DNA of 64,000 nucleotides from NCBI GenBank assembly GCA_963662665.2, contig CAXXJS010000021.1, forward strand, positions 32,001 through 96,000. The letters are read 5' to 3'. The notes under the pieces were generated by a model that ran no database searches, was not told where the DNA came from, and worked only from the letters and a program-made list of their open reading frames with translations. How positions within the stretch are numbered: position 1 is the stretch's first letter; the number at the start of each line of letters is the position of its first letter. The translations under genes and the position numbers were made by a program. This document shows, piece by piece, positions 1 through 64,000 of this stretch. This stretch comes from Candidatus Latescibacterota bacterium. Its GTDB lineage: Bacteria; Latescibacterota; UBA2968; GCA-2709665.

Positions 1-612
1 ACGCCGGACGCGGCGCGAAGTCTGCCACTGGCTGGTCTCCAGCAGCATCTGAATATCCGTGGTGACAATCTCGGCAACGTGGTGCAATATATGGAACGCG
101 AGCATTCGGGACGGTTCCAAACTATACTAAAAAAAATCGCCGAGAAAATACCGGGCGTAGACCGGATTGACACGGAAAGAACCAACGACGGTAGACTACT
201 CCTCCGATTCAACGACACTGGCTTTCTGAACCCCTTCTATGCGCAGCAAGTGTCCGACGGAACGCTGAAAGTTTTCGCTTACCTATTGATGCTCGAAGAT
301 CCGATACCACCACCGTTCCTTTGCATTGAAGAACCGGAGAATGGCCTGTATCACAAGCTTCTAGAAACTTTGGCAAACGAGTTCCGCGAACACGCCAGGA
401 ACCCACGAGGCGGATCTCAGGTCTTTGTGACAACACACCAACCCTACTTCGTAGATGCCTTGGAGCCCAATGAAGTTTGGATCCTGGAGAAGGGAACGGA
501 CGGTCTATCAACGATTCGCAGGTCGAGCGACGATCCTATCGTAAACAACATGGTCGAAGAGGGCCTGCCCCTGGGCGGCCTTTGGTATAGCGACTATCTG
601 GACGCGAGGTGA
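1..612 (+). CDS. AAA/ABC-type ATPase (AAA_21-like), 5'-truncated by window edge
   Basis: Signature VSDGTLK, Walker B LCIEEPENGL, H-loop VTTHQP; frame open to position 1; followed by a DUF4276 partner. Confidence 0.85.
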   Translation, partial: TPDAARSLPLAGLQQHLNIRGDNLGNVVQYMEREHSGRFQTILKKIAEKIPGVDRIDTERTNDGRLLLRFNDTGFLNPFYAQQVSDGTLKVFAYLLMLEDPIPPPFLCIEEPENGLYHKLLETLANEFREHARNPRGGSQVFVTTHQPYFVDALEPNEVWILEKGTDGLSTIRRSSDDPIVNNMVEEGLPLGGLWYSDYLDAR

Positions 613-616
613 TCGG

Positions 617-1300
617 ATGCACTATGATATACTCGTCGAAGACGCGTCCGGCAAGAAGGCCCTCGACATTCTGATTCCTAAAATCATCGGCGATCAACAT
701 ACATTCAAGATTACGAATTACAAAGGAATTGGCCGCATTCCGAAGAAACTCACAAGTGGTACCGTAGCGAGAAATCGACATCTGCTCGACCATCTGCCGA
801 GGATGCTCAGGGGGTATGGAAAGACCCATTCAGGTTACCCTGAGAACTATCCTGCAGCCGTCATCTTGGTTTGCGACTTGGACAATGAGTGTCTGAAGAC
901 GTTCCGCCAGCAACTATACGCGGTCCTCAATGTCTGCAATCCGAAACCGGTGACCCGGTTCTGCCTTGCAGTCGAGGAAGGCGAAGCATGGCTTCTAGGC
1001 GACATTGCCGCGATCAGGGCAGCATATCCGAAACGCAACGAGAGCGTGCTGAGTGGTTACAAAAACGACTCTATTTGTGGTACCTGGGAGCTCTTGGCCG
1101 ACGCGGTCTTCGCCGGTGGCTCAGGTACACTCATGAATCAGGGTTGGCAATCAGTTGGCAGGGAGAAATCTGCATGGTCCGAAAGAGTCGCTCCTCTAAT
1201 GGATGTGGACAACAATGCGTCACCAAGCTTCTGCTATTTCCGAGACAAGCTTCGTGAGCTTACCTTAGTTTCCACCGAAAGATCACATCGTGGCAATTGA
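617..1300 (+). CDS. DUF4276-family (TOPRIM-like) partner of the AAA ATPase
   Basis: ILVEDAS, CDLD and EEGEAWLLGD motifs, C-terminal SPSF; starts 4 nt after the ATPase stop. Confidence 0.75.
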   Translation: MHYDILVEDASGKKALDILIPKIIGDQHTFKITNYKGIGRIPKKLTSGTVARNRHLLDHLPRMLRGYGKTHSGYPENYPAAVILVCDLDNECLKTFRQQLYAVLNVCNPKPVTRFCLAVEEGEAWLLGDIAAIRAAYPKRNESVLSGYKNDSICGTWELLADAVFAGGSGTLMNQGWQSVGREKSAWSERVAPLMDVDNNASPSFCYFRDKLRELTLVSTERSHRGN

Positions 1301-1345
1301 TCGTTTATTATCACACAGAAGAGTGTTCGCCACACTGAGGTAAAT

Positions 1346-4300
1346 ATGGCAATCAAATCCTCCAGCAGACCCTGGCACGAGGTGGTTCACCTACGCGACG
1401 ATCTGAAAACCGGTGAATTGCCACTGGCCATATTCGCTGCCGATCTGTACGATGTGGTGATGCAGAAGGGTGGACGTCCGGTGTACGAGCGACCAGAAGA
1501 TTTCTTCGCCCTGACGTATCCGACTTTAAATCTTCGCGAACTGGTCAAGGATGTAGCGACGCGGCTGGCCGGCCAGAGCGACAAGGCCTATCGGAAACTG
1601 TCGGTGAATTACGGAGGTGGAAAGACCCACACGCTCATCGCGCTACGGCATCTCGCACACGATCCGGACAATCTTCCGGACCTGCCAGCCGTGAAGGATT
1701 TCGATGCGCACATTGGATTCAGGATGCCTGGAGCCCGTGTGGCGGCGCTATGCTTTGACAAGATCGACCTCGAAAAGGGTGTCGAGACGCTGGGTCCCGG
1801 CGGCGAGATCAGAATGCTCAAGAACCCGTGGAGCATCCTCGCGTTCCAACTGGCAGGGGCCGATGGCCTCCGCCTCATACACGCTGAAGGCGAAGACCAG
1901 GAGCGCGATACGCCTCCGGCCGAACCGTTAGTGGTGGAACTTCTGTCAAGACCGCAAACGGACGGGCTCTCGACACTGGTGCTGATTGACGAAGTGCTGA
2001 TGTATATCCGAAGCCAGGTTGAGGCGCAGCCGGATTCGCGAGGCCGCTTGATCAGCTTTTTCCAATATCTAACGCAGGCCGTGGTCAAAGTGGACCGCTG
2101 TGCGATGGTGGCCTCACTTCTCGCCTCGGATCCGAGGAAGCACGACGAATTTGGAAATGAACTCCTGCGGGACGTGGCGGAAGTCTTCGGTCGGCAAATG
2201 GAGGAGGATGCAAGCCCCGTAAGCAAGGAGGACGTGGCGGAAGTGCTTCGGCGTCGATTCTTCAAACCGGAATCCATCCGCGACCCGGGTGAATTCCGAC
2301 CCCACGTCACTTCTATAATTGGCAGCGTCGCAACGCTGGACGAACAGACGGCAAAGGAACGTGGAGCGGCCGAGGAGCGATTCCTTGCCAGTTATCCGTT
2401 CCACCCCGACCTCACGGAGGTCTTCTACTCCCGTTGGACTCAACTGGAAGGGTTTCAGCGCACTCGTGGCATCCTGCGGACGTTTGCCATTGGCCTGCGT
2501 GATGCCGAGAAGTGGGACACCAGTCCGCTGGTCGGGCCGAATATCCTGCTGGCCGATCCGAAAAAAGACGGTCTGGGCGAAGCCGCGAGTGATCTCGCTT
2601 CCTTTGCCAGCGTTGACTCGGCCACGGGGCAGCATCAGGAATGGCGGCCGATCCTTGAAGGCGAGTTGTCCAAGGCACGTGCCATTCAGATCGAGACGAC
2701 TGGCCTGAGCCATCGGGAGATGGAACAGGCTGTTATTGCCGTGTTTCTCAGTTCTCAACCCATTGGTCACAAGGCGCTCACCCGAGAAATCATGGTGCTT
2801 GTTGGATCAGCCGATCCGGATAAAATAGAACTGGAAAAGGCTCTGCGTCGCTGGACGGAACTGTCGTGGTTTCTCGACGAAGCGGAAGTCGCCACCGGAG
2901 AAGAAAGTACCGACGGGCAATTGCCAGGGGCATGGAGGTTGGGCAATCGGCCCAATCTGCGCCAAATGCACCACGATGCCTGCAGCAATCGTGTATCTCA
3001 GTCTCTCGTAGAGGCGCAACTGATCGATGCGATCGAGAAACAGCGCTCCCTTACCTCCGGCGCAGCCGCAGGCGGCGCAACGGTGCACAACCTTCCAGCG
3101 AGACCTCGAGACATCGGGGACGACGGCAAGTTTCACTACGCTGTGCTTGGCCCCGATGCGGTATCGGAGTCCGGTAAACCGAGCAGCGTCGCCAGGCGAT
3201 TCATCGACGAGACGACTGCCACCGATCGCCCGCGTGTGAATCGGAACGCAATCGTCCTCGCCGTTCCTTCCAGGGACGGTCTCGACGCGGTGCGCGTTCG
3301 TGTCCGTGAGCATCTCGGCTGGATGGAGGTCGGTGAACAACTCAAGGGACAACCAATCGATCCGATTCGCGAACAAATGCTCTCAAGCGAAACACAAGCG
3401 TCGCGCAGGAGGATTCCGGAAGCCGTCACTCAGGCCTATTCCATTGTTGTTGCGGTGAACGAAAGCAACGACGTCCACGCCTTCAAAGTCGTCGTGACTG
3501 ACGAACCCTTGTTCACGACCATAAAGGCTGACAGGCGGGCCCGCATCCAGGAGACACCCATAAACTCGGAAGCAATGATGCCTGGTGGTCCGTACGACTT
3601 ATGGCGGGAAGAGGAACCGTCGCGCCGGGTAAAGGATCTTGTCGGAGCGTTTTCTCAATTTGCAAAATTGCCGAAAATGCTGCGGCAGAAGGAGATTCTG
3701 GATACCGTAGTACATGGCGTACAGGAAGGGATATGGGTGGCACAGGTAATCCGCCCCGACAGGACCATCAGGACGTTCTGGCGGACGTCTATCGACGAGA
3801 CTGCCGTACAAGATCCAGGCCTTGAAGTGTTTCTGCCGGAAGCGGCCACGTTAAGTGAACTCGTTCCAGACCTGCTCGAGCACGAAAAACTCCTTGGGCT
3901 CTGGTCGTCCGATGAACTCGCGGTTCAGGAAGTCTATGACTATTTCTCGGGTGGCCACACGGTAGTCGTACAAAGGGAGGGTTACGAGGAAACAGTTATG
4001 ATCCCTAAGTGCGACACAAACATAGTCGAAGTCGCTATTTCCCAAGCCGTTGAACTGGGCCTGTTGTGGTTGACGAACGGGCCGGCCTCGATTCTCAAGG
4101 AACCTGTACCGCCCGGAGTACTCACGAATGCAGCGGTCCTGAGACCGCCGCCGGAGGGTATCGACGTTACTAAATTGATGCCAACGTCGATACCGAGCGC
4201 ATGGGTAGAAGACAAAGCCAACGCGCTCGCTATCTCCACGGCGCTTTCGGGTCAGTGCGGGATGACCCTGCCCTGGTCCACTGTCGAATCAGCAATTGAT

Positions 4301-4666
4301 GCTGGTATTCGTGCGCGGTGGATCGAGCTCAGTCCTGACAGCGCTGAGTGGCCATGCGGTATCGGAAATGCACAGCATGTAATCCTGCAGATTCCGTTGC
4401 AGACGGGTGTCGGCGAAGCCGGCGGGGGACCCTATGGCAGCGGCGATGAACCGACGGGCGCGCTGCGTGCCGAAGCGGAACTTGAAGCGAATGGTATCCA
4501 GGATCTGGCTGATCAAATTCCGGAAATTACCAAAGCCGCTGTGGGTAATGATCTTAAATTTAAGGTCCGAATCGATTTCGGAGGAGAAAAGTCTCCCGAT
4601 CCGGAGGCGGTGAAAACCATCAACGATCTGCTCTGTGATGTGTCGGACTCATTCAAGCTTGAATAA
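1346..4666 (+). CDS. DUF499-family AAA+ ATPase (1106 aa)
   Basis: PW..V...R.D, FAADL, FFALTYPT, Walker A YGGGKTH, Walker B LIDE, YPFHP, FQRTRGILR. Confidence 0.88.
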   Translation: MAIKSSSRPWHEVVHLRDDLKTGELPLAIFAADLYDVVMQKGGRPVYERPEDFFALTYPTLNLRELVKDVATRLAGQSDKAYRKLSVNYGGGKTHTLIALRHLAHDPDNLPDLPAVKDFDAHIGFRMPGARVAALCFDKIDLEKGVETLGPGGEIRMLKNPWSILAFQLAGADGLRLIHAEGEDQERDTPPAEPLVVELLSRPQTDGLSTLVLIDEVLMYIRSQVEAQPDSRGRLISFFQYLTQAVVKVDRCAMVASLLASDPRKHDEFGNELLRDVAEVFGRQMEEDASPVSKEDVAEVLRRRFFKPESIRDPGEFRPHVTSIIGSVATLDEQTAKERGAAEERFLASYPFHPDLTEVFYSRWTQLEGFQRTRGILRTFAIGLRDAEKWDTSPLVGPNILLADPKKDGLGEAASDLASFASVDSATGQHQEWRPILEGELSKARAIQIETTGLSHREMEQAVIAVFLSSQPIGHKALTREIMVLVGSADPDKIELEKALRRWTELSWFLDEAEVATGEESTDGQLPGAWRLGNRPNLRQMHHDACSNRVSQSLVEAQLIDAIEKQRSLTSGAAAGGATVHNLPARPRDIGDDGKFHYAVLGPDAVSESGKPSSVARRFIDETTATDRPRVNRNAIVLAVPSRDGLDAVRVRVREHLGWMEVGEQLKGQPIDPIREQMLSSETQASRRRIPEAVTQAYSIVVAVNESNDVHAFKVVVTDEPLFTTIKADRRARIQETPINSEAMMPGGPYDLWREEEPSRRVKDLVGAFSQFAKLPKMLRQKEILDTVVHGVQEGIWVAQVIRPDRTIRTFWRTSIDETAVQDPGLEVFLPEAATLSELVPDLLEHEKLLGLWSSDELAVQEVYDYFSGGHTVVVQREGYEETVMIPKCDTNIVEVAISQAVELGLLWLTNGPASILKEPVPPGVLTNAAVLRPPPEGIDVTKLMPTSIPSAWVEDKANALAISTALSGQCGMTLPWSTVESAIDAGIRARWIELSPDSAEWPCGIGNAQHVILQIPLQTGVGEAGGGPYGSGDEPTGALRAEAELEANGIQDLADQIPEITKAAVGNDLKFKVRIDFGGEKSPDPEAVKTINDLLCDVSDSFKLE

Positions 4667-4852
4667 CAATTCGCTTCGTTCCCCGAAACAAGAGTTTTCC
4701 CTTTCCGCCGGAAAGTTCCTGAATCCGCGCGGCGAGGTTCGTGTTGCCTTTTGTTTTCGTGGTATCATCGATAGGCGGATGTTTCCCGTTTACCGCTCTC
4801 CACCGTTCTCTTATTGACCCGTTGCCGGAGTTGTTGCCGTGAGAGAAAACTG

Positions 4853-5086
4853 ATGCATTCGGTTGACGTAAATGAAGCACAAACAGAACTTTCCGGGCTC
4901 CTGGCGCGAGTCGACGCCGGCGAGTACGTCGTAATTACCCGTGACGGCGAACCGGTCGCGCGCGTTGTCCCGTACGGGAGACACCAAGGTACGCGACGAT
5001 TCGAAGCGATGAAGGGGCAGATTGTGTTGGACGACAGTTTCTTCGAGCCTCTCCCGGAGACAGAGTTGGCCGCGTGGGAGAGTTGA
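4853..5086 (+). CDS. Phd/YefM-family antitoxin (orphan)
   Basis: MHSVDVNEAQTELSGLLARVDAGEYVVITRDGEPVARVVP and FFEPLPETELAAWE; ATG at 4853. Confidence 0.85.
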   Translation: MHSVDVNEAQTELSGLLARVDAGEYVVITRDGEPVARVVPYGRHQGTRRFEAMKGQIVLDDSFFEPLPETELAAWES

Positions 5087-5289
5087 ATGCGCGTAGATTC
5101 TACGATCGCAGATCCTTCCTGCCCGCCATCGACCGCCTGGAAGGCTTCCGCCCCGGCAGTCGAAGTCTCTATCGCCGGGTGCTCGTGCCGGAAAGCGTGA
5201 AAGATTCGTCCACGGTTGCCTGGACTTACGCGGTGGAGACGAAACCGCGCGCCTGGCCAAAACTGGCCTCCGGCTGCTGGACGGGGTGA
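5074..5289 (+). pseudogene. C-terminal fragment of a gamma-glutamylcyclotransferase-like protein
   Basis: LPAIDRLEGF..LYRRVLV..AWTY motif; N-terminal half absent. Confidence 0.55.
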
Positions 5290-5392
5290 AAAAAGCTGGT
5301 GTTCGCTCGAGATCCAGAGCGCCGCTGCAAGCCCGGCAGTCAATCCGGTTCGTTAAGGTGGAATTGAGATTCACGCCACGTGCGAACCGACA

Positions 5393-6104
5393 ATGGCACG
5401 CATTTTGCCAGCACTTTTCATCAAGATGTTCGGCGATCCGGCTACGAATCCGATGGGTTGGACGGTTGCGCACCTTGGAGAAGCAATTGTCGAGACACAA
5501 TATGGGACGTCCGAACGCGCGAACACAGATGGCAGAGGAGTCCCGGTTTTACGCACGAACAACATTTCATCCGTCGGAGAAATCGAAATGGGCGATTTGA
5601 AGTTCGTCGATCTCGATCGAACCGAACTTAATCGTCAGCTACTACAGCGAGGGGATATTCTGTTCAATCGAACGAATAGCATCGACCTCGTTGGCAAGGA
5701 CTGGGTTGTGGAAGGAATCCGAACTTCAAGCAGTTGCTGCGTCCTATTTGATACGTGTTCGAGTTGATGTAGACAAGCTTTTACCGCCTTACGTTTGGGC
5801 AATGATGCAAACGACATTTTTGAAATCCATGCTTGCTTCGAGAGCACGCCGCGCTGTGGGAATGGCGAACATCAATGCCACAGAGCTGCGACGATTACCT
5901 GCTATGTTTCCGCCTCTCGAACTCCAGGAAGAATTCGCAACTCTGTCAGCCTCGATTCGGCAACTGAATAAGAATCGACGTGGATCCATTATCACAAACG
6001 AGAGACTGTCTCGAAACCTGTTGGATAGAGCGTTCTCCGGTCCACATACAACCTCGCGGCGAGAAGTGCAAATTAGAGAGTTTATTCAGGAAACTGGGCG
6101 TTAG
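5393..6104 (+). pseudogene. hsdS: Type I restriction-modification specificity subunit, C-terminal half, frameshifted
   Basis: LFIKMFGDPATNPMGW, GDILFNRTNS, ASYLIRVR, NINATEL, PPLELQEEF; an extra G near 5699 splits it into ORFs 5393-5767 and 5691-6104. Confidence 0.85.
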
Positions 6105-6655
6105 ACGAAGGCCCTTGCTGAAGTGACAATGTGGCGACTCAGAGAGCACGAACAAACAGGCCGATACAACGTTCGCTCTGACTGGGAATCTGAGGGATGT
6201 GTTACGGCTTATTTCGTTACCGGTTCAAAGTATGGTACCTGTCCCGTGCGATATTTCAACACGCTGAACGGTGCAACGTCGATATTGCATTAAAAGTCAG
6301 GCGATTTGTAGTTTCTGTCGCGACAAGGCGGATGGTTTGGGGGAGCGAACGCTCCGGAGCAGCATCCTTTGTTAGCGCCTTCCGAGGAAGACGAATCTCC
6401 GAACATGGATGAGATGGGAGGTCAGCTTATGAAGCAAACAAAGAATACGGACGCTCCTCCTTCGGTTCGTCTGAACCGAAGGAATGCATTCCTGCTGGCA
6501 CTCCATGTGCTAGTTGTTAGTGTCTCGGTGTACTTACACCCGATAATTGATACTGGCGCCAGCAGGGCGCTGCCCTACCCTACGTGCCAATATAGAGTGA
6601 GACAACTCCCCCTCCGAGTTTAATGTCGTACATTGGGCGGAGAGGAGAGCACGAG

Positions 6656-7123
6656 ATGAGGTCAAGAGTCGATGTTGGAGACAACGGCAGCAAGGGGTCT
6701 CTGGTTGTGGAGGTCCCGCGCGGGACCTCCACAACCACGAGGCCGGATCCGGAGGTGCCTGCGCGTGCGAAGCGTCGCCGGTTCACCGCGCGGTATAAGC
6801 TTCGCATCCTGGAAGAGGCGGAGGCTTGCCGGGCTCCTGGTGAAGTTGGCGCGCTGCTGCGTCGCGAAGGGTTGTATTCCTCGCAGTTGACCCAGTGGCG
6901 TCGGGCGCGTCGTGAGGGGTCGCTCAAGGCACTATCCAAATCGCGGGGACCCAAGGGACGTCGCCGCGACGAGGTCGCCGTCGAGAACGAGCAACTGCGC
7001 AAGGAAAACGCCCGTTTGCGTCGACGGCTGGAGCAGGCGAACACGATCCTCGAGATCCAAAAAAAAGCCTCCGAGATCCTGGGCATCCCCCTGAACCGTC
7101 CGCCAAGCGACGACGACGTATGA
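6656..7123 (+). CDS. IS3 transposase OrfA (HTH)
   Basis: RRFTARYKLRIL, LLRREGLYSSQLTQWR, leucine-zipper-like tail; RBS GAGGAG; A8 slippery run at 7059-7066. Confidence 0.88.
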   Translation: MRSRVDVGDNGSKGSLVVEVPRGTSTTTRPDPEVPARAKRRRFTARYKLRILEEAEACRAPGEVGALLRREGLYSSQLTQWRRARREGSLKALSKSRGPKGRRRDEVAVENEQLRKENARLRRRLEQANTILEIQKKASEILGIPLNRPPSDDDV

Positions 7124-8133
7124 TGCGTGCGGCAGAACAACTGGCCCCAAAGGTCGGGTTGGCGGGGGCGTGTCGGGCGTTGGGTGTGGCGCGTGCTTCG
7201 GTCTACCGTGCGCGTAAACCATCGCGATCGGGTCCTCGTAGCGCGCGCCCCTCGTCGCCACGTGCGCTTTCCCAAACCGAGCGCGCTGCCGTGCTGGACA
7301 TCCTGCACGAGGATCGCTTCGCAGACCGGGCCCCAGCGGCAGTCTACGCCACGTTGCTGGAGGAAGGACGGTATGTCTGCTCGATCCGCACGATGTATCG
7401 GGTACTGCACGACGCAGGGGAGGTGCGCCAGCGGCGACACCAGCGGCGTCATCCACGTCTCGAACCACCCCGGTTGATGGCCAGTGCGCCCAACCAGGTC
7501 TGGACGTGGGATATCACCAGGCTGCCAGGACCCCGCAAGTGGGTGACCTTTCCCCTCTACGTCGTACTGGATCTGTTCTCCCGCTATGTCGTGGCCTGGA
7601 TGGTCGCCGCAAGGGAGAGCGCCACAAACGCAAAGCGGCTTATTGCCAACGCGTGCCAGAAGCAGGGCATTCAACCCGGACAGCTGACGCTGCACCAGGA
7701 CCGTGGCGCACCGATGACGGCCAAGACGTTTTCGCAGTTGCTGATGGATCTCGACATCCTGGCCAGCTACTCTCGACCCCGCGTTTCCGATGACAACCCG
7801 TATTCTGAAAGCCAGTTCAAGACGCTCAAATACACCCCATCATACCCCGAGCGCTTCACCGATCCGCAAGAAGCGCGCACCTATTTGCAGGCCTTCTTTC
7901 ACTGGTACAACACAAAACACCGTCACAGCGGCCTGGGATTGCACACCCCCGACACCGTCCACTATGGGCTGACACAGCAGATTCAGGCCGTCAGACAAAC
8001 GGTGCTGGACCAGGCTTATCATAAACACCCTGAACGATTTGTTAAGGGGCATCCTCGTCCGCCAAGCGTTCCGGACGAAGTGTGGATAAACCAACCCGCG
8101 AATACCATCGAATGCCATCAGTTACTTCACTAA
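7120..8133 (+). CDS. IS3 transposase OrfB (DDE integrase core)
   Basis: PNQVWTWDIT, LDLFSRY, HQDRG, DNPYSESQFKTLKY. Confidence 0.92.
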   Translation: MMRAAEQLAPKVGLAGACRALGVARASVYRARKPSRSGPRSARPSSPRALSQTERAAVLDILHEDRFADRAPAAVYATLLEEGRYVCSIRTMYRVLHDAGEVRQRRHQRRHPRLEPPRLMASAPNQVWTWDITRLPGPRKWVTFPLYVVLDLFSRYVVAWMVAARESATNAKRLIANACQKQGIQPGQLTLHQDRGAPMTAKTFSQLLMDLDILASYSRPRVSDDNPYSESQFKTLKYTPSYPERFTDPQEARTYLQAFFHWYNTKHRHSGLGLHTPDTVHYGLTQQIQAVRQTVLDQAYHKHPERFVKGHPRPPSVPDEVWINQPANTIECHQLLH

Positions 8134-8394
8134 ATTCCAACGGGCGTTGTCTCATTTCTATTGACACGTTCCGCTAAGCCATTCGCCTTTGACCATGTGA
8201 TAACTTGTGGCGTGGAAACTGTGGCCTTTACAAATTGCGTTTCTCAACTCGGTTCGATCCGATCCGGGGTTTTTCGGATCGCGTTCGCTGCTTACCAATC
8301 CCAGGCTATTGACGTGAATTTCATCGTAGGTCGATGTTAGCGGTCAGCCGATTGATTTCCGCACGAGTTCGTTCCGAAAGCAGGGTTCTTCGAC

Positions 8395-11300
8395 ATGCCC
8401 ATTAAGGGTGGACCCGCAAATAAGCTCGGCAACCGCTACGAAACGTGGTGGACGGTCTCGCAGTTGGTTCGAATGCTCCGAGGCGACACGGATGAAATCC
8501 GTATTGAGGATCCCAGGATCGACAAGGCGGAGTTTGTCGTTAAAGCCGGGTCCTATCGAGAATTCCATCAGGTGAAACGCACCCATCCAAGCGGTAAATG
8601 GAGTCTCGCTGCTCTCTGCAATGACGGGCTTCTTCAGGCCATCGGCGAGCAGTTGGCGGGTAACGACGATCGGTTCGTTTTCGCATCGGGCAGCGACGCT
8701 CGGGAGCTATCCGAGTTGTGCGAGGCGGCGAGCAGCGCGGAGTCAGTGGAGGAGTTCACGCGGTCTTTTCTTGTGGCCAAGAAACGAAAGAAACGGTTCG
8801 AGAGGCTGCTTGGCTGTTGGAAGTCTGACGTACCAGCCGCGGTTGACCAACTGCGACGGATCGACGTTCACACGATTGACGAGCGTGAACTGGTAGAAAA
8901 GGTGCAATGTGGCGTGCAGGCGCTCTTTCTCGCAAATCCGAACCGCGTGGTGGAGAAGCTCCGGGGAATCGCTGAAGATTCGGTGCACCGCACGTTGAGG
9001 CGTCGACCGCTAGTCGACGAACTTGCCCAACACGGATATCAGCTGCGACGCCTGCGTAGCCCCGAGCATGCGGGCGATGCCGTAGAAGCGGCGACGAATC
9101 GGTACGTGGACGGTGCACGAAGCAGGCTAATTCAGAAAAAGCTCGTCCCGAGGACAGCTGCGGAAACGCTGCTTTCGCGACTGGAGGGAAAGGCGACCGA
9201 CTGCGTCATGACCGGCAGGGCAGGCACCGGGAAAACGTCCTGTGTCGTTCAGATCACAGAGTGCCTCCACGAGCGGGGAATTCCCGTGTTGGCGTTCCGG
9301 CTGGACAGGGTCCCTTCAGCATCTACAACTACGGAACTTGGAAGTTTCCTTGACCTCGAAGAGTCGCCAGTTTTTGTACTCGCGGCCGCAGCAGAAGCCG
9401 CAGGACGTCCGGGCGTCCTGATCGTCGATCAATTGGACGCGGTGAGCACCCTGTCAGGTAGGAAGTCCGAGGCATTTGGTCTCGTCGAGCGGCTGCTTCG
9501 CGAAGCCCGGGGGACACGACAGCGAGCGAACGTACATACCGTCGTCGTCTGCCGGGCGTTCGACTGGAAGAACGACTCGCGATTGCGAAAGCTTATGCCG
9601 GATTCACACGCCCAGGTAGACGTCATCGAGTTTATGGTCGAGGAGGTCAAGACAATTTTGGGGGATGCCGGGTTTGATTCGGAGTTGTTCCAGAAGCGCC
9701 AGTTGGAGCTACTGAGGCTTCCGCAGAACCTCTCTCTTTTTCTCGATGCCGATATTGACGCTTCGCAGGCGCCCACGTTCGGCACTGCCACAAAGCTCTT
9801 CGACCTGTACTGGGACACCAAGCGACAAGTCGTAGTAGAGCAAGTCGAGAGGGATCTGTGGATGAAAGTCATGAAGACCCTCTGCAATGAGATGACCGTC
9901 ACCCAGCAACTTGCGGTAGCCAGGGAGAAGCTGGACGAAATCCAGCCCGATTATTTGCGCTGCCTTGCGTCGGAAGGCGTACTTAGCTTCGACGGGCGCC
10001 GGTACGGATTCGGCCACGAAAGTTTTTTCGACTACTGCTTTGCGCGACTGTTTTTCAGTCGATCTGAATCGATGGTCTCGTTCCTCAAGGGGTCGGAGCA
10101 ACACCTATTCCGCCGCGCTCAGGTCCGTCAGGCACTTGCCTATCTCCGTGACGCTGACTTCCCCCGTTATATACAAGAGGTCAATTGCCTGCTCTCGGAC
10201 GAGGGAATCCGGCCGCATATCAAGGATCTTACGTTCGCGCTTCTCGCCGAAGTTGCGGATCCGACCGAAGAAGAGTGGGCGATCTGGAAGCGGTGGAGGG
10301 CCCCGGCGCTCAAGGCCATTGAGCAAGGAACGCCAAACACGGACAAGCTGTCTGAAATCGCATGGCGGCGCTTCAATGGGTCATCGTCGTGGTTTGGGTT
10401 CGCCGGGACGCAGGAGCTGATCAAGCAATGGCTGGCCTCCGGCAACGACCGCATAGTGAATGAGGCTGTAGGTTACCTGAGGATAAATCAACGGCAGTCG
10501 CCCGATATCGTCATGGCCCTTCTCGAACCATACGCTGACCGCGGCGATGATTGGCCCCGGCGGCTTTGCCATATAATGAATTTCGCCGATTTCGGCGTGA
10601 GCCGTCGATTTTTCGATTTCTGTCTGCTTCTGGTTGAAAACGGGGTGCTGCACGATCCCCATAAGCCCGACGCCCTGGAGGGTACATTCCGGCGCATGTT
10701 GTACACTCTTGCTGAGAGCAGGCCTCAATGGGTTCCGGAGTTTCTGGCAAAGAGGCTTCAGAGACGATTTTCGGTTATCATGGAAACAGGCGAGGACTTG
10801 CGCCAAGCGAAGCTTCTTGGGTACAGCAACTCCATTGCCGAGATATTCGACAAGGCTGCGTCCCGAGCACCCGCCGAATACGTGCAGCATTTGCTTCCGG
10901 TTATTCTTCAGATATCAGATTCTGCGTTGATTGGCGATAGATCGCCGAGGCCCGATGCAGTTTGGCCGATTCTGACGCGGTCGGAGCGACCCGATGGCGA
11001 GGAAGCATGCCTCGCGGCGTTGGTCAAGGCACTTGCCGCTCTCGCACGCGAGGGTAACACGGATCTGTCCAATGTGGTCGCGGACTTGCGCCGCCGCGAT
11101 ACGCACATCGCGAACCACCTTCTTCTGGCATTGTACAGGGGAGGGGCCGATCGTTGCGCGGACGAGGCGGTTGCGCTGCTGTGTGAGGAGCCGTGGCGCT
11201 TCGAGTGTGGGTTCTACGATAACCCGAATTGGTGCGCGATGGAGGCGATTCGGGCGGTGGTGTCGCACTGCTCGCCCGAAATATGTAATAGACTTGAAAC

Positions 11301-12912
11301 GGTGTTAATGCGCTACGCCAATTCTTATGAACGAACCGGATGCGGATACAAAGAAAATGGGCGATCCCGTTTTGCGCTGCTGTCCGCGATCCCATCGGAG
11401 TTGCGCAGTCCTCGGGCAGATTTGCATTTCGATGAACTGAAGCGGAAGTTCGGTGAACCGGAAGGCAAGCCGCGCAAAATCACGGGAGGCTTTGTCTCGT
11501 CACCGATTGAAAGCGCCGCTACGAAAAAAATGACAGATGACCAGTGGCTTCGCGCGATTGCGAAATACAGCACGAATCGAACTGACTACTCGGGCGACCG
11601 AATAAAGGGCGGTGCGCCAGAGTTGGCGCGAATTCTGGAAGAGCGGGTCAAAGAGGAGCCGATTCGATTCGCGCGCCTTAGCCTCAGGTTCCATGCCGAT
11701 GCCAATCCGGTGTATCTTGATCGGATATTGGCCGCGTTGAGGGAATCCACTGTAGACAGCGCACTCATTCTTCAGGTCTGTTACAAGGCCTTCCAGGAAT
11801 CACCTGGGCACTGCGGCAAGTCGATCGCGGACGTCCTCGGAAGCTTAGAGGAGGCACCCCCGGACCGAGCCGTTCAAATGCTGCACGACCTGGCAACGGA
11901 ACACGACGATCCCGCAAGAGAATTGTGGCGTAGGGAAGTCGGCAATAGCGAACCCTTTTACGGTGGTGATATCTATATGAACGGAATAAACACCACGCGG
12001 GGGCGAGCGGCCAATGCCATTCGTGACCTCATTCTCGAAGACGCGGCGTACGTCGACCGTTTTCAGCACACTTTGGCAACGATGATTCGGGACCCTAGCC
12101 CAGCGGTGCTGTCATGTGTAGGCGCCGCGGTCGAAACCGTCGCATTTGTTGACATATCGCTCGGAGTGTCGCTTTTCCGGCGCATGAATCTCTCCGAAGA
12201 CCGGCTGCTTGCAACAAGATTTGTCTACCGCTTAATTCACCGTGGATTGCGCGCCTACCTATCCGAAATGCTGCCAATCATTAGTCGCATGCTCCGGTCA
12301 TCCGAACCCGATGTACTGGAGTCTGGCGCACGACTCGCAAGCATCGCCGCCCTGATACACGAGAATTCCAAGGATGTTGCGGACCTTGCAAATGAAGCCT
12401 TTCGCGGACCCGCCAAGTGTCGTCTCGGTGTGGCGCAGGTCGCGTACGCAAATATCGCTGTACCTGAGTACCGAACCTGGGCCGAAGAACGGCTATGTTT
12501 ATTGTTCAATGACGACGATATTGAAGTACGGCGTATCGCTGCGTCATGCTTCGACAAACTGCGCAATGAGTCCCTCCAATCATACGAAGGATTAATCACG
12601 TCATTCTGCGACAGCAAGGCATTTCACGACGAGTCGACTTACCTGGTCGAAACGATGGAGGAATCAACTGGGCGCCTTCCGGGAATCACTTGTGTGGTTT
12701 GTGAGCGATTCCTGGACCGCTTCGCAGACGAAGCACGAGACATCAGGACCAGTCGTTCAGCCGACGCACATGGTATCGGGAAGCTCATCTTCCGTACGTA
12801 CCAGCAACACCAGCAGGGCGAATGGGCGTCGCGTGCATTGGACTTGATCGACCGGCTCTGTCTGGAAGGGGTGGGCGACATTGGAAGTAAGTTTGAGGAG
12901 TTTGAGCGGTAG
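8395..12912 (+). CDS. Nuclease-STAND NTPase, Avs (AVAST)-like anti-phage protein, 1505 aa
   Basis: N-terminal Cap4/Mrr-like region (GNRYE...D/E...HQVK); Walker A GRAGTGKT; Walker B LIVDQLD; FGHESFFDY; long helical C-terminal region. Confidence 0.7.
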   Translation: MPIKGGPANKLGNRYETWWTVSQLVRMLRGDTDEIRIEDPRIDKAEFVVKAGSYREFHQVKRTHPSGKWSLAALCNDGLLQAIGEQLAGNDDRFVFASGSDARELSELCEAASSAESVEEFTRSFLVAKKRKKRFERLLGCWKSDVPAAVDQLRRIDVHTIDERELVEKVQCGVQALFLANPNRVVEKLRGIAEDSVHRTLRRRPLVDELAQHGYQLRRLRSPEHAGDAVEAATNRYVDGARSRLIQKKLVPRTAAETLLSRLEGKATDCVMTGRAGTGKTSCVVQITECLHERGIPVLAFRLDRVPSASTTTELGSFLDLEESPVFVLAAAAEAAGRPGVLIVDQLDAVSTLSGRKSEAFGLVERLLREARGTRQRANVHTVVVCRAFDWKNDSRLRKLMPDSHAQVDVIEFMVEEVKTILGDAGFDSELFQKRQLELLRLPQNLSLFLDADIDASQAPTFGTATKLFDLYWDTKRQVVVEQVERDLWMKVMKTLCNEMTVTQQLAVAREKLDEIQPDYLRCLASEGVLSFDGRRYGFGHESFFDYCFARLFFSRSESMVSFLKGSEQHLFRRAQVRQALAYLRDADFPRYIQEVNCLLSDEGIRPHIKDLTFALLAEVADPTEEEWAIWKRWRAPALKAIEQGTPNTDKLSEIAWRRFNGSSSWFGFAGTQELIKQWLASGNDRIVNEAVGYLRINQRQSPDIVMALLEPYADRGDDWPRRLCHIMNFADFGVSRRFFDFCLLLVENGVLHDPHKPDALEGTFRRMLYTLAESRPQWVPEFLAKRLQRRFSVIMETGEDLRQAKLLGYSNSIAEIFDKAASRAPAEYVQHLLPVILQISDSALIGDRSPRPDAVWPILTRSERPDGEEACLAALVKALAALAREGNTDLSNVVADLRRRDTHIANHLLLALYRGGADRCADEAVALLCEEPWRFECGFYDNPNWCAMEAIRAVVSHCSPEICNRLETVLMRYANSYERTGCGYKENGRSRFALLSAIPSELRSPRADLHFDELKRKFGEPEGKPRKITGGFVSSPIESAATKKMTDDQWLRAIAKYSTNRTDYSGDRIKGGAPELARILEERVKEEPIRFARLSLRFHADANPVYLDRILAALRESTVDSALILQVCYKAFQESPGHCGKSIADVLGSLEEAPPDRAVQMLHDLATEHDDPARELWRREVGNSEPFYGGDIYMNGINTTRGRAANAIRDLILEDAAYVDRFQHTLATMIRDPSPAVLSCVGAAVETVAFVDISLGVSLFRRMNLSEDRLLATRFVYRLIHRGLRAYLSEMLPIISRMLRSSEPDVLESGARLASIAALIHENSKDVADLANEAFRGPAKCRLGVAQVAYANIAVPEYRTWAEERLCLLFNDDDIEVRRIAASCFDKLRNESLQSYEGLITSFCDSKAFHDESTYLVETMEESTGRLPGITCVVCERFLDRFADEARDIRTSRSADAHGIGKLIFRTYQQHQQGEWASRALDLIDRLCLEGVGDIGSKFEEFER

Positions 12913-12965
12913 CCGTTTCATAGACCGGCGTCTGCCAAAACCTTAGAGACACAAATGGTGACACG

Positions 12966-14708
12966 ATGCTGACCAAACTAACCATCCGCAACTTTAAGCG
13001 CTTCGGTGAAGTGGAGATCGAATTGGGGAGCCCGGTGGTCTTCATCGGACCCAACAACTCGGGCAAAACCTCGGCGATGCAGGCGCTGGCGCTCTGGGAC
13101 ATCGGTCTCAATCGCTGGAACGAAAAACGGTCGGGAAAGACCGCACCCGAAAAACGACCTGGTGTGACGATCAACCGGCGCGACCTTGTTGCCATCCCGA
13201 TTCCGGAGGCAAACCTTCTCTGGCGCGATCTCCACGTGCGTGACGTTCGGTCAGTCGATGGAAAGCAACGTACCAGCAATATTCGTATTGACATCACAGT
13301 GGAGGGAGTTACGGAGGACCGGCACTGGAAATGCGGACTCGAGTACGACTACGCAAACGACGAGTCATTCTACTGCCGACCGCTTCGCCTGTCGGAAAGC
13401 AAGACTCCGGACCACATGCCCCTTCCGCTCGAAGCTGGAAGCACACGAATCGCATTCCTGTCGCCAATGTCGGGCATGGACGCGACAGAGACACGTCTCG
13501 ACGAAGGGGCCGTAAATGTACGGATTGGCGAGGGGCGTACAGCTGACGTCCTGCGCAACCTGTGCTTCCGGGTTTATCAGGATAAGCCGTCACAGTGGGA
13601 TGATCTTGTCAGTCAGATCCAGATGCTGTTTGGATCCCGGCTCGATCCTCCGCGTTACATCACCAAGCGCGGTGAGATCGCGATGACCTACACCGAAGAG
13701 AGTGTCCGTCTTGACCTGTCGTCATCCGGACAAGGTCTGCAACAGACACTGCTCCTTTTGGCGTATATGTACGCGAATCCCGGTTCGGTTGTGCTCCTGG
13801 AGGAGCCGGACGCGCATTTAGAGATTCTCCGCCAACGCCAGATCTGCGGGCTGCTCACCGCCGTCGCGAGAGAAAGTGGCAGTCAGGTCATTGCCGCCAG
13901 CCACTCCGAAGTGCTGCTCAATGAGGTCGCGGGTCGGGAAGTGGTCATCTCGTTCGATGAAGGGCCGCATCCGATTGACGACAACGGAAGCCAGGTTCAG
14001 AAGGCGCTCAATGGAATCAGTTTCGACCAGTACTATCTGGCCCAACAAACCGGCTGGGTACTCTACCTGAAGAGCTCGACGGACCTGGCGATACTGCAGG
14101 CATTCGCAAAGCGACTTAATCATGAACGCGCGATAAAGACGCTTGAACGGCCCTTTGTGCATTACGTAGGAAACCGTCCGCCCGCGGTTCGTCGCCACTT
14201 CGATGGATTGAGGGAGGCCTACCCAGCTATTTGCGGCATTGCGTTATTTGACCGATTGGATTCAGGAATTGGTGACATCTCCCCGGTCGTATGCCTGAGT
14301 TGGGAACGTCACGAGATTGAGAACTATCTATCTTCGCGGTCGACACTCTTGGCGTTCGCCGAAGCGTCGAGCATGGACGACGTGCCTGCACCCCTGTTTG
14401 CGGCGGCTGAAAGACAGAGGCGTGTTAACGCGATGGACGCGGCAATTGACGAAATCGAGTCGGCACTCAAGGCGCTGGGCAAGCCCTCGCCGTGGAGCCC
14501 GGACATTAAGGCGAGCGATGAATTCCTGGATCCGTTATTCGCTTCCTATTTCAAACGACTTGATCTGCCGAATCTGATGGCAAAGAAGAACTTCCATGAA
14601 CTCGTTGACTGCGTCCCCGATAGCGAAATTGATCCCGAAATCCGGATCAAACTCGACGCAATTGCGGATGTCGCGGACAGTGCGGTTCCTGCAGGAGATG
14701 GAACGTGA
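12966..14708 (+). CDS. OLD-like ABC ATPase with degenerate C-terminal TOPRIM-like domain
   Basis: IRNFKRF, GPNNSGKT, SSSGQGLQQ, LLEEPDAHL, ASHS; C-terminal YLKSSTD/FDRLD/EIENY. Confidence 0.75.
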   Translation: MLTKLTIRNFKRFGEVEIELGSPVVFIGPNNSGKTSAMQALALWDIGLNRWNEKRSGKTAPEKRPGVTINRRDLVAIPIPEANLLWRDLHVRDVRSVDGKQRTSNIRIDITVEGVTEDRHWKCGLEYDYANDESFYCRPLRLSESKTPDHMPLPLEAGSTRIAFLSPMSGMDATETRLDEGAVNVRIGEGRTADVLRNLCFRVYQDKPSQWDDLVSQIQMLFGSRLDPPRYITKRGEIAMTYTEESVRLDLSSSGQGLQQTLLLLAYMYANPGSVVLLEEPDAHLEILRQRQICGLLTAVARESGSQVIAASHSEVLLNEVAGREVVISFDEGPHPIDDNGSQVQKALNGISFDQYYLAQQTGWVLYLKSSTDLAILQAFAKRLNHERAIKTLERPFVHYVGNRPPAVRRHFDGLREAYPAICGIALFDRLDSGIGDISPVVCLSWERHEIENYLSSRSTLLAFAEASSMDDVPAPLFAAAERQRRVNAMDAAIDEIESALKALGKPSPWSPDIKASDEFLDPLFASYFKRLDLPNLMAKKNFHELVDCVPDSEIDPEIRIKLDAIADVADSAVPAGDGT

Positions 14709-14960
14709 ATTGAAGGCTCACAATATTGCCGCTGTTGTCTACGCTCCATCCGCTTGTTGTCAGAGAGTTAAAATGACTACATGGAATACATAGGTTCGAG
14801 GAATCGAATTGTCTTTCTGCAGCAACATTTCCACTCTTGCAATTGCTCCACTTGCGAACATTGGGAGAGCCAAGCGCGGCGTCTAGGAGACTTCGATTGG
14901 AGAGTACGCCGTTGATACGGACCCAAGTCGCTTTACCGCTGTTACCTGTGGTTTAGCAAA

Positions 14961-17900
14961 ATGTCGGATTCAAAACTTCCGTCGATTTGTGAGAATCTTG
15001 ATTACTCCAGGCAGAGTTATTCTGTGGCTGTTCTCCTCGCTACGTCCCATCGGACATATCTGCTGAAGAGCCGAGCTCTTCCATCGATCCAGCACCAGTC
15101 CCTTCCCCCAGAGCGGGTGATCATCGTCGATGACTCGGGCGATGAGGCCGCCGCCGAACGAACCGAACTGCTAGTCCGGCAATGGCAACCTGCCGGAGTG
15201 GATGTCAACTTTCTACGCAATCGGCGTACGAATGGGGCCGCAGGGGCGTGGAACTCAGGTTTAGATCACCTGCTGCGGACATGCGGTGACCCAGAACAAC
15301 AGTACGTCGCAATCTTGGACGACGATGATCAGTGGAATCCCCACCATTTACGCACATGTCTGGCAGCCGCCGAGGCACGAAGCCTTGACATGGTCGCGGC
15401 TCCGTTTCTTCGGGTGGAAGAGCAAGCCAAGGCCCTTTTGACGTCTCCGCCGAAATCACTTGATGTGTCTGACTTCCTGGTCGGTAATCCCGGTATCCAA
15501 GGCAGCAATCTCGTTTGTCGGTTGAGTGTGCTGCTTGAAGCAGGTCTGTTCGACGAATCGCTGCCGAGTTGTACGGACCGCGACCTGTGCATCAGAATCG
15601 CGGAGTTGCCCGGCGTTCGGTACGGTACCACTAGTGAACCGACTGTTCATCACTTTGCGTGCGAGTCGAGGCCGCGATTATCAACACGAGGGTCGCAGAA
15701 TAAAGTCAAGGGGCTGGATCGATTCTTCCGCAAGTACAAGGGGCGTATGTCTAACGCCGAGAGATTAGGGTTTTGCGGCCGCGCAGAACATCTGTTCGGA
15801 TGGAAGGAATCGCCGCCAGCACCCACAGCTGAAGATTGTTTCCACGGCGGCCAACTGTCATCAATTTCTCGAACACTGGCACCGCGTCAGGCGCCGCCCC
15901 ACTTGATCGTGGGGCTGATCGCCGACATTGCGAGGCTCAAAGAGTTAGGCAATCTGCTCGCCGATCTTCGCGGGTTGGCAGACGCACCTGACTTGTCGGG
16001 CTACGACGTCCTAATCTTGGAGAACGGTGACGATAGCACGCCCAGCGGTGAACTGCGAACACTCATCGAGCACGAGCGCCGCGGCGGTCTGCGTATCCAT
16101 CTTGTTGACCGTTCGCGGCATTTGCAAGATGCGACGAGCGGACTGGTTCTGGACGGCGGCGTGAGTAAGGAGTCTAGGTTGTCAATTGCCCATGCGCGGA
16201 CGGTATTACAGACGTACCTGTACGCCTTCTCCAAGAGACGGCCAGGTGCCGTGGTATGGATCGTCGATGACGATATGCGGCTCGACCCGCTGGTTGTTGA
16301 AAAAAATGGAAGCCTACAGCGGCGAGTCAATAAGATCGCTCCGATGCTCCAAGAGCTTCGCCGACTCCGTGCCGGTGGGATCGTCGATATTGCCATCGGG
16401 GCGTACACTGGAGCTGCGCCGTTGCCGTCTTTCGCAACTGTACGTGTCCAGCTCGTCGATTTGATCGCGTCGCTGTGGTGGCTGGCGTCCCAGAAACCTA
16501 CGGACTCCCTTCCAGACCGCGGGATAGAGAACGCCAAGTGGCGGTCCGGCCGACGCGACTACTATTACGATCTGTCGCGTAATGAGACCGATCGATTGGA
16601 AGCCCCGTTCTGGATCACGCCCGCGTTTCTTGGTGAGGATGTTGGTTCGGCGTTCGTCCGCGTAGCTGGCATTGCGGAGCGGATCCTTGCCGGCGAGCAG
16701 ATCTTCCGTCCACTCGCATTGGAGGCCAGTCTCAACCCTCTCAATTCGATCGGTGATGGGCTACAGCGCGGCGGCAATACTTTGGTGTTCGATGTCGAAT
16801 CTCTGAAACTGGCCCCCAATCCATCACCGATAATCGACGGGCGGTCGAGCCGCCGTGCTGACATGATTTGGACGTTGCTGCAGAAACGCTACTTCAGCCG
16901 TCAGGTCGTCACCTTGCCGCTCGGCCTATTTCACGACAGATCACATGTCGTCGCCGAATTGGATGTCGACGACATCGTCGACGACATACGTGGCTATGCG
17001 TTGTTCTCAGCGCTTGAGGACATTCCTGGGGTATTCAAGATCACCACGGATGACCGGGGCATTCGTTTGTCCGAGGAAATGGTTGAGTGTTTCGCTCAGC
17101 GCGTCCACAAATACTTAGAAGAGCGGCTGGCCGCAATTCGCCTTTCTTTCTACCGGATCCGCGGTTTGACCCGCGTCTTAAGGCGGCAAATGTACGACCC
17201 AGAAAAATGGTGGCAGGGAGATGAATATCGAGTTGCCGCAAAACTGCTTCGGACGTTTTCCGAACGCTTGGCCGATTTCTACAAAATGGAGACTCTGAAT
17301 CGCATTAGACGCGAAGCCGAGGAACTGGATGCCCCCCGTATCGGCAAGTTTCTTGATCATCTGCCGATCGAAATTGAGAGCCATAGAAGGCGGCTTTCGG
17401 ACTTCTCGGCTCTGATAAACAGTCTTGAGGGCGAAAGGATCGCCAACGCCAAGACCATTGCCATGCGACTGGCTGTTCCCACCCGTGCGCTTAAGGTATT
17501 AGGATGCGGCATTGAGGGAGTAGCTCTCACCGACGGCACAAGGGTATTCAAAGTCTTCGATTACTGGTGGAAGCGTTCTCACAACCTCTCAGCCCCTGCG
17601 TTCCTGCGCTCGCTTGTCGGTGCTTGGAAGGACGCGAGCTGTCTCTATCCGCTTCTTGATTTCCTCGAGTCGGGACATCAGAAGGTGCTGACGTATACTT
17701 ATGAAGTCAGCGAACCGTACAAGGGCGGTCACGGGCCCGCCATGGTCAATCTGGTCGCCGAATGTCGCCAGCATGGTATCGTCTGTCGAAACATCGATCC
17801 AGATAACTTGCGTTTAGCCAATGGACGGATTCGGCTGATCGACTACGGTTCGGACATCCACCCTTTCGATGAAGATGAGTTCCATACGATGTGCCAACGC

Positions 17901-20258
17901 GCCTGGCTATCATATCGCTGGGCTAACCGTTCGAACTTAAAAAACATCATGCGCGAGGCGCTGACGGACGAGCGAATACCTGAACTCGATGGTTTTGATC
18001 GGTTCTACGAGGCAATTCGAATGGTTACAGGTCAGCATGAAACGCGGAAGGATGTTGTGCTGAACTTTGTTGGGAAGGCCGAGCGCGTTCTCGACTACGG
18101 TTGTGGCAAGGGACGGCTTGCCCGAGAAATTTCGGACCGGGGAGTGGATGTATTTGCCTACGATCCTGAAGTAACATACAGGTCGCGCTGGGAGTCACTC
18201 AGTCGGGAAAGCGAAAGCTTACGATTTACGGACGATCTAAATGACGCGTTGGCGGCGGGGCCATTTGATCTTGTTGTTTGCCGTCGTGTGCTATGCACCA
18301 TTGAAGACAACAGTGAATTTAGAACGATTCTCAGCGATCTGCGAAATCTAGTCAGCGAGAGCGGTCGGGTATTGGTGACTGTTTGTGACCCGAATTTTAC
18401 GTTCGGTGCTTCGACACCTGAGGCTGAGCGCGAACTACCGCCTGATGCCAGTTACGAAAGCGTCTTCACGTGGCTCAAGAGGGTGCGCGAAACGGGCCGG
18501 ATGCGCGTAGAGGTGCATCGACCCGAACGGATACTGCGACGCGAATTTGCTCTGGCAGGTCTGGCGGTGTGTAGCCGTGTGGAGGTGCCTACGGTCGATC
18601 TGGAGCGATTCGAACCAGCGTCGGACCGGTTAGTGTTTGAACTCAGCCCGATGGAGCCACTGCCAGCCGAGGTCACTCTAATAATCAAGGCATGTGCCAT
18701 GGAAGCTGCTACTTTGGATGTTCAGGTTCGCCACCTTGTTTCACAACTGGAGACCTCTAGGGCTTTTGCAGACCGAATTCTGGTAATCGATTCCCGAGAA
18801 GATGAATTCCTTAGGCAACACACGTTTGGGAACTTGGGCGACTTGTACAATGCGGCGCGTCGTTTAGAGGAAGCAGGATGGATCGACCGGATCGTTGACG
18901 GACCGAATGACGGCGATGACACGGCATTGCTACACAAGCGGTGGTTCGGAATTCCCTGTCGTACGGCTCATTCCTGCAGCGGCGCTCAGATCGCCTCGAC
19001 GCTTAACGGGTTCGATGCTTGTGCCACACGGTACGTCCTCCAACTGGATGCCGACGTCATGATCGGCCGGCTGGATCGTAGTCACGATTATCTCGCCGAA
19101 ATGCTTGCAGTCTTGCAGCGCGATCCTGAAGCGGTCACGGCATCTTTCAACATAGCGATGGATCATGATCGGCCCTATACCGAAGCGGGAGACAGAGGGC
19201 CGTGGCGTGTGGAGGTGCGTGCAGGAATGATTGATCTCAAACGTCTTTTCGAAGCGCGGCCACTACCGAACCGGCTCATTGGAGAACGTCTGAAATTTCA
19301 CTGGTACCGGGCCCTTGATCGGCAGATCGCGCAGGGTAGAGGTCGTTCATATCGCGGCGGCGATCGCCGGACCTTCTTCGTGCACCCCCCCAATGTTCGC
19401 AAGCGCAAAATTACGGAGTGGTTCGCAATACTCGACCGCATCGAACATGGTGTGGTCCCGTGCGTTCAATATGGAAAGGTGGATTGGGTCGGCGACAAGG
19501 CAAGCTGGATGGGACCGCCTCGGTTAGAACCGTTCGTTTTTGTGGTATCGGGTCGCAACGTGCAGTCGGGGCGGTTTCGTCGTTGCATCGAGTCAATGGC
19601 TCGGCAGAAAGGAGCACAATGGGGCGCCGTCGTTTTTGACGACGCATCCGACCCGATGTTCTCCGAACACTTTGAGATCGCTTGCAGGCCGCTCGTAGAG
19701 CGTTGCACGGTCATTCGTAACCGCCGTCGCTGTGGATTGCTCCTCAACATGGTGACTGCAATTCGGGAGGTATGTGCCGATCCCGAATCGGTCATCATTA
19801 CGCTGGATTCTGACGATGCCCTGATAGGTGATCGCGTTCTGGAACGACTTGCAGCAGAGTACGATCGGGGAGCCGACGTGACAGTTGGCACAATGCTGCG
19901 GACCGACAAGGACGCCAATTATCCTGTATGTTTCGATCAGCCGCGGCGACACCGCGGAGGAAACGTCTGGCAGCACCTTCGGTCGTTCAAGAAACGGCTT
20001 TTCGATGCGATTCCTGACGATGCACTTCGACTTGATGGAGACTATATCGATCTCGCCAACGACTGGGCGTACATGCTACCGATTGTGGAGATAGCAGACC
20101 TGCCAGTACATATCGCTGAACCACTTTATCTTTACGAACCTTCGGGGATTTGGAAAGGGGCAGATCGAACACTTCGCGAGGAAGTTATCGCACGCATCGT
20201 CGCGAAAGACACGCTGTACCAAGACGAGACGTGCGATACGTACAGCGAAAAAATCTAA
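14961..20258 (+). CDS. Giant multidomain glycosyltransferase (four GT-A-like domains) + kinase-like + SAM methyltransferase, 1765 aa
   Basis: DxD motifs ILDDDD, IVDDDM, QLDADV, TLDSDD; kinase motifs LGCGIEG/FKVF/RNIDPDN/IDYG; MTase motif VLDYGCGKG. Confidence 0.78.
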   Translation: MSDSKLPSICENLDYSRQSYSVAVLLATSHRTYLLKSRALPSIQHQSLPPERVIIVDDSGDEAAAERTELLVRQWQPAGVDVNFLRNRRTNGAAGAWNSGLDHLLRTCGDPEQQYVAILDDDDQWNPHHLRTCLAAAEARSLDMVAAPFLRVEEQAKALLTSPPKSLDVSDFLVGNPGIQGSNLVCRLSVLLEAGLFDESLPSCTDRDLCIRIAELPGVRYGTTSEPTVHHFACESRPRLSTRGSQNKVKGLDRFFRKYKGRMSNAERLGFCGRAEHLFGWKESPPAPTAEDCFHGGQLSSISRTLAPRQAPPHLIVGLIADIARLKELGNLLADLRGLADAPDLSGYDVLILENGDDSTPSGELRTLIEHERRGGLRIHLVDRSRHLQDATSGLVLDGGVSKESRLSIAHARTVLQTYLYAFSKRRPGAVVWIVDDDMRLDPLVVEKNGSLQRRVNKIAPMLQELRRLRAGGIVDIAIGAYTGAAPLPSFATVRVQLVDLIASLWWLASQKPTDSLPDRGIENAKWRSGRRDYYYDLSRNETDRLEAPFWITPAFLGEDVGSAFVRVAGIAERILAGEQIFRPLALEASLNPLNSIGDGLQRGGNTLVFDVESLKLAPNPSPIIDGRSSRRADMIWTLLQKRYFSRQVVTLPLGLFHDRSHVVAELDVDDIVDDIRGYALFSALEDIPGVFKITTDDRGIRLSEEMVECFAQRVHKYLEERLAAIRLSFYRIRGLTRVLRRQMYDPEKWWQGDEYRVAAKLLRTFSERLADFYKMETLNRIRREAEELDAPRIGKFLDHLPIEIESHRRRLSDFSALINSLEGERIANAKTIAMRLAVPTRALKVLGCGIEGVALTDGTRVFKVFDYWWKRSHNLSAPAFLRSLVGAWKDASCLYPLLDFLESGHQKVLTYTYEVSEPYKGGHGPAMVNLVAECRQHGIVCRNIDPDNLRLANGRIRLIDYGSDIHPFDEDEFHTMCQRAWLSYRWANRSNLKNIMREALTDERIPELDGFDRFYEAIRMVTGQHETRKDVVLNFVGKAERVLDYGCGKGRLAREISDRGVDVFAYDPEVTYRSRWESLSRESESLRFTDDLNDALAAGPFDLVVCRRVLCTIEDNSEFRTILSDLRNLVSESGRVLVTVCDPNFTFGASTPEAERELPPDASYESVFTWLKRVRETGRMRVEVHRPERILRREFALAGLAVCSRVEVPTVDLERFEPASDRLVFELSPMEPLPAEVTLIIKACAMEAATLDVQVRHLVSQLETSRAFADRILVIDSREDEFLRQHTFGNLGDLYNAARRLEEAGWIDRIVDGPNDGDDTALLHKRWFGIPCRTAHSCSGAQIASTLNGFDACATRYVLQLDADVMIGRLDRSHDYLAEMLAVLQRDPEAVTASFNIAMDHDRPYTEAGDRGPWRVEVRAGMIDLKRLFEARPLPNRLIGERLKFHWYRALDRQIAQGRGRSYRGGDRRTFFVHPPNVRKRKITEWFAILDRIEHGVVPCVQYGKVDWVGDKASWMGPPRLEPFVFVVSGRNVQSGRFRRCIESMARQKGAQWGAVVFDDASDPMFSEHFEIACRPLVERCTVIRNRRRCGLLLNMVTAIREVCADPESVIITLDSDDALIGDRVLERLAAEYDRGADVTVGTMLRTDKDANYPVCFDQPRRHRGGNVWQHLRSFKKRLFDAIPDDALRLDGDYIDLANDWAYMLPIVEIADLPVHIAEPLYLYEPSGIWKGADRTLREEVIARIVAKDTLYQDETCDTYSEKI

Positions 20259-20989
20259 GCAAGAGTCAGGCGACAAGGGGAATTTTCGTTGTAGCGGTTA
20301 TTTTGGCCGGCGGCCATGCCACGAACCCTTCGCCTGCCATCGCTACTTGCCACACGTTGTTACGGGGAGCACTCTATTGTTGACATCGAAATCATCAGTT
20401 CAAGTAGCAAGAATTTTCCTCTTTTCAACGCAATCGCAAAAACCATAGGTCATATCACAAAGCTGAACTCACAACTCATTTCTGCGTCGTGTGGAATGCA
20501 ACTTTCCTGTGAGGCAGACGCACGAGATTTTTCTTGCTCAAGACGTAATCTCGTGCAAAAACCCCACTTAACGCGGACTCGGGGTCCACGGCCACGACAC
20601 ATGCAAACATTCAGCGATTTTCGGCAATACTAACACCACCACGATCATGGCCTAACAGTCGAAAGCCCTCTCGTCTAGCGATTCCAAGTGGTCGTCCTCG
20701 CACCTTGAGGGGAGACAGACCGGCGGGGAGTCGCTTTCTGACGGTAATGACGACCATCCTATGTCACCACAGTGCAATAGAATTCATAGAGAAGCTTGTT
20801 TGATCGTAAGGGTTCATGAGGAATTGCTGCGTTCACACGAACCTCGTGCACGCTGAAGTTCGCATATACTAGAACTCGGACGCCTAGCGGGAAACACAAT
20901 AGGGACTTGACGGCATACATGGGGCTTGTACGATGGGTTTAGACGTTGGCACGTGCATTGCGCGTGTTTTCGTCGACGGCGGATTAAAA

Positions 20990-21088
20990 TACCTCATGCG
21001 TGGTTGGGTCGTCTGTTGGACATACAGGAACGACTCTCAATCCATCGAGGTCTATTGCGCATGCAGTCGTGAAAACGCCCTGTATTGA
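20990..21088 (+). pseudogene. C-terminal remnant of a RelE/HigB-like toxin
   Basis: Hand translation YLMRGWVVCWTYRNDSQSIEVYCACSRENALY* resembles the recalled family motif WVACW...IEVYYAGSRENAPY; overlaps the antitoxin start. Confidence 0.6.
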
Positions 21089-21425
21089 GATTGTCATCAA
21101 GGGGGACATTCCGGACAGGCTGATGACCGTACTGAATGAGGAATACGGCGAACAGGTTCAGTTGTCCGAAGACAACAGCGACGATCTCGTCGACGTATTT
21201 GAGACAGACTGGTACCGAAGCATCAAATCCGGAATGGCGCCCGGAGACAATCTGAGGACCTACCGGGAGAATCACGGGTTGACGCAGGCGAGGCTGGGTG
21301 AGTTACTCGGCGGTGTTCCTCGCCAGCATGTCTCGAATATGGAAAGGGAAGTCCGTTCAATCAGCCTGAATACCGCGCGAAAGCTGGCGGATATTTTTCA
21401 AGTGTCACTCGAGAAATTCGTTTGA
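21069..21425 (+). CDS. XRE/HigA-like HTH antitoxin
   Basis: PGDNLRTYRENHGLTQARLGELLG...VSNMER..ISLNTARKLA; start uncertain (GTG at 21069). Confidence 0.8.
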   Translation: MKTPCIEIVIKGDIPDRLMTVLNEEYGEQVQLSEDNSDDLVDVFETDWYRSIKSGMAPGDNLRTYRENHGLTQARLGELLGGVPRQHVSNMEREVRSISLNTARKLADIFQVSLEKFV

Positions 21426-21589
21426 AGGCGTGAAATGGCGGACAGAAGGCGGAAGGCACCAAGGTGTTGGTTTTCGCGTCCCGGAATTCTCCAGACATGT
21501 TTGGCATTGAGTCCGTACCCAACGCCACAGCAGATACTTGAAGCCCTTGATTCATCATTAGTTTTTTTCGATTGCAGAAGGGTAGAAAA

Positions 21590-21733
21590 GTGACACAGGT
21601 CACCGGCACTCTCATCGACCTGATGGTACGAGCTGTCGTCGCTGAAATCGATCCGGAGCAGGTGATCCTCTTCGGCTCCCGCGGACGGGGCGACGAGCAC
21701 CAGGATTCGGACGTGGATCTGCTGGCGGGATGA
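21590..21733 (+). pseudogene. Truncated minimal nucleotidyltransferase (MNT)
   Basis: Hand translation ...DPEQVILFGSRGRGDEHQDSDVDLLAG*; GS...DxD motif, stop after 47 codons. Confidence 0.75.
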
Positions 21734-21812
21734 CTTCAGACGAAGGAAAGAGGACGTCCTGCGAAGTCTCGGGAGTGAGACGTTCTGAATTGAAGGAGAC
21801 AGCAGTCGCGCG

Positions 21813-22028
21813 ATGCGGCTGATGCTGCCCGCCCGGGCCCTGGACGATGCCCTGCATATTGCCGTATCCGCGGTACACGGCATCGATTATCTTCTGACCT
21901 GGAACTGTCGGCATCTAGATAATGCCGAAACCAAACCCATCGTGCGCAGCATATGCAGCATACACGAGCATTCCAGTCCCGAAATTTGTACCCCTCAGGA
22001 ACTTATGGGAGTAGCTGAAGATGTCTGA
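21813..22028 (+). pseudogene. C-terminal fragment of a PIN-domain (VapC-like) protein
   Basis: DALHIAVSAVHGIDYLLTWNCRHL...ICTPQEL; N-terminal half missing. Confidence 0.78.
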
Positions 22029-22218
22029 CCAAATCATCGAGGAACTCTGGCAGCTCAAAGACAGCATCGCCCGGGAACACGACTATGATATCGAGTCCCT
22101 TGTTGCACATCTCCAAACCAGACAGCAGGCGGCGGGTCGGCAAGTTGTGGATCTTAGCGCCCTGAGGCGGACCGCCGACGAGGGTGCTCCACGAGCAGCG
22201 GACAAGCCGCGCCAATGA
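22021..22218 (+). CDS. Small protein of the type found downstream of this PIN family (putative antitoxin)
   Basis: MSDQIIEELWQLKDSIAREHDYD; overlaps the PIN stop. Confidence 0.6.
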   Translation: MSDQIIEELWQLKDSIAREHDYDIESLVAHLQTRQQAAGRQVVDLSALRRTADEGAPRAADKPRQ

Positions 22219-22235
22219 GATAGACCGCCTGTTTT

Positions 22236-22584
22236 CGCGGTCCTACACGCCTGCAATCCCATGCCTAAACCCCGGTTCTGCATTGCCATTAAAGAAGGCG
22301 AAGCCTGGCTTCCAGGCGATATTGCTGCGATCAGGGCAGTATATCCAAAACTCAACGACCGCGTGTTAAGTGGTTACCAAAACGATTCGATTTGCGGCAC
22401 CTGGGAGGTTCTGGCCGACGCCGTATACGCCGGCGGTGCACACTCGCTGAAAAACCGTGGCTGGCGGGCAGTGGGGAGGGAAAAATACATATGGGCCGAA
22501 AGAATCGCGCCGTTGATGGACGTGGACAACAACGCGTCGCCCAGCTTCTGCTACTTCCGAGACAAGCTTCGTGAACTTACCTGA
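22236..22584 (+). pseudogene. Second, 5'-truncated copy of the DUF4276 gene (diverged direct repeat of 919-1265)
   Basis: Clear nucleotide similarity; shared peptides DSICGTWE and ER.APLMDVDNNASPSFCYFRDKLRELT. Confidence 0.88.
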
Positions 22585-22663
22585 GTATGTACCGCGAGAA
22601 CCCACCCTGGCGATGGATTATTTTTCGTGCAAAAAAACTCCGATTAGGTCAGATATATAAAAC

Positions 22664-23938
22664 ATGACTCGTCTTCGCTTTGTACATGCCGCTGATTTGC
22701 ATCTCGATAGCCCATTTGTCGGCATAAAGGCCGTCGCTCCCGACAATGTGTCTGGCGCGTTGCGCGATGCGACGTTCAGCGCCTACGAGAACATCGTCAA
22801 CCTGTGCATCGAAGAACGTGTAGACGCGTTGCTGGTCGCTGGGGACGTTTACGACGCTGCCGACCGGAGCCTGCGCGCGCAGCTCAAGTTCGTCGATGGC
22901 CTGAAACGGCTGGACGAGGCCGGCATACGGTCTTTCGTGTGCCACGGCAACCACGATCCGCTCAACGGATGGGAAGCTCAGCTGGAATACCCCAAAGGAT
23001 GTACGCGCTTCGGCGAGGAGGCGCAGGCCGTACCGGTTCTTGAAGACGATCCCGAACGCGCGGTCGTTCACGGAATCAGCTATCCGAAACAGAAGGTCAA
23101 CGAGAACCTCGCACTTCGTCTCGGCGCGGCAGATTCCAGCATGTTCTCGATTGGTCTGGTGCATGCCAATGTAGACAGCGACACGAAACACGTGAACTAC
23201 GCGCCCTGCTCGCTCGACGATCTTGAACGGTCTGGTATAGACTACTGGGCGCTCGGACACGTGCATACCAGGCAGGTACTCAGAGAACGGACCCCTACCG
23301 TCGTCTATCCGGGCAACCCGCAGGGCAGGCATCCGAATGAACCGGGCGCGCGCGGCGTGTATCTCGTCGAGGTGGATGAGGGTAACGACGTCCACCTAAA
23401 CTTCAGGACCGTGGATACGGTACGGTGGGCACAGGCCGACCTGGATGTCTCCCGAACAGACTCGGTACCGGAGTTGATTGAAGGACTCCACCAGCGCATC
23501 CAGGATTCTCTGGCCGAATCGGACGGCCGATCGGTCGTGCTGAGGATCAGTCTGTCAGGGCGGGGCGGTGTACACCGTTCGCTGCAGCAGCCGACGTTCA
23601 TTGAGGAGTTGATGGGCGAGTTAAATCGGGAATGGGCGGAGCGTTCACCGTTCGCGTGGTGTGAGCGCATCGTGGACGAGACGGCTGCGCCGTTCAACCG
23701 CGAGGATCGCATTGCAGGATCGGACTTCCTTGCCGAGGTACTTAAGACCGTGGATCTTGCGAAGGACGAAGGCGAGTTGCAAAACCGTCTTCGCAAAGGG
23801 CTTGCCGACCTTTATGAGCACCGCCGCTATCGCAGTCACCTGTTGGACCACGCTCCCGGTGATGACGACCTTGTCCTGCTGATCGACGAGGCTGAGACAA
23901 TTGTCGTAGACCTGCTTTCAGGGGATGAGGACGCATGA
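22664..23938 (+). CDS. yhaO: Mre11/SbcD-like metallophosphoesterase (YhaO family)
   Basis: ADLHLDSPF, AGDVYD, HGNHD, YWALGHVH, YPGNPQGR. Confidence 0.88.
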   Translation: MTRLRFVHAADLHLDSPFVGIKAVAPDNVSGALRDATFSAYENIVNLCIEERVDALLVAGDVYDAADRSLRAQLKFVDGLKRLDEAGIRSFVCHGNHDPLNGWEAQLEYPKGCTRFGEEAQAVPVLEDDPERAVVHGISYPKQKVNENLALRLGAADSSMFSIGLVHANVDSDTKHVNYAPCSLDDLERSGIDYWALGHVHTRQVLRERTPTVVYPGNPQGRHPNEPGARGVYLVEVDEGNDVHLNFRTVDTVRWAQADLDVSRTDSVPELIEGLHQRIQDSLAESDGRSVVLRISLSGRGGVHRSLQQPTFIEELMGELNREWAERSPFAWCERIVDETAAPFNREDRIAGSDFLAEVLKTVDLAKDEGELQNRLRKGLADLYEHRRYRSHLLDHAPGDDDLVLLIDEAETIVVDLLSGDEDA

Positions 23939-26900
23939 AGATCCGGGACATTCGCATCGACGGGTTCGGCCGGTTTTCGGACGCCCAATTCGGGCCGCTG
24001 GAGCGATCCTTAACCGTTTTCGTCGGCCCGAACGAGGCGGGCAAGAGTACCCTGCTGGAATTCGTCCGCAGGATACTTTTCGGATTTCCCCGCAAGAGCG
24101 GACGGGTAAACCCCTACCCGGCGTTGGGCGGGGGGCGGTACGGAGGTCGCGTTGCTATCGAGGGTTCTGACGGTCGAATGTGCGACTTACACAGAACGAC
24201 GGGGGGAAGTTTCAGGGGTGACGTGGTCCTGACTTCTGCATCCGGACAGCCCCTCCCGGAAAACGAACTTACGGCACTTCTGGGGAATCACTCGAGGGAC
24301 GTCTTCGAACAGGTGTTCGCATTCACGCTCGAAGACCTCTACAGCGACGAACTGTTAAACGACGAAAATGTCAATAGCCAGATATACAGTGCGGGCATGG
24401 GTGTGACCTTGCTCCCTGGCGCCGTCAGGTCGATCGAGTCAGGCCGCACAGACATCTTTCTGAAGGGAGGTAGCAGCCAGAAGGTCTATGAAGTCCGCGG
24501 TAGAATCGAGGAATTGGACGAAACGCTGCGAAGCGTCCGGGACAACGCGGCGAGATATGGGGAACTGACCGACCGCCGCCGGCAGATCGAGGATGAGCTT
24601 AGAAACCTCGCGGTGCGGCGACAAGAGATTCAGTCTCGGTATAACCATCAGGTCATGCTTCAGAATGCCTGGGGGAGCTGGATCGACCTGAATTCCGCCG
24701 AGGAAGATTTGGCTGAACTACCGGCCATTGACGATTTTCCTGCGGATGGATTGAATCGCCTGGAAGCATTACAAGAGCGCTTGAGCGCCGCTCGGAGGGA
24801 GTACGAGTCCGACGAACATCGGGTGTCGAAGGCCGAACGAGCAGCGGACGTCAGGATAGAGCATGAGGCTATTCTGACAAATTCGGCCGAAGTCCGTCGT
24901 CTGCAAAACGGCCGTACCGCGTTCGACGGGTCTGTAAGAGACCTTCCGGAACGCGAGACCGAGCTTGAAGGCCACACAAGAACGCTCGCCGACACCCTGA
25001 AAAACCTGGGGCCGGACTGGGACGAATGCCGGTTGGAAGGGTTCGATTTCTCTATAGCAGTCCGCCAGCAGATCTCTGAACACGGCGACCGATTGCGCAG
25101 CGCATCCGCCGGACTCACGGATGTCAAATCGGCGTTGGGCCAGGATACAGCGGCGTTAGAGGAAGCCAAGGACGCGGAGAGCAACGCCGGACGAAGACTC
25201 GAGGCCGCAGATAAACCACGCCTCAATCCAGACCGGATACGACAACACCGCCACCTTGTTCGGGCAACCAGGTCGCAGCTTGATGAAATCAGCCGACAGC
25301 GACAAAACGTGCTGAATCTCAAGAATCAGCTCAAGGGCGTGGAGGGCGCGGCGCAAGCGGAGGGCGCACGTGCCGGCAGCAGAACCGTCGCAGCCATCAG
25401 CTTCGTTATTGGACTCGCGCTTCTTATCGCAGGTGCGGCTCTGGGAGGCATGGCTTCCATCATCGGCGCGGCGGCCGGAATTGCGTTGGCAGGCTTAGGC
25501 ATTTACCTGTTCATGTCCGAAAATTTCCGACCGGTACTCGCAGGGAAATCCCCTCTTGCCCAACCGATTCGCGAGTCCATTCGCGACGCCGAAAGGGACA
25601 TAGATGATCGCCGGTCAAAGATGAAGCAGGATGCAGCCCCCCTTAACCTTAATGTGATCGATGAATCGTCACTCCTTTCAGCCGAACAGACGATCGACGA
25701 AGAGGAGGAATTGCTGAACGAGCGAACGCGCCTCACCGAAACGCTCGAGGACGCTAAGGAACTTGCAAAGCAGCGACAGATCCGCACTGACAGAACTGCC
25801 ATTGCCGTCACGGAAGCAAAGGGTCGACTCAACGCAGCACGGCTCGAATGGCGGAAGTGGGCAATGTCTCGCGGCCTGTCTGATACCTTTACGCCTGAGA
25901 CGGCCGACGTGCTGCAAGGGCAGGTCGAACTCGGTCGGAGCCGGCTCGAAGACGTGAGGAGTTGGCAGCAGCGCATCGAGGCCATCCAGAAAGACATCGA
26001 CGAATACATCGACGCTGTTGAGCCGCTTGCGGCCGCGTTCGACGTCCCGTTTGATCGAAACGACTCACGCGTCGTAGCTGCTGCCGCCGACAGGCTGGTG
26101 GAGTTATTGGAAGAGGTACAGGAAGACGTCCGGAAGCGGACCGACACGGAGGCTGAACTGGAAGACGCCAGGCGACAATTGAAAGACCGTAAGGGCGATC
26201 TACGAAAGGCAGAGGAGGAGCTTGAACAATTGCTCCATTCGGGCGGCGCCGAGGACGTGGAAACGTTCCGCGTGCGGGCAGATCTTTTCGACCGGCGGGC
26301 GAGACTGGATGACAATGCCCGCGCCGCGCACGACAGGCTTCGCCGCCTCAGCGGGACCGGCGAACTACTGGAATCGTTGAAATCGGACCTTCAAGAGACG
26401 AATCCTGAGTCCATCGCAGACGAGTTAGCCACACTCGAGCATGAGCGGGATTCTACCGACGCTCAACGTGAAATGCGTTCGGCCGAACAGGGCGAAATCC
26501 GTAAGGGGCTGGATGGGCTCGTCGGTGAAGAAGAGTCATCGCGGCTGCGGATGGAACGGAACGTGCTCCTGGAGCAACTCAGGGGCCACGCACGTGATTG
26601 GACCCGGCTTACGATCGCCCGGAACCTGCTCGCCGAAGCGCGCCGAAGGTTTGAGCGCGAGCGGCAGCCCGGCGTTATCCGTCACGCTGAGCGCTTCTTC
26701 GCTGCGATCACCGATGGACGGTACCGGCAGGTTTATGCTCCCCTTGGTGAACAGACGATTACGGTGACGGACGCCGACGGGCAGACGAAGCAGCCGTCGG
26801 AACTGAGCCGGGGTACGCGGGAGCAACTGTTCTTGTCGCTCCGTTTCGGGCTGATCCGCGAACTGGGGGAGCGGACGGAGCCGCTCCCCGTCGTCGTGGA

Positions 26901-27075
26901 CGAAATCCTGGTCAACTTCGATCCCGATCGCGCCCTTCGAGCCGCCGTTGCCTTCACGGAGTTGTCCAAAACCAACCAGGTCCTGGTCTTTACCTGCCAT
27001 CCGACGGTCGTCGAACTGTTCCGGAATGCGGCATCCGAGGCGGACGTCAATGAACCGCAGGTCATTGAAATATAG
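23935..27075 (+). CDS. yhaN: Rad50/SMC-like ATPase with internal transmembrane hairpin (YhaN family)
   Basis: GPNEAGKST, coiled coils, two hydrophobic helices, LSRGTREQL, VVVDEILVNFD, FTCH; ATGA overlap with yhaO. Confidence 0.88.
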   Translation: MKIRDIRIDGFGRFSDAQFGPLERSLTVFVGPNEAGKSTLLEFVRRILFGFPRKSGRVNPYPALGGGRYGGRVAIEGSDGRMCDLHRTTGGSFRGDVVLTSASGQPLPENELTALLGNHSRDVFEQVFAFTLEDLYSDELLNDENVNSQIYSAGMGVTLLPGAVRSIESGRTDIFLKGGSSQKVYEVRGRIEELDETLRSVRDNAARYGELTDRRRQIEDELRNLAVRRQEIQSRYNHQVMLQNAWGSWIDLNSAEEDLAELPAIDDFPADGLNRLEALQERLSAARREYESDEHRVSKAERAADVRIEHEAILTNSAEVRRLQNGRTAFDGSVRDLPERETELEGHTRTLADTLKNLGPDWDECRLEGFDFSIAVRQQISEHGDRLRSASAGLTDVKSALGQDTAALEEAKDAESNAGRRLEAADKPRLNPDRIRQHRHLVRATRSQLDEISRQRQNVLNLKNQLKGVEGAAQAEGARAGSRTVAAISFVIGLALLIAGAALGGMASIIGAAAGIALAGLGIYLFMSENFRPVLAGKSPLAQPIRESIRDAERDIDDRRSKMKQDAAPLNLNVIDESSLLSAEQTIDEEEELLNERTRLTETLEDAKELAKQRQIRTDRTAIAVTEAKGRLNAARLEWRKWAMSRGLSDTFTPETADVLQGQVELGRSRLEDVRSWQQRIEAIQKDIDEYIDAVEPLAAAFDVPFDRNDSRVVAAAADRLVELLEEVQEDVRKRTDTEAELEDARRQLKDRKGDLRKAEEELEQLLHSGGAEDVETFRVRADLFDRRARLDDNARAAHDRLRRLSGTGELLESLKSDLQETNPESIADELATLEHERDSTDAQREMRSAEQGEIRKGLDGLVGEEESSRLRMERNVLLEQLRGHARDWTRLTIARNLLAEARRRFERERQPGVIRHAERFFAAITDGRYRQVYAPLGEQTITVTDADGQTKQPSELSRGTREQLFLSLRFGLIRELGERTEPLPVVVDEILVNFDPDRALRAAVAFTELSKTNQVLVFTCHPTVVELFRNAASEADVNEPQVIEI

Positions 27076-27096
27076 TAGGATACCGGGTTTTGGATT

Positions 27097-28932
27097 CTAC
27101 CGTTCATACCATCCCGCCTGTAGTGCCCACATCCGGGCGTACTCTCCTTTTTGGTCGACCAGTTCATCGTGGGTACCTGTTTCAACCAGCCGCCCTTCTT
27201 TCAGGACGAGGATCCGGTCGCACATCCGCGCCGAGCCCAGCCGATGGGATACCATGATCGTGGTGCGTCCGCCGGCCATGGCGAGAAAGCGGCGGAATAC
27301 GTCTGCCTCTGCCATCGGATCCAGGGAGGCGGTCGGCTCGTCCAGGACGACGAGGTCGGCGTCGCGCATGAATCCCCTGGAGATCGCAACGCGCTGCCAC
27401 TCCCCGCCTGACAGCTCCGTGGCGCCTTCGAATTCCCTGCCAAGCAGGGTTTCATATCCCTCCGGGAGCCGGCCGGCAACGGCGTCGGCCCCGCCCCGTT
27501 GTGCTGCACGCTCGATTTCGCCCGGCTCTCGCATCCGCTTCCAGTGTCCGAAACCGATGTTCTCACCCAGGGTGAAGGCGAAGCGTGTGTAGTCCTGGAA
27601 CACCGCCGTGCAACGGTTCCACACTTCGTCCCGGTTGGTCAGGTTTCCCGGGAGGTTACCGTAATTCAGATCGCCGGCGGTTGGACGGAACAGCCCCAGC
27701 AGGACCTTGACGAGCGTCGTCTTGCCCGAGCCGTTCTCGCCGACAAGGGCGACCCGCTCGCCGGGTCGAATGGCCATGGTGACATCGTTGATCGCGTGAC
27801 GTTCTGTCTGTGGATACCTGAACGACAGGGCTTTGGTTGTGATCGCTTTGCCTTTGAGCGTGGCGATGTTGGCGCCGCCGGGCGGTTCTTCAGGGCCGAG
27901 GTCCAGGTAGATGAACAGGTCGGCGATGTTCAACAGCTGGATTGCAAGAAAGCTCATGCGGTTTACGAGGTGGTCAGCACCGGTTCGTACCTGACGCAGG
28001 GCGACCAGCATTGCGGCGAACTGACCGGCGGACAGCCCGCCCGCGAGGACGGCCCACGCCGACCAGCCCACGGCGCCGGCAAATGCCACAAGGCTGACGG
28101 CAGACAGGCAGCCACCGGTGGCGTGATGCCTGCGTCTCTGGCGGTAAAGGGAATCTGCGGCCTGCCAATAGAGGTGATCCCACCACGCGGCCAGGTTGGG
28201 CCCGAGCCGAAACACCCGCACTTCTTTAGCAGCGTCGCGTTCAGTCAGCGTACTCTCCAGATATCCCTGCAGCCTCTGGGCTTGTGTCGCTCTTCGAAAA
28301 GTGTAAAACCTGCCCCGGTCGTGAATCAGACTCATCAGGGGCGGCGGCAGCGAGACGAGCACGACGGCGAGGAGGAGTACCGGGTTCCAGAGCCCGACAA
28401 CGATGGCAACGGAGACCGCCGTTACCGTTCCGGCAAAGATAGATCGGATTTCGCCAAATAGGTTCAGGAAAAAGCCGGGGGTGGCGGCCTCCTGGGCGCG
28501 CCGCAGGAGGTCGTGGAAGTCGGCCCGTTCGAAGACCTCCAGGTGAAGCGAACGGGACTTGACCTGGAGTTGTTCGAGTAGCCGGTCCTCCAGTTCCTGC
28601 TTCACTCGCTCAAGCAGAATCACTCGGCTCCAGGCCATGATGCCGTTTTCCGCCACGCTGACGGCCGCCCAGAGCACCAGCCAGGGGAGCATGGAATTGA
28701 CCGGCAATTCGCCTTCGTACACGCCGACGCCACGGTCGACGAGTTCACGCACGACCCAGACCGTCGCGGCCGGCAGCACGCCTACGGTGAACTCCAGTGT
28801 AAGCGCGACGATAACCCGCTGCGGGTCGATGCGGATCATCCAGCCCAGGAAGCGGAAGAGGGTCCGGGGACCGCGCGGGCGCTTCAGAATGGGATCGGGT
28901 TCTACCGGTACCACGATGCCTGTTCCTCCCAC
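27097..28932 (-). CDS. ABC exporter, fused permease + ATPase
   Basis: TM N-terminal half; GENGSGKT, LSGGEWQ, LDEPT; start uncertain. Confidence 0.9.
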   Translation of the reverse strand: MGGTGIVVPVEPDPILKRPRGPRTLFRFLGWMIRIDPQRVIVALTLEFTVGVLPAATVWVVRELVDRGVGVYEGELPVNSMLPWLVLWAAVSVAENGIMAWSRVILLERVKQELEDRLLEQLQVKSRSLHLEVFERADFHDLLRRAQEAATPGFFLNLFGEIRSIFAGTVTAVSVAIVVGLWNPVLLLAVVLVSLPPPLMSLIHDRGRFYTFRRATQAQRLQGYLESTLTERDAAKEVRVFRLGPNLAAWWDHLYWQAADSLYRQRRRHHATGGCLSAVSLVAFAGAVGWSAWAVLAGGLSAGQFAAMLVALRQVRTGADHLVNRMSFLAIQLLNIADLFIYLDLGPEEPPGGANIATLKGKAITTKALSFRYPQTERHAINDVTMAIRPGERVALVGENGSGKTTLVKVLLGLFRPTAGDLNYGNLPGNLTNRDEVWNRCTAVFQDYTRFAFTLGENIGFGHWKRMREPGEIERAAQRGGADAVAGRLPEGYETLLGREFEGATELSGGEWQRVAISRGFMRDADLVVLDEPTASLDPMAEADVFRRFLAMAGGRTTIMVSHRLGSARMCDRILVLKEGRLVETGTHDELVDQKGEYARMWALQAGWYER

Positions 28933-30818
28933 ATGCCGGCGTAGACGCCCCCGCAGGCCAGGAGATCGTCGTGATGACCCTCCTCCACGATACGGCCCCG
29001 CTGGAGTACGAGGATGCGATCGGCCATGCGTGCTGAGCCGAGCCGATGGCTGATCAGCAGGGCAGTTCGCCCACGGAGGAGTTCGGCGAACTGCCGGTAT
29101 AGCGCCGCCTCCGCCACCGCATCGAGCGCCGCGGCCGGCTCGTCGAGGATGAGCAATTCCGGATCACGGGTGAAAGCCCGTGCGATGGCGATGCGCTGCC
29201 ATTCGCCGCCGGACAGCCCCTGCCCGCCGTCGAGGACGTGCCCGACAGGGGTGTCGTAGCCATTGGGAAGCCGTCCGGCGATCTCGTCGGCGCCGGCGCG
29301 CCGGGCAGCCTCCGCGGCCACCGACATGTGGGGCTGCATCCCCGCTGGCCACAGTTCGGTGGCTGGCCCGTCACCCGAAGTGCCCAGAGTGCCGATGCCG
29401 ATGGATTGCCCCAGGGTGAGTTCGAACCGGCAGTAGTCCTGGAACGCGGCGCTTACGGCGCCTCCCAGGCTGTCCGGGTCAATATCGGCATAGTCCAGTC
29501 CGTCGGCGGTCACGCGCCCCAAGGTGGGGGCGTAGAGACCAAGCAGGATCTTTGCCAGAGTGGACTTGCCGGCGCCGTTGTCACCGACGAGGGCGACGCG
29601 TTCGCCCCGCTGCACGTTGAAACTGACCCCATGCAGCACGGACGGTGTTTCCTCACCGGAACCGGATGCGGGGTAGGCGAAGTGTACGTCGTCCACGGAA
29701 AAGCCCTTTCGGACGGGGCGTGGAAAGGAAGCCCCACCCGAAGAACCGGCTGTCACGGCGGGCGCTTCCGTTTCAGCCAAATTGCTATCCCGTTGATCGA
29801 AGAACTCGCGTACGTAACCGACTAGCGAAGAGCGCTCCTGTAACTCGCGGGAGTTGTAGCCGAGACTGGCACCCGCGCCCAGCATATCGGCCACACCCTG
29901 GAACAGCGCCACGAATTGTCCAGGCGTGAGTACACGGTCTCCAAGGAGGTACGTGAGGACCACGGCCACGCCGACACCCACCGCAACCCGCAATCCGGTT
30001 GCGGGCAATTCCCTCGCGACCTGTCGTTGGCGCTGATCCAGCAGTCGTTTACGCAAGACCTGCCGCATCGTCCGCCAGCGCCCGGTTAACGGCGTGAAAA
30101 GGACGAAGAGACGCATTTCCTTCTGTTCCGACCGACCTGTCAGGATGCGGTTCACGTATCCGGCGCGGCGTTCCTCCGGCGTCTCCCCGTAGGTGAAGGA
30201 CATGAACATTCGGCTCTGCTGTATCGCCAGGAGGATCTGCGGGATCAGCACCGCCACCAGTGCCAGAGAGATCCACGGAGAAACCGTGAAGAACATGACG
30301 GCCACCGAAACGGCCTTGATTGCGGCCTGGAAAAAATGCAGGGCGGCGAAGAAAAGCCGATCGAGTTTGCGGCCCGGGTCCCGGGCGCGTTCTAGGCGGT
30401 CGTAGGTCCCGCTGACGTCAAAGAACAAAAGAGATAGCCGGGACGAACGTTCGAGTAGCCGTCTGCCCAGGATGTGTGCGAGGTTCTGTTCCATCCTGAG
30501 ATGAAGGATATCCCGCACGTTCCAGAGTACTTCTCTGGTGAGCAGTTGAATCAGGCCGAATGCAATCAGCCACGGCAGGATATCGTCAAAGCCGGACATG
30601 CCGCCGCCGGCCGCATCGACCACGGCGTCGACGAGGTGCCTGGTCACGTAAATGAGCAACGCCGGCTGGATTCCAAGCAGAACGTGAATGGCAATCAGGC
30701 AGAGCGCAGCCGGTCTGGCGTGAGCCCGAATGTGGCGCCACGTCCACCACAGGTTGGCGAAAATCGCGCCGGCGTTCTCGCGGCGGATCCAGTATTCGAG
30801 GTCGGATCGCGGCAGCAT
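28902..30818 (-). CDS. ABC exporter, fused permease + ATPase (probable heterodimer partner)
   Basis: GDNGAGKS, LSGGEWQ, LDEPA. Confidence 0.9.
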   Translation of the reverse strand: MLPRSDLEYWIRRENAGAIFANLWWTWRHIRAHARPAALCLIAIHVLLGIQPALLIYVTRHLVDAVVDAAGGGMSGFDDILPWLIAFGLIQLLTREVLWNVRDILHLRMEQNLAHILGRRLLERSSRLSLLFFDVSGTYDRLERARDPGRKLDRLFFAALHFFQAAIKAVSVAVMFFTVSPWISLALVAVLIPQILLAIQQSRMFMSFTYGETPEERRAGYVNRILTGRSEQKEMRLFVLFTPLTGRWRTMRQVLRKRLLDQRQRQVARELPATGLRVAVGVGVAVVLTYLLGDRVLTPGQFVALFQGVADMLGAGASLGYNSRELQERSSLVGYVREFFDQRDSNLAETEAPAVTAGSSGGASFPRPVRKGFSVDDVHFAYPASGSGEETPSVLHGVSFNVQRGERVALVGDNGAGKSTLAKILLGLYAPTLGRVTADGLDYADIDPDSLGGAVSAAFQDYCRFELTLGQSIGIGTLGTSGDGPATELWPAGMQPHMSVAAEAARRAGADEIAGRLPNGYDTPVGHVLDGGQGLSGGEWQRIAIARAFTRDPELLILDEPAAALDAVAEAALYRQFAELLRGRTALLISHRLGSARMADRILVLQRGRIVEEGHHDDLLACGGVYAGMWEEQASWYR

Positions 30819-30874
30819 CAGAGGTTCCCTTCAGGCGTTCGTCTATCGTACAATTGGTTCCGGCATGCAGGACA

Positions 30875-30903
30875 AAGATAAGACATCCATCCCACGCTAT
30901 CAA
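30875..30903 (-). promoter_or_regulatory. Sigma70-like promoter of the ABC exporter pair
   Basis: TTGATA-17 nt-TATCTT on the - strand, ~55 nt before the ATG. Confidence 0.5.
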
Positions 30904-30948
30904 TGGCAAAAATACACTTAAGTAGATGTTTATAAATATTTTATATAC

Positions 30949-30977
30949 TTGACTTTTGGGTCGATTTCTGTTATATT
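30949..30977 (+). promoter_or_regulatory. Strong sigma70-like promoter with extended -10
   Basis: TTGACT-17 nt-TATATT preceded by TGn; AT-rich upstream tract. Confidence 0.6.
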
Positions 30978-30993
30978 ATATACGTCGGAAATC

Positions 30994-31038
30994 AACGAGG
31001 GAGTTGAAGGCATTTGCCTTCAACTCCCTCGTTTTTTT
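30994..31038 (+). terminator. Intrinsic terminator-like hairpin
   Basis: Perfect 19-bp inverted repeat AACGAGGGAGTTGAAGGCA / TGCCTTCAACTCCCTCGTT running into a T7 tract. Confidence 0.8.
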
Positions 31039-31155
31039 GTGTCCCGGTTCCGAAATTCGCCTGAGGCGCCATGCCGGAAGGTAAATGGACCGGGTTGCGG
31101 TATCAACCGGACGCGAACAGTCGGCTTAGCCTCTGCTGACCGGTCTACCTGAGAC

Positions 31156-31412
31156 TCACGACGGCTCGTGCTGATATCGCTCGGCGTTAATGTCCAGCAC
31201 TCTTCGAGTCATGCTCTGGTAGGATACGCCGTTCTGCCGCGCGCTTGCCTTGAAGAAATCGACGCTCCTCTTGTTTGGATTAAGGGTCACCCGTAGGTTT
31301 CCTCTCGCAGGACAAGCCGGTCGGGAGACGGCAGAAAGTCCGGAATTACCTCGGCCTGTTCGATTGCTCCCGCAAGTTTGGCAGATGCTTTTTCATATTT
31401 CATTTTGCTCAT
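31156..31412 (-). pseudogene. BrnA/CopG-like antitoxin, frameshifted
   Basis: Hand translation MSKMKYE...DFLPSPDRLVLREET then frameshift to VTLNPNKRSVDFFKASARQNGVSYQSMTRRVLD; 257 nt; no toxin beside it. Confidence 0.7.
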
Positions 31413-31462
31413 AACGCTTTCTTCCTTCCCGCCAATAACCGGCGCCGAAAATGCGTTGGCTG

Positions 31463-32791
31463 CTATCGGTGGTGGAATCCGTGGTTAATATCCAGCCGGA
31501 CGCCTATTACCAATGCGTTCTCGAGTCCCGGATCAGCGCCCGGATTGAGGATGTATTGGAGGTCCGGCTGGACCTGCAATATGTCGCTGATCCGAAGAAC
31601 ATACGTGAACTCAAATGCGGTCTCATGGCTTTCCGCGCCGGCAGCAGCGCGAAAATCCGCGCTGCACCGCGCCATGGCCATGGATATCCCAACCTGGTCG
31701 TCCGGCCTGTGCGGGACGAATCCGGACATCACCATCCCGGCGCCGAAGTACCTATCGAAGGGATTGAGCGCGCCGTTGGCGGTTCCTAAGCGAATGAAAG
31801 CCGATGTGCTCCGTCCGTCGGCGTCCGTGTTGGTCGCGCCTTCGGCAAATCCATACCATCCGGCATTCCCGTCCCGGCGCACCGGATTACCCGTGGCGTC
31901 GGTCTCTCGAATCGCTTCGAAGTCGGCGCTATAAGAGAATGCGCCGAGACCCATCCGCCAGGCGCCGAAGAATTCTCGTGTGTACTCGAAGGCATGTAAG
32001 ACGCCCTCGCGGCTGCTCAGCTTGACTGCGGTGGCCGACGGATTATCGGGGTCGCCGGGTACCGCATCGAGCAACGCATATCGCACCAGATTGTTTCCGG
32101 AATTCCACTCGAGTCGCGCGGTCAGCGACGTCGCCGGAAAAATCGACGGACCGTTTTCTCCGGTCTGGGAATAGGTGGGTATGATTCCGTGAGAACTGTT
32201 CAGGAATAACGCCGCCGAATCAACGGCGTCGAATTCGCTGTTGAGATCGTAGAGTCCGAACTTCAGGTTCAGCCGTTCCGTAAAGAGATGTTGGTACCAG
32301 AACTCGTAAAGTCGGAACGCCTGCTCCACGTCGATGTTGGAGACAACCTGCGCGTCGCCGGGGTATCGATCCGAAAACGTCGACGCGTTGTTCCAGAGCA
32401 GATACGCGAACAACGTCCCGCCCCCACTTCCAAATATCCGCCCAAGGTCGAACGTGAGAATCGCATCGACGTTCTGCAGATAGGCCGAGCCGTTCCGGAT
32501 GCCGCCGGAGGCGTTTCGAAGCAAATCCGCGACATACCCGACTTCGGCGGAGACTGCTTTGCCGCCTGCCTCCGTTTCAGCGCGCACGGGGACGGGGACC
32601 AAGCCGATCATCAGCATACAGACAACCAGACGGAGCAATCCGGCTTTCGATCCAACAGTGGCCGTTTTCCGTCCATACCAGGAGGCGGCAATGAATCGAC
32701 GCGGAACAGCGTGTTTCAAGGTGCGCTTGTTCCGGTGCTTCTGATGCGCGGCGGATGAATTCGGAGTCATGATCTCAGCGATCGTCCTCAT
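31463..32791 (-). CDS. oprB: Carbohydrate-selective porin, OprB family
   Basis: GDAQVVSNID, LYEFWYQ, GLYDLNSEFD, QPDLQYILNPG; true start probably downstream of 32791. Confidence 0.82.
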   Translation of the reverse strand: MRTIAEIMTPNSSAAHQKHRNKRTLKHAVPRRFIAASWYGRKTATVGSKAGLLRLVVCMLMIGLVPVPVRAETEAGGKAVSAEVGYVADLLRNASGGIRNGSAYLQNVDAILTFDLGRIFGSGGGTLFAYLLWNNASTFSDRYPGDAQVVSNIDVEQAFRLYEFWYQHLFTERLNLKFGLYDLNSEFDAVDSAALFLNSSHGIIPTYSQTGENGPSIFPATSLTARLEWNSGNNLVRYALLDAVPGDPDNPSATAVKLSSREGVLHAFEYTREFFGAWRMGLGAFSYSADFEAIRETDATGNPVRRDGNAGWYGFAEGATNTDADGRSTSAFIRLGTANGALNPFDRYFGAGMVMSGFVPHRPDDQVGISMAMARCSADFRAAAGAESHETAFEFTYVLRISDILQVQPDLQYILNPGADPGLENALVIGVRLDINHGFHHR

Positions 32792-32877
32792 TAAACCGCT
32801 CAGCTGAAATTCCCGGCGGAAGCCGCGTGTACCGGTCCACGACCAGGTGTCTGAAGGCCCGTTTTGCGAATATTGCC

Positions 32878-33792
32878 TTAAAACGTGAGTTCGAAGTTGC
32901 GCACGCTGTAACCCGCGAATATACCGTACCCGTTCTCAATATTGCTGTGAATTCTCACCGGTTCGGCAAAAGGGTTGTCGTCCGTGGTATCATGTAGGAG
33001 GGCGCTCTTCAGGTGTCTGTAATATGCTTCGCTGATGTAGCGGACCTGGACCCAGATTACACGCTCCAGGCTCGCCTCAACAAAAAGGTCAACGGACGAA
33101 AGGTCGATTTGGTGCGACTCTCCGTCAAACAGGGCGTCGCTGAAAAACGGCTCGGAACCCACAAACGGCTCGACGCCTTCGAGAACAGGATCTTCGATCC
33201 GATTGTCGGCGATGATGGATGGATCTCTCGTGGAAAAGCGCAGGTCGCGCCTTCCCGATCGATCTGGAGCAATGACCCGAATCTGATATCGGTTTTCCTC
33301 GCCGGGTGGATCCTGAATCTGAAGGGTGATCCGGAAATCCGTTATCGTGGTCACGCCGGGTCCCCCGGGAGCAGGAACGGAGGTCTCGACGCGATACGAT
33401 TTGATGGACGTCGGTACGGGTGGGGGCGCGCTGTCAGTCGCATGGACGGTCTCGAAGCCCGGCGCTGATACCCGCAGCGAGTAGGACTTGCCCGATTGCA
33501 GGGGTTTTTCGCTTGCATACACCCTTTCTCGCTGGAGAAAGAGCAGCCGGTCGATGATCCGGCTATCTGAAAGCAGTTCCACGCTGGCGCCGGTAATCAG
33601 GCGTTCGGGTCCGGGAGCGGGGTCCTGGATGCCTACGGACCGACTGACGGAAGCCGCCCAACCGCCGTCCGGCGTAAAGAATGCCTTAATCACCAGTCGA
33701 GGCGTGTGTTCGGGCAATTCCGGGTTGATGATTAGTTCGCACGCGGTGAATGCGATTGCGAAGATCGTAATTGTGATGCATTTCTTCTTCAT
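32878..33792 (-). CDS. DUF4249-family lipoprotein
   Basis: Lipobox FTAC; QDPPGEENRY, FSDALFDG, EPVRIHSNIENGYGIFAG. Confidence 0.82.
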   Translation of the reverse strand: MKKKCITITIFAIAFTACELIINPELPEHTPRLVIKAFFTPDGGWAASVSRSVGIQDPAPGPERLITGASVELLSDSRIIDRLLFLQRERVYASEKPLQSGKSYSLRVSAPGFETVHATDSAPPPVPTSIKSYRVETSVPAPGGPGVTTITDFRITLQIQDPPGEENRYQIRVIAPDRSGRRDLRFSTRDPSIIADNRIEDPVLEGVEPFVGSEPFFSDALFDGESHQIDLSSVDLFVEASLERVIWVQVRYISEAYYRHLKSALLHDTTDDNPFAEPVRIHSNIENGYGIFAGYSVRNFELTF

Positions 33793-33808
33793 TGAGGCGC
33801 GCCGGTGT

Positions 33809-36268
33809 TCAGAATTTGAACCGGTAACTGATCCACGGCAAAACCGGAAACAGGGTCACCTGTTTGGCCTGGTACTCCCTGGAATCCGTCTGGGGGTCAC
33901 GGTAATCGTCGAAATAGATGAAATAGGGGTTCTTTCGATTATATGCGTTGTAGGCGCCCACGCGGAATCCGTGCCTCGACCAGTCGAAGTTGAACCCCAG
34001 GTCAATACGATGGTAGGCGGACATTCGGAAGCCGTTGCGTTGTTCGTAGATTCTGGTCTCAAAGGGCAGCACGCGAGGAGTCCAGAGTTCATGACCGCCA
34101 ATTGATCCCCTTACGTACTCGTCATAGTATCTTGCGACGGGTAGGGTCACCGCATTACCGGTTCCGTACACCCAGTTTATCGAGGCGCTCGTGATGCGCG
34201 ACAGTTGATGGGTCAGGACCACGGCCACGTCGTGCCGGCGGTCGTAGCGAAAGGGAAAGGCGCGGCCTTCATTCAGTTCGGTGAAACGGCGCCTGGTCCA
34301 TGATAGCGTGTACCCGACCCAACCCGCTGTGCGGCCGCGCTTTTTCTGCAGAAACAGTTCGACGCCGTAGGACCATCCACGCCCCGTTTCCACCTTGTCC
34401 TGCCAGTCCTGCTGCTCGCCGAACCCCGCCAGAAAGGTCGCGCCTTCCCGGTACTCGATCAGGTCGGTCATCGTTTTGTGATAGGCCTCCACGCTGAATT
34501 CGTACTGTCCCTTTTTCAATGTGCCCGCCAGGCCGAGGCCGTACTGGCGAGACCCCTCGGGACGCGCGCGTTCGGTGGCAGGAAGCCACAGGTCGGTCGG
34601 GAGCCCTATGGTGCTGTTGGAAAGCAGATGAATATACTGGCGCATCCGGGCGTAGGACGCTTTAAGGGCCCACCGCGGATTCAACAGAAAACGCGTCGAA
34701 ACGCGGGGTTGCAGGGATCCGAAGCGCGAGTTGCCCACAGAGAAGCCGGAGGCGTGCAGCCCCACGTTGGCGCTCAACCGTTTTGACAGTCGGACATCGT
34801 CCTCCAGGTACAGGCCGATCTCTACGGCGTCCGTCGCCCGGGCGGCGCCAAGTGTTGTATCCTCCGGGGCGCCGCCTGCGGGGTTGAATCTGTACTGTGC
34901 CGCTCCGGGGCTGTACGTGTGGTAGGTGCCGTTGCCGCCAAAGCGGATATAGTGGGCCGGATTGGGAATGTAGTCGAGATCCAGCTTAAGGCCGAAGTCG
35001 CGGATGCCTGAGTGGTAGCGCAGGCTGAGCGTCTCGGTCTCGTGGACGTCCCCGTCACTTGTGGCGGATCGATCGTCGATATTCGAAGTAAGCTTATAGC
35101 GGCTGAAGATCGTGGTGAGGTTGCCGAAGAGCCGGTTGCTGAAGAGGATATTCCAGCGCAGCGTCGAAGTGAAATTGCCCCAGCCGAAATTCGCCGACGT
35201 CGTCTCTTCGCCGCGATAGGCGCCGGAGGCGTAGTCGTCCTGGATGTCACTCCAGAAACGGTCGTCGCCGCCGTAAAGGCTCAGGAAAACACGGTTTCGG
35301 GGCGACAGGACATGGTTCAACTTGGCATTGATATCGTAGAAATAATAGCCGCCCCGCTCGTTGGGATCCAGAAAGGGGCGGATCAGCAGATCGATATACG
35401 TCCGCCGTGCCGAAACGATGAATGACGTCCGGTCCTTGCGTATCGGACCCTGCAGGGTCACCTGGGAAGCCACAAGACCGATGGAGCCCTCTACCTCGAA
35501 CGCCTGCATGTTGCCGTCCTTCATGGCTACCTCCAGGACGGAAGAGAGGCGCCCGCCGAAACGTGCAGGAAATCCTGCCTTTGTGAGTTGTACGTTCTTG
35601 ACGGCGCTGGTATTGAAGACAGAGAAAAAGCCGAAGAGGTGGGAGGCGTTGTACACCGGGGCGTCGTCGAGCAGGATGAGATTCTGATCCGGACCGCCGC
35701 CCCGGACGTAAAGGCCGCTCATCCCCTCGGCGCCGGACTGGACGCCCGGAAGAAGCTGCATGGTTTTCATCAGATCGACTTCGCCCAGGAGGACGGGCGC
35801 CTTCTCAATCTGGCTGACCGGGACATCGACAACACCCATCCGTGTCTGCTCCTGGATCGGATCCACCTGTTCGGCCTTTACCTCTATGGCTTGCATTTCC
35901 AGGGCAAGCGGCTTCAGGGCGAATTCCACGCGAATGTCGCGTTCCAGGCGGATTGACAGGGTGTCGCTCCGAAACCCGATGTAGGAAACGACAATCTGAA
36001 GCGAATCCGCCGGCAGGGTCAGGCTGAAGAAGCCATAGCGATTTGTCGTGGCGCCTTGCTGTAGGGTGGGTTCGTACAATGAGGCGCCGATCAGCTGCTC
36101 GCCGTTCGAGGCATCCGAGACGTGCCCGCTGATGGTGTGTTCCGCCGGGGGCTGGGCGTTGGCCCCGAAGACACAGCCAAACCAGAAGATCGACATCCAT
36201 GCGACGCGCGTCTTCCGAAACGCCCGATTCAGGTTGACGGCCGCGAGGTGAGTGAAGGATGAGTGCAT
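33809..36268 (-). CDS. TonB-dependent receptor with N-terminal carboxypeptidase-regulatory-like domain
   Basis: TISGHVSD..GEQLIGA; QLLPGVQ; YVRGGGPDQNLILLD; C-terminal YRFKF. Confidence 0.9.
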   Translation of the reverse strand: MHSSFTHLAAVNLNRAFRKTRVAWMSIFWFGCVFGANAQPPAEHTISGHVSDASNGEQLIGASLYEPTLQQGATTNRYGFFSLTLPADSLQIVVSYIGFRSDTLSIRLERDIRVEFALKPLALEMQAIEVKAEQVDPIQEQTRMGVVDVPVSQIEKAPVLLGEVDLMKTMQLLPGVQSGAEGMSGLYVRGGGPDQNLILLDDAPVYNASHLFGFFSVFNTSAVKNVQLTKAGFPARFGGRLSSVLEVAMKDGNMQAFEVEGSIGLVASQVTLQGPIRKDRTSFIVSARRTYIDLLIRPFLDPNERGGYYFYDINAKLNHVLSPRNRVFLSLYGGDDRFWSDIQDDYASGAYRGEETTSANFGWGNFTSTLRWNILFSNRLFGNLTTIFSRYKLTSNIDDRSATSDGDVHETETLSLRYHSGIRDFGLKLDLDYIPNPAHYIRFGGNGTYHTYSPGAAQYRFNPAGGAPEDTTLGAARATDAVEIGLYLEDDVRLSKRLSANVGLHASGFSVGNSRFGSLQPRVSTRFLLNPRWALKASYARMRQYIHLLSNSTIGLPTDLWLPATERARPEGSRQYGLGLAGTLKKGQYEFSVEAYHKTMTDLIEYREGATFLAGFGEQQDWQDKVETGRGWSYGVELFLQKKRGRTAGWVGYTLSWTRRRFTELNEGRAFPFRYDRRHDVAVVLTHQLSRITSASINWVYGTGNAVTLPVARYYDEYVRGSIGGHELWTPRVLPFETRIYEQRNGFRMSAYHRIDLGFNFDWSRHGFRVGAYNAYNRKNPYFIYFDDYRDPQTDSREYQAKQVTLFPVLPWISYRFKF

Positions 36269-36477
36269 GCCGTGTATCGAATAGAAGAGTCAAGGGTCGG
36301 CGTACGGCGCGAAGTCAGACGGTCGAAATCCGGAGGCCGCGGTTGTCGCCGCAGAATTCCGGACGCAGTTCCCAAGGAGGGCCTGCCGAAGTCATAGAGC
36401 GAAATCGGCCCCATTCCGGCAATACCGAATAGGTTGCTCCACGACCGCCGGGCGTCTGGTTCTCCGGCGTATCGGCA

Positions 36478-36900
36478 CTAACTGGAATCGAGAACGAGAC
36501 GAAAACCGCGGTTTCCGGCGGCCCGATAGGTCGAAAAGCCGCGGCGGTCGAGGGTGGCGACGTCGAAGCATTTCAGATGTTCTGCCAGCAGCACCAGGGT
36601 GGAGTCGGCGTAATCCATCGGCGTATCCGCGTATTTTTCCATAAGCGTTGCGCACGCGCGCAGGGCCGGGGGCTGAGTGAAGTCGAACACCCGAATGCGG
36701 GCCGACGTGACAAATTCAGAAAGCAATCGGGGACCGGACCGGCTATCCCCTACGAAATGCATCGCTTCGGTGAGGACTGCGCCGGTCGTACAGAATTGTC
36801 CCTTGAAGGCGTCGAGTGCGTCCCCCACGTCCCGATGAGCGGGGTCCCCGGCATTCAGATAGGCGACCAGCGGACCGGTATCCAGCAGCCAGACCGTCAT
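36478..36900 (-). CDS. vapC: VapC-family PIN toxin
   Basis: LLDTGPLVA, LTEA, MDYADS, TLDRRGF; intact. Confidence 0.88.
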   Translation of the reverse strand: MTVWLLDTGPLVAYLNAGDPAHRDVGDALDAFKGQFCTTGAVLTEAMHFVGDSRSGPRLLSEFVTSARIRVFDFTQPPALRACATLMEKYADTPMDYADSTLVLLAEHLKCFDVATLDRRGFSTYRAAGNRGFRLVLDSS

Positions 36901-37130
36901 CGGCGCCAGTTCCGTTCACGAAGGCGACTGCGCCAGGCGTCGGAATCGGGGCCTGCCAGTTCGAGACGTCCCTTTAGATGTCCGGCGCGTTGTGCCAGCG
37001 GACGTTCGGAAATGGCGTCTGCGAGAAGCCGGCGCACCAGTTCCGAAACCGTTAATCCCTGCGCCCGGGCGCGTTCTTCCAGGGCTTCCCGCATGGCCCG
37101 GTCGGTCCGTACCGTCAGTGTCGTATTCAT
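36897..37130 (-). CDS. vapB: RHH/CopG-type antitoxin
   Basis: TLTVRTD..LEERARAQGLTVSELVRRLL; ATGA overlap with vapC. Confidence 0.82.
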   Translation of the reverse strand: MNTTLTVRTDRAMREALEERARAQGLTVSELVRRLLADAISERPLAQRAGHLKGRLELAGPDSDAWRSRLRERNWRR

Positions 37131-37166
37131 GTATTACATTATACGACACTGTAATACAATCTGCAA
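37131..37166 (-). promoter_or_regulatory. Leaderless vapBC promoter with palindromic operator
   Basis: TTGCAG-17 nt-TATAAT-7 nt-ATG; inverted repeat GTATTACA-N11-TGTAATAC overlapping the -10. Confidence 0.75.
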
Positions 37167-37333
37167 ATACAATTCCGGGAAATTCGCTTATTCCATTGCA
37201 GGCTGTATATTAGTGAGATACCTGTGCGGGATCCTCGCTGCCGACCGACACGCCATCAACCAAAGCGAATCCCCGCCGTGATGCCGGGGAAGAGGACATC
37301 CCAATCCAGGTCCCGCATCGTTCCACGAATAGT

Positions 37334-38212
37334 TCACACATCCACGCCGGCCCGCCGTAGCAAATCCGGTATCATACCCGTGAATTCATCCCTGGCCCGA
37401 TGACTCCTGTCGCGGAACCGGACGATGAGGTCTTTCACGAGCGGAGAGACCTCCAGCGGCACCCCGAGTTCTTCACCGAGCGCAACGCCCAGCCGCATAT
37501 CCTTCACGGCAAGTTCAGCGGTCGAGCCCATTCGGCCGTCGTTCAGGAACAGGGAGAGCGTGCGTTCGAAAATACGACTTTGACCCATACTCGCCTTCAC
37601 CGAATCCAGAAGCAGGTGCAGGTCGACTCCTGCCCTCGCGCCCATGGCCACGCCTTCACACACGCCGGCGAAGTTTACAAACATCATCAGGTTATTGATC
37701 AGCTTGACCACGCTCCCTGATCCGGCCTGTCCGACGTGAACGATCCTGTCGCCGACACACGCCAACACCTGCTGCACGCGCCGCAGATCCTCCGATTCAC
37801 CCCCGACGAACAGGGTGAGCGTCCCGTCACGCGCGCCGACGATGCCACCGCTGACCGGGGCATCGAGCACGCCGATGCCGCGTTCCGCACCGAGTGCGGA
37901 AATGCGGCGCATCACGGCCGGTGCGACGGTGCTCGCGTCGACGTAGGTCGATCCCCCGGAAAGACCGGCAAACACGCCTTCGTCACCCAACGCCACGTCC
38001 TCGACGGTCTCGCCATCCGGCAGCGACGACACCACCACCTCGGACCGAACCGCCACCGCCTTCGCGTTGTCAGCCCAGGCAGCGCCCGCCGACTCCAGGT
38101 CGCGGCCGGTGTGACGTCGGGAATCGTGGATGGTCAGTTCGTGACCGGCGCGGAGAATATTGGCCGCCATCGGCTGCCCCATGTTTCCCAGGCCGATGAA
38201 TCCGACTCTCAT
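37334..38212 (-). CDS. NAD(P)-dependent beta-hydroxyacid dehydrogenase (3-hydroxyisobutyrate DH family)
   Basis: GFIGLGNMG, LDAPVSGG, KLINN. Confidence 0.9.
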   Translation of the reverse strand: MRVGFIGLGNMGQPMAANILRAGHELTIHDSRRHTGRDLESAGAAWADNAKAVAVRSEVVVSSLPDGETVEDVALGDEGVFAGLSGGSTYVDASTVAPAVMRRISALGAERGIGVLDAPVSGGIVGARDGTLTLFVGGESEDLRRVQQVLACVGDRIVHVGQAGSGSVVKLINNLMMFVNFAGVCEGVAMGARAGVDLHLLLDSVKASMGQSRIFERTLSLFLNDGRMGSTAELAVKDMRLGVALGEELGVPLEVSPLVKDLIVRFRDRSHRARDEFTGMIPDLLRRAGVDV

Positions 38213-38362
38213 GCGAATCCTTTCCCTTAGAAGCTGTTTTAAAATACCCAGCGGTCTTCTCGCGGCTGCAAAAGCGCCGTTCGGCGTTGGCCAAATCCAC
38301 CCGTATTACAAGGTCGAGGCTGCGCTCGCTCGCCTCTCATAGTCGAATTTTCCCGTTCTTAA

Positions 38363-38752
38363 TCACCGCTGTTCGTCGTGGGTGTCGAATTCGGCTGGCA
38401 TGGTGATCTCGATCACTTCCCAATCATCTGAGTATTCGAGGACTTCATGCCTGATACCCGGAGGCTGATACCAGGCATCACCCGCTTCGACCCGAATTTC
38501 GCCGATGTCCTCGAAGTAGAGGCGGGCCCAACCGTTGATCAGGTAGACCATCTGAAATTCCAGGTCGTGCGAGTGATAACCCAGCGGGCCCGTGCAGGGT
38601 TCGTGAGCGCGGATAATATGGGCCAGCACACGACCCTCCGTCGCATCCTTGATACCCAGATCGCGATAGCTGAAATACGTACGCAAACCCTGCTGTATCC
38701 AGCGGGCATCTTTGGCGTGGGCGGCAAACGACTTGACCTTTTTCTCAGACAT
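38363..38752 (-). CDS. Cupin-domain protein
   Basis: YRDLGI, HSHDLEFQ, YQPPGIRH. Confidence 0.85.
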   Translation of the reverse strand: MSEKKVKSFAAHAKDARWIQQGLRTYFSYRDLGIKDATEGRVLAHIIRAHEPCTGPLGYHSHDLEFQMVYLINGWARLYFEDIGEIRVEAGDAWYQPPGIRHEVLEYSDDWEVIEITMPAEFDTHDEQR

Positions 38753-38844
38753 CGTGGAATCCCCTTTCTTCGTGGTGGTATCCATTTATGGTCGGCTTGA
38801 TTCTGACGACGGAGTTCCCGGGCGCCATCCGACCTGAAAGCGTC

Positions 38845-39852
38845 TCACGGGTTCCACACCTGCTCGAAAAGGCGCATCCAGTTGCCGCCGAGCAGTTTCG
38901 TGATCTCTCCGGCGTTATAGCCCCGGTTGACAAGCGCCTCAGCGATGTTCGGAAACTCGGACGACGTGGCGATTCCGCCGGGCTGAAAGCTCAGTTCGGT
39001 GTACGGGAGCGAGCCGTCCGCAAACGTGGATGGGAATTTCGTGCCCTGTTGCGATCCAATGTAGTGCCAGAATTCGAGGGGTTGATCGTGGGTGGAATCC
39101 GTGCCGATGGCGACGTGGTCGACGCCGATCCGTTCTACCATATCGTCGATGGCGTCAACGAAATCTTCCACCGTGGATTCGAATCTCCGGGGAAGGAAGG
39201 GCGCGAAGGAAGTTGCGCCCACGACGCCCCCTTTTTCAGCCAGGCGTTTCAACGCGTCTTCTTCTTTGTTTCGCGGATGGTCACAGAAACTTCGCGCGTT
39301 GGCATGGGAGATGGCGACGGGCTGTTCGGAGGTTTCGATGGCGTCCAGTGTCGTCCGGCGTCCCACGTGCGACAGATCGATGAGAATGCCGAGCCGGTTC
39401 ATCTCCCGCACCGCATCGACACCGAAATTGCTGAGTCCCGCGTCGTTTCGTTCCCAGCACCCGCTGCCCAGCAGATTCGTCTCGTGATAGGTGAGCTGAA
39501 TCACCCTCACGCCAAGCGCCAGGAACAACCCCAGGCGGTCGAGTTCGTTCTCGATCGGCGAAGCGTTCTGAAAGCCGAGAATGATCCCGGTCTTTTTCAT
39601 CTGCTTGGCGGCGCGGATGTCGTCCGTCGTTTTCACCTGCAGGATGTCGTCTCGCTCCCGGAACCGGCGCATCCACGCCGCAAGATGCGCCATGGTCTGG
39701 ATGAAGTTCTCCCACGTGGACACGGTCGCGTTGATCGCCGTGAAATTGCCGGCGCGGAGTTCCCGGAATACTGCATCGCTGTTCCAGTTGCAGACGCTCA
39801 GCCCGTCGATCACCATTGCGCCATCGTAGATTTCCCTCGGATGCATTGTCAT
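38845..39852 (-). CDS. Membrane dipeptidase family (M19) amidohydrolase
   Basis: IQLTY, EMNRLGILIDLSH, SHAN, HPRNK, IGTD, LLGGNW. Confidence 0.88.
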   Translation of the reverse strand: MTMHPREIYDGAMVIDGLSVCNWNSDAVFRELRAGNFTAINATVSTWENFIQTMAHLAAWMRRFRERDDILQVKTTDDIRAAKQMKKTGIILGFQNASPIENELDRLGLFLALGVRVIQLTYHETNLLGSGCWERNDAGLSNFGVDAVREMNRLGILIDLSHVGRRTTLDAIETSEQPVAISHANARSFCDHPRNKEEDALKRLAEKGGVVGATSFAPFLPRRFESTVEDFVDAIDDMVERIGVDHVAIGTDSTHDQPLEFWHYIGSQQGTKFPSTFADGSLPYTELSFQPGGIATSSEFPNIAEALVNRGYNAGEITKLLGGNWMRLFEQVWNP

Positions 39853-39865
39853 TGGAATACCCCCA

Positions 39866-40996
39866 TTAGTCAAATCGGTTTCCGATCCTGAACGTATCGC
39901 CCAGGGGGTTCTCCCGGTCTTCCATCGCGTCGGCAATTACGGGACCGATGGCGCCGCCGAATTTGAACCCATGGCCGCATCCGCATCCGGCAATCAACAC
40001 CCGTTCGAATCCCTGCGCCCAGTCGATGACGAACGCCTCGTCCGTCATATCGGCCATGTTCGTGTACAGGCAGGACCGGCCCCCGACGAGTTTCGCCTCG
40101 CTCAGGCCGGGGATGCGCCGGGCGACGAATTCACGGGCCCATGCCAGAAATTCGGGCGTCGGGTCACGTGAGACGTCGACCTGAGCATCGTCCAGCTTGC
40201 TGTCTTCCGCCACCTTGACGAACCCCTCGTGCAGATATGGAAACCCGTACCACAGGTTGCCGGGCGAAACGATCGACCACACCGGAAAACGGGACCGCTC
40301 GAACGGCCCGGGGTCGTCGGGTGCGAAGAAGGCCATCTGCTGCCGCGTGACGCGTACGCGTTTCTTCATCGCGGGAAGGAGTTCGGCCACCCATGGACCG
40401 GCGGCTACGACCGCACGGTCGAACTCCATCCATTCCGCGCCTGTTCGGACTCTGGCCCGGCCACCCGTCTCTTCCACCGCGGTGACGAGCGTATTTTCAA
40501 GAACGGTCACGCCCGCTTCACGCGCCAGCGTCGACAGGTCCGCCAGCGCCTGTCCGCTTCGCAGGTACCCGGCCCACGGGTCGAAGAACAGCCGGTCCTC
40601 GTCGCTGACGGTGAACTGCGGAAACCGCTCTTGGACCTGGCTGGCGGTGAGTTCATAGACGTCCCTCGTCAACCGGCTCAGGGTTTCCCAACCCGCGTGG
40701 GCCTCGTGATCCGAATCCAGGTCGCGCGCGACGATCAGCTTGCCATTCTGGAAATAGATCGACCCGCTGGTGCGGTTGTGCCACGCCCGCCACTGCGCCG
40801 CGGACCGGGTCACGAGTTCCACGTATACCTCGTTCGGGTACATCGTGCGCCGGATGACTTTGGAGACATCGGTGCTCGACGCGTCCGGGTTGGGAATTTC
40901 ACCACGCTCGATCAGCGTGACGTCATGACCGCGGTTACGCAACTCCAGGGCGGCGGCCATGCCGAAGATCCCTGCGCCGACAATACAGACATTCAT
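39866..40996 (-). CDS. FAD-dependent oxidase (monomeric sarcosine/fructosyl-amine oxidase family)
   Basis: VGAGIFG, SSTDVSKVIR, CLYT, GHGFKF. Confidence 0.85.
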   Translation of the reverse strand: MNVCIVGAGIFGMAAALELRNRGHDVTLIERGEIPNPDASSTDVSKVIRRTMYPNEVYVELVTRSAAQWRAWHNRTSGSIYFQNGKLIVARDLDSDHEAHAGWETLSRLTRDVYELTASQVQERFPQFTVSDEDRLFFDPWAGYLRSGQALADLSTLAREAGVTVLENTLVTAVEETGGRARVRTGAEWMEFDRAVVAAGPWVAELLPAMKKRVRVTRQQMAFFAPDDPGPFERSRFPVWSIVSPGNLWYGFPYLHEGFVKVAEDSKLDDAQVDVSRDPTPEFLAWAREFVARRIPGLSEAKLVGGRSCLYTNMADMTDEAFVIDWAQGFERVLIAGCGCGHGFKFGGAIGPVIADAMEDRENPLGDTFRIGNRFD

Positions 40997-41072
40997 GGGC
41001 ACTCTCTTGAATCGGGGTTGGCGGGTTTGGCGGCCGGGCGGCGCCGGCCGTGTTCGGACGATCGAACTCCGT

Positions 41073-41858
41073 TCAGGCAGATGCGCCGGAATAGTGACGG
41101 AGCCCCCACCGCCAGAACAAGCGCGAGGCGATCAGCATTCCGACCGCAACGAGGACCGCGGCCGAAAGGGACTCCGTGTCGAGCCGGCCGGTCAACGCCC
41201 GGGCGGGGACAGTGATTGCGAACGCGACGGGAACGATGAACGTCAGAATGAAGCGTAGCCAGTCAGGGTAGATGCCAATGGGCCAGCGGCCGGCCTGGAC
41301 CATCGCGTCGAAAATATTGAGGATGTTCTCGACCTTGATGTACCAGAATGAAATGGTAGACAAAACCAGGAAAAAGCTGTAGATCGTGGCCGCTCCGCAC
41401 AGCAGGACGAGGCCGAAGCTGAACGCGTCCATAACGCCGACACCGATGCCCCTCTTGAAAAGCGCATAGGACAGAACGATCCCGCCCAGCGCGAAGTCCG
41501 TTGCCTTCCAGATACGAAACTGGCTGATACTGATCAGAAACTGCGCATCCGCGGGCTTTGTGAGGGTATAGTCGAGCGTTCCGCGACGGACGTCCGTCAT
41601 CAATTGCGCCATGCTGGGCCGGATGACGATTGAGATCGCCCCGCCGATGATGATGAATACACCGATCAGGGCGAGCAGATCGTAGGACCTCCAGTCGCCC
41701 AGCGTTTCGGTATGCAGAAAGACCACGTAGACCCCGAGAAGCGCCTGTGCCAGACTCACTGCGGATTGAAAGATCTGGACGTAGAAGTTTACGCGATAGG
41801 CGAGTTCGTTGAGGACCCCGATCTTCAGAAACGTCCAAATGACAATCAGTCTGTGCAT
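41073..41858 (-). CDS. ABC-2 type permease (DUF990-like)
   Basis: YRVNF, GTLDYTLTKP, GLRHYSGAS. Confidence 0.85.
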   Translation of the reverse strand: MHRLIVIWTFLKIGVLNELAYRVNFYVQIFQSAVSLAQALLGVYVVFLHTETLGDWRSYDLLALIGVFIIIGGAISIVIRPSMAQLMTDVRRGTLDYTLTKPADAQFLISISQFRIWKATDFALGGIVLSYALFKRGIGVGVMDAFSFGLVLLCGAATIYSFFLVLSTISFWYIKVENILNIFDAMVQAGRWPIGIYPDWLRFILTFIVPVAFAITVPARALTGRLDTESLSAAVLVAVGMLIASRLFWRWGLRHYSGASA

Positions 41859-41886
41859 GGTCCGGATCCCCGGTCCGTACGAAGAT

Positions 41887-42681
41887 TCAGGAACCCACTG
41901 CTGAATATTTCCTGACACCCCGGTACCAGACGAGTCTGACGATGCCAAATCCGATAATTACCCACACGACCTGCATCAGGAAACCGTGTGAGATCTGTGA
42001 ATCGCTGAGCCTTCCGAGGACGAGTTCCACGGGAAAGGCGACGGACCATTTAAAAGGGAGTACGTCGGCGATCGTCCGGGCCCAACCGGGAAGCAGGTCC
42101 AATGGTGCGATCCTGCCCGAGAGGAACAGGCCGAAAAGGAAGTACATCTGATTGACGGCGTCGTTTCGCGTTGTCCAGAAAGCAACCAGCGAGAGAGACC
42201 ACTCAACGAGGAACCGGAGGAGGTACGCAAGAATCAGCGATAACACAAAGAGGAGAACGCTTGTGAATTCAAAGTCAAACGTTGGATTGAAAAGGAGCCA
42301 GAGCACCGCCACGGAAGGGATCAGCACGCACAGCGTCAGGGTCTTGTAGCCGATGTTATCGGCAATGTCGCTGTGGATGGGATTTATCGGCTTCAGGAGC
42401 ATCGCGGAGAGTTCGCCGTGCTGTACGCGATAGCCCATTTCGTGCATGATCCAGGTGAAGGTCCACATGTTGACGACCATCAGCACGATATAGTACGCGG
42501 CGAACCCGCCCGCGTCGTAACCGGCCACTTCGCCGCCCCGCGCCAACGCGACGGTCGTCCACACGACACAATAGATCGTCGGTTCGAGAAGCCCCCCGAT
42601 CATCCAGATCGCCATGGCGACGCGGTATTGAAACTGAAGTGCAAGCGTGGTTTTCAGGTATGCCCAGTAAATCGCAAGCAT
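41887..42681 (-). CDS. ABC-2 type permease (DUF990-like)
   Basis: FQYR, GELSAMLLKP, GVRKYSAVG. Confidence 0.85.
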   Translation of the reverse strand: MLAIYWAYLKTTLALQFQYRVAMAIWMIGGLLEPTIYCVVWTTVALARGGEVAGYDAGGFAAYYIVLMVVNMWTFTWIMHEMGYRVQHGELSAMLLKPINPIHSDIADNIGYKTLTLCVLIPSVAVLWLLFNPTFDFEFTSVLLFVLSLILAYLLRFLVEWSLSLVAFWTTRNDAVNQMYFLFGLFLSGRIAPLDLLPGWARTIADVLPFKWSVAFPVELVLGRLSDSQISHGFLMQVVWVIIGFGIVRLVWYRGVRKYSAVGS

Positions 42682-42840
42682 TGGTGTCGGTCGTCGCTCG
42701 GGTTTTTCGATGCAGATCGGATGCGGGGAAATACGGGAGGAAAAGTGTGAGACGGTTGGCAGCGTATCCCGGGGGCGCGTATCAAGCCCGGTGGAATCGA
42801 CGCCCGGATCCGCGGTCGGTTCCGATTTCGGTGTTTCAGT

Positions 42841-43872
42841 TCATGCTGAGACCGTTTTAGGGACCCCGGTTTCGGCGCCGGTCGGCGCGGTGTCGTCCTC
42901 AGGCGTCTCGACCGAGAATACCTGCTCAATGACTTCCTCGATGGGCGGGTCTTCAACCGTCAGGTCAAGCACCGGCAGATCCCCCAGAATTCTTGCTGTC
43001 ACCTGCGGGGTGGCCTCTTTAGGCACGCGCAAAGAGTAGCGCAGCCCGGTGGCTTCAACCACTTCTCCGTACGGAGAAAGGTCGGCGTTTTCGGTCTCGA
43101 GTTCGACGTCGATGGTCTTGTGCGGGGAGAACCGGGCGACAAGATCCGAAAGCGCGCCATCGAAGAGTATCTGACCGTGGTGGATGACGACAACACGCTT
43201 GCAGAGCGCTTCGACGTCGGCCATGTAGTGGCTTGTGAGCAGCACCGTTGCACCGTGCGTCCGGTTGTAGTCTTCCACAAAGGTTCGAATGCGGCGCTGC
43301 ATGGTGACGTCGAGCCCGATTGTGGGTTCGTCGAGGAACAGTACCTTCGGACGATGCAGCAGCGCGGCCGCGATTTCGCACTTCATCCGCTCACCTAGCG
43401 AGAGATTTCTTACCGGTTTCGGGAGAAGCGACCCCAACTGGAGCAGTTCCGTCAGTTCATCCAGCGTCTCTCTGTAGTCTCTGCGCGAAATCCGGTAGAC
43501 CGCCCGATTGCGTTCCAGAGAATCGATCATCGGGATGTCCCAGATCAGCTGGTTGCGCTGTCCCATCACGAGCGTAATCTGGCTGAGGAAAGCCTTTTCG
43601 CGCCGGTGAGGGATATGACCCAGGACGTCGGCCGTGCCTTCCGTGGGATAGAGCAACCCCGAGAGCATCTTGAGCGTTGTGGTCTTTCCCGCCCCGTTGG
43701 GACCGAGAAAGCCGACGATCTCGCCCGGTTCGACGCTGAAGGAAGTCGCCTCGACGGCCTTGACCACCCTCGTTTTACGTTTGACGAGGCTCTTGAGCGC
43801 GGCGCGCAGACCGGCCTCGCGTTCGGGTACGACGTAGTACTTGGAGAGGTCTCTAATCGTGATGGCATGCAT
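42841..43872 (-). CDS. ABC transporter ATP-binding protein
   Basis: GPNGAGKTT, LSLGERMK, FLDEPTIGLD. Confidence 0.92.
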   Translation of the reverse strand: MHAITIRDLSKYYVVPEREAGLRAALKSLVKRKTRVVKAVEATSFSVEPGEIVGFLGPNGAGKTTTLKMLSGLLYPTEGTADVLGHIPHRREKAFLSQITLVMGQRNQLIWDIPMIDSLERNRAVYRISRRDYRETLDELTELLQLGSLLPKPVRNLSLGERMKCEIAAALLHRPKVLFLDEPTIGLDVTMQRRIRTFVEDYNRTHGATVLLTSHYMADVEALCKRVVVIHHGQILFDGALSDLVARFSPHKTIDVELETENADLSPYGEVVEATGLRYSLRVPKEATPQVTARILGDLPVLDLTVEDPPIEEVIEQVFSVETPEDDTAPTGAETGVPKTVSA

Positions 43873-44090
43873 GTGAGCTTGGCTGCCGTTGCCCGCGGCG
43901 TTGCATGAACTTGCATGGATGAAGCGGGTGTGCGTTGGGAGTCCGTGAAATCAAGGCGCCCCACCAGGAGGTGCAATAACCGGCTCCGGACTATTGTTAT
44001 CACGTAGGACGAGCCGCCGGTCTGTTGAATTCGGCGGCTCCTGACGGAAAGAAGCGCAATGCCGCTACAGGCAGAATACAGATCCGCCAT

Positions 44091-45323
44091 TCATACCTGA
44101 ACCGTGTCCTGTATCACCCGCCAGTCCGATTCCGTCATGTCATTGTAATGCCAGTAAATGAGGGTCGTCAGGCCGCCGTGTTCAACGGTGTGCAGCAGGT
44201 GTTCGAGTTCGCGACTGTCCATGCGGACACCACCGTGGTGCAGCCCCATCCAGGGTCGGATGCGGGAAACGTCACCCACACGCTCTCGCATCTTGAAGAT
44301 TTCGCTGAGGGCCACCTGCCCGAAGAACTCAGCGGGCAATGGAGCGTCCAGGTCCGCGAGGCATCTGACGCCGGGAACCCACAGGGCGAAGAGTTCGCGC
44401 ACGCGGTCGAGCGCTTCCGGTTCGTTCATGCCGGGGTTCCACGCGCACAGGGTTTCGGCCCAGCGATACAGCGTGCCTTTCAGGCCATCGATTCCGTGTT
44501 GCCAGAAATAGAGTTTCGGGCACTGGAAGTCGACGATTTCCGATAGGCGTCCGAAATTGTAGCCGGTAAGCGGCGCAAAGGCGGGCAGGCGGGGGCCGCA
44601 GGCCACCTTGCGCGCCGGCTCCAGGGATCTGGCGGTATCGGCAAATGCGCCGACGTAGTGCTCGATGCTGTCGGTCTTGAAACGGAACCAGTCGAATAGG
44701 CCGGGGTTTGCGACCAGCGCGTCGAGGCCGTCGATCAGCCCGCGTTCCCGGCGGCCCGGCGGCAGATCCCCCAGACTCCCAAGACGATCCTTCAGCCGCG
44801 CCCGCGCCTGCCACAGGACATCGAAATCGTACCCCCATTCTGCGGCTCGCGTACGGCAGCAGTCGCAGTCGCACCGGAACAGATTGCTCCGATAGTCGGG
44901 TGCGATTTCGTACCCCCACTCCGGTCCGTCCAGGATGAATCCGTCCACCCCGGGGAAACTCCGCACGACGTCTCGCGTCCGCGCGGGTCCGTACCTGAGT
45001 TTCTCCGGATCGTTGATGCAGCCAGGGGCGGATTGAAGCCAATCGTGCAGATACACGCCGAAGTTCCGGTCTTTCGCCCGCTCAACGGCGCGTTGAAGGG
45101 TTTCAAACCTGGGCATGTCTTCGGGCGACATTTCCGGCGGACGGGTCTCACATTCGCTATAGAGTTCAGGCGTGGGCGGATACGCCGGCGATGACCCGAA
45201 TCTCAGGTCACCGAGCACGATCTTGTCGATGCCCACGCTTTCCAGGCGGTCCAGGATGTGGTCGGCGCCTTCTTCTTCGAAGGCGTCGATCCGGCCGATA
45301 AACATCCAGATATCGAGTGACAT
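44091..45323 (-). CDS. Hypothetical protein, possibly a glycoside-hydrolase-like TIM barrel
   Basis: 410-aa ORF with RBS; VDGFILDGPEW followed by CDCDCC. Confidence 0.6.
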   Translation of the reverse strand: MSLDIWMFIGRIDAFEEEGADHILDRLESVGIDKIVLGDLRFGSSPAYPPTPELYSECETRPPEMSPEDMPRFETLQRAVERAKDRNFGVYLHDWLQSAPGCINDPEKLRYGPARTRDVVRSFPGVDGFILDGPEWGYEIAPDYRSNLFRCDCDCCRTRAAEWGYDFDVLWQARARLKDRLGSLGDLPPGRRERGLIDGLDALVANPGLFDWFRFKTDSIEHYVGAFADTARSLEPARKVACGPRLPAFAPLTGYNFGRLSEIVDFQCPKLYFWQHGIDGLKGTLYRWAETLCAWNPGMNEPEALDRVRELFALWVPGVRCLADLDAPLPAEFFGQVALSEIFKMRERVGDVSRIRPWMGLHHGGVRMDSRELEHLLHTVEHGGLTTLIYWHYNDMTESDWRVIQDTVQV

Positions 45324-45335
45324 GGACGGTCCTCA

Positions 45336-45367
45336 CAAAAGGAGGGCGGGTATGAAACCCCGCCCTC
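45336..45367 (-). terminator. Intrinsic terminator after nadA
   Basis: GAGGGCGGG/CCCGCCCTC stem followed by CTTTT on the - strand. Confidence 0.6.
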
Positions 45368-45389
45368 AAGGCTCGGGATGTCTGCTAAT

Positions 45390-46439
45390 TCAGCCAATTT
45401 CCAGCATCCGGTCCACCGCGCGTCTGGCGCGGATGCGGATATCTTCGGGCACTTCGATCACCTGTTCGTTGTTTTTCAGGGCGTTCAGCGTGTCTTCAAG
45501 TGTAATCTCGTTCATATGCGGGCAGCGGATGCTGCATAGCCTTACCATTTCCTTGTCCGGGTTATCGGCCATGATATTATCGCCCATGCTGCATTCTGTA
45601 AGCAGCAGATAGCTGGAAGCTTCGGTCTCCTGAACAAAAGCGCTCATTTTGGACGTGCTGCTGGAAAAGTCGGAAGCCGCCACAACTTCAGGGCTGCACT
45701 CGGGATGGGAAAGAACGAGTACCCCCGGGAACTGCTCGCGAACGTGGGTGACATCGTCGACCGTGAATTTCTCGTGCACTTCGCACCGGCCGTGCCAGCC
45801 GATCATCTCGTATTCGAGCTCCGCTCCCGTCAGATCGGGCTCCTCCCGTGTGGGGAAGATGATTCGCTTGCCGGTTTCCTGGGCGACGTTGGCCGCCAGA
45901 TATTCGTCTGGCAGAAAGATGACGGTTTCGCTCTCAAGTGATTCAACGACCCTTGCGGCGTTACTGGACGTGCAGCAGACGTCGCATTCCGCTTTCACGT
46001 CTGCATAGGTGTTGATATAAGTGACAATGGGAACGTCCGGGTAATCCCTTCTCAGCCTCCGAACGTCTTCGGCGGAGATGCTTGCCGCCAGCGAACAACC
46101 CGCAATCCTCGCCGGCAGAAGAACGGTCTTGTCCGGGTTGAGAATCTTTGCGGTTTCCGCCATGAAACGCACGCCGCAGAATACGATGGGGTCGCAATCG
46201 GTTTCGGCGGCTTTTCGGCTGAGTTCGAGCGAATCGCCCACCACGTCGGGCACCGTATGGAAGAGCGCCGGTTCCATGTAGTTGTGCCCCAGGATGATGG
46301 CGCCGCGTTCTTCCTTCAGGCGGTTGATCTCGTGGACCAGTTCGGCTTTATACAGAAGCTCGATTTCCGGCACGATGCCGCTGAGTTTGCGCTCCATCCG
46401 TTCGTATGTTTCCTGGAGCGTATCTGTCAGAATTGCCAT
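45390..46439 (-). CDS. nadA: Quinolinate synthase
   Basis: ILGHNY, GDSLELS, FCGVRFMAETAKILNP, GCSLA, HPEC, CPHM. Confidence 0.96.
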   Translation of the reverse strand: MAILTDTLQETYERMERKLSGIVPEIELLYKAELVHEINRLKEERGAIILGHNYMEPALFHTVPDVVGDSLELSRKAAETDCDPIVFCGVRFMAETAKILNPDKTVLLPARIAGCSLAASISAEDVRRLRRDYPDVPIVTYINTYADVKAECDVCCTSSNAARVVESLESETVIFLPDEYLAANVAQETGKRIIFPTREEPDLTGAELEYEMIGWHGRCEVHEKFTVDDVTHVREQFPGVLVLSHPECSPEVVAASDFSSSTSKMSAFVQETEASSYLLLTECSMGDNIMADNPDKEMVRLCSIRCPHMNEITLEDTLNALKNNEQVIEVPEDIRIRARRAVDRMLEIG

Positions 46440-46483
46440 GACGTCGATCTCCGTGCCCGTTCAATGCGGGTTTATTAGCGCTA

Positions 46484-46512
46484 AAGATAACCAAAGTTCT
46501 CCGTATCGGCAA
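46484..46512 (-). promoter_or_regulatory. Putative nadA promoter
   Basis: TTGCCG-17 nt-TATCTT. Confidence 0.45.
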
Positions 46513-46678
46513 GGGGTTAGCGTACAAGATCTTTTCGCCCCGGTCAGGATGCGGCGTGACGTTAGAGCGGAACTGCGCCGTGGTGGCAGAGACGTCCCGC
46601 CGATGCTGCCAACGGCAGGGCGACGGGCGCGGTAGCGCCGGCTCGAGGGTGAATCACTGCGTCCGGCGGCGCATCCGT

Positions 46679-47737
46679 CTAGTCTCGAAGATCCGCCTGC
46701 CGAGAACGCTTAAGGAGCTCCGCTTCCGCCGCTTCCCGGTCCGCGTCGGTATTGAGAGGAGTTACCGTGACCCCGGCCGCGGGCCGCGGCGAAAGGATCC
46801 GGCCCGCGCCGGCGTTTCGCAACGCACGGACAACCGGATCGGGATCCGGCGCCAGCGCGATGATGGTGCCGCCGCCGCCGGCCCCTGCAAGCTTGGCCCC
46901 CAGAGCGCCGGCGTTCATCGCCGCCTGGATGAGGCGTTCGTTTTCCGGTCCGGAACCGCCCAGTTCCCGCTGTATCTCGTGATTCTCGACCATCAGTTCG
47001 CCCAGTGTGGGCCAGTCTCTTTCCAGGATTGCCCGTTTTCCCATCCGCGCCACGTGGGCAATCCGGAGATAGCCGCGTACGACCTCCCGGTCACCTTCCA
47101 GCCAGCGTTCCCGAATCGGACGATGCACCAGGGACGAGTCGCGTTTCACACCCGTGTGAGCCAGGATAAAGGGGCATTCGTCTACGTATGGCGCCAGGGG
47201 CTCCACTGTGGCATAGGGTTCGTCAGCAAGCGCACGGTAAAACTGTTTCTCCCGAAAATCCAGAAAGTTCAGCCCTCCGATCGTGCACATATAGGCGTCC
47301 TGGTAGCCACAAAGAACAAGGTAATGCAGTTCGATGTGGCGGGCCATTTCTGCACGGTAGTACACGTGAACCGACCGGCCTATGTAGGCCAGAATGGCGT
47401 TGAGAATGGAGACGATCAGAGCGGATGAACTGGATAGACCCGCACGAAAGGGGACGTCGCACGCCCATCGCAGCGAGAACAGCGCCTTCTTGAGGCTGAG
47501 GAAATCGACGACGGCCTTCGCAACATCGAAATATCCGCCGTCCGGTTTCAATTGTTCAGAGGTGCGGACCACGTGGCGGCAACCCGCAGTTTCAAAGACG
47601 AGTTCGTCAGCGGCTTCGATCAGTACGACGGCGCGTTCCACCGTGGAACAGGAGATGACGCTGCCGCCGTACATGTCGGTGGGGTTGCCTATAATGCCGG
47701 CTCGGCCCGGCGCCGTGCTCAGGTAAGCCCCCGGCAT
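46679..47737 (-). CDS. GHMP-family sugar kinase (glucuronokinase-like)
   Basis: PGRAGIIGNPTD, GLSSSSA, CGYQD, KLAGAGGGG. Confidence 0.85.
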   Translation of the reverse strand: MPGAYLSTAPGRAGIIGNPTDMYGGSVISCSTVERAVVLIEAADELVFETAGCRHVVRTSEQLKPDGGYFDVAKAVVDFLSLKKALFSLRWACDVPFRAGLSSSSALIVSILNAILAYIGRSVHVYYRAEMARHIELHYLVLCGYQDAYMCTIGGLNFLDFREKQFYRALADEPYATVEPLAPYVDECPFILAHTGVKRDSSLVHRPIRERWLEGDREVVRGYLRIAHVARMGKRAILERDWPTLGELMVENHEIQRELGGSGPENERLIQAAMNAGALGAKLAGAGGGGTIIALAPDPDPVVRALRNAGAGRILSPRPAAGVTVTPLNTDADREAAEAELLKRSRQADLRD

Positions 47738-47739
47738 AT

Positions 47740-48645
47740 TCAGAATTCCCTCAGCTGTTTCTGAATATGCTGGCGGATGATATACCCGTGGCGCTGATCG
47801 GAGATGGCGAAGTCGATAAAGGCTTTGTAGTAAGAAACGGGGTCGCCGATGCCGTATCGTATTTCTTCCTCTTTCAGCCGGACACAGCGTACGTTCCGGC
47901 CCATTTTGATTAGCGTCGCTATGGCATCCGTGAGTTCCAGTTTCCCGCTGGGACCGGGCAGGGTATGACGGAGCGCATCGAATATCTCGGGATGAAACAC
48001 ATACCGGGCGGCGACTGCGAGGCGACTGGGCGCGTCGGCGATAGCCGGCTTTTCCACGATGCTCTCAATCTCGAAATCAGTCCCTGCTCTGCCTTTTGGT
48101 TTGACAATACCGTAGTTGGGCACTTCCGAGGGCTCTACCTCCACTACGGCGATCGTACAGCGGGAATCGTGCTGGAAGTGGGATCTGATCATTCTCCGCA
48201 TCAATCCCGCGTGGTTCCCTGATTTTACAATTGTATCACCAAGCGCGACAATAAAGGAATCGTCTCCAACGAAGTTTTCCGCGCCGGCCACGGCGTCTCC
48301 GATTCCGGGCGGTGTGTGCCGCCCATGGGGAATGAGCTGTCGGGTGTAAAAAAACCTGACCGTTGCACGTCCGTAATCCACCACGTCAAGCAACTCGCGG
48401 TTTTCACTCTCCGATAGGCGATTCAACAGTTCAGGGTCCCGATCGAAGTGGTCTTCCACAGACCGTTTATCGCGCCCGGTAATGAACAGGAAATTCGTCA
48501 GGCCCTGGTCTACCATTTCTTCCACGACGTATTGAACCACGGGTTTACACGCCACCGGGAGCATCTCTTTCGGTTGCGATTTGGTGGCCGGCAGCAGTCC
48601 GGTGCCCATACCGGCTAACGGGATAACGACCTTCTCGATGTCCAT
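47740..48645 (-). CDS. galU: UTP-sugar-1-phosphate uridylyltransferase (GalU-like)
   Basis: LPATKSQPKEMLP, EDHFD, LGD, VEKP, LTDAI; signature reads GTG rather than GTR. Confidence 0.8.
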   Translation of the reverse strand: MDIEKVVIPLAGMGTGLLPATKSQPKEMLPVACKPVVQYVVEEMVDQGLTNFLFITGRDKRSVEDHFDRDPELLNRLSESENRELLDVVDYGRATVRFFYTRQLIPHGRHTPPGIGDAVAGAENFVGDDSFIVALGDTIVKSGNHAGLMRRMIRSHFQHDSRCTIAVVEVEPSEVPNYGIVKPKGRAGTDFEIESIVEKPAIADAPSRLAVAARYVFHPEIFDALRHTLPGPSGKLELTDAIATLIKMGRNVRCVRLKEEEIRYGIGDPVSYYKAFIDFAISDQRHGYIIRQHIQKQLREF

Positions 48646-48697
48646 ACTACCGAACTCCCCTTCGAACGGATTGAGTAAGCTTGTCGGGCCTGGCAGG

Positions 48698-48869
48698 GGC
48701 CACCCTGCGGCTTCGAATTGCGAAGGCCGCTTTGCACGTACAGCCGGAGCGGGAACCTGAATGCGGCGAATATAAAATCAGGGCGTGCCTGCTGCGGCAC
48801 ACCCTGAATTCGATGTGACAGTCGTGGTTCGAAACGCGTCCGCTCAGGTCGTTTTCGGACAGCGTGGCC
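48698..48869 (-). ncRNA. Candidate structured RNA in the trxA-galU intergenic region
   Basis: Four nested helices found by eye; a G-U wobble favours the - strand. Confidence 0.4.
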
Positions 48870-48875
48870 GCTTCT

Positions 48876-49199
48876 CTACAACACGGCCTCGAGTTTATCG
48901 ACCAATTGTTTTTTAGGGACCGCGCCAACGATCTGGTCGGCCAGTTCGCCGTTTTTGAATATAAGCAGTGTCGGTATACTGCGGATGCCAAAGTCGGAGG
49001 CGATTTTCTGTTCGGAGTCCACGTCGACTTTGCCGACCTTGACCCGGCCCTCGTACTCGACGGCAAGTTCGTCTACAATAGGAGCAACCATGCGGCATGG
49101 TCCGCACCAGACAGCCCAGAAGTCCACGAGCACCGGGATGGTGGATTCGACCACTTCAGACTGAAAACTATCGTCGGTTATGGTAATTGCATTTGCCAA
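48876..49199 (-). CDS. trxA: Thioredoxin
   Basis: DFWAVWCGPC, SIPTL. Confidence 0.97.
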   Translation of the reverse strand: MANAITITDDSFQSEVVESTIPVLVDFWAVWCGPCRMVAPIVDELAVEYEGRVKVGKVDVDSEQKIASDFGIRSIPTLLIFKNGELADQIVGAVPKKQLVDKLEAVL

Positions 49200-49324
49200 G
49201 GCACGTACCGCCTTTCTCCGTTGGTTTTAAGGAACATTGAAAAATTGCCAGCTGAGACGTGAGTGGACGGACCGACTTGCGTCAGACACGGACCGTGGAC
49301 ATTCGGCTCCGTCAGGAAATGTGA

Positions 49325-49353
49325 AATCTACCAAGTTTTCACGGGCATGTCAA
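49325..49353 (-). promoter_or_regulatory. Sigma70 promoter of trxA
   Basis: TTGACA-17 nt-TAGATT with extended TGn. Confidence 0.65.
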
Positions 49354-49404
49354 GAATCAGAAAAACGGGTGGAAGCTCAAGGGAAGAGGCGACCTGGATC
49401 CGGT

Positions 49405-50433
49405 TCAGCCGGTCGGACCGGAACACATCCGACAGATGAGCCCCGTAAGGGTGGCGGCCGGCGCACGAGAACGGGACTTCAGCCGGTTATCCGCGTCCAG
49501 GAGCGCGTCGTAAGCCTGCCACAGGCTCCGGTCATCGAACTGCTCCGCCTGTCCGACATAGTTGGATAGAAAGAAAGGGGGCACCTTCAGTTTTCCCGCC
49601 AATTCAGATCGGGACAGCCCCTGATTCCGGAGCCAGCGTGCCTTACGAAGAATTCCGATATGCCGTATGAGCATCGCGACAACAGCCACCGGGTTGTCGC
49701 CCCGATCGAGCAGGTGGTGGAGAACCGCCAGGGCTTCGTCGGCTTTCCGATTCCCCACGGCATCCGCAAGCTCAAAAACCGTCGCGCTCCGCGAACCGCC
49801 AGCCACCTGGATGACGTCGTCTCGCGTGATGGTATCTCGTTCGTCTGCATATATGGAAAGCTTCTCGATTTCGCTGGCGAGTTCGCCGGGACTCGGGCCT
49901 ACGCCGAGGTGAAGCAGGTGCGCGGCATCAGGTTCGATCCGTTTATTCAGGGCGGCCGCGCGTCTTCGAATCCACTCCGGGAGTTCCCTCTCGTAAGGCG
50001 GCTTGAATTCTATCGCGACGGCGTTCTTTCGCAACGCGACGCTGAGCTTCTTTCGACCGTCCAATTTGTCCGCTGTGATAATTAGAACAGTGGAATCGAC
50101 AGGTTTGTCAATAAGGGTCAGGAGCGTTCGCGCGTCGGTGTCCCGCAACCGTTCCACCCGTTTGACAACGACAACCCTGCGCGACGCCATCATCGGAAAG
50201 GCGGTTGCCCGGCTGACAGCGTCGGCCACGTCCATATCTTCACCGCGGAATATATCCAGGTTGAAGGCGCGTAACGCGGGATCGACAGCAGCATCCACAA
50301 GGGCTTTCAGGCTTTCTTCCTTGCTGACGTTCTCAGATCCGTGCATCAAATAGAGCGGTGCAAATTCGCCCCGTTGAATCTGTGCGGTCAGCCTATCCTG
50401 CGGGTTGCCTGATTTAGATCTGGATTTGGCCAC
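49405..50433 (-). CDS. holA: DNA polymerase III delta subunit
   Basis: PLYLMHG, FPMMASRRVVVV, EIEKL, VFELADA; GTG start at 50433 inferred. Confidence 0.9.
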   Translation of the reverse strand: MAKSRSKSGNPQDRLTAQIQRGEFAPLYLMHGSENVSKEESLKALVDAAVDPALRAFNLDIFRGEDMDVADAVSRATAFPMMASRRVVVVKRVERLRDTDARTLLTLIDKPVDSTVLIITADKLDGRKKLSVALRKNAVAIEFKPPYERELPEWIRRRAAALNKRIEPDAAHLLHLGVGPSPGELASEIEKLSIYADERDTITRDDVIQVAGGSRSATVFELADAVGNRKADEALAVLHHLLDRGDNPVAVVAMLIRHIGILRKARWLRNQGLSRSELAGKLKVPPFFLSNYVGQAEQFDDRSLWQAYDALLDADNRLKSRSRAPAATLTGLICRMCSGPTG

Positions 50434-50564
50434 GGTCGTGGTAAATGCAAGAGATGCAGAAGATATCAAAACAGGTAAGGAACGACGCTGCCAGAAAGCG
50501 CTAGCGTGCTGTCTCACCCACGCAGACAGGCGGATGAATGGCGACATATTTCCGGGACGGGTCG

Positions 50565-50756
50565 CTAGCCGTCCAGGTCCCGAAATTCAGCATCCCTGAT
50601 CCGGTTCTTGTTGACGTCCCAGGATGGCTTCTTGCCGTGTGAACGTGACCCCCCCTTCCGGCGCCAGACCCATCGAAGCGAGGAGCGCAAAACATCCCTG
50701 AGTATACGGTATACGAGACCCAGCAACAGGCAAAAAAGGAAAATGCGCAACAACAT
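50565..50756 (-). CDS. Small membrane protein
   Basis: N-terminal TM segment, C-terminal IRDAEFRDL; RBS GGGAG. Confidence 0.65.
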   Translation of the reverse strand: MLLRIFLFCLLLGLVYRILRDVLRSSLRWVWRRKGGSRSHGKKPSWDVNKNRIRDAEFRDLDG

Positions 50757-50768
50757 GGTGTACTCCCG

Positions 50769-51812
50769 CTAAAGGATTTGAACACCGGAAACCGGATCGA
50801 TGACAACTTCACCCACGACGTAGCCTGTCTCTCCGTTTCGATTCAACTGTTCGATCGCATTTTCAGCCTGACCGGGGGGAACGACAAGCACCAGGCCCAG
50901 ACCCATGTTGAACACACGAAACATCTCGTCGGTTTCAATATAGTCGCCCATTTTCTGCAACAGGTTGAATACGGGCAATTCGGGCCATGTTCCCCGGTAT
51001 ACGCGCGCGCCGAGCCCATCGGGAAGGGTGCGCGGCAGATTGTCCACAAGCCCTCCGCCGGTGATGTGGGCCATCCCCCTTACCTCCACGGCTTCCATAA
51101 GGTTGAAGGCCGATGATACGTAACTCCGGTGAGGGGCCAGCAAGGTATCGCCGATCGTGCCGCCGAGTTCGCCCAGATGGGTGTCGACGGTCCATCCTGC
51201 GGTTTCGAAGAAGAGTTTGCGCGCCAGGGAAAATCCGTTGGTGTGCAGTCCGGACGACGGCAGACCGATGAGCTTGTCTCCCTGCTGAACCCGTGTACCG
51301 TCCAGAATCTCTTCCCGGTTGACAATACCGACAATAGTACCCGCCAGGTCGTATTCGCCGTCGGCGTAGAAGTCCGGCATTTCCGCCATTTCCCCACCCA
51401 GCAGCGCGCATCCGCAGGCTTTGCATCCGTTCGCGATTCCCTCAATGACGGCCTCGGCCACGACGGTGTCGTGTTTACCCATGGCCAGGTAGTCCAGGAA
51501 AAAGAGCGGGCGCGCGCCCTGTACGAGTATGTCGTTGGCGCAGTGGGCCACAAGGTCCGCACCGACCGTATTGTGGACATCCGTCATAAAGGCAATCTTG
51601 AGCTTCGTGCCGACACCGTCCGTTCCCGCCACCAGGACGGGATGCCGATAGGCATCCCATTGCGGCGCGAAGAGACCGCCGAACCCGCCGATATCGGTGA
51701 GTACTTCAGGACCGAATGTTGATCGTACCAGCCTGGAGATGCCTTTCTTGGTCCGACTGGCGCTTTCGATATCCACGCCGGCGGCGGTATATGCGCCTGA
51801 CTTTCCCCTCAT
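50769..51812 (-). CDS. purM: Phosphoribosylformylglycinamidine cyclo-ligase
   Basis: AGVDI, DGVGTKL, PLFFLDY, SSGLHTNG, AHITGGG, FNMG. Confidence 0.97.
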   Translation of the reverse strand: MRGKSGAYTAAGVDIESASRTKKGISRLVRSTFGPEVLTDIGGFGGLFAPQWDAYRHPVLVAGTDGVGTKLKIAFMTDVHNTVGADLVAHCANDILVQGARPLFFLDYLAMGKHDTVVAEAVIEGIANGCKACGCALLGGEMAEMPDFYADGEYDLAGTIVGIVNREEILDGTRVQQGDKLIGLPSSGLHTNGFSLARKLFFETAGWTVDTHLGELGGTIGDTLLAPHRSYVSSAFNLMEAVEVRGMAHITGGGLVDNLPRTLPDGLGARVYRGTWPELPVFNLLQKMGDYIETDEMFRVFNMGLGLVLVVPPGQAENAIEQLNRNGETGYVVGEVVIDPVSGVQIL

Positions 51813-51916
51813 CGGGCTACCTTCCATACTTCGTCTCAAAATACACGGGGAGGAGGGACAGGATAAGATACGTGATTTTCAATCCACCTGAGTATAAGGC
51901 GGCGTTTATGCAGGGC

Positions 51917-52897
51917 TCATTCGACTGCGCCGCATTTCGACGGCGGGTAATCGCCGCGTCCGACCGGCAATTTTGCATCCTCTCCGGGTGCGGCACGTAC
52001 GGCGCCCGAGGCCGCAACGATCTCTTCGGCAACACGCGCTGCACGACCGGCTGCCGCAACGTCATGCACGCGCACTACGTGAGCCCCGGCGGCCACGGAT
52101 AAACCCACCGCGGACAGCGTACCTTCCAGCCGTTCTTCAGGCGTAAGATCCAGCCCGGCGCCAACGAATCTCTTCCGCGACGGGCCCACCAGCAGAGGGC
52201 GGCCCAGATCATGGAATTCCTCAAGCCGGGCAAGAATCTCAAAGTTGTGGGTACTTCGTTTGCCGAATCCCAGTCCGGGGTCAATCAGAATCCTGCCTGG
52301 CGCGATGCCGGCTTTGAGGGCTGCGGCCAGGCGAACGTTGAGAAAATCGGTTATTTCGTGGATCAGGTTGTGATACGACGGATTAATCTGCATGGTTCGG
52401 GGCGTGCCCTTCATGTGCATAAGGACAACCGCGGCGCCCGATTGTGCGACGGTTTCGGCCATGAGGGGGTCGAAGCGCATCGCGCTTATGTCGTTGACGA
52501 TGGATGCGCCCGATTCTATTGCTTTCTCCACGACGGCCGCTTTCGTGGTGTCTACGGAAATGAGCCGGTCTGTTCTGGATGCGATTTCTTCGATCACCGG
52601 CGCCGTACGGCGAATTTCCTCTTCCGTCGAAACGGTGCGGGCTCCCGCGCCGTACGTCCCTGCCGGACGGGTGGACTCGCCTCCTACGTCGATGATATCC
52701 GCGCCCTCTTCAACCATCCGAAGCCCATGCGCGACGGCTTGCCGTGGTTCGAAATAACGCCCACCGTCGGCAAATGAATCGGGTGTGACGTTGAGAATAC
52801 CCATAATCAGGGTTCGTGCGCCCAGTTGAAGGACGTTGCCCCGGCAATCGAGCCGGCGCGCGGGGGAGGTTACGTATCGCATTGGAAATGTGGACAT
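51917..52897 (-). CDS. folP: Dihydropteroate synthase
   Basis: MGILNVTPDSF, GGESTRP, DPGLGFGK, SRK, RVHDV. Confidence 0.96.
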   Translation of the reverse strand: MSTFPMRYVTSPARRLDCRGNVLQLGARTLIMGILNVTPDSFADGGRYFEPRQAVAHGLRMVEEGADIIDVGGESTRPAGTYGAGARTVSTEEEIRRTAPVIEEIASRTDRLISVDTTKAAVVEKAIESGASIVNDISAMRFDPLMAETVAQSGAAVVLMHMKGTPRTMQINPSYHNLIHEITDFLNVRLAAALKAGIAPGRILIDPGLGFGKRSTHNFEILARLEEFHDLGRPLLVGPSRKRFVGAGLDLTPEERLEGTLSAVGLSVAAGAHVVRVHDVAAAGRAARVAEEIVAASGAVRAAPGEDAKLPVGRGDYPPSKCGAVE

Positions 52898-52960
52898 GCA
52901 AAAGGGATGGCAAAATGACGCGGCCTTTTACCATCCCTCATTGAATTTCGAGGAGAGTGT

Positions 52961-55108
52961 TTACGCTTCGTTATCGGATCCTTCATTCTGTTCGGCTGTC
53001 TGATCCTCCGGGGAGGGCGTGCCAGGCTCGTCCGCGTCGGCGGTTGCGTCCTGTTTTGGACGTCCGTTTTGAGATTCGGACGGTTCAGGAGGTTTTTGGA
53101 GCTTTTCTCCAGCCAGAATACGGTCGAGTTGGGAGTCATCCAGCACTTCGAACTCCAGAAGCGCATCCGCCAGCACGTGGACCTGGGCGATATTCTCCCG
53201 CAGCAGGGCTTCCGCCCGGTCCTCCGCGGTAAGGACGAAGTTGCGGATTTCGTCGTCGATGACCTGTGCGACCTTTTCGCTGAAATCCCGGCGCTGGGCT
53301 ATTTCACGGCCAAGGAAGACCTCGTCCTGTCTGTTTCCGTACGATACGGGACCCAGTTCCTCGCTCATGCCCCAGTCGCAGACCATTCGGCGCGCGAGGT
53401 CGGTGGCCATCTTGTAGTCCTGCTGGCCGCCGCTGGAGACTTCTCCGAAGACGATTTTTTCAGCCACCCGACCACCCAGCGCATACGTGAGAACGGCGTC
53501 GCTGTAGCTCCTCGAGTAGTTGTGGCGTTCGTCGATTGGCAGATAAGTGGTGAGTCCGAGAGATTGGCCGCGTGGAATAATGGTGACCTTGTGTACCGGA
53601 TCGGACTCCGGCACGAGTTTGGCCACCAGCGCGTGACCGATTTCGTGGTAGGCCGTAGTTTTCTTTTCCGAATCTGAAATGACCAGACTGCGCCTTTCCA
53701 CGCCCATAATGACCTTGTCTTTGGCATTTTCGAAGTCCTCCATAATTACGGAGGTCCGGTCGTGCCTGGAGGCGAGCAGCGCGGCCTCGTTGACCAGGTT
53801 TTCCAGGTCGGCCTGGGAAAAGCCGGGCGTAGCCCGTGCGAGAACGGTCAGATCGACGTCCTTGTCCAACGGGGTATTTCGGATGTGGACTTTCAGGACA
53901 CCCTCCCGGCCCTTGACGTCCGGCCGGTCCACAACCACCTGTCGGTCGAAACGGCCCGGACGCAACAGGGCCGGATCGAGGACGTCGGGCCTGTTGGTGG
54001 CGGCAATGAGGATGACCCCTTCCTTGGAGTCGAATCCGTCCATTTCAACCAGCAACTGGTTGAGCGTCTGCTCCCGCTCGTCGTGGCCGCCCCCGATGCC
54101 GGCGCCCCGGTGCCGCCCCACGGCATCGATTTCGTCTATGAAGATGATGCATGGCGCATTGGCCTTTCCCTGTTCAAACAGGTCGCGAACGCGGGAGGCG
54201 CCAACGCCGACGAACATTTCGACAAAGTCGGAGCCGCTCATGCTGTAGAACGGTACGCCGGCCTCGCCTGCAACCGCTTTGGCCATATACGTTTTGCCGG
54301 TACCCGGCGGCCCGACCAGGAGTACACCCTTCGGGATTCGGCCGCCGAGCCGCTGGAATTTTCGGGGATCCTTGAGGTACTCGATAATCTCCTGGAGTTC
54401 CTGTTTGGCCTCGTCCGATCCGGCCACGTCTTCAAAGGTGACTTTTGGGCGGTCTTCAGTAACCAGCTTCGCCCTGCTCTTGCCGAAGCTGAACGCACCC
54501 TTGGGGCCTCCCTGCATCTGTCTGAAGATGAAGAGCCAGAGGCCCACAAAGAGCAACCACGGCAGGAAGTTGAAGAAGACCTTCAACCAGTCGAAGGGTT
54601 TTTCCTGAAAGCGGAAGTCGATTTCGTATTTTTCCCAGTCGGCAATTGCCTCTTCGCCGATGACGCCCAGGTTGACCACAAAGGTGCGATACGGCTGTTG
54701 CGCGCCCCGACTGCTCGCATATTCGGGTTCGAGCAACGTGCCGTGAAAATCGCTGTCGATGATGATGGCGCTTTCGATCTTGCCTTGTTTCATCAGGGTC
54801 CGGTACTCCTTGTAGCTGAGTACGACGTCGCCAGAGCCGGTACTGCTCCCGAAGAACCGGGTCGCAAAAAGGGCGACGAGAACAAAAAAGACCCAGAATG
54901 CAAGCGTTTTTGAGCGCCGCCGCCACTCGCTGCCGTCGTTCTCGGGACTTGATCCGGGCTCCCGGTTCTGCCGCGGTCGCGGTCGGTTCCTCGGGGCCTC
55001 GTGTTCTTCCCGGTCGCTGTCAGATTCAGGCTTCAACTCCGGCACGGGCGGCGTCTGTTCTTTTTGCTCCGCAGCCGGGGTTTTTTCCTGATCTTTACGT
55101 TCTGCCAT
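52961..55108 (-). CDS. ftsH: ATP-dependent zinc metalloprotease FtsH
   Basis: Two TM segments, [11 protein letters not shown] motif, HEIGH; start MAERK at 55108. Confidence 0.97.
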
Positions 55109-55131
55109 GTGAACCGCCTTGCCAATGATAC

Positions 55132-56556
55132 TCAGGAGGAGGCGAAAACGCCTCCCCAACCACCCTTGAAGGTGACGTCCAGCACCGTTTTTGCCCGATG
55201 TGTAACGGCCGTAGACTGGGCAGTACGCAAACCGACCACCCAGAGGATGGCCTGGCCGCCCAGGAGCAGCGGAATCTCGTCACGCAACGGTCTCGGAATT
55301 TTGAGGTTGATAAACAGGTCGCTGACTTTTTGTGTCCCGTTCAGGCCGAGCGGTCGGAAGCGATCCGCCCGGCGCCGATTCCTCAGGATCAGGCCACCGG
55401 GAAGCGCATCGTAGTCGAAACAGGCGCGATATGGATCGGACGATAGTTCATTCCTTCGTACCCGGCCGGCCGGCCGGATTCTCGTTTCCAGAACCGCGCC
55501 GATTTCCGCAATTTCAGTGATGCCCGGAACGGCGACTTCGGACTCGAAAAACGGCGTTGGGCGACTGAAAATCAGCCAGGGGCTCGAACGATGAACGGAG
55601 ATGTCGGAAGACATCTGAACCACGCCGGCAGGGGTCAGACGCAACGATTCCATGCGGCTGATGCTCTGCTCATCCAGCGCCCGCGCACGGCCCTGAAGCC
55701 GGAAAAAAGCCGTTTTGAAGATTCGGCGCTGAAGTGCTATATGATAACCGAAAACGGCTTTTTCATCAAGGATTATTTTTCGCTTGCCCTCGTAGCGAAG
55801 GGCCATTCGGTACGCCGATTCCGCCTGCTCATCCAGCAGTTGATCTTCGCCCTGGATGATCTCCGCGGACCTTGCCAGGGCAGCTTCGATGGCGGGGTTG
55901 TATTCCGACGCGAGCTCCGGCAGGAGACGATGCCGGATCCGGTTCCTGAGAAACCGGATATCGGCGTTTGTGACGTCACGGCGCACATGCAGGTTTCGGT
56001 GGTCGACATAGGCTTCGATCTGTTGGCGCGAAACCGTCAGAAGGGGGCGTATCCAGATGCCGTCGCGGATCGGCCTGATTGCGCCGAGCCCGGTCGGACC
56101 GGCGCCGCGAATGAGGCGCATCAATACAGTTTCGGCCTGATCGCTTCGCGTATGGCCCAATGCGATCCGCGAAGCGCCTGCGGTCCGCATTACGCGCTCA
56201 AGAAATGCCAGTCGTGCTTCGCGGGAATCCGATTCAGGAGAACCCGTTCCCGGCAGCGTGGCTCTTTCCGAATAGAACGGGAGACCCATCGAGGCGGCGA
56301 GATCCCTTACGAATCGCTCGTCCATATCGGATGCCCGGCCCCTGAGTTGATGGTTGAGGTGGGCGACGCAGAGCGAGATATCGAGAGATTCGACAAGCCT
56401 GGCCATGATGTCCAGAAGCGATACGGAGTCCGGGCCGCCCGATACGCCGATCACAATTCCGTCGTCCCGATCGATCATATCGTGCCGGTCGATGTACGAT
56501 TGTACCGCCGGGAGCAGGTCAGGTGTGTCGGAATTGCGGCTGGTGGACGGTTTCAT
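55132..56556 (-). CDS. tilS: tRNA(Ile)-lysidine synthase
   Basis: VSGGPDS, HLNHQLR, DQAETVL, IRPLL, RNRIRH. Confidence 0.96.
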
Positions 56557-56759
56557 GGGTAAATTGCCCGTGTTGCGATTCCCTTCTCTCGCGGCGTACG
56601 CCTATCGGGCCTTGTGGTGTTGAAGGCCCTTTCGGACATTAGACGCCGCGGAAATCGGATCGGTTTCTGAAAAACCGTATTCGCGCAATCGTTTCTGTGG
56701 TTCGTTCTTGCGCCATCCATCCCGTCCGAAAGATAGATTCTACACAACATCGCAGCAAG

Positions 56760-56795
56760 AAAAGAAAAAACGCGCTGAAATCAGCGCGTTTTTTC
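56760..56795. terminator. Bidirectional intrinsic terminator, ending the redox operon
   Basis: GAAAAAACGCGCTGA-AA-TCAGCGCGTTTTTTC with A/T tracts on both sides. Confidence 0.8.
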
Positions 56796-56816
56796 GTTCG
56801 AATACACCGCATTTAT

Positions 56817-57803
56817 TCAGGGTACGCTTTTACCGAAGTTCCTGGCGAATTCCAGAAAGTCCGGAAAGTCGACCAGGCCGCTCCCGTCCAGGTCGAAGGC
56901 GGGATTGTCGGTGTTGAAAGCCTGGGCGAAGGCGATGAAGTCGCTGAACCCGATTTCGCCGTTATTGTCAAAGTCGGCCCGGGGATTGACGGAGACAACA
57001 ATGGCCGTTCCCGAAATTGCGACCGTGACGCTGCCGTTTTCCGGGTCGTCGCTGGAAATGGTAATGGTGCCGGAGAATGGGCCGCCCTCCGCGGGCGTGA
57101 AGGTGATGTCGACATTCGCACTGTCGCCCGGTGCGACCATAAGCTCCGTCAGGCTGAACGTGACGCCCTCGAGGTCGGACGCCAGATCTGTGATGCTGAG
57201 GTCGTCTCCGCCTGTATTTTTCACGACGAGGGTAACGGTCCTGGTTTCGCCGGCCGGAACGTCATCCCCGAAGTCGAGCGATGGAGTGGGGAGGCTGATT
57301 GCAGGCGGCGCGACGGTCAGCAATTCCCGGATACTCGTCGCCGCGGCGCCGAGACCCGAAGCGCCGCGCCCGATGTGACGGATGATCCCTTCCCGGTCCG
57401 CGACCAGCAACGTGTGGGTCCCGTGAGAACCCCTGATATTGCCTGCCTGCAGCAGGAGGGGAAACGTGATCGTGGATACTGACTGAAAACCCCTGAGCTG
57501 AGCCGGACTGCCATTGTAGATGTCAAGTCCCAGGACTGCAAAGCCGTCATCATCCTGGAACGCCTTCCAGATCTGCTGTTCTATGGACGGACCCGCCGCC
57601 CGGCAGGTGGGTCAGTTATGGCCCAGGTAATATAGAGCCAGAACACTGCCCTCGTAATTCGCAGAGCCATAGGTTTTCCCGTCCAGCCCAGTAAGTGAGA
57701 ACGTCGGTACCGCGTCACCGACACTCTGTGCATTCGCGGGTCCGAGGGGGTAAAACGCCAAGGCCAGTAGGAATACGACGCATGCAACGATTCGACCCAT
57801 CAC
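56817..57803 (-). CDS. Secreted selenoprotein: AhpC/TlpA-like domain (UxxC) + Ig-like (ASH/choice-of-anchor D) + twin EF-hand/dockerin-like domain
   Basis: ORFs 57612-57803 and 56817-57410 share one frame separated only by TGA at 57612-57614; read-through gives YYLGHN-U-PTCRAAGP, 329 codons including the stop. Confidence 0.85.
57591..57608 (-). promoter_or_regulatory. Candidate bacterial SECIS element
   Basis: Hairpin ACCUGCC-GGGC-GGCGGGU starting 3 nt after the UGA. Confidence 0.55.
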
Positions 57804-57834
57804 AGTCCTCCTTTGAGAAAATGTGTCGTCTGCG

Positions 57835-59418
57835 TCAGAAATAGGTTTTCAGACGCATCTCAAGGCCATTGAACGGCAACACCAGATAGCATGTCCCCGA
57901 TGTACACGCGGCGCCGCCTCGTCTGCGGCCGGCGAATACGAAGGCTTCGTATCGATCGAGAAATGCGACGTTGAGATTGACCGACAGCCAGGAACGTGTC
58001 CCGGTCTCCACCCGGTCCGGTGTGGCGCCGTCGTCCACTTCAAACGGATCGTTGGTACGATCCAGTATGAGGGCGCAGCCCACGCCCGAGGGATGCTGGA
58101 AGGAAAACTGGGTAAAGACGTCCAAGAACCCCGGCTCGGTTCGAGGCTGCCTGGCCGCGCGCCGGACCTGAAAATCCAGGCCCGCGACAGATCCGCAGGG
58201 CGTCGTGGATTCGATTCCCGCGCCGGCGATTCTGTGCTTCCGAATCCCCTTCAGTTCGTTTTTTCCCCAATCGACGAACAGGTTGGTGGAAATCGCGTGG
58301 TCCCCGCCATCAGACGGAAGGTCGACCTCCACGCTGAAATACCGCTCGTTGAAGGTCGTTGTGAAGCCGGGCGCGAGTTCGTTCTCACCCTTGCTTACAT
58401 TTGCCGTCAGCGTGCCCAGACCGAATATAGAATAGGTGGCTTCCGCCTGATAGCCCTTTTCCGTATCGGCAATCAGGGCATGGGTGGCCCGGTTGAGCAG
58501 GACGGCCGAGTGTTCGCGGACAAGGGATGGTGGATCGTTGAAACTGAAGGCGAATTTCTCGTAATCCTTGTATTCCAGGCTCAAGCCCAGGTTGGAAATT
58601 CCGGCGTTGGCCGAAATATAGAGAGCGCTGCCGTCCACGTGCACGTCTTTCAGCCCTGCGTATTCGGCGTAGACGGTTGCATAAGCTTCCGGAAGGCCGG
58701 ATGCTTCGATTGCGGGCGTGACGTCGAATTCCAGAAAACCCGACCATGTTCGGGTGGAGTCAAACCTGGAGGCGTGATGGTTGACGGCGGTGACACCGGT
58801 CTTCACTTGCTTGTGAGGCCGCAGCGAGACCTCGCCTCCGAGAATCCAGTCGTCACGTCGCGGTACATCACGAAGCGGATTACCCACCCGCACCGCAGGC
58901 GGAATATCACTAAATACGGGTCGCCCGATCAGGGCCTTTGCCTCGGCCCGAGACCCCGCCCAGGTGGCAATGCCACCCTCCAGGTCCCGGGAAGGCGAAT
59001 AACGCCGTCGGTATTGCCCGCTCTCCAGAATAACTCCGGGCAGATCGAAGGCCCTGATCGTGATGCCACGACCCAGGATGGCGTAGTAGTTGCCCGCAAC
59101 CAGCTCGACGGATCCCTGCGTCCAGCGCGCGTGTTTCTGGGAGATATGCACGATCTGGTATTCAACCTGTGACAGCGGCGAGCCCGGAGCCGTGCTGCGC
59201 CATGCATTGAAGATTTCCGCCCGGAATCCGGCCTGCAGACCGTGCCGTGTGTAATCGAGGTCGAACTGCTCATAGAGTGACGAAACCGCCAGCGAGTCCG
59301 AGCCCGGTACGCGTCCCCGCTGGATTTCGGTCAGGCTGGATGCGGTCACCTGAGCCACGGCCGGTTTCGAGGTCGGCAGCAGTAGGAGCATTGTCAGGCT
59401 ATTGATCAGCGCTCGCAT
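57835..59418 (-). CDS. DUF6029-like outer-membrane beta-barrel protein
   Basis: Signal peptide; GNYYAILGRG, EYKDY; C-terminal RGGAACTSGTC..PFNG..YF; start at 59418 inferred. Confidence 0.72.
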   Translation of the reverse strand: MRALINSLTMLLLLPTSKPAVAQVTASSLTEIQRGRVPGSDSLAVSSLYEQFDLDYTRHGLQAGFRAEIFNAWRSTAPGSPLSQVEYQIVHISQKHARWTQGSVELVAGNYYAILGRGITIRAFDLPGVILESGQYRRRYSPSRDLEGGIATWAGSRAEAKALIGRPVFSDIPPAVRVGNPLRDVPRRDDWILGGEVSLRPHKQVKTGVTAVNHHASRFDSTRTWSGFLEFDVTPAIEASGLPEAYATVYAEYAGLKDVHVDGSALYISANAGISNLGLSLEYKDYEKFAFSFNDPPSLVREHSAVLLNRATHALIADTEKGYQAEATYSIFGLGTLTANVSKGENELAPGFTTTFNERYFSVEVDLPSDGGDHAISTNLFVDWGKNELKGIRKHRIAGAGIESTTPCGSVAGLDFQVRRAARQPRTEPGFLDVFTQFSFQHPSGVGCALILDRTNDPFEVDDGATPDRVETGTRSWLSVNLNVAFLDRYEAFVFAGRRRGGAACTSGTCYLVLPFNGLEMRLKTYF

Positions 59419-59938
59419 CGGCCTTCGCCCCTTCGTCGGCGCCAGCATCCGGAAAAAGCGCCTCAACGGCCGTCAGCAACACTTCGGCGTTTTTCGAATT
59501 GTATCCGACCTGCCTCAGCGCAATCTCACCGTCCGGGGTGATCAGAAGCGTCGTCGGCAGGACGTTTACCTGCATTCGCCGCATCACCGCGCTGTCGGAG
59601 TCGAGGGCGACGGGGAAATTGACCCGTCGCGCCCTGAGAAAGGGTTTCACCCGGTTCTGCCCACGCGGACCGTCCACGTTGACGCCAAGAACCGTGAGTC
59701 CGGATTTGCCGTATTTCTCGTGAATCTTCTGGAGCTTGGGCATTGCCTTGACGCAAGGTTTGCAGTAGGTCGCCCAGAAATCCAGAAGCACCGGCCCGTT
59801 TTTCAGCAGGGTCTTCAGGTTGACCCGTTCGCCCTGAAGGTTCCGGAGGTTGAAGTCTGGGGCTGAGGCGGCGTTCACAGTTGCGACGCCCAGGGTAATC
59901 GAGGCTGCAAAAGCCAGCGATTGAAATAGCGATTTCAT
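59399..59938 (-). CDS. TlpA-family thiol:disulfide oxidoreductase, exported
   Basis: Signal peptide; APDF, DFWATYCKPC, LPTT. Confidence 0.92.
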   Translation of the reverse strand: MKSLFQSLAFAASITLGVATVNAASAPDFNLRNLQGERVNLKTLLKNGPVLLDFWATYCKPCVKAMPKLQKIHEKYGKSGLTVLGVNVDGPRGQNRVKPFLRARRVNFPVALDSDSAVMRRMQVNVLPTTLLITPDGEIALRQVGYNSKNAEVLLTAVEALFPDAGADEGAKADASADQ

Positions 59939-60046
59939 CGTCGCAATCCTTCCCGTTTTCCGCAGTGGTTTGAAGGTCTTGCAATTTATCACCGGGAGCA
60001 GAAAATAGTTGACGTCTATTGCGCCTGCTACGGCGGAGAGGAACTT

Positions 60047-60142
60047 GCCCAAACGGGGGCGCTGAGCTTGTCGAAGCGCCCCCGTTCGGGCGCGTTATTT
60101 CCTTTGCAGACCCTTCGACAAGCTCAGCGAACGGCTCAGGGT
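60047..60142. repeat. REP-like palindromic element
   Basis: CGCTGAGCTTGTCGAAG (60060-60076) and its inverse CTTCGACAAGCTCAGCG (60113-60129). Confidence 0.65.
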
Positions 60143-60760
60143 GCCGGGTCAATGTTGTGGACAAAAGGTAGACTATCGGGTACTCCCCGTGATAACTGAA
60201 GGACGCCCGGTGTGACTGTGTGGTTCCAGGCTGGAAAACGCCAGTTGCGAAGTGCTTTGCGCCGCACGGGTGAGAACTGATAAACAATAACCGATAATTT
60301 CCGTTTCATCAAGGGCTATTTTGCCAACGCCGGCAACGCGATAGGGTAATGAGGCGCATGCATATCGGACAGATGACGTGAAGGCCGAATCCAGGTCGAT
60401 CCGTTTCCGCTTGCAGCGCCTCACCGGGCGATCTATATTGGATTTGACATTGTTTCACACACCCTGGCGAGGACGACGAGTTCATTGAGTCGCTATGGTC
60501 GCGTCGGGCCCGCTGTGAACGCCCCGGCAGCGTGACCGTGCGATAGCGTCCTGTCCCAAGAATATCTCACCATTCGGCCGCCGATTCATCCCGTCTCGCA
60601 GCGTTGCCCTCGCTCGCCGACTTTGCCCAAGGTCGTCTGTGCTCAGGCGCCTTGCGAGCCGAGCGACTCGACGGCCGAATTCAGGTAACTTATTTTCGGG
60701 ACCGGACACTGGGCCGTCCGTTTTGCGGAGGGTCGTTGAATTTAAGGGGAAGGGCTCGTT

Positions 60761-61813
60761 ATGGTTAACATCGGCATTATCGGAATAGGATTCATGGGGA
60801 TGACGCACTTTCGTGGCGCACGGAAGGTCAAGGGCGGGAAGGTGACGGCCATCTGCACGCGGGACGAGAGGAAACTGACGGGAGATTGGAGAGGAATACA
60901 TGGGAATTTCGGAGACCCCGGGGGTATCGAGGATCTATCCGGTATACGTACGTACCGGGAGATCGACGATCTGCTGGCCGATCCTGGAATCGATCTCGTG
61001 AATATCTGCCTGCCTTCGGCGATGCACAAAGACGTTACGATAGCGGCGCTGCGTGCGGGGAAGCACGTATTGCTTGAGAAGCCGATTGCGCTGAACCCGA
61101 AAGACGCGGACAGGATGGTTCAGGAAGCGGCGAATGCGGGGCGTACGCTGATGGTGGCGCATGTGCTGCCGTTTTTTCCTGAATTCGCCTATGCCCGGAA
61201 GGTCGTCGCGGACGGCGAGTACGGAGCGCTGCTGGGCGCCCATTTCAAACGAATCATCTCGCAGCCCGACTGGTCATCGGAATTCAGTGACGTCGAACGA
61301 AGTGGCGGGCCGGGTGTTGACCTGCACATCCACGATACCCATTACATTCTGCTGCTTTGCGGCGTGCCTGACCGCGTTTCGTCCACCGGACGGCTCGTGA
61401 ACGACCGTTACGCGGAATATCTGTGTACGAGCTACAGGTATCTCGATCGGCCGGACATAAGCATAACCTGCGCTTCGGGTGCGATTTCGCAACCCGGCCG
61501 TGCGTTTGCCCACGGTTTCGAAATCTACCTCGAGAAAGCGACGTTGATCTACGAATTCGCCACGCTGGGCGACAAGCCGGTCCTCTCCACCCCTCTAACG
61601 CTGCTCACCGAAGACAAAAAGGTCCGGAAGCCCGGACTGGGTTCCGGGGACCCGGTGGTGGCGTTTTCACGGGAGATTCAGGCCGCAGTGGATGAAGTGG
61701 CGAAAGGGGTCCCCGCCGAGGCGCTTTCCGGAGTTCGGGCGGCGGATGCGCTCCGGCTATGCTTCAAGGAAGTCCAGTCCGTACGTCGCGGCCGGGCGGT
61801 CCGGGTCAAGTAA
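60761..61813 (+). CDS. Gfo/Idh/MocA-family oxidoreductase
   Basis: GIGFMG, GKHVLLEKP, DLHIHD. Confidence 0.92.
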   Translation: MVNIGIIGIGFMGMTHFRGARKVKGGKVTAICTRDERKLTGDWRGIHGNFGDPGGIEDLSGIRTYREIDDLLADPGIDLVNICLPSAMHKDVTIAALRAGKHVLLEKPIALNPKDADRMVQEAANAGRTLMVAHVLPFFPEFAYARKVVADGEYGALLGAHFKRIISQPDWSSEFSDVERSGGPGVDLHIHDTHYILLLCGVPDRVSSTGRLVNDRYAEYLCTSYRYLDRPDISITCASGAISQPGRAFAHGFEIYLEKATLIYEFATLGDKPVLSTPLTLLTEDKKVRKPGLGSGDPVVAFSREIQAAVDEVAKGVPAEALSGVRAADALRLCFKEVQSVRRGRAVRVK

Positions 61814-62113
61814 GGAATAGGCGAGGGTACGGGTGAAATCTCAGGGTCCCGGAAGCCAGTCTGTGTGAAGGCACAGGGTTCGGCCCTGCACGAAATTGCA
61901 GTGTTCCCGCCGTTTGGGGTTAACCTCAATTCGACAAAACCAGCAACTCTGCGCCGCGATTAAACCTTCCGAAGTGGGCCGAAAAGGTCGTCCAAAAGGA
62001 ATTTTTTCAGTTCACATCCAGTGACCTGGTGTATCCTGGTAATCCGAAGTCTAATCGCCTTTATCTACTTGCATAAATTCGGTTTTACTTCCCCGAAGAA
62101 TTACGAATCAAGG

Positions 62114-63565
62114 TTAATTACGGAAAGCGAAGTCGATGGGTCTGCCCTGGGCGAACTTCGCCTCGACGTTGCTCAAGCCGAAGAGGGTGGCCGAAAGGTC
62201 CAGCAGGGAGAGGGGTTCGGTTACTCGCAGGCCTGCAGGCATACCGGGCCCCACGAGCAGCGCACGACCGCCCGCAGCATCCAGTACAGCCAGGGTCGTA
62301 CGGTTCCGGTACCGGTGGTGTCGCTGCGCGATCTTCCAGAGCTGTTGGATAGCAATGCGGCAATCCGGGCCGTCGGTGAGTTGCAGAACCATGAGATCGG
62401 GCTTTGCTCTGGGCACGCAAGCGATGGCCAGAGAAGCCAGGAAGCCGCTTTTCAGTTCCAGATTCTTGTCGGACGAAACGAGGGTCCTGACGATAAGACG
62501 CGAGAGGACCTTGTTCTTGACGGTTTTGGTGATTTTCAGCTTTTTCGGATTGAGTGTCGGGAAGACGACGTTCTCGATGAACGCTTGCGATCTGCCTTCC
62601 GACCTGGCTTCGTCCAGTACAAGGCGGATCCGCTCCGCTGCGCCTGACATCGACGAAGCCCGCACGCAGAGTGCGCCGTATTTCTTGTATTTCCTTAGCG
62701 TGCTTCGCGCCGGCGGGGCGTTGTCGTCAATATAGAAAGCCAGCGTACGGGTGCGTGTCCTGTCTTTAAGTGCGCGATTGTGATATTCGAAGAGTGTCGG
62801 ATGTGCGAGCTTGTCGCCCGTCAGCGCGTCGTCGCGTCCCGTCAGCAGGGTGGCCAGCCATTGTCTTGACGGATTGGGGGCGGGCGCGGTCTGCAACAGA
62901 GTACCCTGAGAGAGCAGGCTGTCGTTGAGCGTTGAACCGGATGTTCCGTATTGCCCAGGCATGATTGCAATCGCGAGAAGCGCCGGCGGGAAGTCCACAT
63001 CTCTATAGACGAACCGGTTGATCGCAGTTTTGATTCTATCCCTCTGTTCGGGCATTAACTGAATATCGGAACTCTGGCGCCGCCTCCTGGCGGTGTCGCC
63101 GCGTTGCCCGATTCCCCCTCGCTGCCCGGGGCCCAGTTGCTCTCCCGTCCCGCGACGTTGCCGGGGACCAGGTCGCCGTCCGAAGATGCCCGCGATCGCC
63201 TCGCCGAAAGCCGCGCGCAAATCCCCATCCGAAGATTCCCCTGCTTTCTCGAAAAAGAGTTTGAATCGCTCCTGTTCCTGCGGAAAGAATCCATCCCAGT
63301 CTGTCATCGAAGTCAATATATAAGCCCTGATCGGGAGGGGTAGTCGGCTGAACGTCTCCTCGTTACCCTTGACGAGGTCGTAAGCTCCGGATGGGAGGTC
63401 GGAATACAGGTCGTTTCGAATTGGACTGAGATCGACGCCGCCTCCGCCTCCTCGCCTCCCTCCTCCTCTTCTTTGTGCAAGCGTGTCCTCACAGGTAAGC
63501 AAGAGGACAAGAATGGTTGCTGAAAGCCCCACTGCACCGTGAGAAAATCTGAGGAATTCAGGCAT
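62114..63565 (-). CDS. Exported hypothetical protein with R/G/Q-rich segments and degenerate alkaline-phosphatase-like C-terminus
   Basis: Signal-like N-terminus; PTLFEY, LLVGPG, LDLSATL. Confidence 0.6.
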   Translation of the reverse strand: MPEFLRFSHGAVGLSATILVLLLTCEDTLAQRRGGGRRGGGGGVDLSPIRNDLYSDLPSGAYDLVKGNEETFSRLPLPIRAYILTSMTDWDGFFPQEQERFKLFFEKAGESSDGDLRAAFGEAIAGIFGRRPGPRQRRGTGEQLGPGQRGGIGQRGDTARRRRQSSDIQLMPEQRDRIKTAINRFVYRDVDFPPALLAIAIMPGQYGTSGSTLNDSLLSQGTLLQTAPAPNPSRQWLATLLTGRDDALTGDKLAHPTLFEYHNRALKDRTRTRTLAFYIDDNAPPARSTLRKYKKYGALCVRASSMSGAAERIRLVLDEARSEGRSQAFIENVVFPTLNPKKLKITKTVKNKVLSRLIVRTLVSSDKNLELKSGFLASLAIACVPRAKPDLMVLQLTDGPDCRIAIQQLWKIAQRHHRYRNRTTLAVLDAAGGRALLVGPGMPAGLRVTEPLSLLDLSATLFGLSNVEAKFAQGRPIDFAFRN

Positions 63566-63719
63566 TTTTCGCCTCCTCGCGCGAAGGTCATCGCCTGGTA
63601 TCTGGTGCGGTCTCTGAATCGCGGCCGATTTCGCGAGCCGTGTACAATCGGTACCGTCACTTTCGTCGTCCGGCCCGCCGGCGTGATGACCGGTGCGTAA
63701 AACCAGGCAGGACGGTCGT

Positions 63720-64000
63720 TCAGAGGTGTTCTCGAAGCCACAGAAGGATTTCGGCGCGGGCGTCCGGGTTGTTCAGGAGCGCCGGGCCGTTGGCCGTACC
63801 CTGGTACCCGCTGACCCGAACGGGGTCTCCGGTTCGCCGGGCCAGCAATTCGGACGACGTGTACGCGTATCCGTCGCCATGCGAAGCCATGAAAAGTACA
63901 GACCGAGGCCGGAAGCCTTCCACGTTGTTACCCAGAAGCACGTCTTGCCTGAGCCGGGTGATGAGAGAGATGGCCACGGACGTCTTGACTTCCGCATAAA
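63720..64000 (-). CDS. 3' end of a hypothetical protein, possibly alpha/beta-hydrolase-like
   Basis: Open to window edge; ends ILLWLREHL. Confidence 0.45.
   Translation of the reverse strand, partial: YAEVKTSVAISLITRLRQDVLLGNNVEGFRPRSVLFMASHGDGYAYTSSELLARRTGDPVRVSGYQGTANGPALLNNPDARAEILLWLREHL

Follow-up and report, generated by a model that had tools for sequence, protein, structure and literature searches.

Within the 64,000-nucleotide stretch of Candidatus Latescibacterota DNA analyzed here (the window), we recovered a gene for a soluble 1765-aa protein in which four sugar-transferase-type domains, a kinase-like domain, and a methyltransferase (MTase) are linked in a single polypeptide. 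We tentatively interpret this protein as a cytoplasmic factory, spread by mobile elements and possibly deployed in defense, in which a nucleoside- or nucleobase-like molecule is glycosylated and methylated. Since its relatives occur on mobile DNA together with enzymes yielding free nucleobases, decoration of a nucleoside-like small molecule appears more likely than synthesis of a surface sugar coat. The domain folds, catalytic motifs, solubility, selection, distribution, and partner genes of relatives are observed, whereas the acceptor class, the order of the steps, and the biological role are inferred.

The open reading frame (ORF), whose ends had been called exactly in the first-pass annotation of this DNA (Table 1), is a real and intact gene under purifying selection (dN/dS of 0.09 to 0.24 against four homologs) and is present as a single copy in its genome. 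Profile searches and two multidomain structure models (mean pLDDT, 92.6 to 92.9) give the domain order GT-GT-helices-kinase-MTase-GT-GT. This agrees with the anatomy first read from the letters, with Pfam recovering GT2 in two stretches and a class I MTase and profile searches recovering the kinase-like region. The four motifs quoted at that stage are likewise all present (ILDDDD, residues 118 to 123; IVDDDM, 433 to 438; QLDADV, 1361 to 1366; TLDSDD, 1614 to 1619), and all DxD and S-adenosylmethionine (SAM) motifs are invariant among 75 aligned homologs. As had been anticipated, the protein has no transmembrane segment, the highest 19-residue Kyte-Doolittle mean being 1.39. No nucleic-acid-binding domain was found in it, and in PADLOC-DB v2 it matched no system model beyond generic MTase and kinase matches (mad2, 7.7e-8, over the MTase; PD-T4-6, 5.9e-5, over 46 kinase-loop residues). 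A limited literature search returned no description of this six-domain architecture.

Table 1. Coordinates of the gene, its domains, and the adjacent upstream ATPase gene in the window
Feature	Residues	Positions	Strand	Motif or basis
AAA_15/AAA_21 ABC-type ATPase, upstream	580 aa	12966..14708	+	Pfam, PADLOC
Giant multidomain protein gene	1765 aa	14961..20258	+	ATG start; six domains plus helical linker
D1, GT2 glycosyltransferase	20-282	15018..15806	+	DDDD motif, 120-123
D2, GT-A-like domain	311-720	15891..17120	+	DDD motif, 436-438
Helical linker, five long helices	705-838	17073..17474	+	DSSP of predicted model
Eukaryotic-type kinase-like domain	841-1015	17481..18005	+	PDB profile search
Class I SAM methyltransferase	1020-1231	18018..18653	+	Pfam and structure comparison
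D5, GT-A-like domain	1234-1510	18660..19490	+	DxD motif, 1363-1365
D6, GT2 glycosyltransferase	1511-1758	19491..20234	+	DSDD motif, 1616-1619

The four sugar-transferase-type domains are of two kinds. [quoted passage not shown] D2 and D5 possess a Rossmann-like GT-A core in structure comparisons and were not placed by sequence in any described GT family: at E ≤ 5, Pfam returned nothing for five D2 or two isolated D5 sequences and nothing beneath D5 in four longer class II proteins, and PDB sequence searches with profiles A4, A6, A9, and A10 yielded zero matches for either domain. The hhalign comparison of D2 with D1 gave an E value of 5.8e-4 with a probability of only 29%, and that of D5 with D6, D1, or D2 gave nothing significant. 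The motif aspartates are invariant across the 75 homologs (D120 to D123, D436/D438, D1363/D1365, and D1619), as are four arginines of D2 (R413, R583, R632, and R660).

Structure comparisons place these domains near enzymes of rather different function. Among solved structures, D1 comes closest to AvpGT, which glucosylates nucleosides, with other GT2 enzymes scoring about equally well: within 1 Z of it lies the fucosyltransferase WrtF, whose structures contain tri- and tetrasaccharide ligands. With such ties within a shared fold, the match does not give the substrate. AvpGT and the other nucleoside-specific GT2 enzymes, NucGT and ScaGT, are single-domain proteins of ~300 aa from Streptomyces natural-product clusters, and enzymes of the AvpGT type glycosylate the 3′-OH of nucleosides; the likeness of D1 to them is at the level of the fold. 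Among NCBIfam models, D1 scores best against that of the mycofactocin glycosyltransferase MftF, at a level well short of the cutoff (E = 2.9e-10). The fold of D2 is nearest to that of MtdL, an NDP-pyranose mutase of family GT75 that, according to the available part of its description (PMC9937993), provides NDP-furanoses as donors, but the two share no similarity at the sequence level (no Pfam or PDB match). D5 and D6 form a GT-A pair resembling that of the chondroitin polymerase K4CP, and in Foldseek the top matches of both halves of the protein are two-domain polysaccharide polymerases, namely, K4CP (1.3e-16) and the heparosan polymerase PmHS2 (1.8e-12), with each half aligning over two consecutive GT-A domains. 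Identity in these alignments is 13 to 16% and the rmsd over the GT-A pair is 15 to 21 Å, indicating that the domains alone match and that their arrangement differs.

The middle of the protein is occupied by the helical linker, the kinase-like domain, and the MTase. In the model used for DSSP (m097f9e7c516d), the linker helices span model positions 6 to 45, 55 to 74, 77 to 88, 92 to 114, and 117 to 138, with pLDDT values mostly between 83 and 94, dipping to 74 and 65 within model residues 101 to 120. Profile searches against the PDB unified the next region with MRCK, TTK, and ROCK (5e-6 to 1e-4; MRCK alpha, 5e-6), the best matches being MRCK, ROCK, and DMPK. Aligned to MRCK, it retains the Gly-rich loop (G848/G850/E852/G853), the VAIK lysine (K864), the catalytic-loop asparagine (N949), and the DFG aspartate (D961, in DYG), all invariant or nearly so. 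However, the HRD aspartate of active eukaryotic-type kinases is replaced by N944 ("vcRNlhPdN" aligned to "vHRDikPdN"), which is invariant in the 75 homologs, and every class I member has asparagine here; in a motif table of 47 family members, the catalytic aspartate is kept only in eight class II relatives with a D-x-K-P-x-N motif. Thus, the kinase reported in the first-pass annotation is present as a domain but has lost its catalytic aspartate. Pseudokinases in which HRD is changed to HRN exist, HER3 being an example, and these likewise combine the asparagine with a preserved Gly-rich loop, VAIK lysine, loop asparagine, and DFG aspartate; the present domain differs from them in sitting inside a glycosyltransferase protein and in having some class II relatives that keep the aspartate. 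Judged by its residues, it is probably a binding or scaffold module that keeps nucleotide-binding positions and lacks the catalytic base. It was unmatched among the best 50 VIA matches, a search made with the multidomain model that has no bearing on its fold. The MTase (Pfam, residues 1039 to 1160; 48.4 bits against a cutoff of 27) has motif I (D/ExGxGxG) and an acidic motif II and is structurally nearest to the small-molecule methyltransferases ToxA, XrdM, and GSMT, ToxA being tied with GSMT.

The family comprises at least 237 clusters (50% identity; E ≤ 1e-30) and is patchily distributed, occurring in 2 of 13 genomes of the same genus, 0 of 7 of the same family, and 2 of 19 of the same order. 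It is common to several phyla, with cross-phylum similarity of 60 to 67%; in a quick tree, the Pseudomonadota fall on one side of a branch, which alone is no proof of repeated interphylum transfer. The neighbors of the relatives include insertion sequence elements, tra genes, integrases, and a tRNA (no tRNA was found in the window itself), and their cassettes are one to four genes long and are found on plasmids, in prophage-like elements, and in defense islands. Full-length members were also recovered on four IMG/VR contigs, in one of which the gene adjoins an AccI-type restriction-modification pair, an integrase, and an antirepressor. The gene is an accessory cassette spread by horizontal transfer, with defense islands, prophage-like elements, and plasmids among its frequent landing sites.

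The gene had been described as standing alone; this holds within the window and is limited to it, because the relatives carry conserved partner genes. The recurrent partners, co-oriented with the relatives and adjacent to them, code for the following: (i) a LOG-like SLOG cluster 4 protein (SLOG4), found in 12 scanned loci with its GGGxGTxSE motif kept and fused to the C terminus of the relative in one locus (L109); (ii) a fusion of GTP cyclohydrolase II (GCHII) to a NADAR N-glycosidase, above NCBIfam cutoffs and annotated as ribA in the GT-ribA-asnB-NAT operon of a Pseudoalteromonas donghaensis plasmid; (iii) QueC, also above its cutoff; (iv) a radical SAM enzyme, fused in some relatives and adjacent in others; (v) a Macro domain; (vi) an arylamine N-acetyltransferase (NAT); and (vii) NDP-sugar epimerases (an epimerase/dehydratase lies near relatives in eight loci). 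Further partners are a UDP-glucose dehydrogenase, deacetylases, AsnB-like amidotransferases, a sulfotransferase, PhyH, and M20. Part of this evidence comes from distant relatives of other architecture (classes II to IV; 24 to 47% identity), whose acceptors may differ. No base-supplying partner gene was found in the window or its genome (92% complete), including SLOG4 searched for with the L014 query.

Several of these partners point to nucleotide chemistry. In the accessible portion of a survey of conflict systems, the SLOG, NADAR, and Macro domains of these systems are assigned to the processing of ADP-ribose derivatives (PMC9503650), and the same portion makes no mention of "glycosyltransferase" or "cyclohydrolase." The closest parallels that we found are pathways in which a free base derived from GTP, either preQ0 made with QueC or an aminopyrimidine made with GCHII and a COG3236/NADAR N-glycosidase, is then acted upon by a methyltransferase, one or more glycosyltransferases, and deoxysugar enzymes. 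As far as the available text of the sources goes, vicine is proposed to arise from GTP by GCHII, COG3236 hydrolysis, and glucosylation (10.1101/2020.02.26.966523), and huimycin and dapiramicin are made from preQ0 by an MTase, a GT, and deoxysugar enzymes (10.64898/2026.04.15.718813). The same set of genes flanks class II and III relatives. In contrast to our protein, those pathways, as described there, use glycosyltransferases of other families (PF13439 in the huimycin family) and have no kinase-like domain, and the gene in the window has no base-supplying neighbor.

These observations lend partial support to an alternative that the first-pass annotation had offered, a cytoplasmic enzyme whose substrates are of the nucleotide type. 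It gains from the partners SLOG4, GCHII-NADAR, QueC, Macro, and radical SAM, since these make or process nucleobases and nucleotides; from the nucleoside-specific AvpGT as the best, albeit tied, solved match of D1; and from the proximity of the MTase to small-molecule methyltransferases such as ToxA. In the mechanism that we propose, D1, as a GT2 of the nucleoside-glycosyltransferase kind, would attach a sugar to a small soluble acceptor; D2 would supply an unusual NDP-sugar donor (e.g., a furanose) or add a second sugar; the MTase would methylate the aglycone or a sugar; and the tandem D5-D6 pair would extend the glycan. The kinase-like domain would serve as a nucleotide-binding or scaffolding module rather than as a phosphotransferase, and the enzyme would release a nucleobase or nucleoside (oligo)glycoside carrying a methyl group. 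If this is correct, a large uncharacterized family exchanged among several phyla via plasmids, prophage-like elements, and defense islands makes glycosylated nucleobase or nucleoside compounds. It would open a route to nucleoside-analog natural products outside the actinomycetes, provide a compact all-in-one glycosylation catalyst for biocatalysis, and be a candidate for a small-molecule-based antiphage mechanism. The link of GT modules with SLOG, NADAR, Macro, QueC, and GCHII genes found here makes the question directly testable.

A role of such a glycoside factory in conflict, either as a "chemical" defense by nucleoside analogs or in the detoxification of such compounds, is plausible. A specific form of it, which we put forward as a long shot, is a mobile chemical immunity in which a freed nucleobase receives unusual sugars and a methyl group to yield phage-poisoning nucleoside analogs or in which such analogs are disarmed. 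The base would be freed by LOG-like SLOG4, by GCHII-NADAR, or by QueC and radical SAM enzymes, and the sugars would include furanoses from the MtdL-like D2. The version in the window would fuse all the sugar chemistry in 1765 aa and be paired with the AAA_15/21 ATPase. In a bolder variant, the AvpGT-like D1 would cap the 3′-OH ends of nucleic acids.

Against the proposed glycoside factory has to be set the other alternative of the first-pass annotation, a one-protein polymerase and terminator for a lipid-linked surface polysaccharide of the ABC-transporter-dependent type, which we consider unlikely. Here, the two K4CP/PmHS2-like GT-A pairs would polymerize, the MTase would cap the nonreducing end, the linker would act as a ruler, and export and priming would be handled by genes at other places in the genome. 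The top Foldseek matches would fit a polymer equally, and a similar set of modules is known from O-antigen terminators and polymerase-terminator fusions. According to the sections available to us of the two reports, a single polypeptide of Klebsiella pneumoniae O7, ORF6, carries two GT2 modules alongside a SAM methyltransferase, a kinase-fold domain, and an extended helical, coiled-coil region (PMC11231755), and WbdD of Escherichia coli O9a joins an MTase and a coiled coil to a eukaryotic-type kinase likened to DMPK/ROCK (PMC3482155), to which the best matches of our kinase-like domain correspond. Some of the partners, namely, the NDP-sugar epimerases, the UDP-glucose dehydrogenase, the deacetylases, and the AsnB-like amidotransferases, are of types commonly encountered in polysaccharide loci as well.

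However, such terminators phosphorylate the terminal sugar with an active kinase ahead of methylation and reside in polysaccharide loci with Wzm/Wzt and priming/adaptor GTs. The 1765-aa protein departs from both in domain order and in the asparagine that replaces the catalytic aspartate throughout class I; the equivalent change in ORF6 (D441A) abolished its kinase activity, as stated in the available part of that study (PMC11231755). WbdD itself is absent from the best 60 profile matches and from the VIA top 50. Among ~340 neighbors in the window and 50-odd loci, many on short contigs, we saw no Wzm/Wzt, Wzx/Wzy, flippase, polyprenol-phosphate priming transferase, adaptor GT, or ligase, whereas K4CP and PmHS2 work inside capsule loci with export genes and, as noted above, match the domains without their arrangement. 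Moreover, glycan assembly has no use for GCHII-NADAR, QueC, LOG-like SLOG4, Macro, or NAT, and cassettes of one to four genes on plasmids, prophage-like elements, and defense islands also speak against this reading. The GAG-polymerase-like halves and the ORF6-like module set keep it in play, and the missing export and priming genes and the lost aspartate weaken it; a methyl-only (O8-like) terminator may be compatible with the replaced aspartate. If true, it would be the most highly fused polymerase-terminator yet seen, moving between phyla without export genes.

Less probable still is a role as a defense effector whose targets for glycosylation and methylation would be macromolecules, either invading or cellular (DNA, RNA ends, or a protein), with the kinase-like domain sensing or binding the target, the AAA_15/21 ATPase acting as the sensor, and SLOG, NADAR, or Macro serving as erasers or regulators. 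The window is indeed a defense island, and the early statement that the neighbors are defense genes was borne out by Pfam and PADLOC (HEC-01A/B, a HmaC-like ATPase, a STAND NTPase, and the AAA_15/21 ATPase). The pairing with the ATPase is conserved in two other loci, full-length members sit on the IMG/VR contigs described above, the SLOG, NADAR, and Macro domains are those of conflict systems, and AvpGT-type enzymes act on a nucleoside hydroxyl. A check of proximity to known systems gave a divided answer, with PADLOC matches (E ≤ 1e-10) within ±3 ORFs in 8 of 21 homologous loci (a raw count) and none in the other 13. Pfam adds defense-type domains within ±4 ORFs in L008, L009, L016, and L017, and several loci lie among metabolic genes (L003, L010, L011, L021, and L022). 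Against an effector also stand the generic nature of the PADLOC matches of the protein itself, the lack of a detected nucleic-acid-binding domain, and the absence of the ATPase from most loci; unrelated mobile cargo also gathers in defense islands, and partners such as NAT, AsnB, sulfotransferase, PhyH, and M20 suggest the tailoring of small molecules. What hints at a role in defense as such is the neighborhood in 8 of 21 loci and mobile carriage.

A housekeeping or stress-related enzyme, unrelated to conflict, that produces methylated oligo- or polysaccharides in the cytoplasm or glycosylates a cofactor in the manner of mycofactocin would fit a soluble protein with four GT-A domains and an MTase and the match of D1 to MftF (in the available source text, MftF oligoglycosylates the small cofactor mycofactocin and MftM methylates it), but the accessory, patchy, and cross-phylum distribution, the carriage on mobile elements, the nucleotide-centered partners, and the lack of mycofactocin genes among the neighbors seen make it very doubtful.

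The immediate surroundings of the gene offer few further clues. A promoter/terminator scan found no more sites than in shuffled sequences, and Rfam (E ≤ 1) gave no match in 14000 to 22700 and hence no riboswitch clue. Two ABC exporter genes at 27097 to 30818 (minus strand) were considered as serving this protein and rejected: they lie 7 kb away, past an SbcCD-like pair and on the opposite strand, and are not conserved near homologs, and the BLAST cluster that groups them merely joins generic ABC ATPases. The ATPase encoded upstream is, by its conservation, a possible partner of the 1765-aa protein. Its ortholog lies directly upstream of the homolog in L006 (83% identity) and L014 (65%) and is missing from the other loci, and in L014 the homolog of the 1765-aa protein is 66% identical, so that the two genes show the same divergence.

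The gene under study, present once in its 4.86-Mb genome, encodes a large protein whose only Pfam matches are a class I methyltransferase at residues 1039 to 1160 and GT2 glycosyltransferase sequence, the latter scoring 90.2 bits over two stretches. Residues 1 to 760 and 700 to 1765 were folded with an alignment of 75 homologues, yielding two multi-domain models only (mean pLDDT 92.9 and pTM 0.93; mean pLDDT 92.6 and pTM 0.84). The first-pass annotation had read four glycosyltransferases from four acidic motifs. All four motifs are in place (residues 118 to 123, 433 to 438, 1361 to 1366, and 1614 to 1619) and four GT-A-type domains (D1, D2, D5, and D6) are supported, but two of these are bona fide GT2 domains and D2, rather than a transferase, may be an NDP-sugar mutase; neither D2 nor D5 had a sequence relative in Pfam or PDB profile searches. 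The DxD and S-adenosylmethionine (SAM) motifs are invariant across the 75 homologues. D1 is structurally nearest to GT2 enzymes described as nucleoside specific (PMC11959488), D2 to an NDP-pyranose mutase reported to provide furanose donors (PMC9937993), and the methyltransferase domain to small-molecule methyltransferases including ToxA, named a toxoflavin-pathway N-methyltransferase in its PDB entries; the structural neighbours are tied. Since the 19-residue hydropathy mean peaks at 1.39, no membrane span is predicted, as the annotation had also held.

Features of the window (nucleotides) and of the 1765-aa protein (residues)
Feature	Position	Strand	Remark
HEC-01A/B	1-1300		defence gene pair, intact; runs off window start
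HmaC/DUF499-like ATPase	1346-4666		PADLOC 3.4e-70
Transposase	7120-8133		near HmaC-like ATPase
STAND NTPase, 1505 aa	8395-12912		PADLOC PDC-M54A match, 3.9e-20
AAA_15/21 ATPase	12966-14708		upstream of the gene under study
Gene under study	14961-20258	+	uninterrupted single ORF, ATG start, 1765 aa
HEC-01B-like fragment, 107 aa	22261-22584
Mre11/SbcD-like phosphoesterase (424 aa) and SbcC-like/AAA_27 ATPase (1046 aa)	22664-27075		downstream of the gene under study
Two ABC exporter genes, OprB-type porin, DUF4249 protein, TonB-dependent receptor-like protein	27097-36268	-
Five long helices	residues 705-838		predicted model
Kinase-like domain	residues 841-1015
D5	residues 1234-1510		GT-A-type

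The proposed kinase fared less simply. By profile, the domain matches MRCK-, ROCK-, TTK-, and DMPK-like kinases of the eukaryotic type (E = 5e-6 to 1e-2), with 'vcRNlhPdN...lIDYGs' of the family aligned to 'vHRDikPdN...laDFGs' of the kinases, and the 75 homologues conserve its Gly-rich loop as well as K864, N949, and D961, but the catalytic Asp is replaced by an invariant Asn (N944). Because the binding residues persist and N944 takes the place of this Asp, the domain probably binds nucleotide but is no ordinary phosphotransferase; in Klebsiella pneumoniae ORF6(O7), an O-antigen terminator, changing the equivalent Asp to Ala is reported to have abolished kinase activity (PMC11231755). Family-derived domain HMMs sorted the loci into five classes, namely, the full type (class I, D1-D2-helices-KIN-MT-D5-D6), a shorter type that stops after the methyltransferase (Ia), a split type with a separate D1 followed by KIN-D5-D6 (II), D1-KIN-D2 (III), and D1-D2 alone (IV). 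Among 47 family members compared, the Asn is found in the full-length and D1-KIN-D2 types, whereas eight split relatives keep the Asp. As class II (e.g., L034, L039, L041, L042, L044, L055, and L056), which has no methyltransferase, retains the canonical D-x-K-P-x-N motif and full-length and class III proteins show N-x-[HD]-P-x-N at this site, the catalytic Asp and Lys seem to have been lost together with a change of architecture. Beyond D6, class II proteins end in a histidine-phosphatase (L034:10609-13836) or radical SAM domain (L039:2029-5235; L042:12241-15507), the nearest named relatives of the latter being MoaA, viperin, and QueE, all far under cut-offs.

Co-oriented, adjacent partner genes recur among the loci. 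A LOG-like SLOG cluster4 (SLOG4) gene lies 3' of the family gene in L011, L014, L015, L017, L018, L028, L029, L037, L038, L106, and L108, and the L109 copy is a C-terminal fusion to a full-length member; these partners retain a GGGxGTxSE motif, and that of L028 scores above the TIGR00725 cut-off. In the window's own genome, no SLOG4 was detected with the L014 protein as the query. Class III/IV genes are followed by a GTP cyclohydrolase II (GCHII)-NADAR N-glycosidase fusion (L035, L036, L046, L047, and L050), both halves of which exceed NCBIfam cut-offs, and in both L042 and L044 the class II gene is followed by QueC, also above cut-off. An operon annotated on a Pseudoalteromonas donghaensis plasmid, between tra genes, reads GT-ribA-asparagine synthase-related-arylamine N-acetyltransferase. 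Radical SAM domains are fused in L039 and L042 and adjacent in L034, L040, L043, L049, and L054, as well as in Salinivibrio kushneri, where the locus lies between IS elements. NDP-sugar epimerase/dehydratases are partners in eight loci, and Macro, PIG-L deacetylase, UDP-glucose dehydrogenase, sulfotransferase, and PhyH occur in single cases. Many contigs are short, so that absence of a partner elsewhere carries little weight, and part of this evidence comes from relatives at 24 to 47% identity. L109 (1-20725) is a prophage-like IMG/VR contig (GC, 44%) with an integrase, a Bro/ANT antirepressor, and an AccI-type R-M pair 5' of the family member and a UDP-glucose dehydrogenase-like gene, a ParB-DNA methylase, and a SAM synthetase 3' of it.

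A common theme unites these partners, which release nucleobases from nucleotides or build them from nucleotides. Within SLOG, the LOG clade is described as cleaving an N-glycosidic bond to release the free base (PMC9503650); GCHII followed by COG3236/NADAR hydrolysis is reported to give free aminopyrimidines, in a proposed route to the plant glucoside vicine (10.1101/2020.02.26.966523); and QueC is described as yielding preQ0 as a free base, to which methyl and sugar groups are attached in huimycin and dapiramicin (10.64898/2026.04.15.718813). Arylamine N-acetyltransferase would suit an aromatic-amine substrate. Given the base-supplying partners and the structural leads for D1, D2, and the methyltransferase, we favour a soluble assembly line that would turn a nucleoside- or nucleobase-like molecule into a methylated glycoside, its steps and acceptor being inferred. 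A glycan polymerase/terminator keeps real support, as both halves of the protein resemble two-domain GAG polymerases, and the terminators ORF6(O7) and WbdD illustrate that methyltransferase, kinase, helices, and glycosyltransferases can be joined. However, the Asp-to-Asn change leaves the kinase without its catalytic base; the family's partners are nucleotide centred; its cassettes are small and mobile; and, as the annotation had noted for wzm/wzt and flippase genes nearby, the Pfam outputs for ~340 neighbour proteins showed neither Wzm/Wzt nor a flippase, polymerase, or priming transferase. A macromolecule-modifying defence effector and an MftF-like housekeeping maker of a cytoplasmic glycan or cofactor are both less likely.

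A word-indexed search with the protein recovered 417 proteins at E ≤ 1e-3; among the 120 matches listed, 112 are 1665 to 2089 aa long and align nearly full length at 50 to 94% identity. An exhaustive search with residues 814 to 1380 recovered 819 cluster representatives at E ≤ 1e-3 (237 at E ≤ 1e-30), mostly at the same position within ~1700- to 2000-aa proteins. Named records are metagenome-assembled genomes labelled Latescibacterota, Gemmatimonadota, Poribacteria, and Alpha- and Gammaproteobacteria (58 to 89% identity), a set of phyla typical of marine sponge microbiomes; a Roseovarius sp. A-2 homologue shows 41% identity. Among relatives of the window's genome, 2 of 13 other congeneric species, none of 7 further confamilial ones, and 2 of 19 at the order level carry the gene. 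In a quick tree, copies from Gammaproteobacteria fall within the alphaproteobacterial ones, and Latescibacterota/Gemmatimonadota copies lie 0.3 to 0.4 substitutions per site away. The patchy distribution, multi-phylum homologues, and tree together indicate an accessory, horizontally mobile gene, repeated transfer not being proven by the tree alone. With dN/dS at 0.09 to 0.24 against four homologues, it is under purifying selection; no expression data were found. Submitters label L001 Latescibacterota and L006 Gemmatimonadota; since a genome search puts both in the window genome's genus, one label is probably wrong.

The defence neighbours announced by the first-pass annotation are borne out by the run of genes listed in the table. 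The HmaC-like ATPase has no obvious helicase or methylase partner within the window. In L006, the STAND protein that occupies the position of the window's STAND NTPase has 1703 aa and matches Avs4 (4.6e-158); it and the window's NTPase were not co-clustered by BLAST. We called ORFs in 21 homologous loci and took three on each side (123 proteins; L013, a near-copy of L012, was dropped). Eight of the 21 (L001, L002, L004, L005, L006, L007, L014, and L020) have a PADLOC match at E ≤ 1e-10, among them Dsr1 (L002), MkoA (L004), a type I methyltransferase and BrxB (L005), and Avs4 and HEC-01 (L006), and the other 13 do not, a count that suggests a link to defence rather than testing one. Generic ABC and ThiF matches in L015 and L019 were left uncounted. 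Defence-type Pfam domains also lie within four ORFs in L008, L009, L016, and L017; the other loci have metabolic neighbours. The AAA_15/21 ATPase gene also immediately precedes the family gene in L006 (83% identical) and in L014 (65% identical, against 66% for the gene under study) but in none of the other loci. In L014, a tRNA gene (7813-7885), a typical island insertion site, directly precedes the ATPase-target-SLOG4-epimerase cassette. The SbcD-like and SbcC-like genes overlap by 4 bases and are kept as a pair in L006; because their NCBIfam scores fall far under cut-offs, they may be a defence-type nuclease pair instead of housekeeping SbcCD. In the syntenic L006, a HEC-01 pair (16777-18574) separates the target from the SbcCD-like genes, and this different position, with the HEC-01B-like fragment, makes the window's island look rearranged, with a remnant left behind. 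Past the island, the exporter, porin, and receptor genes mark the return of ordinary chromosomal genes at ~27 kb.

What the first reader, a model, noticed from the sequence alone, without database searches (positions are those of the whole stretch)
56817..57803. Hidden selenoprotein missed by the ORF caller (UGA in UxxC, SECIS-like hairpin)
Seen: the 63-aa ORF stops at TGA 57612-57614, exactly where the first Cys of a CxxC motif belongs (LALYYLGHN-TGA-PTC). The same frame continues without a stop through GLDIYNG, TFPLL and LVADREGIIR into the Ig-like and EF-hand domains. A 7-bp hairpin with a G-rich loop begins 3 nt after the UGA. Established: UxxC plus a downstream stem-loop is the bacterial Sec signature. 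Inference: a signal-peptide-bearing selenoprotein with a surface-sorting-like domain, which is an unusual location for Sec.
Basis: partly seen in the sequence, partly recalled or inferred. Interest (0 to 1): 0.8.

Follow-up and report, generated by a model that had tools for sequence, protein, structure and literature searches.

The report
Missed secreted selenoprotein, thioredoxin-fold UxxC
The "stop" in the middle of this gene is almost certainly a selenocysteine codon in the active site of a secreted thiol-disulfide enzyme, which gene callers cut in two in every related genome examined; it is a new example of a known kind of selenoprotein.

Summary
The minus-strand frame 57800..56817 is open apart from one TGA (57612-57614). 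That TGA sits where the first Cys of the CxxC motif of an AhpC/TSA-redoxin domain belongs.

- **Conservation:** The same codon is TGA in 17 of 17 full-length orthologues from different Latescibacterota-type genomes, down to about 40% protein identity. It is also TGA in 4 of 4 tandem paralogues.
- **Coding on both sides:** Third-codon-position change dominates on both flanks of the TGA.
- **Cys homologues:** 146 of 148 more distant homologues carry Cys at this position.
- **TGA is a normal stop here:** 25 of 46 long ORFs in the window end in TGA, including this gene.
- **SECIS:** A hairpin places GGUC at nucleotides 22-25 after the U of UGA, the geometry of the E. coli fdhF SECIS. 20 of 22 family sites pass a simple descriptor, against 13 of 1830 TGA triplets in the window. 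No compensatory pair changes support any fold.
- **Not checked:** Sec machinery (selA/B/C/D).

The protein has a signal peptide, a Sec-redoxin domain, an Ig-like "choice-of-anchor D" domain and a dockerin-like tail. It fits the published "Prx-like thiol:disulfide oxidoreductase (UxxC)" selenoprotein family. The domain architecture and the lineage appear undescribed.

The parts
56817..57800 (-). Full-length selenoprotein gene. ATG at 57800, Sec codon 63, 327 residues, true stop TGA at 56817-56819.
   Evidence: Read-through translation. tblastn matches to relatives start at query residue 2, the Met, and the L001-L011 reads begin at that Met. AlphaFold2 model has mean pLDDT 86.9.
57807..57812 (-). 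Shine-Dalgarno-like AGGAGG, 6 nt before ATG 57800.
   Evidence: Read directly from the sequence.
57729..57800 (-). Predicted Sec-type signal peptide (residues 1-24, ...PANA|QS).
   Evidence: Judged by eye from the sequence. The model shows an N-terminal helix 2-15 followed by a low-confidence linker. No signal-peptide predictor was available.
57612..57614 (-). In-frame TGA read as selenocysteine (U63; motif LGHN-U-PTC).
   Evidence: TGA in 17 of 17 orthologous loci and 4 of 4 paralogues. Cys in 146 of 148 homologues. Aligns with the first Cys of CxxC in solved thioredoxin-family chains.
57366..57722 (-). Thioredoxin-fold redoxin domain (AhpC/TSA-Redoxin; TlpA/ResA-like).
   Evidence: Pfam PF00578 at 38.8 bits and PF08534 at 27.1 bits. 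Foldseek hits 2ls5 and ResA with target TM 0.78-0.85.
57585..57599 (-). Best SECIS candidate (H2). Pairs G16-C30, [C17 bulged], G18-C29, G19-U28, C20-G27, G21-C26, with loop G22 G23 U24 C25, counted from the U of UGA.
   Evidence: Compared with E. coli fdhF read and with the numbering in PMC8659212. Descriptor test. Synonymous-site conservation. No covariation.
57591..57608 (-). It overlaps H2 and the two are mutually exclusive.
   Evidence: RNAalifold consensus in both clades. 86% of cells pair, with 0 compensatory pairs.
57006..57302 (-). Ig-like 'choice-of-anchor D' / DUF1573 domain.
   Evidence: NCBIfam NF012200 at 49 bits (cut-off 45). Pfam PF22544 and PF07610. Beta-sandwich in the model.
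56832..56978 (-). Dockerin-like C-terminal module with two DxDxDG-type calcium loops.
   Evidence: Pfam EF-hand_1 at 26.5 bits. NCBIfam dockerin_GC at 24.8 bits, below the cut-off of 29. Profile hits to cellulosomal dockerin chains 2y3n_B and 4wi0_B.
56764..56795 (-). Intrinsic terminator: 14-bp stem followed by a T run, 22 nt after the stop.
57835..59466 (-). Upstream operon gene: DUF6029 protein, a likely outer-membrane beta-barrel.
   Evidence: Pfam PF19494 at 50.1 bits. Syntenic in L001-L011. DUF6029 is likened to Wzi-type beta-barrels in PMC9603273 (passages).
59399..60052 (-). Upstream operon gene: TlpA/ResA-like thiol-disulfide oxidoreductase with an ordinary CKPC motif.
   Evidence: Pfam AhpC-TSA at 88 bits. 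NCBIfam ResA subfamily model at 103.7 bits, below its cut-off of 170. Syntenic in L001-L011.

Best explanation
This is one gene of 327 codons for a secreted selenoprotein. UGA at codon 63 is recoded to selenocysteine, presumably by SelB bound to a hairpin that starts about 11-12 nt downstream.

Sec is the nucleophilic first residue of a UxxC redox motif. It sits at the N-terminus of helix alpha-1 of a TlpA/ResA-like thioredoxin fold.

After Sec-pathway export, the enzyme would act as a thiol-disulfide (selenylsulfide) oxidoreductase in the cell envelope or at the cell surface. An Ig-like 'choice-of-anchor D' domain and a dockerin-like calcium-binding tail would hold it there. The gene is co-transcribed with a Cys-type TlpA-like redoxin and a DUF6029 putative outer-membrane barrel.

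**Shown:** the conserved in-frame TGA, coding selection on both sides, Cys in homologues, the fold and domain order, the synteny, and a hairpin with E. coli-like geometry.

**Inferred:** actual Se insertion, which hairpin is the SECIS, the location of the protein, its substrate and its electron donor.
For: - **TGA conservation.** 17 of 17 full-length orthologous loci from 17 different genomes carry TGA at the aligned codon. Eleven read LGHN-U-PTC and six read VGYN-U-GTC, the latter at only 37-41% identity to the window protein.
- **Paralogues.** 4 of 4 tandem paralogues (L002-L005) read LGHN-U-[ND]LC.
- **Coding selection on both flanks.** In clade A1, differences at codon positions 1/2/3 are 256/184/804 upstream and 64/0/139 in the 19 codons between the TGA and the first internal start.
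- **Database calls.** 20 of 20 aligned database proteins begin downstream of the TGA. None of the 44 hits covers more than 78% of the query.
- **Cys homologues.** Of the best 150 of 2097 homologues of the redoxin domain, 148 were aligned. 146 have Cys at the U position and 148 have the second Cys.
- **Cys forms of the same architecture.** P0051 and P0058 have the same redoxin, Ig-like and dockerin-like architecture with Cys.
- **TGA is a normal stop.** 25 of 46 long ORFs in the window end in TGA. These include nadA, folP, galU, holA and tilS and this gene itself, which is followed by a terminator.
- **Fold.** In the model (pLDDT 86.9), strand 53-59 is followed by helix 64-81, so U63 sits at the helix N-cap as in CxxC thioredoxin folds. 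The nearest solved folds are 2ls5 and ResA.
- **SECIS geometry.** Nucleotides 20-26 after U1 read CGGGUCC in 20 of 22 family sequences. GGT is only 14-24% of Gly codons in these genes but is the codon at +7 in 20 of 22.
- **SECIS descriptor.** An E. coli-type descriptor (G23 and U24 in a 3-5-nt loop closed by at least 4 bp) is passed by 20 of 22 family sites and by the fdhF control. Only 13 of 1830 TGA triplets in the window pass it.
- **Synonymous variability.** In clade A it falls to 0.121 just after the TGA, against a gene mean of 0.274. That is within the lowest 4.3% of windows.
Against: - **Sec machinery unseen.** No selA, selB or selD appears among 43 window ORFs. No tRNA was found in the window, and no tRNA-Sec in 43 fetched loci.
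- **No covariation.** No compensatory base-pair change supports either hairpin. H1 pairs in 86% of cells and H2 in 85%, and neither exceeds shuffles.
- **Registers differ.** The H2-type hairpins of the three groups use different pairing registers.
- **Descriptor failures.** L007 (U24 to A) and L012 (U24 to C) fail the descriptor.
- **Fold energy is ordinary.** The single-sequence fold is no better than shuffles, z = -0.01.
- **Weak signal in clade B.** The synonymous dip there is not notable (0.138 against 0.194; 20.7% of windows are as low).
- **Protein constraint overlaps the RNA signal.** Part of CGGGUCC is forced by the conserved Gly-Pro.
- **No Rfam match**. From memory, Rfam holds no general bacterial SECIS model.
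Confidence: 0.88

Rival explanations
1. UGA is read through without selenium. A near-cognate or suppressor tRNA inserts Cys, Trp or Gly in a lineage that has no Sec machinery. The hairpin only slows termination.
For: Sec machinery was not seen in any sequence held. No covariation proves a SelB-type SECIS.
Against: - TGA is the commonest ordinary stop in the window, ending 25 of 46 long ORFs, so general suppression would be costly.
- The codon sits exactly at the catalytic Cys position, which is the classic Sec/Cys exchange.
- If Cys were the product, a TGY codon would be expected to replace TGA at least once among 22 sequences. It never does.
- The GGUC loop lies at the same distance from UGA as in E. 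coli fdhF.
Confidence: 0.06
2. The TGA is a true stop, as currently annotated. This would give a 62-residue secreted peptide plus a separately initiated Ig-like/dockerin-like protein.
For: Public gene calls of relatives are 197-241 aa 'choice-of-anchor D domain-containing protein' entries that start after the TGA.
Against: - The called starts differ from genome to genome, falling at six different aligned start positions in the family alignment (columns 69, 88-91, 109, 112, 118 and 136).
- The 19 codons between the TGA and the first possible start evolve as coding sequence (64/0/139 differences at positions 1/2/3).
- The split would cut a single thioredoxin fold between strand beta-1 and helix alpha-1.
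- Cys homologues are uninterrupted.
Confidence: 0.04
3. The TGA is a nonsense mutation, pseudogene or sequencing error in this one genome.
For: None beyond the bare presence of a stop codon.
Against: The same TGA is present in 21 of 21 relatives from independent assemblies, several of them complete chromosomes. The reading frame is intact on both sides.
Confidence: 0.01

Closest known systems
Prx-like thiol:disulfide oxidoreductase selenoprotein family (pfam00578, UxxC/UxxU). Predicted in the Sargasso Sea and GOS surveys and listed in the reviews PMC9312934 and PMC13188914.
   Same: - AhpC/TSA (PF00578) domain above the gathering score.
- Thioredoxin-like UxxC instead of the peroxiredoxin TxxU.
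- Cys homologues at the Sec position.
- A hairpin with a small G-containing apical loop after the UGA.

(passages read)
   Different: - This protein is a secreted multidomain form: signal peptide, Ig-like choice-of-anchor D domain and dockerin-like tail.
- The local motif is G[HY]N-U-xxC.
- It comes from Latescibacterota-type genomes.
- I did not compare it with the family's reference sequence (WP_010940744.1 is named in the reviews, but I did not fetch it). Membership therefore rests on the published definition, not on orthology.
TlpA / ResA / DsbE-type extracytoplasmic thiol-disulfide oxidoreductases, and the B. thetaiotaomicron putative protein disulfide isomerase 2ls5.
   Same: Same fold (Foldseek target TM 0.78-0.85, rmsd about 2.1 A). 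The U aligns with the first Cys of their CxxC. All are exported proteins.
   Different: - Sec replaces Cys.
- The motif is GHN-U-PTC rather than W-C-xx-C.
- The NCBIfam ResA subfamily model scores 28.1 bits against a cut-off of 170, so this is not a ResA orthologue.
- Anchor domains are added.
Cys-type homologues with surface-sorting tails. These are redoxin + Por_Secre_tail (T9SS C-terminal domain) proteins of about 260 aa, and P0051/P0058 (redoxin + 2 Ig-like + dockerin-like).
   Same: Same redoxin subfamily motif, [FL]G[YHN]xCxxC. All have a secreted or surface-directed architecture.
   Different: They use Cys. 7 of the 16 homologues scanned carry a T9SS sorting domain instead of the Ig-like/dockerin-like tail.
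E. coli fdhF SECIS: 17-nt upper stem-loop, nt 15-31, U17 bulge, G23 and U24 in the loop.
   Same: In the window, G16-C30, a bulge at position 17, four further pairs and the loop G22 G23 U24 C25 fall at the same numbered positions as in fdhF.
   Different: - The bulged base is C, not U.
- 15-31 is not paired.
- Clade B and the paralogues form hairpins of other registers around the same GGGUCC.
- Binding to any SelB is untested.

Membership tests
Bacterial selenoprotein gene (SelB/SECIS-dependent UGA recoding) | In-frame UGA conserved in orthologues, with coding conservation on both sides. | tested here: met
   TGA in 17 of 17 orthologous loci and 4 of 4 paralogues. Third-position bias on both flanks.
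Bacterial selenoprotein gene (SelB/SECIS-dependent UGA recoding) | Homologues carry Cys at the Sec position. | tested here: met
   146 of 148 aligned homologues have Cys and 2 have Ala.
Bacterial selenoprotein gene (SelB/SECIS-dependent UGA recoding) | SECIS hairpin just downstream of the UGA, with a small apical loop containing G at the right distance. | tested here: inconclusive
   20 of 22 family sites pass an fdhF-type descriptor, against 13 of 1830 TGA triplets in the window. There are 0 compensatory pairs and fold z = -0.01. bSECISearch was not available.
Bacterial selenoprotein gene (SelB/SECIS-dependent UGA recoding) | The genome encodes selA, selB, selC (tRNA-Sec) and selD. | not testable with these tools
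   None found in the 64-kb window or in the fetched loci.
Bacterial selenoprotein gene (SelB/SECIS-dependent UGA recoding) | Selenium is incorporated into the protein. | not testable with these tools
   Needs 75Se labelling or mass spectrometry.
Prx-like thiol:disulfide oxidoreductase selenoproteins (pfam00578, UxxC) | PF00578 domain containing the Sec. | tested here: met
   AhpC-TSA at 38.8 bits (cut-off 26), residues 28-119, spanning U64 of P0001.
Prx-like thiol:disulfide oxidoreductase selenoproteins (pfam00578, UxxC) | Thioredoxin-like UxxC motif rather than peroxiredoxin TxxU. | tested here: met
   U-P-T-C. U-G-T-C and U-[ND]-L-C in relatives.
Peroxiredoxin proper (Prx/BCP) | Peroxidatic Cys/Sec in a PxxxTxxC(U) context. 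| tested here: not met
   The motif is GHN-U-PTC. BCP structures match less well (target TM 0.69-0.72) than ResA (0.81-0.85). The PxxxTxxC motif is recalled from memory.
ResA/TlpA orthologue | Score above the NCBIfam cut-off of the ResA or TlpA models. | tested here: not met
   ResA subfamily model NF002854 at 28.1 bits, cut-off 170. The fold similarity is real.
Choice-of-anchor D domain proteins (NF012200) | Domain model above its cut-off. | tested here: met
   49 bits against a cut-off of 45, residues 164-255.
Dockerin module | Duplicated calcium-binding loop-helix repeat recognised by dockerin models. | tested here: inconclusive
   NCBIfam dockerin_GC at 24.8 bits, below its cut-off of 29. 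Pfam EF-hand_1 at 26.5 bits against 25.4. Profile hits to dockerin-bearing chains 2y3n_B (3.4e-5) and 4wi0_B (8.8e-4). No cohesin partner was sought.

The most novel reading that the evidence does not exclude
This may be the first selenoenzyme built as a docking-module cargo. A Sec-active-site redoxin would be exported and plugged, through a dockerin-like tail, into a cell-surface or outer-membrane assembly, perhaps the co-transcribed DUF6029 barrel. It would be kept as Sec, never Cys, across a whole clade of Latescibacterota-type bacteria and duplicated in tandem in some of them.

That would also make this candidate phylum a Sec user with an E. coli-type SECIS. My literature searches found no report of either point (the reviews were read only in passages).
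Probability: 0.3. Interest if true: 0.6.

Novelty: new member of a known kind. Interest (0 to 1): 0.45.

Why it matters
**Annotation.** In every related genome examined, the gene is recorded only as a truncated 'choice-of-anchor D domain-containing protein' without its catalytic domain. The redox function and the selenium dependence are therefore invisible in current annotation. NCBIfam 20.0 has no model that recognises this family.

**Biology.** The finding points to selenium use in a poorly known, uncultured lineage. It also points to an extracytoplasmic, probably tethered, Sec-based thiol-disulfide enzyme. Strict retention of TGA in 22 of 22 sequences (17 other genomes plus the window; 4 are tandem paralogues), with Cys only in distant homologues, suggests a real catalytic advantage of Sec in that setting.

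**Practical use.** The E. coli-like SECIS geometry makes the gene a candidate for direct expression tests in E. coli.

Tried and rejected
- **Rfam.** The gathering scan of the window found 0 hits. A permissive scan of 57450-57700 gave only 3 chance-level matches on the other strand.
- **Covariation.** RNAalifold and pair counts for H1 and H2 found no compensatory changes, so they cannot choose between the two hairpins.
- **Other selenoprotein genes.** A crude scan for other UxxC/CxxU read-through candidates in the window and L001-L018 gave 203 mostly spurious hits. Nothing convincing appeared beyond this family (one search timed out).
- **tRNA-Sec.** ARAGORN found no tRNA in the window. In the 43 loci it found only tRNA-Thr and tRNA-Ala.
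- **Sec machinery in the window.** NCBIfam on 43 ORFs gave no selA, selB or selD.
- **Literature.**
  - Latescibacter* + selenocysteine gave 4 papers, none relevant in the passages read.
  - dockerin + selenoprotein gave 2 irrelevant papers.
  - Latescibacter* + dockerin gave 2 irrelevant papers.
- **DUF6029 neighbour.** It has no sequence relative among solved structures.
- **Clade B synteny.** It does not share the TlpA-DUF6029 context, so that operon is not a defining feature of the family.
- **Global TGA reassignment.** Rejected because TGA ends 25 of 46 long ORFs in the window.
Full report
**1. The observation**

On the minus strand, the listed 63-aa ORF (57803..57612) ends ...LALYYLGHN at TGA 57612-57614. 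Read with TGA as a residue, the frame runs on without another stop to TGA 56817-56819.

Pfam places one AhpC/TSA domain (38.8 bits, cut-off 26) and one Redoxin domain across the TGA, at residues 28-146. An Ig-like domain follows at 168-266, and EF-hand-type matches at 276-324. NCBIfam names the Ig-like part choice-of-anchor D (49 bits, cut-off 45). It gives a near-threshold dockerin_GC match to the tail (24.8 bits, cut-off 29).

The 7-bp hairpin ACCUGCC-GGGC-GGCGGGU begins 3 nt after the UGA, as described.

The likely start is ATG 57800, 6 nt after AGGAGG. tblastn matches to relatives start at query residue 2, the Met, and the L001-L011 reads begin at that Met. A strong intrinsic terminator at 56795-56764 follows the final TGA.

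**2. Is the TGA a conserved feature?**

*Database proteins.* A search of 5.8 billion predicted proteins returned 44 hits. None covers more than 78% of the query. All 20 family members I aligned begin at various internal Met/Val/Leu codons downstream of the TGA. Gene callers have therefore truncated the gene in every one of those lineages.

Seventeen of them (L001-L013 and L015-L018) come from 17 different MAGs or chromosomes labelled Latescibacterota, Gemmatimonadota or 'uncultured bacterium'. These 17 cover the whole protein. L014 is cut by its contig end and was not counted.

In 17 of 17 the aligned codon is TGA.
- Eleven read LGHN-U-PTC.
- Six read VGYN-U-GTC. These six are only 37-41% identical to the window protein overall.

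*Tandem paralogues.* Four genomes (L002-L005) carry a tandem paralogue just downstream. In 4 of 4 this reads LGHN-U-[ND]LC. The two residues inside the motif change (PT, GT, DL, NL), but the TGA never does.

*Coding selection.* Differences among clade-A1 sequences fall at codon positions 1/2/3 as follows:

| Segment | Position 1 | Position 2 | Position 3 |
|---|---|---|---|
| 34 codons upstream of the TGA | 256 | 184 | 804 |
| 19 codons between the TGA and the first internal start | 64 | 0 | 139 |

Both flanks are therefore translated in the frame of the TGA.

**3. Is TGA otherwise a stop here?**

Yes. 25 of 46 long non-overlapping ORFs in the window end in TGA. These include ORFs identified as nadA, folP, galU, holA and tilS. 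The gene itself ends in TGA. Global reassignment is excluded.

**4. Cys homologues**

An exhaustive HMMER search with the 139-residue redoxin domain found 2097 proteins at E <= 0.001 and 197 at E <= 1e-10. I aligned 148 of the 150 listed. I left out P0192, a 1280-aa multi-repeat protein, and P0022, a truncated family member.

The residue under U is Cys in 146 and Ala in 2. The second Cys is present in 148 of 148. The local motif is [FL]G[YHN]xCxxC.

Pfam was run on 16 of these.
- Two (P0051 and P0058, 435 and 440 aa) share the redoxin, 2 Ig-like and dockerin-like architecture, with Cys.
- Seven are proteins of about 260 aa made of a redoxin domain plus a T9SS C-terminal sorting domain.

The family at large is therefore a secreted, surface-directed redoxin, and the window gene is its Sec form.

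**5. Fold**

AlphaFold2 on a 24-row alignment gave mean pLDDT 86.9. Strand 53-59 is followed directly by helix 64-81. This puts U63 at the helix N-terminus, the canonical position of the nucleophilic Cys in thioredoxin folds. The rest of the model is a beta-sandwich (174-267) and a two-helix tail.

Foldseek finds 2ls5 (a putative protein disulfide isomerase of B. thetaiotaomicron), ResA and DsbE-type proteins, with target TM 0.78-0.85. BCP peroxiredoxins match less well, at 0.69-0.72. By sequence, U aligns with the first Cys of WCxxC in 2ls5, 3hdc and 3kcm.

**6. The SECIS question**

No pair shows a compensatory change, and 86% of cells pair.

*The E. coli reference.* I read the E. coli fdhF sequence. 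A review gives its numbering: a 17-nt upper stem-loop at nt 15-31, 11 nt after UGA, with U17 bulged and G23 and U24 in the loop (PMC8659212, passages read).

*Hairpin H2.* The window can form an isomorphic element: G16-C30, C17 bulged, G18-C29, G19-U28, C20-G27, G21-C26, with loop G22 G23 U24 C25. H2 overlaps H1, and the two cannot form together.

*Conservation of the loop region.* Nucleotides 20-26 read CGGGUCC in 20 of 22 family sequences. The exceptions are L007 and L012. GGT is only 14-24% of Gly codons in these genes but is the codon at +7 in 20 of 22. The preceding codon ends in G in 22 of 22.

*Descriptor test.* The descriptor requires G23 and U24 inside a 3-5-nt loop closed by at least 4 consecutive pairs. 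It is passed by 20 of 22 family sites and by the fdhF control, against 13 of 1830 TGA triplets in the window.

*Synonymous variability.* In clade A it is 0.121 in the nine codons after the TGA, against 0.274 for the gene. That is within the lowest 4.3% of windows. In clade B the dip is not notable, 0.138 against 0.194.

*Evidence against.*
- The H2-type hairpins of the three groups use different registers.
- H2 in the fdhF register pairs in 85% of cells, with no compensatory change.
- The single-sequence fold is no better than shuffles.
- Gly-Pro conservation forces part of the motif.

*Reading.* My reading is an inference from the E. coli model. H1's 5' arm lies inside the ribosomal mRNA channel when UGA is in the A site, which leaves H2 free to present GGUC to SelB. 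Either hairpin, or both in turn, remains possible.

**7. Context**

In L001-L011 the order is the same as in the window: unknown ORF, Gfo/Idh/MocA oxidoreductase, TlpA-like redoxin (CKPC), DUF6029, the selenoprotein, an optional paralogue, tilS, ftsH.

The DUF6029 gene ends 34 nt before the selenoprotein start. One paper likens DUF6029 to Wzi-type outer-membrane barrels (PMC9603273, passages read).

Clade B has a different neighbourhood. It includes a 604-aa redoxin + Cu2_monoox_C protein. The operon is therefore not a defining feature of the family.

The dockerin-like module alone matched 25 further loci in Latescibacterota and Planctomycetota. It lies at the extreme C-terminus in 17 of them, and is N-terminal or internal in 8. 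That fits a docking module rather than a cleaved sorting signal.

**8. What was not checked**

Sec machinery was not found. There is none in the window, and no tRNA-Sec in the fetched loci.

**9. Comparison with the literature**

The reviews define 'Prx-like thiol:disulfide oxidoreductase' selenoproteins as pfam00578 with UxxC/UxxU (PMC9312934 and PMC13188914, passages read). The Sargasso Sea paper describes them as distant Prx homologues with a thioredoxin-like UXXC (PMC1088965, passages read). This gene meets that definition.

Secreted-type selenoproteins, such as a trypsin-like protease and MucD, were already predicted in the GOS survey (PMC2398784, passages read).

My searches found no paper that links Latescibacteria to selenocysteine or dockerins to selenoproteins. 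NCBIfam 20.0 has no specific model for this family.

**10. Verdict**

This is a real, conserved selenoprotein gene that annotation has missed. It is a new member of a known selenoprotein kind, with an undescribed secreted and tethered architecture. Confidence that the UGA encodes Sec is about 0.88. The remaining doubt rests on the unseen Sec machinery.

Noticed in passing
L002:7035-8009, L003:7032-8006, L004 and L005 (TGA at 7212, 7209, 7216, 7214): A tandem paralogue of the selenoprotein lies directly downstream in four genomes. It also has TGA at the active site (LGHN-U-[ND]LC). The window itself has no such copy; tilS follows directly.
   Followed up: partly
window 57555-57570 (-): A third, perfect 6-bp hairpin, CUGGAA-GGCG-UUCCAG, lies 42 nt after the UGA. 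It is conserved in clade A and the paralogues and absent in clade B. It coincides with the lowest synonymous variability in clade A (0.05 for the window starting at codon +12). Its role is unknown.
   Followed up: partly
L013:8057-9868, L012:8894-10747: In clade B, a protein of about 600 aa lies two genes downstream of the selenoprotein. It fuses a redoxin domain to a copper type II monooxygenase C-terminal domain.
   Followed up: no
L019-L043: The dockerin-like double calcium-loop module recurs on many unrelated proteins of Latescibacterota, Pirellulaceae, Phycisphaerales and Gemmataceae MAGs. It is C-terminal in 17 of 25 and N-terminal or internal in 8 of 25. No cohesin-like partner was looked for.
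   Followed up: partly
L002, L003, L010 versus L001 and L004-L009: MAGs titled Gemmatimonadota carry a locus that is syntenic with, and as similar to the window protein (83-85%) as, the loci of MAGs titled Latescibacterota. One of the two phylum labels is probably wrong.
   Followed up: no
window 79-20258 (+): The left part of the window holds very large ORFs (1106, 1505 and 1765 aa) with weak matches to anti-phage models: MADS3 AAA ATPase and the DUF499 anti-phage protein, all far below cut-off. This may be a defence island.
   Followed up: no
window 56697-57482 (+) and 57823-59172 (+): Long ORFs (261 and 449 aa) lie on the strand opposite the selenoprotein and DUF6029 genes. They are most likely shadow ORFs of GC-rich coding DNA.
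   Followed up: no
window 59399-59466: The listed DUF6029 ORF start overlaps the end of the TlpA-like gene by 68 nt. The true DUF6029 start is probably an internal codon. Relatives align from residue 2 to residue 32 onward.
   Followed up: no

Follow-up and report, generated by a model that had tools for sequence, protein, structure and literature searches.

A TlpA-like reductase, a DUF6029 barrel and an exported selenoprotein encoded side by side: a candidate redox module of the bacterial outer membrane

We analyzed, entirely in silico, a 64,000-nucleotide stretch of a Candidatus Latescibacterota genome (the window; assembly GCA_963662665.2, contig CAXXJS010000021.1, positions 32,001 to 96,000) and identified 3 closely packed, co-oriented genes for exported proteins on its minus strand. 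The first encodes a TlpA/ResA-like periplasmic thiol-disulfide oxidoreductase of 179 aa with a signal peptide (59399..59938), whose CKPC active site at residues 59-62 was located by translation at 59753..59764; the second encodes a DUF6029 outer-membrane beta-barrel of 527 aa with a signal peptide and ~24 strands (57835..59418); and the third, by read-through translation, encodes an exported selenoprotein of 328 aa plus stop (56817..57803). The barrel ATG overlaps the 3' end of the TlpA gene by 20 nt, and the selenoprotein gene starts with GTG/ATG 31 nt past the barrel stop, with AGGAGG ahead of it. A strong intrinsic terminator on the same strand (56764..56795; 14-pair stem, 4-nt loop, T-run) closes the three-gene unit 22 nt past the stop of the selenoprotein gene. 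This layout had been described in the original prediction together with a redox motif in each product, and both were confirmed: CKPC in the TlpA-like protein, CTSGTC in the DUF6029 barrel, and UPTC from an in-frame TGA in the redoxin. Recurrence of the arrangement in related genomes shows that it is not accidental, and the 3 genes look like an undescribed way of moving thiol chemistry through the bacterial outer membrane.

The open reading frame of the TlpA-like protein starts with ATG and encodes a signal peptide and a WATYCKPC motif; the hydrophobic N-terminal segment ends VNA-AS and, judged by eye, is similar in all 29 aligned orthologues. Pfam AhpC-TSA (88 bits), Redoxin (73 bits), and Thioredoxin_8 all scored above their cut-offs. 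The protein scored 50.2 bits against the NCBIfam rhizobial TlpA equivalog (NF047696, cut-off 230) and 103.7 bits against ResA (NF002854, cut-off 170), under both cut-offs, and it is therefore called TlpA-like and taken as an orthologue of neither. A profile search of solved structures returned ResA 1st9 (E 6e-32) and TlpA 1jfu (E 2e-17), with the Etrx structures 2yp6, 4hqz, and 4hqs also among the sequence matches. Residues C59, P61, C62, and P128, corresponding to the W-C-x-P-C site and cis-Pro loop of the thioredoxin fold, are invariant in the orthologue alignment.

The barrel matched Pfam DUF6029 (PF19494) with 50.1 bits against a gathering cut-off of 27, so the family assignment in the original prediction stands. 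PF19494 was carried by 90 of 91 barrel homologues, the nearest Atlas clusters were 100% DUF6029, and a profile search collected 1604 DUF6029-type representatives at E ≤ 0.001. The AF2 model (pLDDT 86.1, pTM 0.79) has ~24 strands, and the chain ends in the terminal aromatic residue of ...KTYF. Foldseek returned generic large outer-membrane barrels only, the best being 24-stranded ushers (TM 0.43-0.48), with AlgE among the matches. The lumen carries invariant charged residues (R66, E68, E282, K284, E302, H303, E320, and E520). Near the C-terminus, residues 505-510 (57889..57906, minus strand) read CTSGTC and place Cys505 and Cys510 on either side of a tight turn (S507-G508) in a kinked beta-hairpin, with DSSP strands at 502-506 and 509-513 of the model. 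The Cys pair is conserved, as had been supposed: all 26 aligned homologues have it, and CxxxxC occurs in 136 of the 150 best family representatives, 13 of the 14 others ending before the motif, so that 136 of 137 representatives reaching the C-terminus keep the pair. In 119 of the 136 pair-bearing representatives, these are the only 2 Cys after residue 25. In P0230, a full-length representative, Y and F replace both cysteines, and from sequence this joint loss is the pattern that would be expected of a dispensable structural disulfide.

The third gene carries an in-frame TGA at codon 64 (57612..57614, minus strand; HN-U-PTC). We found 61 tblastn matches among 78 related loci, running through this position at 29-90% identity with both flanks conserved; the aligned codon is TGA in 56 and encodes Cys in 5 (TGC in L045-47, TGT in L011 and L032), and a motif scan added 2 further TGA copies. 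Database gene calls of the relatives begin after the TGA (coverage 50-73%), and the U of the redoxin aligns with the first Cys of the CxxC in structure 2ls5. By computation, the gene encodes a selenoprotein with TGA as its Sec codon. A SECIS-like hairpin of 6 pairs with a 5-nt G-rich loop (57585..57601, minus strand) lies 11-28 nt downstream of the UGA. In all 14 relatives that share its register, columns 14-19 are paired with 25-30, including a GC/AU exchange at one pair, and hairpins occupy columns 13-31 past the UGA in all clades, with sequences differing between clades. Hairpin cells were paired in 94.7% (A3), 100% (A4), and 80% (A5) of cases against 25-60% in slid controls, the structures having been drawn from the same sequences; each of these 3 sub-alignments has one GC/AU base exchange on both sides of one pair, the independent events being few. 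A single-sequence fold of the hairpin region, performed for the window only, was not significant (z -0.78), and Rfam gave no match for the hairpin. The window holds no tRNA gene, and an AIR-synthase-like gene at 50769-51839, considered as SelD, was rejected as PurM.

The selenoprotein combines a redoxin domain with tails suited to export. Its thioredoxin-fold domain (residues 27-163, 57315..57725, from Pfam and predicted secondary structure) matched AhpC-TSA at residues 28-119 (38.8 bits, cut-off 26) and Redoxin (27.1 bits, cut-off 26.6). In the AF2 model (pLDDT 88.5), U64 directly precedes helix 65-82, and the best Foldseek matches were 2ls5 and ResA. Residues G61, U/C64, C67, E75, P115, and D136 are invariant in redoxin alignment A9, and the active site, with UxxC and a cis-Pro loop, is unremarkable for a thioredoxin fold. 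An Ig-like domain of choice-of-anchor D/HYDIN type follows at residues 168-268 (57000..57302; Pfam, NCBIfam, and model), with HYDIN/DUF1573/ASH assigned by Pfam to residues 168-266 and NCBIfam choice-of-anchor D scoring 49 bits (cut-off 45). The tail at residues 276-324 (56832..56978) is dockerin/EF-hand-like: EF-hand_1 reached 26.5 bits (cut-off 25.4), dockerin_GC remained at 24.8 bits under its cut-off of 29, and the model shows 2 short helices at 286-295 and 313-322. All 3 domains are encoded on the minus strand. No TIGR04183 or PF18962 domain was detected by Pfam and NCBIfam scans of the window selenoprotein, which is therefore not classed as T9SS cargo. In most other clades, the redoxin has its own T9SS sorting domain, and the type A domain (TIGR04183) was above cut-off in 4 of 4 redoxins with that tail; the relative at L042 has Dockerin_1 at 39.6 bits (cut-off 22.9). 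The redoxin tails found are thus export or surface tags throughout (T9SS sorting domain, dockerin, Ig-like), which supports the surface location first proposed for the third protein.

The 78 loci were gathered partly with a pattern containing the Cys motif and are therefore no evidence for conservation of the Cys pair. A TlpA gene adjoins the barrel gene in all of them (CKPC in 75, CQPC in 3), co-directionally in 51 and divergently in 27, with varied flanking genes, and these 2 genes are syntenic in every locus; the occurrence of TlpA and DUF6029 pairs in Bacteroidota was confirmed at L044 (labelled Cytophagia), the sole locus where it could be checked. A redoxin gene lies ≤6 kb from the barrel gene in 54 of 78 loci, 51 of these with TGA, and its proximity through 3 different gene orders argues for a functional tie. 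The expectation that the third gene always encodes a CxxC/UxxC protein was borne out wherever a redoxin is present and failed in 22 loci of one sub-clade, which have TlpA and barrel genes in the same TilS/FtsH context and no redoxin gene within 6 kb; the core of TlpA and barrel therefore works without an adjacent selenoprotein.

Across the 78 loci, 24 clusters of neighbouring genes recur, and scanning them with Pfam identified TilS, FtsH, FolP, a GFO/IDH/MocA oxidoreductase, hydrolases, and regulators. These neighbourhoods bear on 2 other roles for the barrel. DUF6029 has been likened by HHpred to plug-less Wzi-barrel homologues, with polysaccharide secretion suggested, in the available part of PMC9603273, and the AlgE match would suit such an export porin. 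However, no OPX/Wza, Wzx/Wzy, capsule-synthesis or glycosyltransferase gene is among the 24 recurrent clusters, no OPX/Wza or capsule-synthesis gene lies within 20 kb in the window, and the universal neighbour of the barrel is a thiol oxidoreductase; we consider a polysaccharide porin highly improbable. The barrel could also conduct thiophilic metals and metalloids (Cu, Hg, Se or similar), which would be bound by a reduced Cys pair and a surface selenol while TlpA keeps the pair reduced. A TlpA-type reductase with a two-Cys client fits this idea, as do the many invariant charged residues in the lumen and the very high affinity of Sec for soft metals; rhizobial TlpA maintains the ScoI and CoxB copper sites in reduced form. 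Against it, genes for metal chaperones, P-type ATPases, RND pumps or Sco-like proteins are absent from the recurrent neighbours of the 78 loci, and the UxxC site of the redoxin with its cis-Pro loop is typical of disulfide exchange and not of metal binding, so metal handling seems improbable to us.

Complex prediction for TlpA and the barrel gave a score of 0.83, with 0.01 for the best of 3 controls; 58 of 80 solved complexes attain this mark, as do 2 of 110 mismatched pairs, counts that are only rough because our own alignments were used. Between runs, ≥86% of the contacts recur, with a partner pLDDT of ≥83. The prediction places TlpA in the periplasmic mouth of the barrel, for the most part within the lumen, where 50 of its 143 residues make contact, and has it touch the S507-G508 turn between the two Cys; the contact list names 507-508, leaving out Cys505 and Cys510 themselves and the TlpA-side partners of 507-508. 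On the barrel, predicted contacts fall on or beside most short turns (by eye on the DSSP map), on lumen-facing strand ends, and on the conserved loops 111-128 and 295-304. On TlpA, they comprise 56-60 (ATYCK), 63-64, 67, 123-126, and a family-specific DGPR..KPF stretch (88-100). Conservation is higher at the contact residues of the barrel than at its other residues, with a mean attained by 31 of 5000 random sets, and the contact residues of TlpA are no more conserved than its others (2429 of 5000).

A partner so deep in the lumen also suits a secretion pore, in which the usher-sized barrel would be a translocon or anchor for a thioredoxin-fold protein (TlpA, or the redoxin where it has no T9SS tail, as in the window) and the predicted complex a translocation or plugged state. 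Usher pores carry folded domains and have plugs, and 24-stranded ushers are the best structural matches of the barrel. Yet their TM-scores are low and the matches generic, the redoxin of most other clades brings its own T9SS sorting domain, and a pore leaves the invariant Cys pair and the CxxC with no obvious role, which makes this explanation quite improbable. Alternatively, the Cys pair may be a structural disulfide stapling the lumenal hairpin, with TlpA as a dedicated folding or isomerization factor or a structural plug, and the Sec-redoxin an independent surface antioxidant or disulfide reductase sharing only regulation. A pair across a tight beta-turn is a classic disulfide position, P0230 lost both cysteines together, 22 loci have no nearby redoxin gene, no CcdA/DsbD-type electron donor gene is encoded in the window or among the recurrent neighbours of the 78 loci, and the maturation of LptD, which requires periplasmic oxidoreductases and the plug LptE, offers a precedent. 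A purely structural plug, however, has no need of the CxxC present in 78 of 78 loci, the predicted docking turns the active-site face of TlpA into the lumen, and the redoxin gene stays within 6 kb through 3 gene orders; we regard this reading as rather unlikely, if a serious one.

We favour, at somewhat less than even chances for the mechanism as a whole, a conserved envelope redox module with a two-protein outer-membrane complex as its core. The signal-peptide-bearing TlpA-like reductase would enter the periplasmic mouth of the ~24-stranded DUF6029 barrel with its active-site face first, as a plug supplied in trans, and would there meet the kinked C-terminal hairpin, folded into the lumen, and undergo disulfide/dithiol exchange with its Cys505/Cys510 pair. 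A third member, in about two thirds of the sampled lineages including this one, would be the redoxin with selenocysteine as the attacking residue, sent past the outer membrane by its dockerin/Ig tail here and by a T9SS sorting domain elsewhere. Most likely, reducing equivalents from the periplasm would travel by way of the lumenal Cys hairpin and be delivered to the surface selenoenzyme or to substrates located in the outer vestibule; the occurrence of redox exchange, the way it runs, and its tie to the selenoprotein are inferences. The fullest form of the idea, a trans-outer-membrane dithiol/selenol relay as an outer-membrane counterpart of DsbD, running from the cytoplasm to TlpA, the barrel Cys hairpin, and the UxxC of a surface selenoenzyme docked at the outer mouth, is possible but less likely than not. 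Such a relay, as originally put forward, is partly supported, and every refuting condition named with it that could be checked by computation was decided in favour of the relay: the Cys pair, the synteny, the export tails, and the predicted TlpA docking speak for it, whereas the 22 loci with no redoxin, the Cys loss in P0230, and a neighbourhood with no donor gene speak against it.

If true, the module would give the domain of unknown function DUF6029 a function and a partner, make a thioredoxin-fold enzyme a new kind of barrel plug, and place a widespread uncharacterized class of UxxC selenoproteins at the cell surface and connect it to a supply line. Latescibacterota, Gemmatimonadota, Bacteroidota, and relatives would perform catalytic disulfide- or peroxide-reducing chemistry outside their cells, with a bearing on extracellular disulfides, oxidants, and sulfur/selenium species in uncultivated sediment and sponge-associated bacteria. 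Even the conservative reading, in which TlpA is dedicated to one barrel, would be a testable first handle on DUF6029.

We found no comparable three-part system in the literature, and we know of no route for thiol-based reducing power across the bacterial outer membrane. Extracytoplasmic reducing pathways work by successive dithiol/disulfide exchanges, and DsbD uses a membrane-protein Cys pair reachable from both sides. The pathways from DsbD/CcdA to TlpA/ResA/CcmG share with this locus a secreted thioredoxin-fold WCxPC protein and a dedicated two-cysteine client, presumed in our case. Here, in contrast, an outer-membrane beta-barrel is the presumed client or relay, in place of a soluble periplasmic protein or a helix bundle of the inner membrane, the prediction puts TlpA inside that barrel, the distal partner is extracellular with selenocysteine, and no DsbD/CcdA gene is linked. 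In architecture only, LptD-LptE is alike in its very large barrel with a lumen filled by a partner, soluble or a lipoprotein, that has its own gene, and in important cysteines near the barrel C-terminus, their state set by periplasmic oxidoreductases. It differs in that there is no relation of sequence or specific fold (generic Foldseek matches only), no beta-jellyroll domain, and no link to LPS genes here, and the plug is itself a redox enzyme whose active site is intact. The DUF6029 polysaccharide porin, as presented in the available part of PMC9603273, belongs to the same Pfam family, whereas the neighbourhoods described here contain redox genes and no OPX genes.

A 2026 review (PMC13188914) includes Prx-like thiol:disulfide oxidoreductase and Redoxin UxxC families among its predicted bacterial selenoproteins, and by domain and motif they have the same PF00578/PF08534 fold with UxxC. 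The words T9SS, dockerin, surface, periplasm, and secreted do not occur in that review, whereas the proteins described here have export tails and a fixed TlpA and DUF6029 neighbourhood. The Etrx1/2-MsrAB2 system of S. pneumoniae, as far as PMC3914529 was available, uses surface TlpA/ResA-like proteins for protection against extracellular oxidants, and Etrx structures are among our TlpA profile matches; in contrast, it operates in a monoderm with no outer membrane to cross, without a barrel and without selenocysteine. Known trans-outer-membrane electron conduits are haem chains, such as Mtr, and in Shewanella MtrCAB-type conduits are needed for extracellular disulfide (DTNB) reduction, according to the available part of PMC10986466. 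Both there and in our proposal, electrons cross the outer membrane via a barrel enclosing a redox protein, but MtrCAB relies on haem chains and one-electron transfer, whereas the proteins described here have no haem motifs and would act by two-electron thiol/selenol exchange.

We identified three tightly spaced genes and a terminator on the minus strand, between positions 59938 and 56764 of the window. The first (59399-59938) encodes a 179-aa TlpA-like protein with a signal peptide and a WATYCKPC motif, and the second (57835-59418), whose ATG overlaps the end of the TlpA-like gene by 20 nt, encodes a 527-aa DUF6029 barrel protein ending in ...GGAACTSGTCYLVLPFNGLEMRLKTYF. The third gene (56817-57803) starts 31 nt after the barrel gene, with AGGAGG in front, and contains one in-frame TGA at codon 64 (HN-U-PTC); a 14-pair hairpin with a T-run lies 3' of its stop codon, also on the minus strand. 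The gene-level description in the original prediction (three genes, their motifs, and the terminator) was correct in every detail that could be checked. The TlpA-like protein matched AhpC-TSA/Redoxin/Thioredoxin_8 in Pfam, and its nearest solved structures were ResA (E 6e-32) and an uncharacterized thioredoxin-like protein; rhizobial TlpA matched at E 2e-17. Because the protein fell below the NCBIfam cut-offs for both ResA and TlpA, we name it TlpA-like only. The barrel signal peptide ends in A-Q (59350-59355), with Q23 conserved in ≥90% of the rows of the barrel alignment (A1), and many redoxin signal peptides also end in A-Q (57725-57730 in the window; redoxin alignment A9). Judging from these sequences, the mature proteins would begin with Gln, as is known from exported proteins of Bacteroidota, in which this residue is cyclized.

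A genome scan matched 307 stretches, 296 of them encoding a barrel relative, from which the best 80 were kept and 78 loci were fetched; these were labeled mostly Latescibacterota, with some Gemmatimonadota, Eisenbacteria, Planctomycetota, or Cytophagia. When the first 165 residues of the third protein were compared with these 78 loci by tblastn, 61 matches were obtained, in which the codon aligned with the window TGA was TGA in 56, TGC in 3, and TGT in 2. The matches continue past the TGA within a conserved context, G-[YHF]-x-U-x-x-C, and a motif scan added 2 further TGA redoxin copies (loci L044 and L049). Database gene calls of relatives start 3' of the TGA, with a coverage of 50-73% in 43 of the 44 listed. 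A full-length Cys form of the third protein was also sought, and the whole-protein homologue search gave C-terminal fragments only. In 2ls5, the residue aligned with the U is the attacking Cys, the first of the CxxC, and the AF2 model of the third protein (pLDDT 88.5) places the U immediately before a helix (65-82). On these alignments, the in-frame TGA is judged to be a selenocysteine codon.

A hairpin is possible in columns 13-31 after the UGA in every clade, with differing sequences and slightly shifted registers. Pairs were counted in 3 alignments (A3, A4, and A5) that together hold 48 of the 55 sequences of the overall alignment after the UGA (A2); the omitted rows were 5 duplicates or near-duplicates of used rows and loci L074 and L075, which by eye are in another register, and A2 itself excluded one N-containing copy and the duplicate L038. 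Paired cells reached 94.7% in A3 (slid controls 25.8-49.2%), 100% in A4 (36.9-59.5%), and 80% over 8 pairs in A5 (25.0-45.0%; inner five pairs 49/50), with both-sided exchanges of UA 14 to GC 8 at one pair in A3, GC 11 to AU 3 in A4, and GC 6 to AU 3 in A5, the structures being derived from the very sequences counted and the independent events being few. The window sequence folded alone after the UGA was not significant (z -0.78; 39 of 200 shuffles equally stable), and Rfam over the whole window gave no match at gathering thresholds. Because of this shared origin of structures and counts, the few independent events, the weak window fold, and the silent Rfam search, we grade the evidence for a putative SECIS-like hairpin as supportive, not decisive. 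An AIRS-family gene (50769-51839) was considered as SelD and rejected, with 400 bits for PurM vs. 29 for SelD, and ARAGORN found no tRNA in the window.

The C-terminal tails of the redoxins, as annotated from their sequences, vary by clade and are in all cases of an exported kind. Tails in the window clade comprise an Ig-like choice-of-anchor D domain and a dockerin/EF-hand-like domain, the L042 redoxin has a Dockerin_1 domain, and redoxins of other clades, Cys forms included, carry an acidic linker and a T9SS type A sorting domain, with the TIGR04183 cut-off exceeded in 4 of 4 proteins with a T9SS-type tail. Since such tags serve export in other bacteria, these tails support the predicted surface, or extracellular, location of the selenoprotein. 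One locus (L071, 3121-5040) has a beta-lactamase-family domain (PF00144) between the Sec-redoxin and T9SS sorting domains. The selenoprotein gene is in tandem duplicate in 4 close relatives (L002, 8657-9634; L005, 8586-9617; L008, 8551-9585; and L035, 8650-9627), the second copy reading U-DLC or U-NLC, and it is triplicated in L032 (7576-10690), with 2 U forms and 1 Cys form without the Ig domain. Loci L038 and L039 represent one chromosome with 2 copies of the module, having identical tblastn coordinates and near-identical scores, and both redoxin frames end early, at 126 aa.

A TlpA orthologue adjoins the barrel gene in all 78 loci (51 upstream on the same strand, 27 divergent), and every orthologue has a CxxC motif, CKPC in 75 and CQPC in 3. 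Because the genes flanking the module vary between clades, this linkage exceeds inherited synteny. Of the 78 loci, 54 have the redoxin gene within 6 kb, 51 of them with TGA and 3 (L045, L046, and L047) with Cys only. Three arrangements occur: the redoxin gene follows the barrel gene, converges with it, or shares an operon with a divergently oriented TlpA gene. The redoxin gene is absent near 22 loci of one sub-clade, whose barrels are 47-51% identical to that of the window and whose TlpA and barrel genes occupy the same place ahead of TilS, FtsH, and FolP. In 2 loci, the flanks were too short to judge. The 3 loci with only a Cys redoxin are also the sole loci with a CQPC TlpA, which may reflect shared ancestry or co-adaptation. 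No CcdA/DsbD-like gene was found among the recurrent neighbors of the loci or in the window. An SDF-family symporter gene beside TlpA in 13 loci was rejected as a cystine importer (nearest NCBIfam models GltP/DctA, below cut-offs). An MsrA gene that 15 loci have near the module was likewise rejected as a periplasmic enzyme, since its likely start yields no signal peptide. A 483-aa protein with Gly/Arg-rich stretches and without a Pfam or NCBIfam match (62114-63565, minus strand) belongs to a family (cluster 5) that 31 loci conserve at the same place, 2 genes upstream of TlpA.

Elsewhere in the window, positions 1-27075 resemble a defense island, with genes for HEC-01 A and B (1-612, truncated where the window begins, and 617-1300), an HmaC-like DUF499 ATPase (1346-4666), an rve integrase (7120-8133), a 1505-aa protein weakly matching PDC-M54A (8395-12912), an AriA/GajA-like ATPase (12966-14708), and an SbcCD-like pair (22664-27075). 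A single 1765-aa ORF with glycosyltransferase family 2 and methyltransferase domains (14961-20258) lies about 37 kb from the redox module and is unrelated to it. Three consecutive minus-strand genes (31463-36268) form a Bacteroidota-style nutrient uptake cluster; they encode an OprB-family porin, a DUF4249 protein, and a TonB-dependent receptor whose N-domain is CarboxypepD_reg.

The barrel protein matched DUF6029, as predicted, at 50.1 bits (cut-off 27), and this domain (PF19494) is present in 90 of the 91 homologues listed, which have PF19494 alone or no Pfam domain. Neither C505 nor C510 varies among 26 aligned sequences of 25-91% identity, within the context G-x-R-R-G-G-x-A-C-T-S-G-T-C-Y. 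Searching 1.84 billion representatives with a profile yielded 1604 matches at E ≤ 0.001, and 136 of the best 150 have C-x4-C inside the last 45 residues, 119 of these 136 with exactly 2 cysteines after residue 25; among the 14 exceptions, 13 stop before that part of the profile, and one full-length representative, P0230, has Y and F in place of both cysteines. The predicted conservation of the pair is thus borne out in these sets; the fetched loci were not counted because the locus-scan pattern itself contained the motif. No fused TlpA-barrel protein was found among the 91 and 150 listed homologues, all of at most 564 aa. The AF2 model of the barrel (pLDDT 86.1, pTM 0.79) has approximately 24 strands, and its C-terminus runs from strand 490-499 through a break (500-501), strand 502-506, a turn at S507-G508, strand 509-513, and a further break (514-515) to strand 516-526, an order in which Cys505 and Cys510 face one another on either side of the tip of a hairpin that is kinked away from the barrel wall. 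Foldseek against the PDB returned generic barrels only, the best being 24-stranded ushers (TM 0.43-0.48), and therefore no template-based function is assigned; a barrel serving as a secretion pore for thioredoxin-fold proteins, to which the ushers might point, seems quite improbable beside the conserved cysteines.

We predicted the complex of barrel residues 22-527 and TlpA residues 24-166 from 29-row alignments of the same loci and obtained a score of 0.83, vs. 0.01 for the best of 3 controls; 58 of 80 solved complexes attained the score mark, as did 2 of 110 mismatched pairs, counts that are only rough because our own alignments were used. The runs share at least 86% of contacts, with a partner pLDDT of at least 83, and we know of no solved complex of the TlpA-in-barrel kind that the model could recall. 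The model supports binding of TlpA to the barrel but does not show it. Predicted barrel contacts fall on strand ends and most short turns (23-29, 53-62, 100-105, 154-156, 200-206, 232-250, 269-282, 326-336, 364-379, 405-411, 441-445, 485-491, and 524-526), which we infer from the secondary structure of the AF2 model to be the periplasmic side, and on loops, namely the conserved 111-128, 295-304 (an invariant NDPPSLVREH stretch), and S507-G508. On TlpA, the contacts involve 50 of 143 residues, drawn from every face of the protein, including 56-60 (A-T-Y-C-K), 63-64, 67, 123-126 beside the cis-Pro, and a D-G-P-R...K-P-F stretch specific to these orthologues. Barrel contact residues exceed the rest in conservation (observed mean reached by 31 of 5000 random sets), and no enrichment was found for TlpA contact residues (2429 of 5000). 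We read this as TlpA inserted with its active site inward and the Cys hairpin probably reaching down as a lumenal finger. Contact of TlpA with residues 507-508 was predicted, but Cys505 and Cys510 themselves are missing from the contact list, which names 507-508 and not their TlpA partners. The pair might instead be a structural disulfide, with TlpA as a maturation factor or inert plug, a reading that we consider rather unlikely given the predicted inward-facing active site.

Three features together lead us to favor, tentatively, a TlpA-barrel redox couple: the CxxC kept in every TlpA, the barrel Cys pair that is almost never lost, and the geometry of the predicted complex. The TlpA CxxC and the barrel Cys pair would form the couple, and the exported UxxC redoxin, where present, would be its distal member. 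Soft-metal or metalloid handling by the module appears unlikely. Against the full TlpA-to-barrel-to-selenoenzyme relay of the original prediction, the main facts are the 22 loci with no redoxin gene nearby, the replacement of both cysteines in P0230, and the lack of any electron donor gene found nearby.

Our literature search, with most subscription journals and supplements outside its coverage, gave no description of a TlpA-barrel-redoxin module and no match for the accession PF19494. The sole source naming DUF6029 among the matches listed suggests a polysaccharide role from HHpred (PMC9603273); a polysaccharide porin is in our view highly improbable. The redoxin belongs to a known kind, the Prx-like/Redoxin-family UxxC selenoproteins, as tabulated in PMC13188914. 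Compared with the pathways from DsbD to TlpA, ResA, or CcmG, the module would act likewise, one membrane further out, and its predicted plug-and-barrel architecture is like that of LptD-LptE. In purpose, it would be like the porin-cytochrome conduits, which, according to PMC10986466, Shewanella needs for extracellular disulfide reduction.
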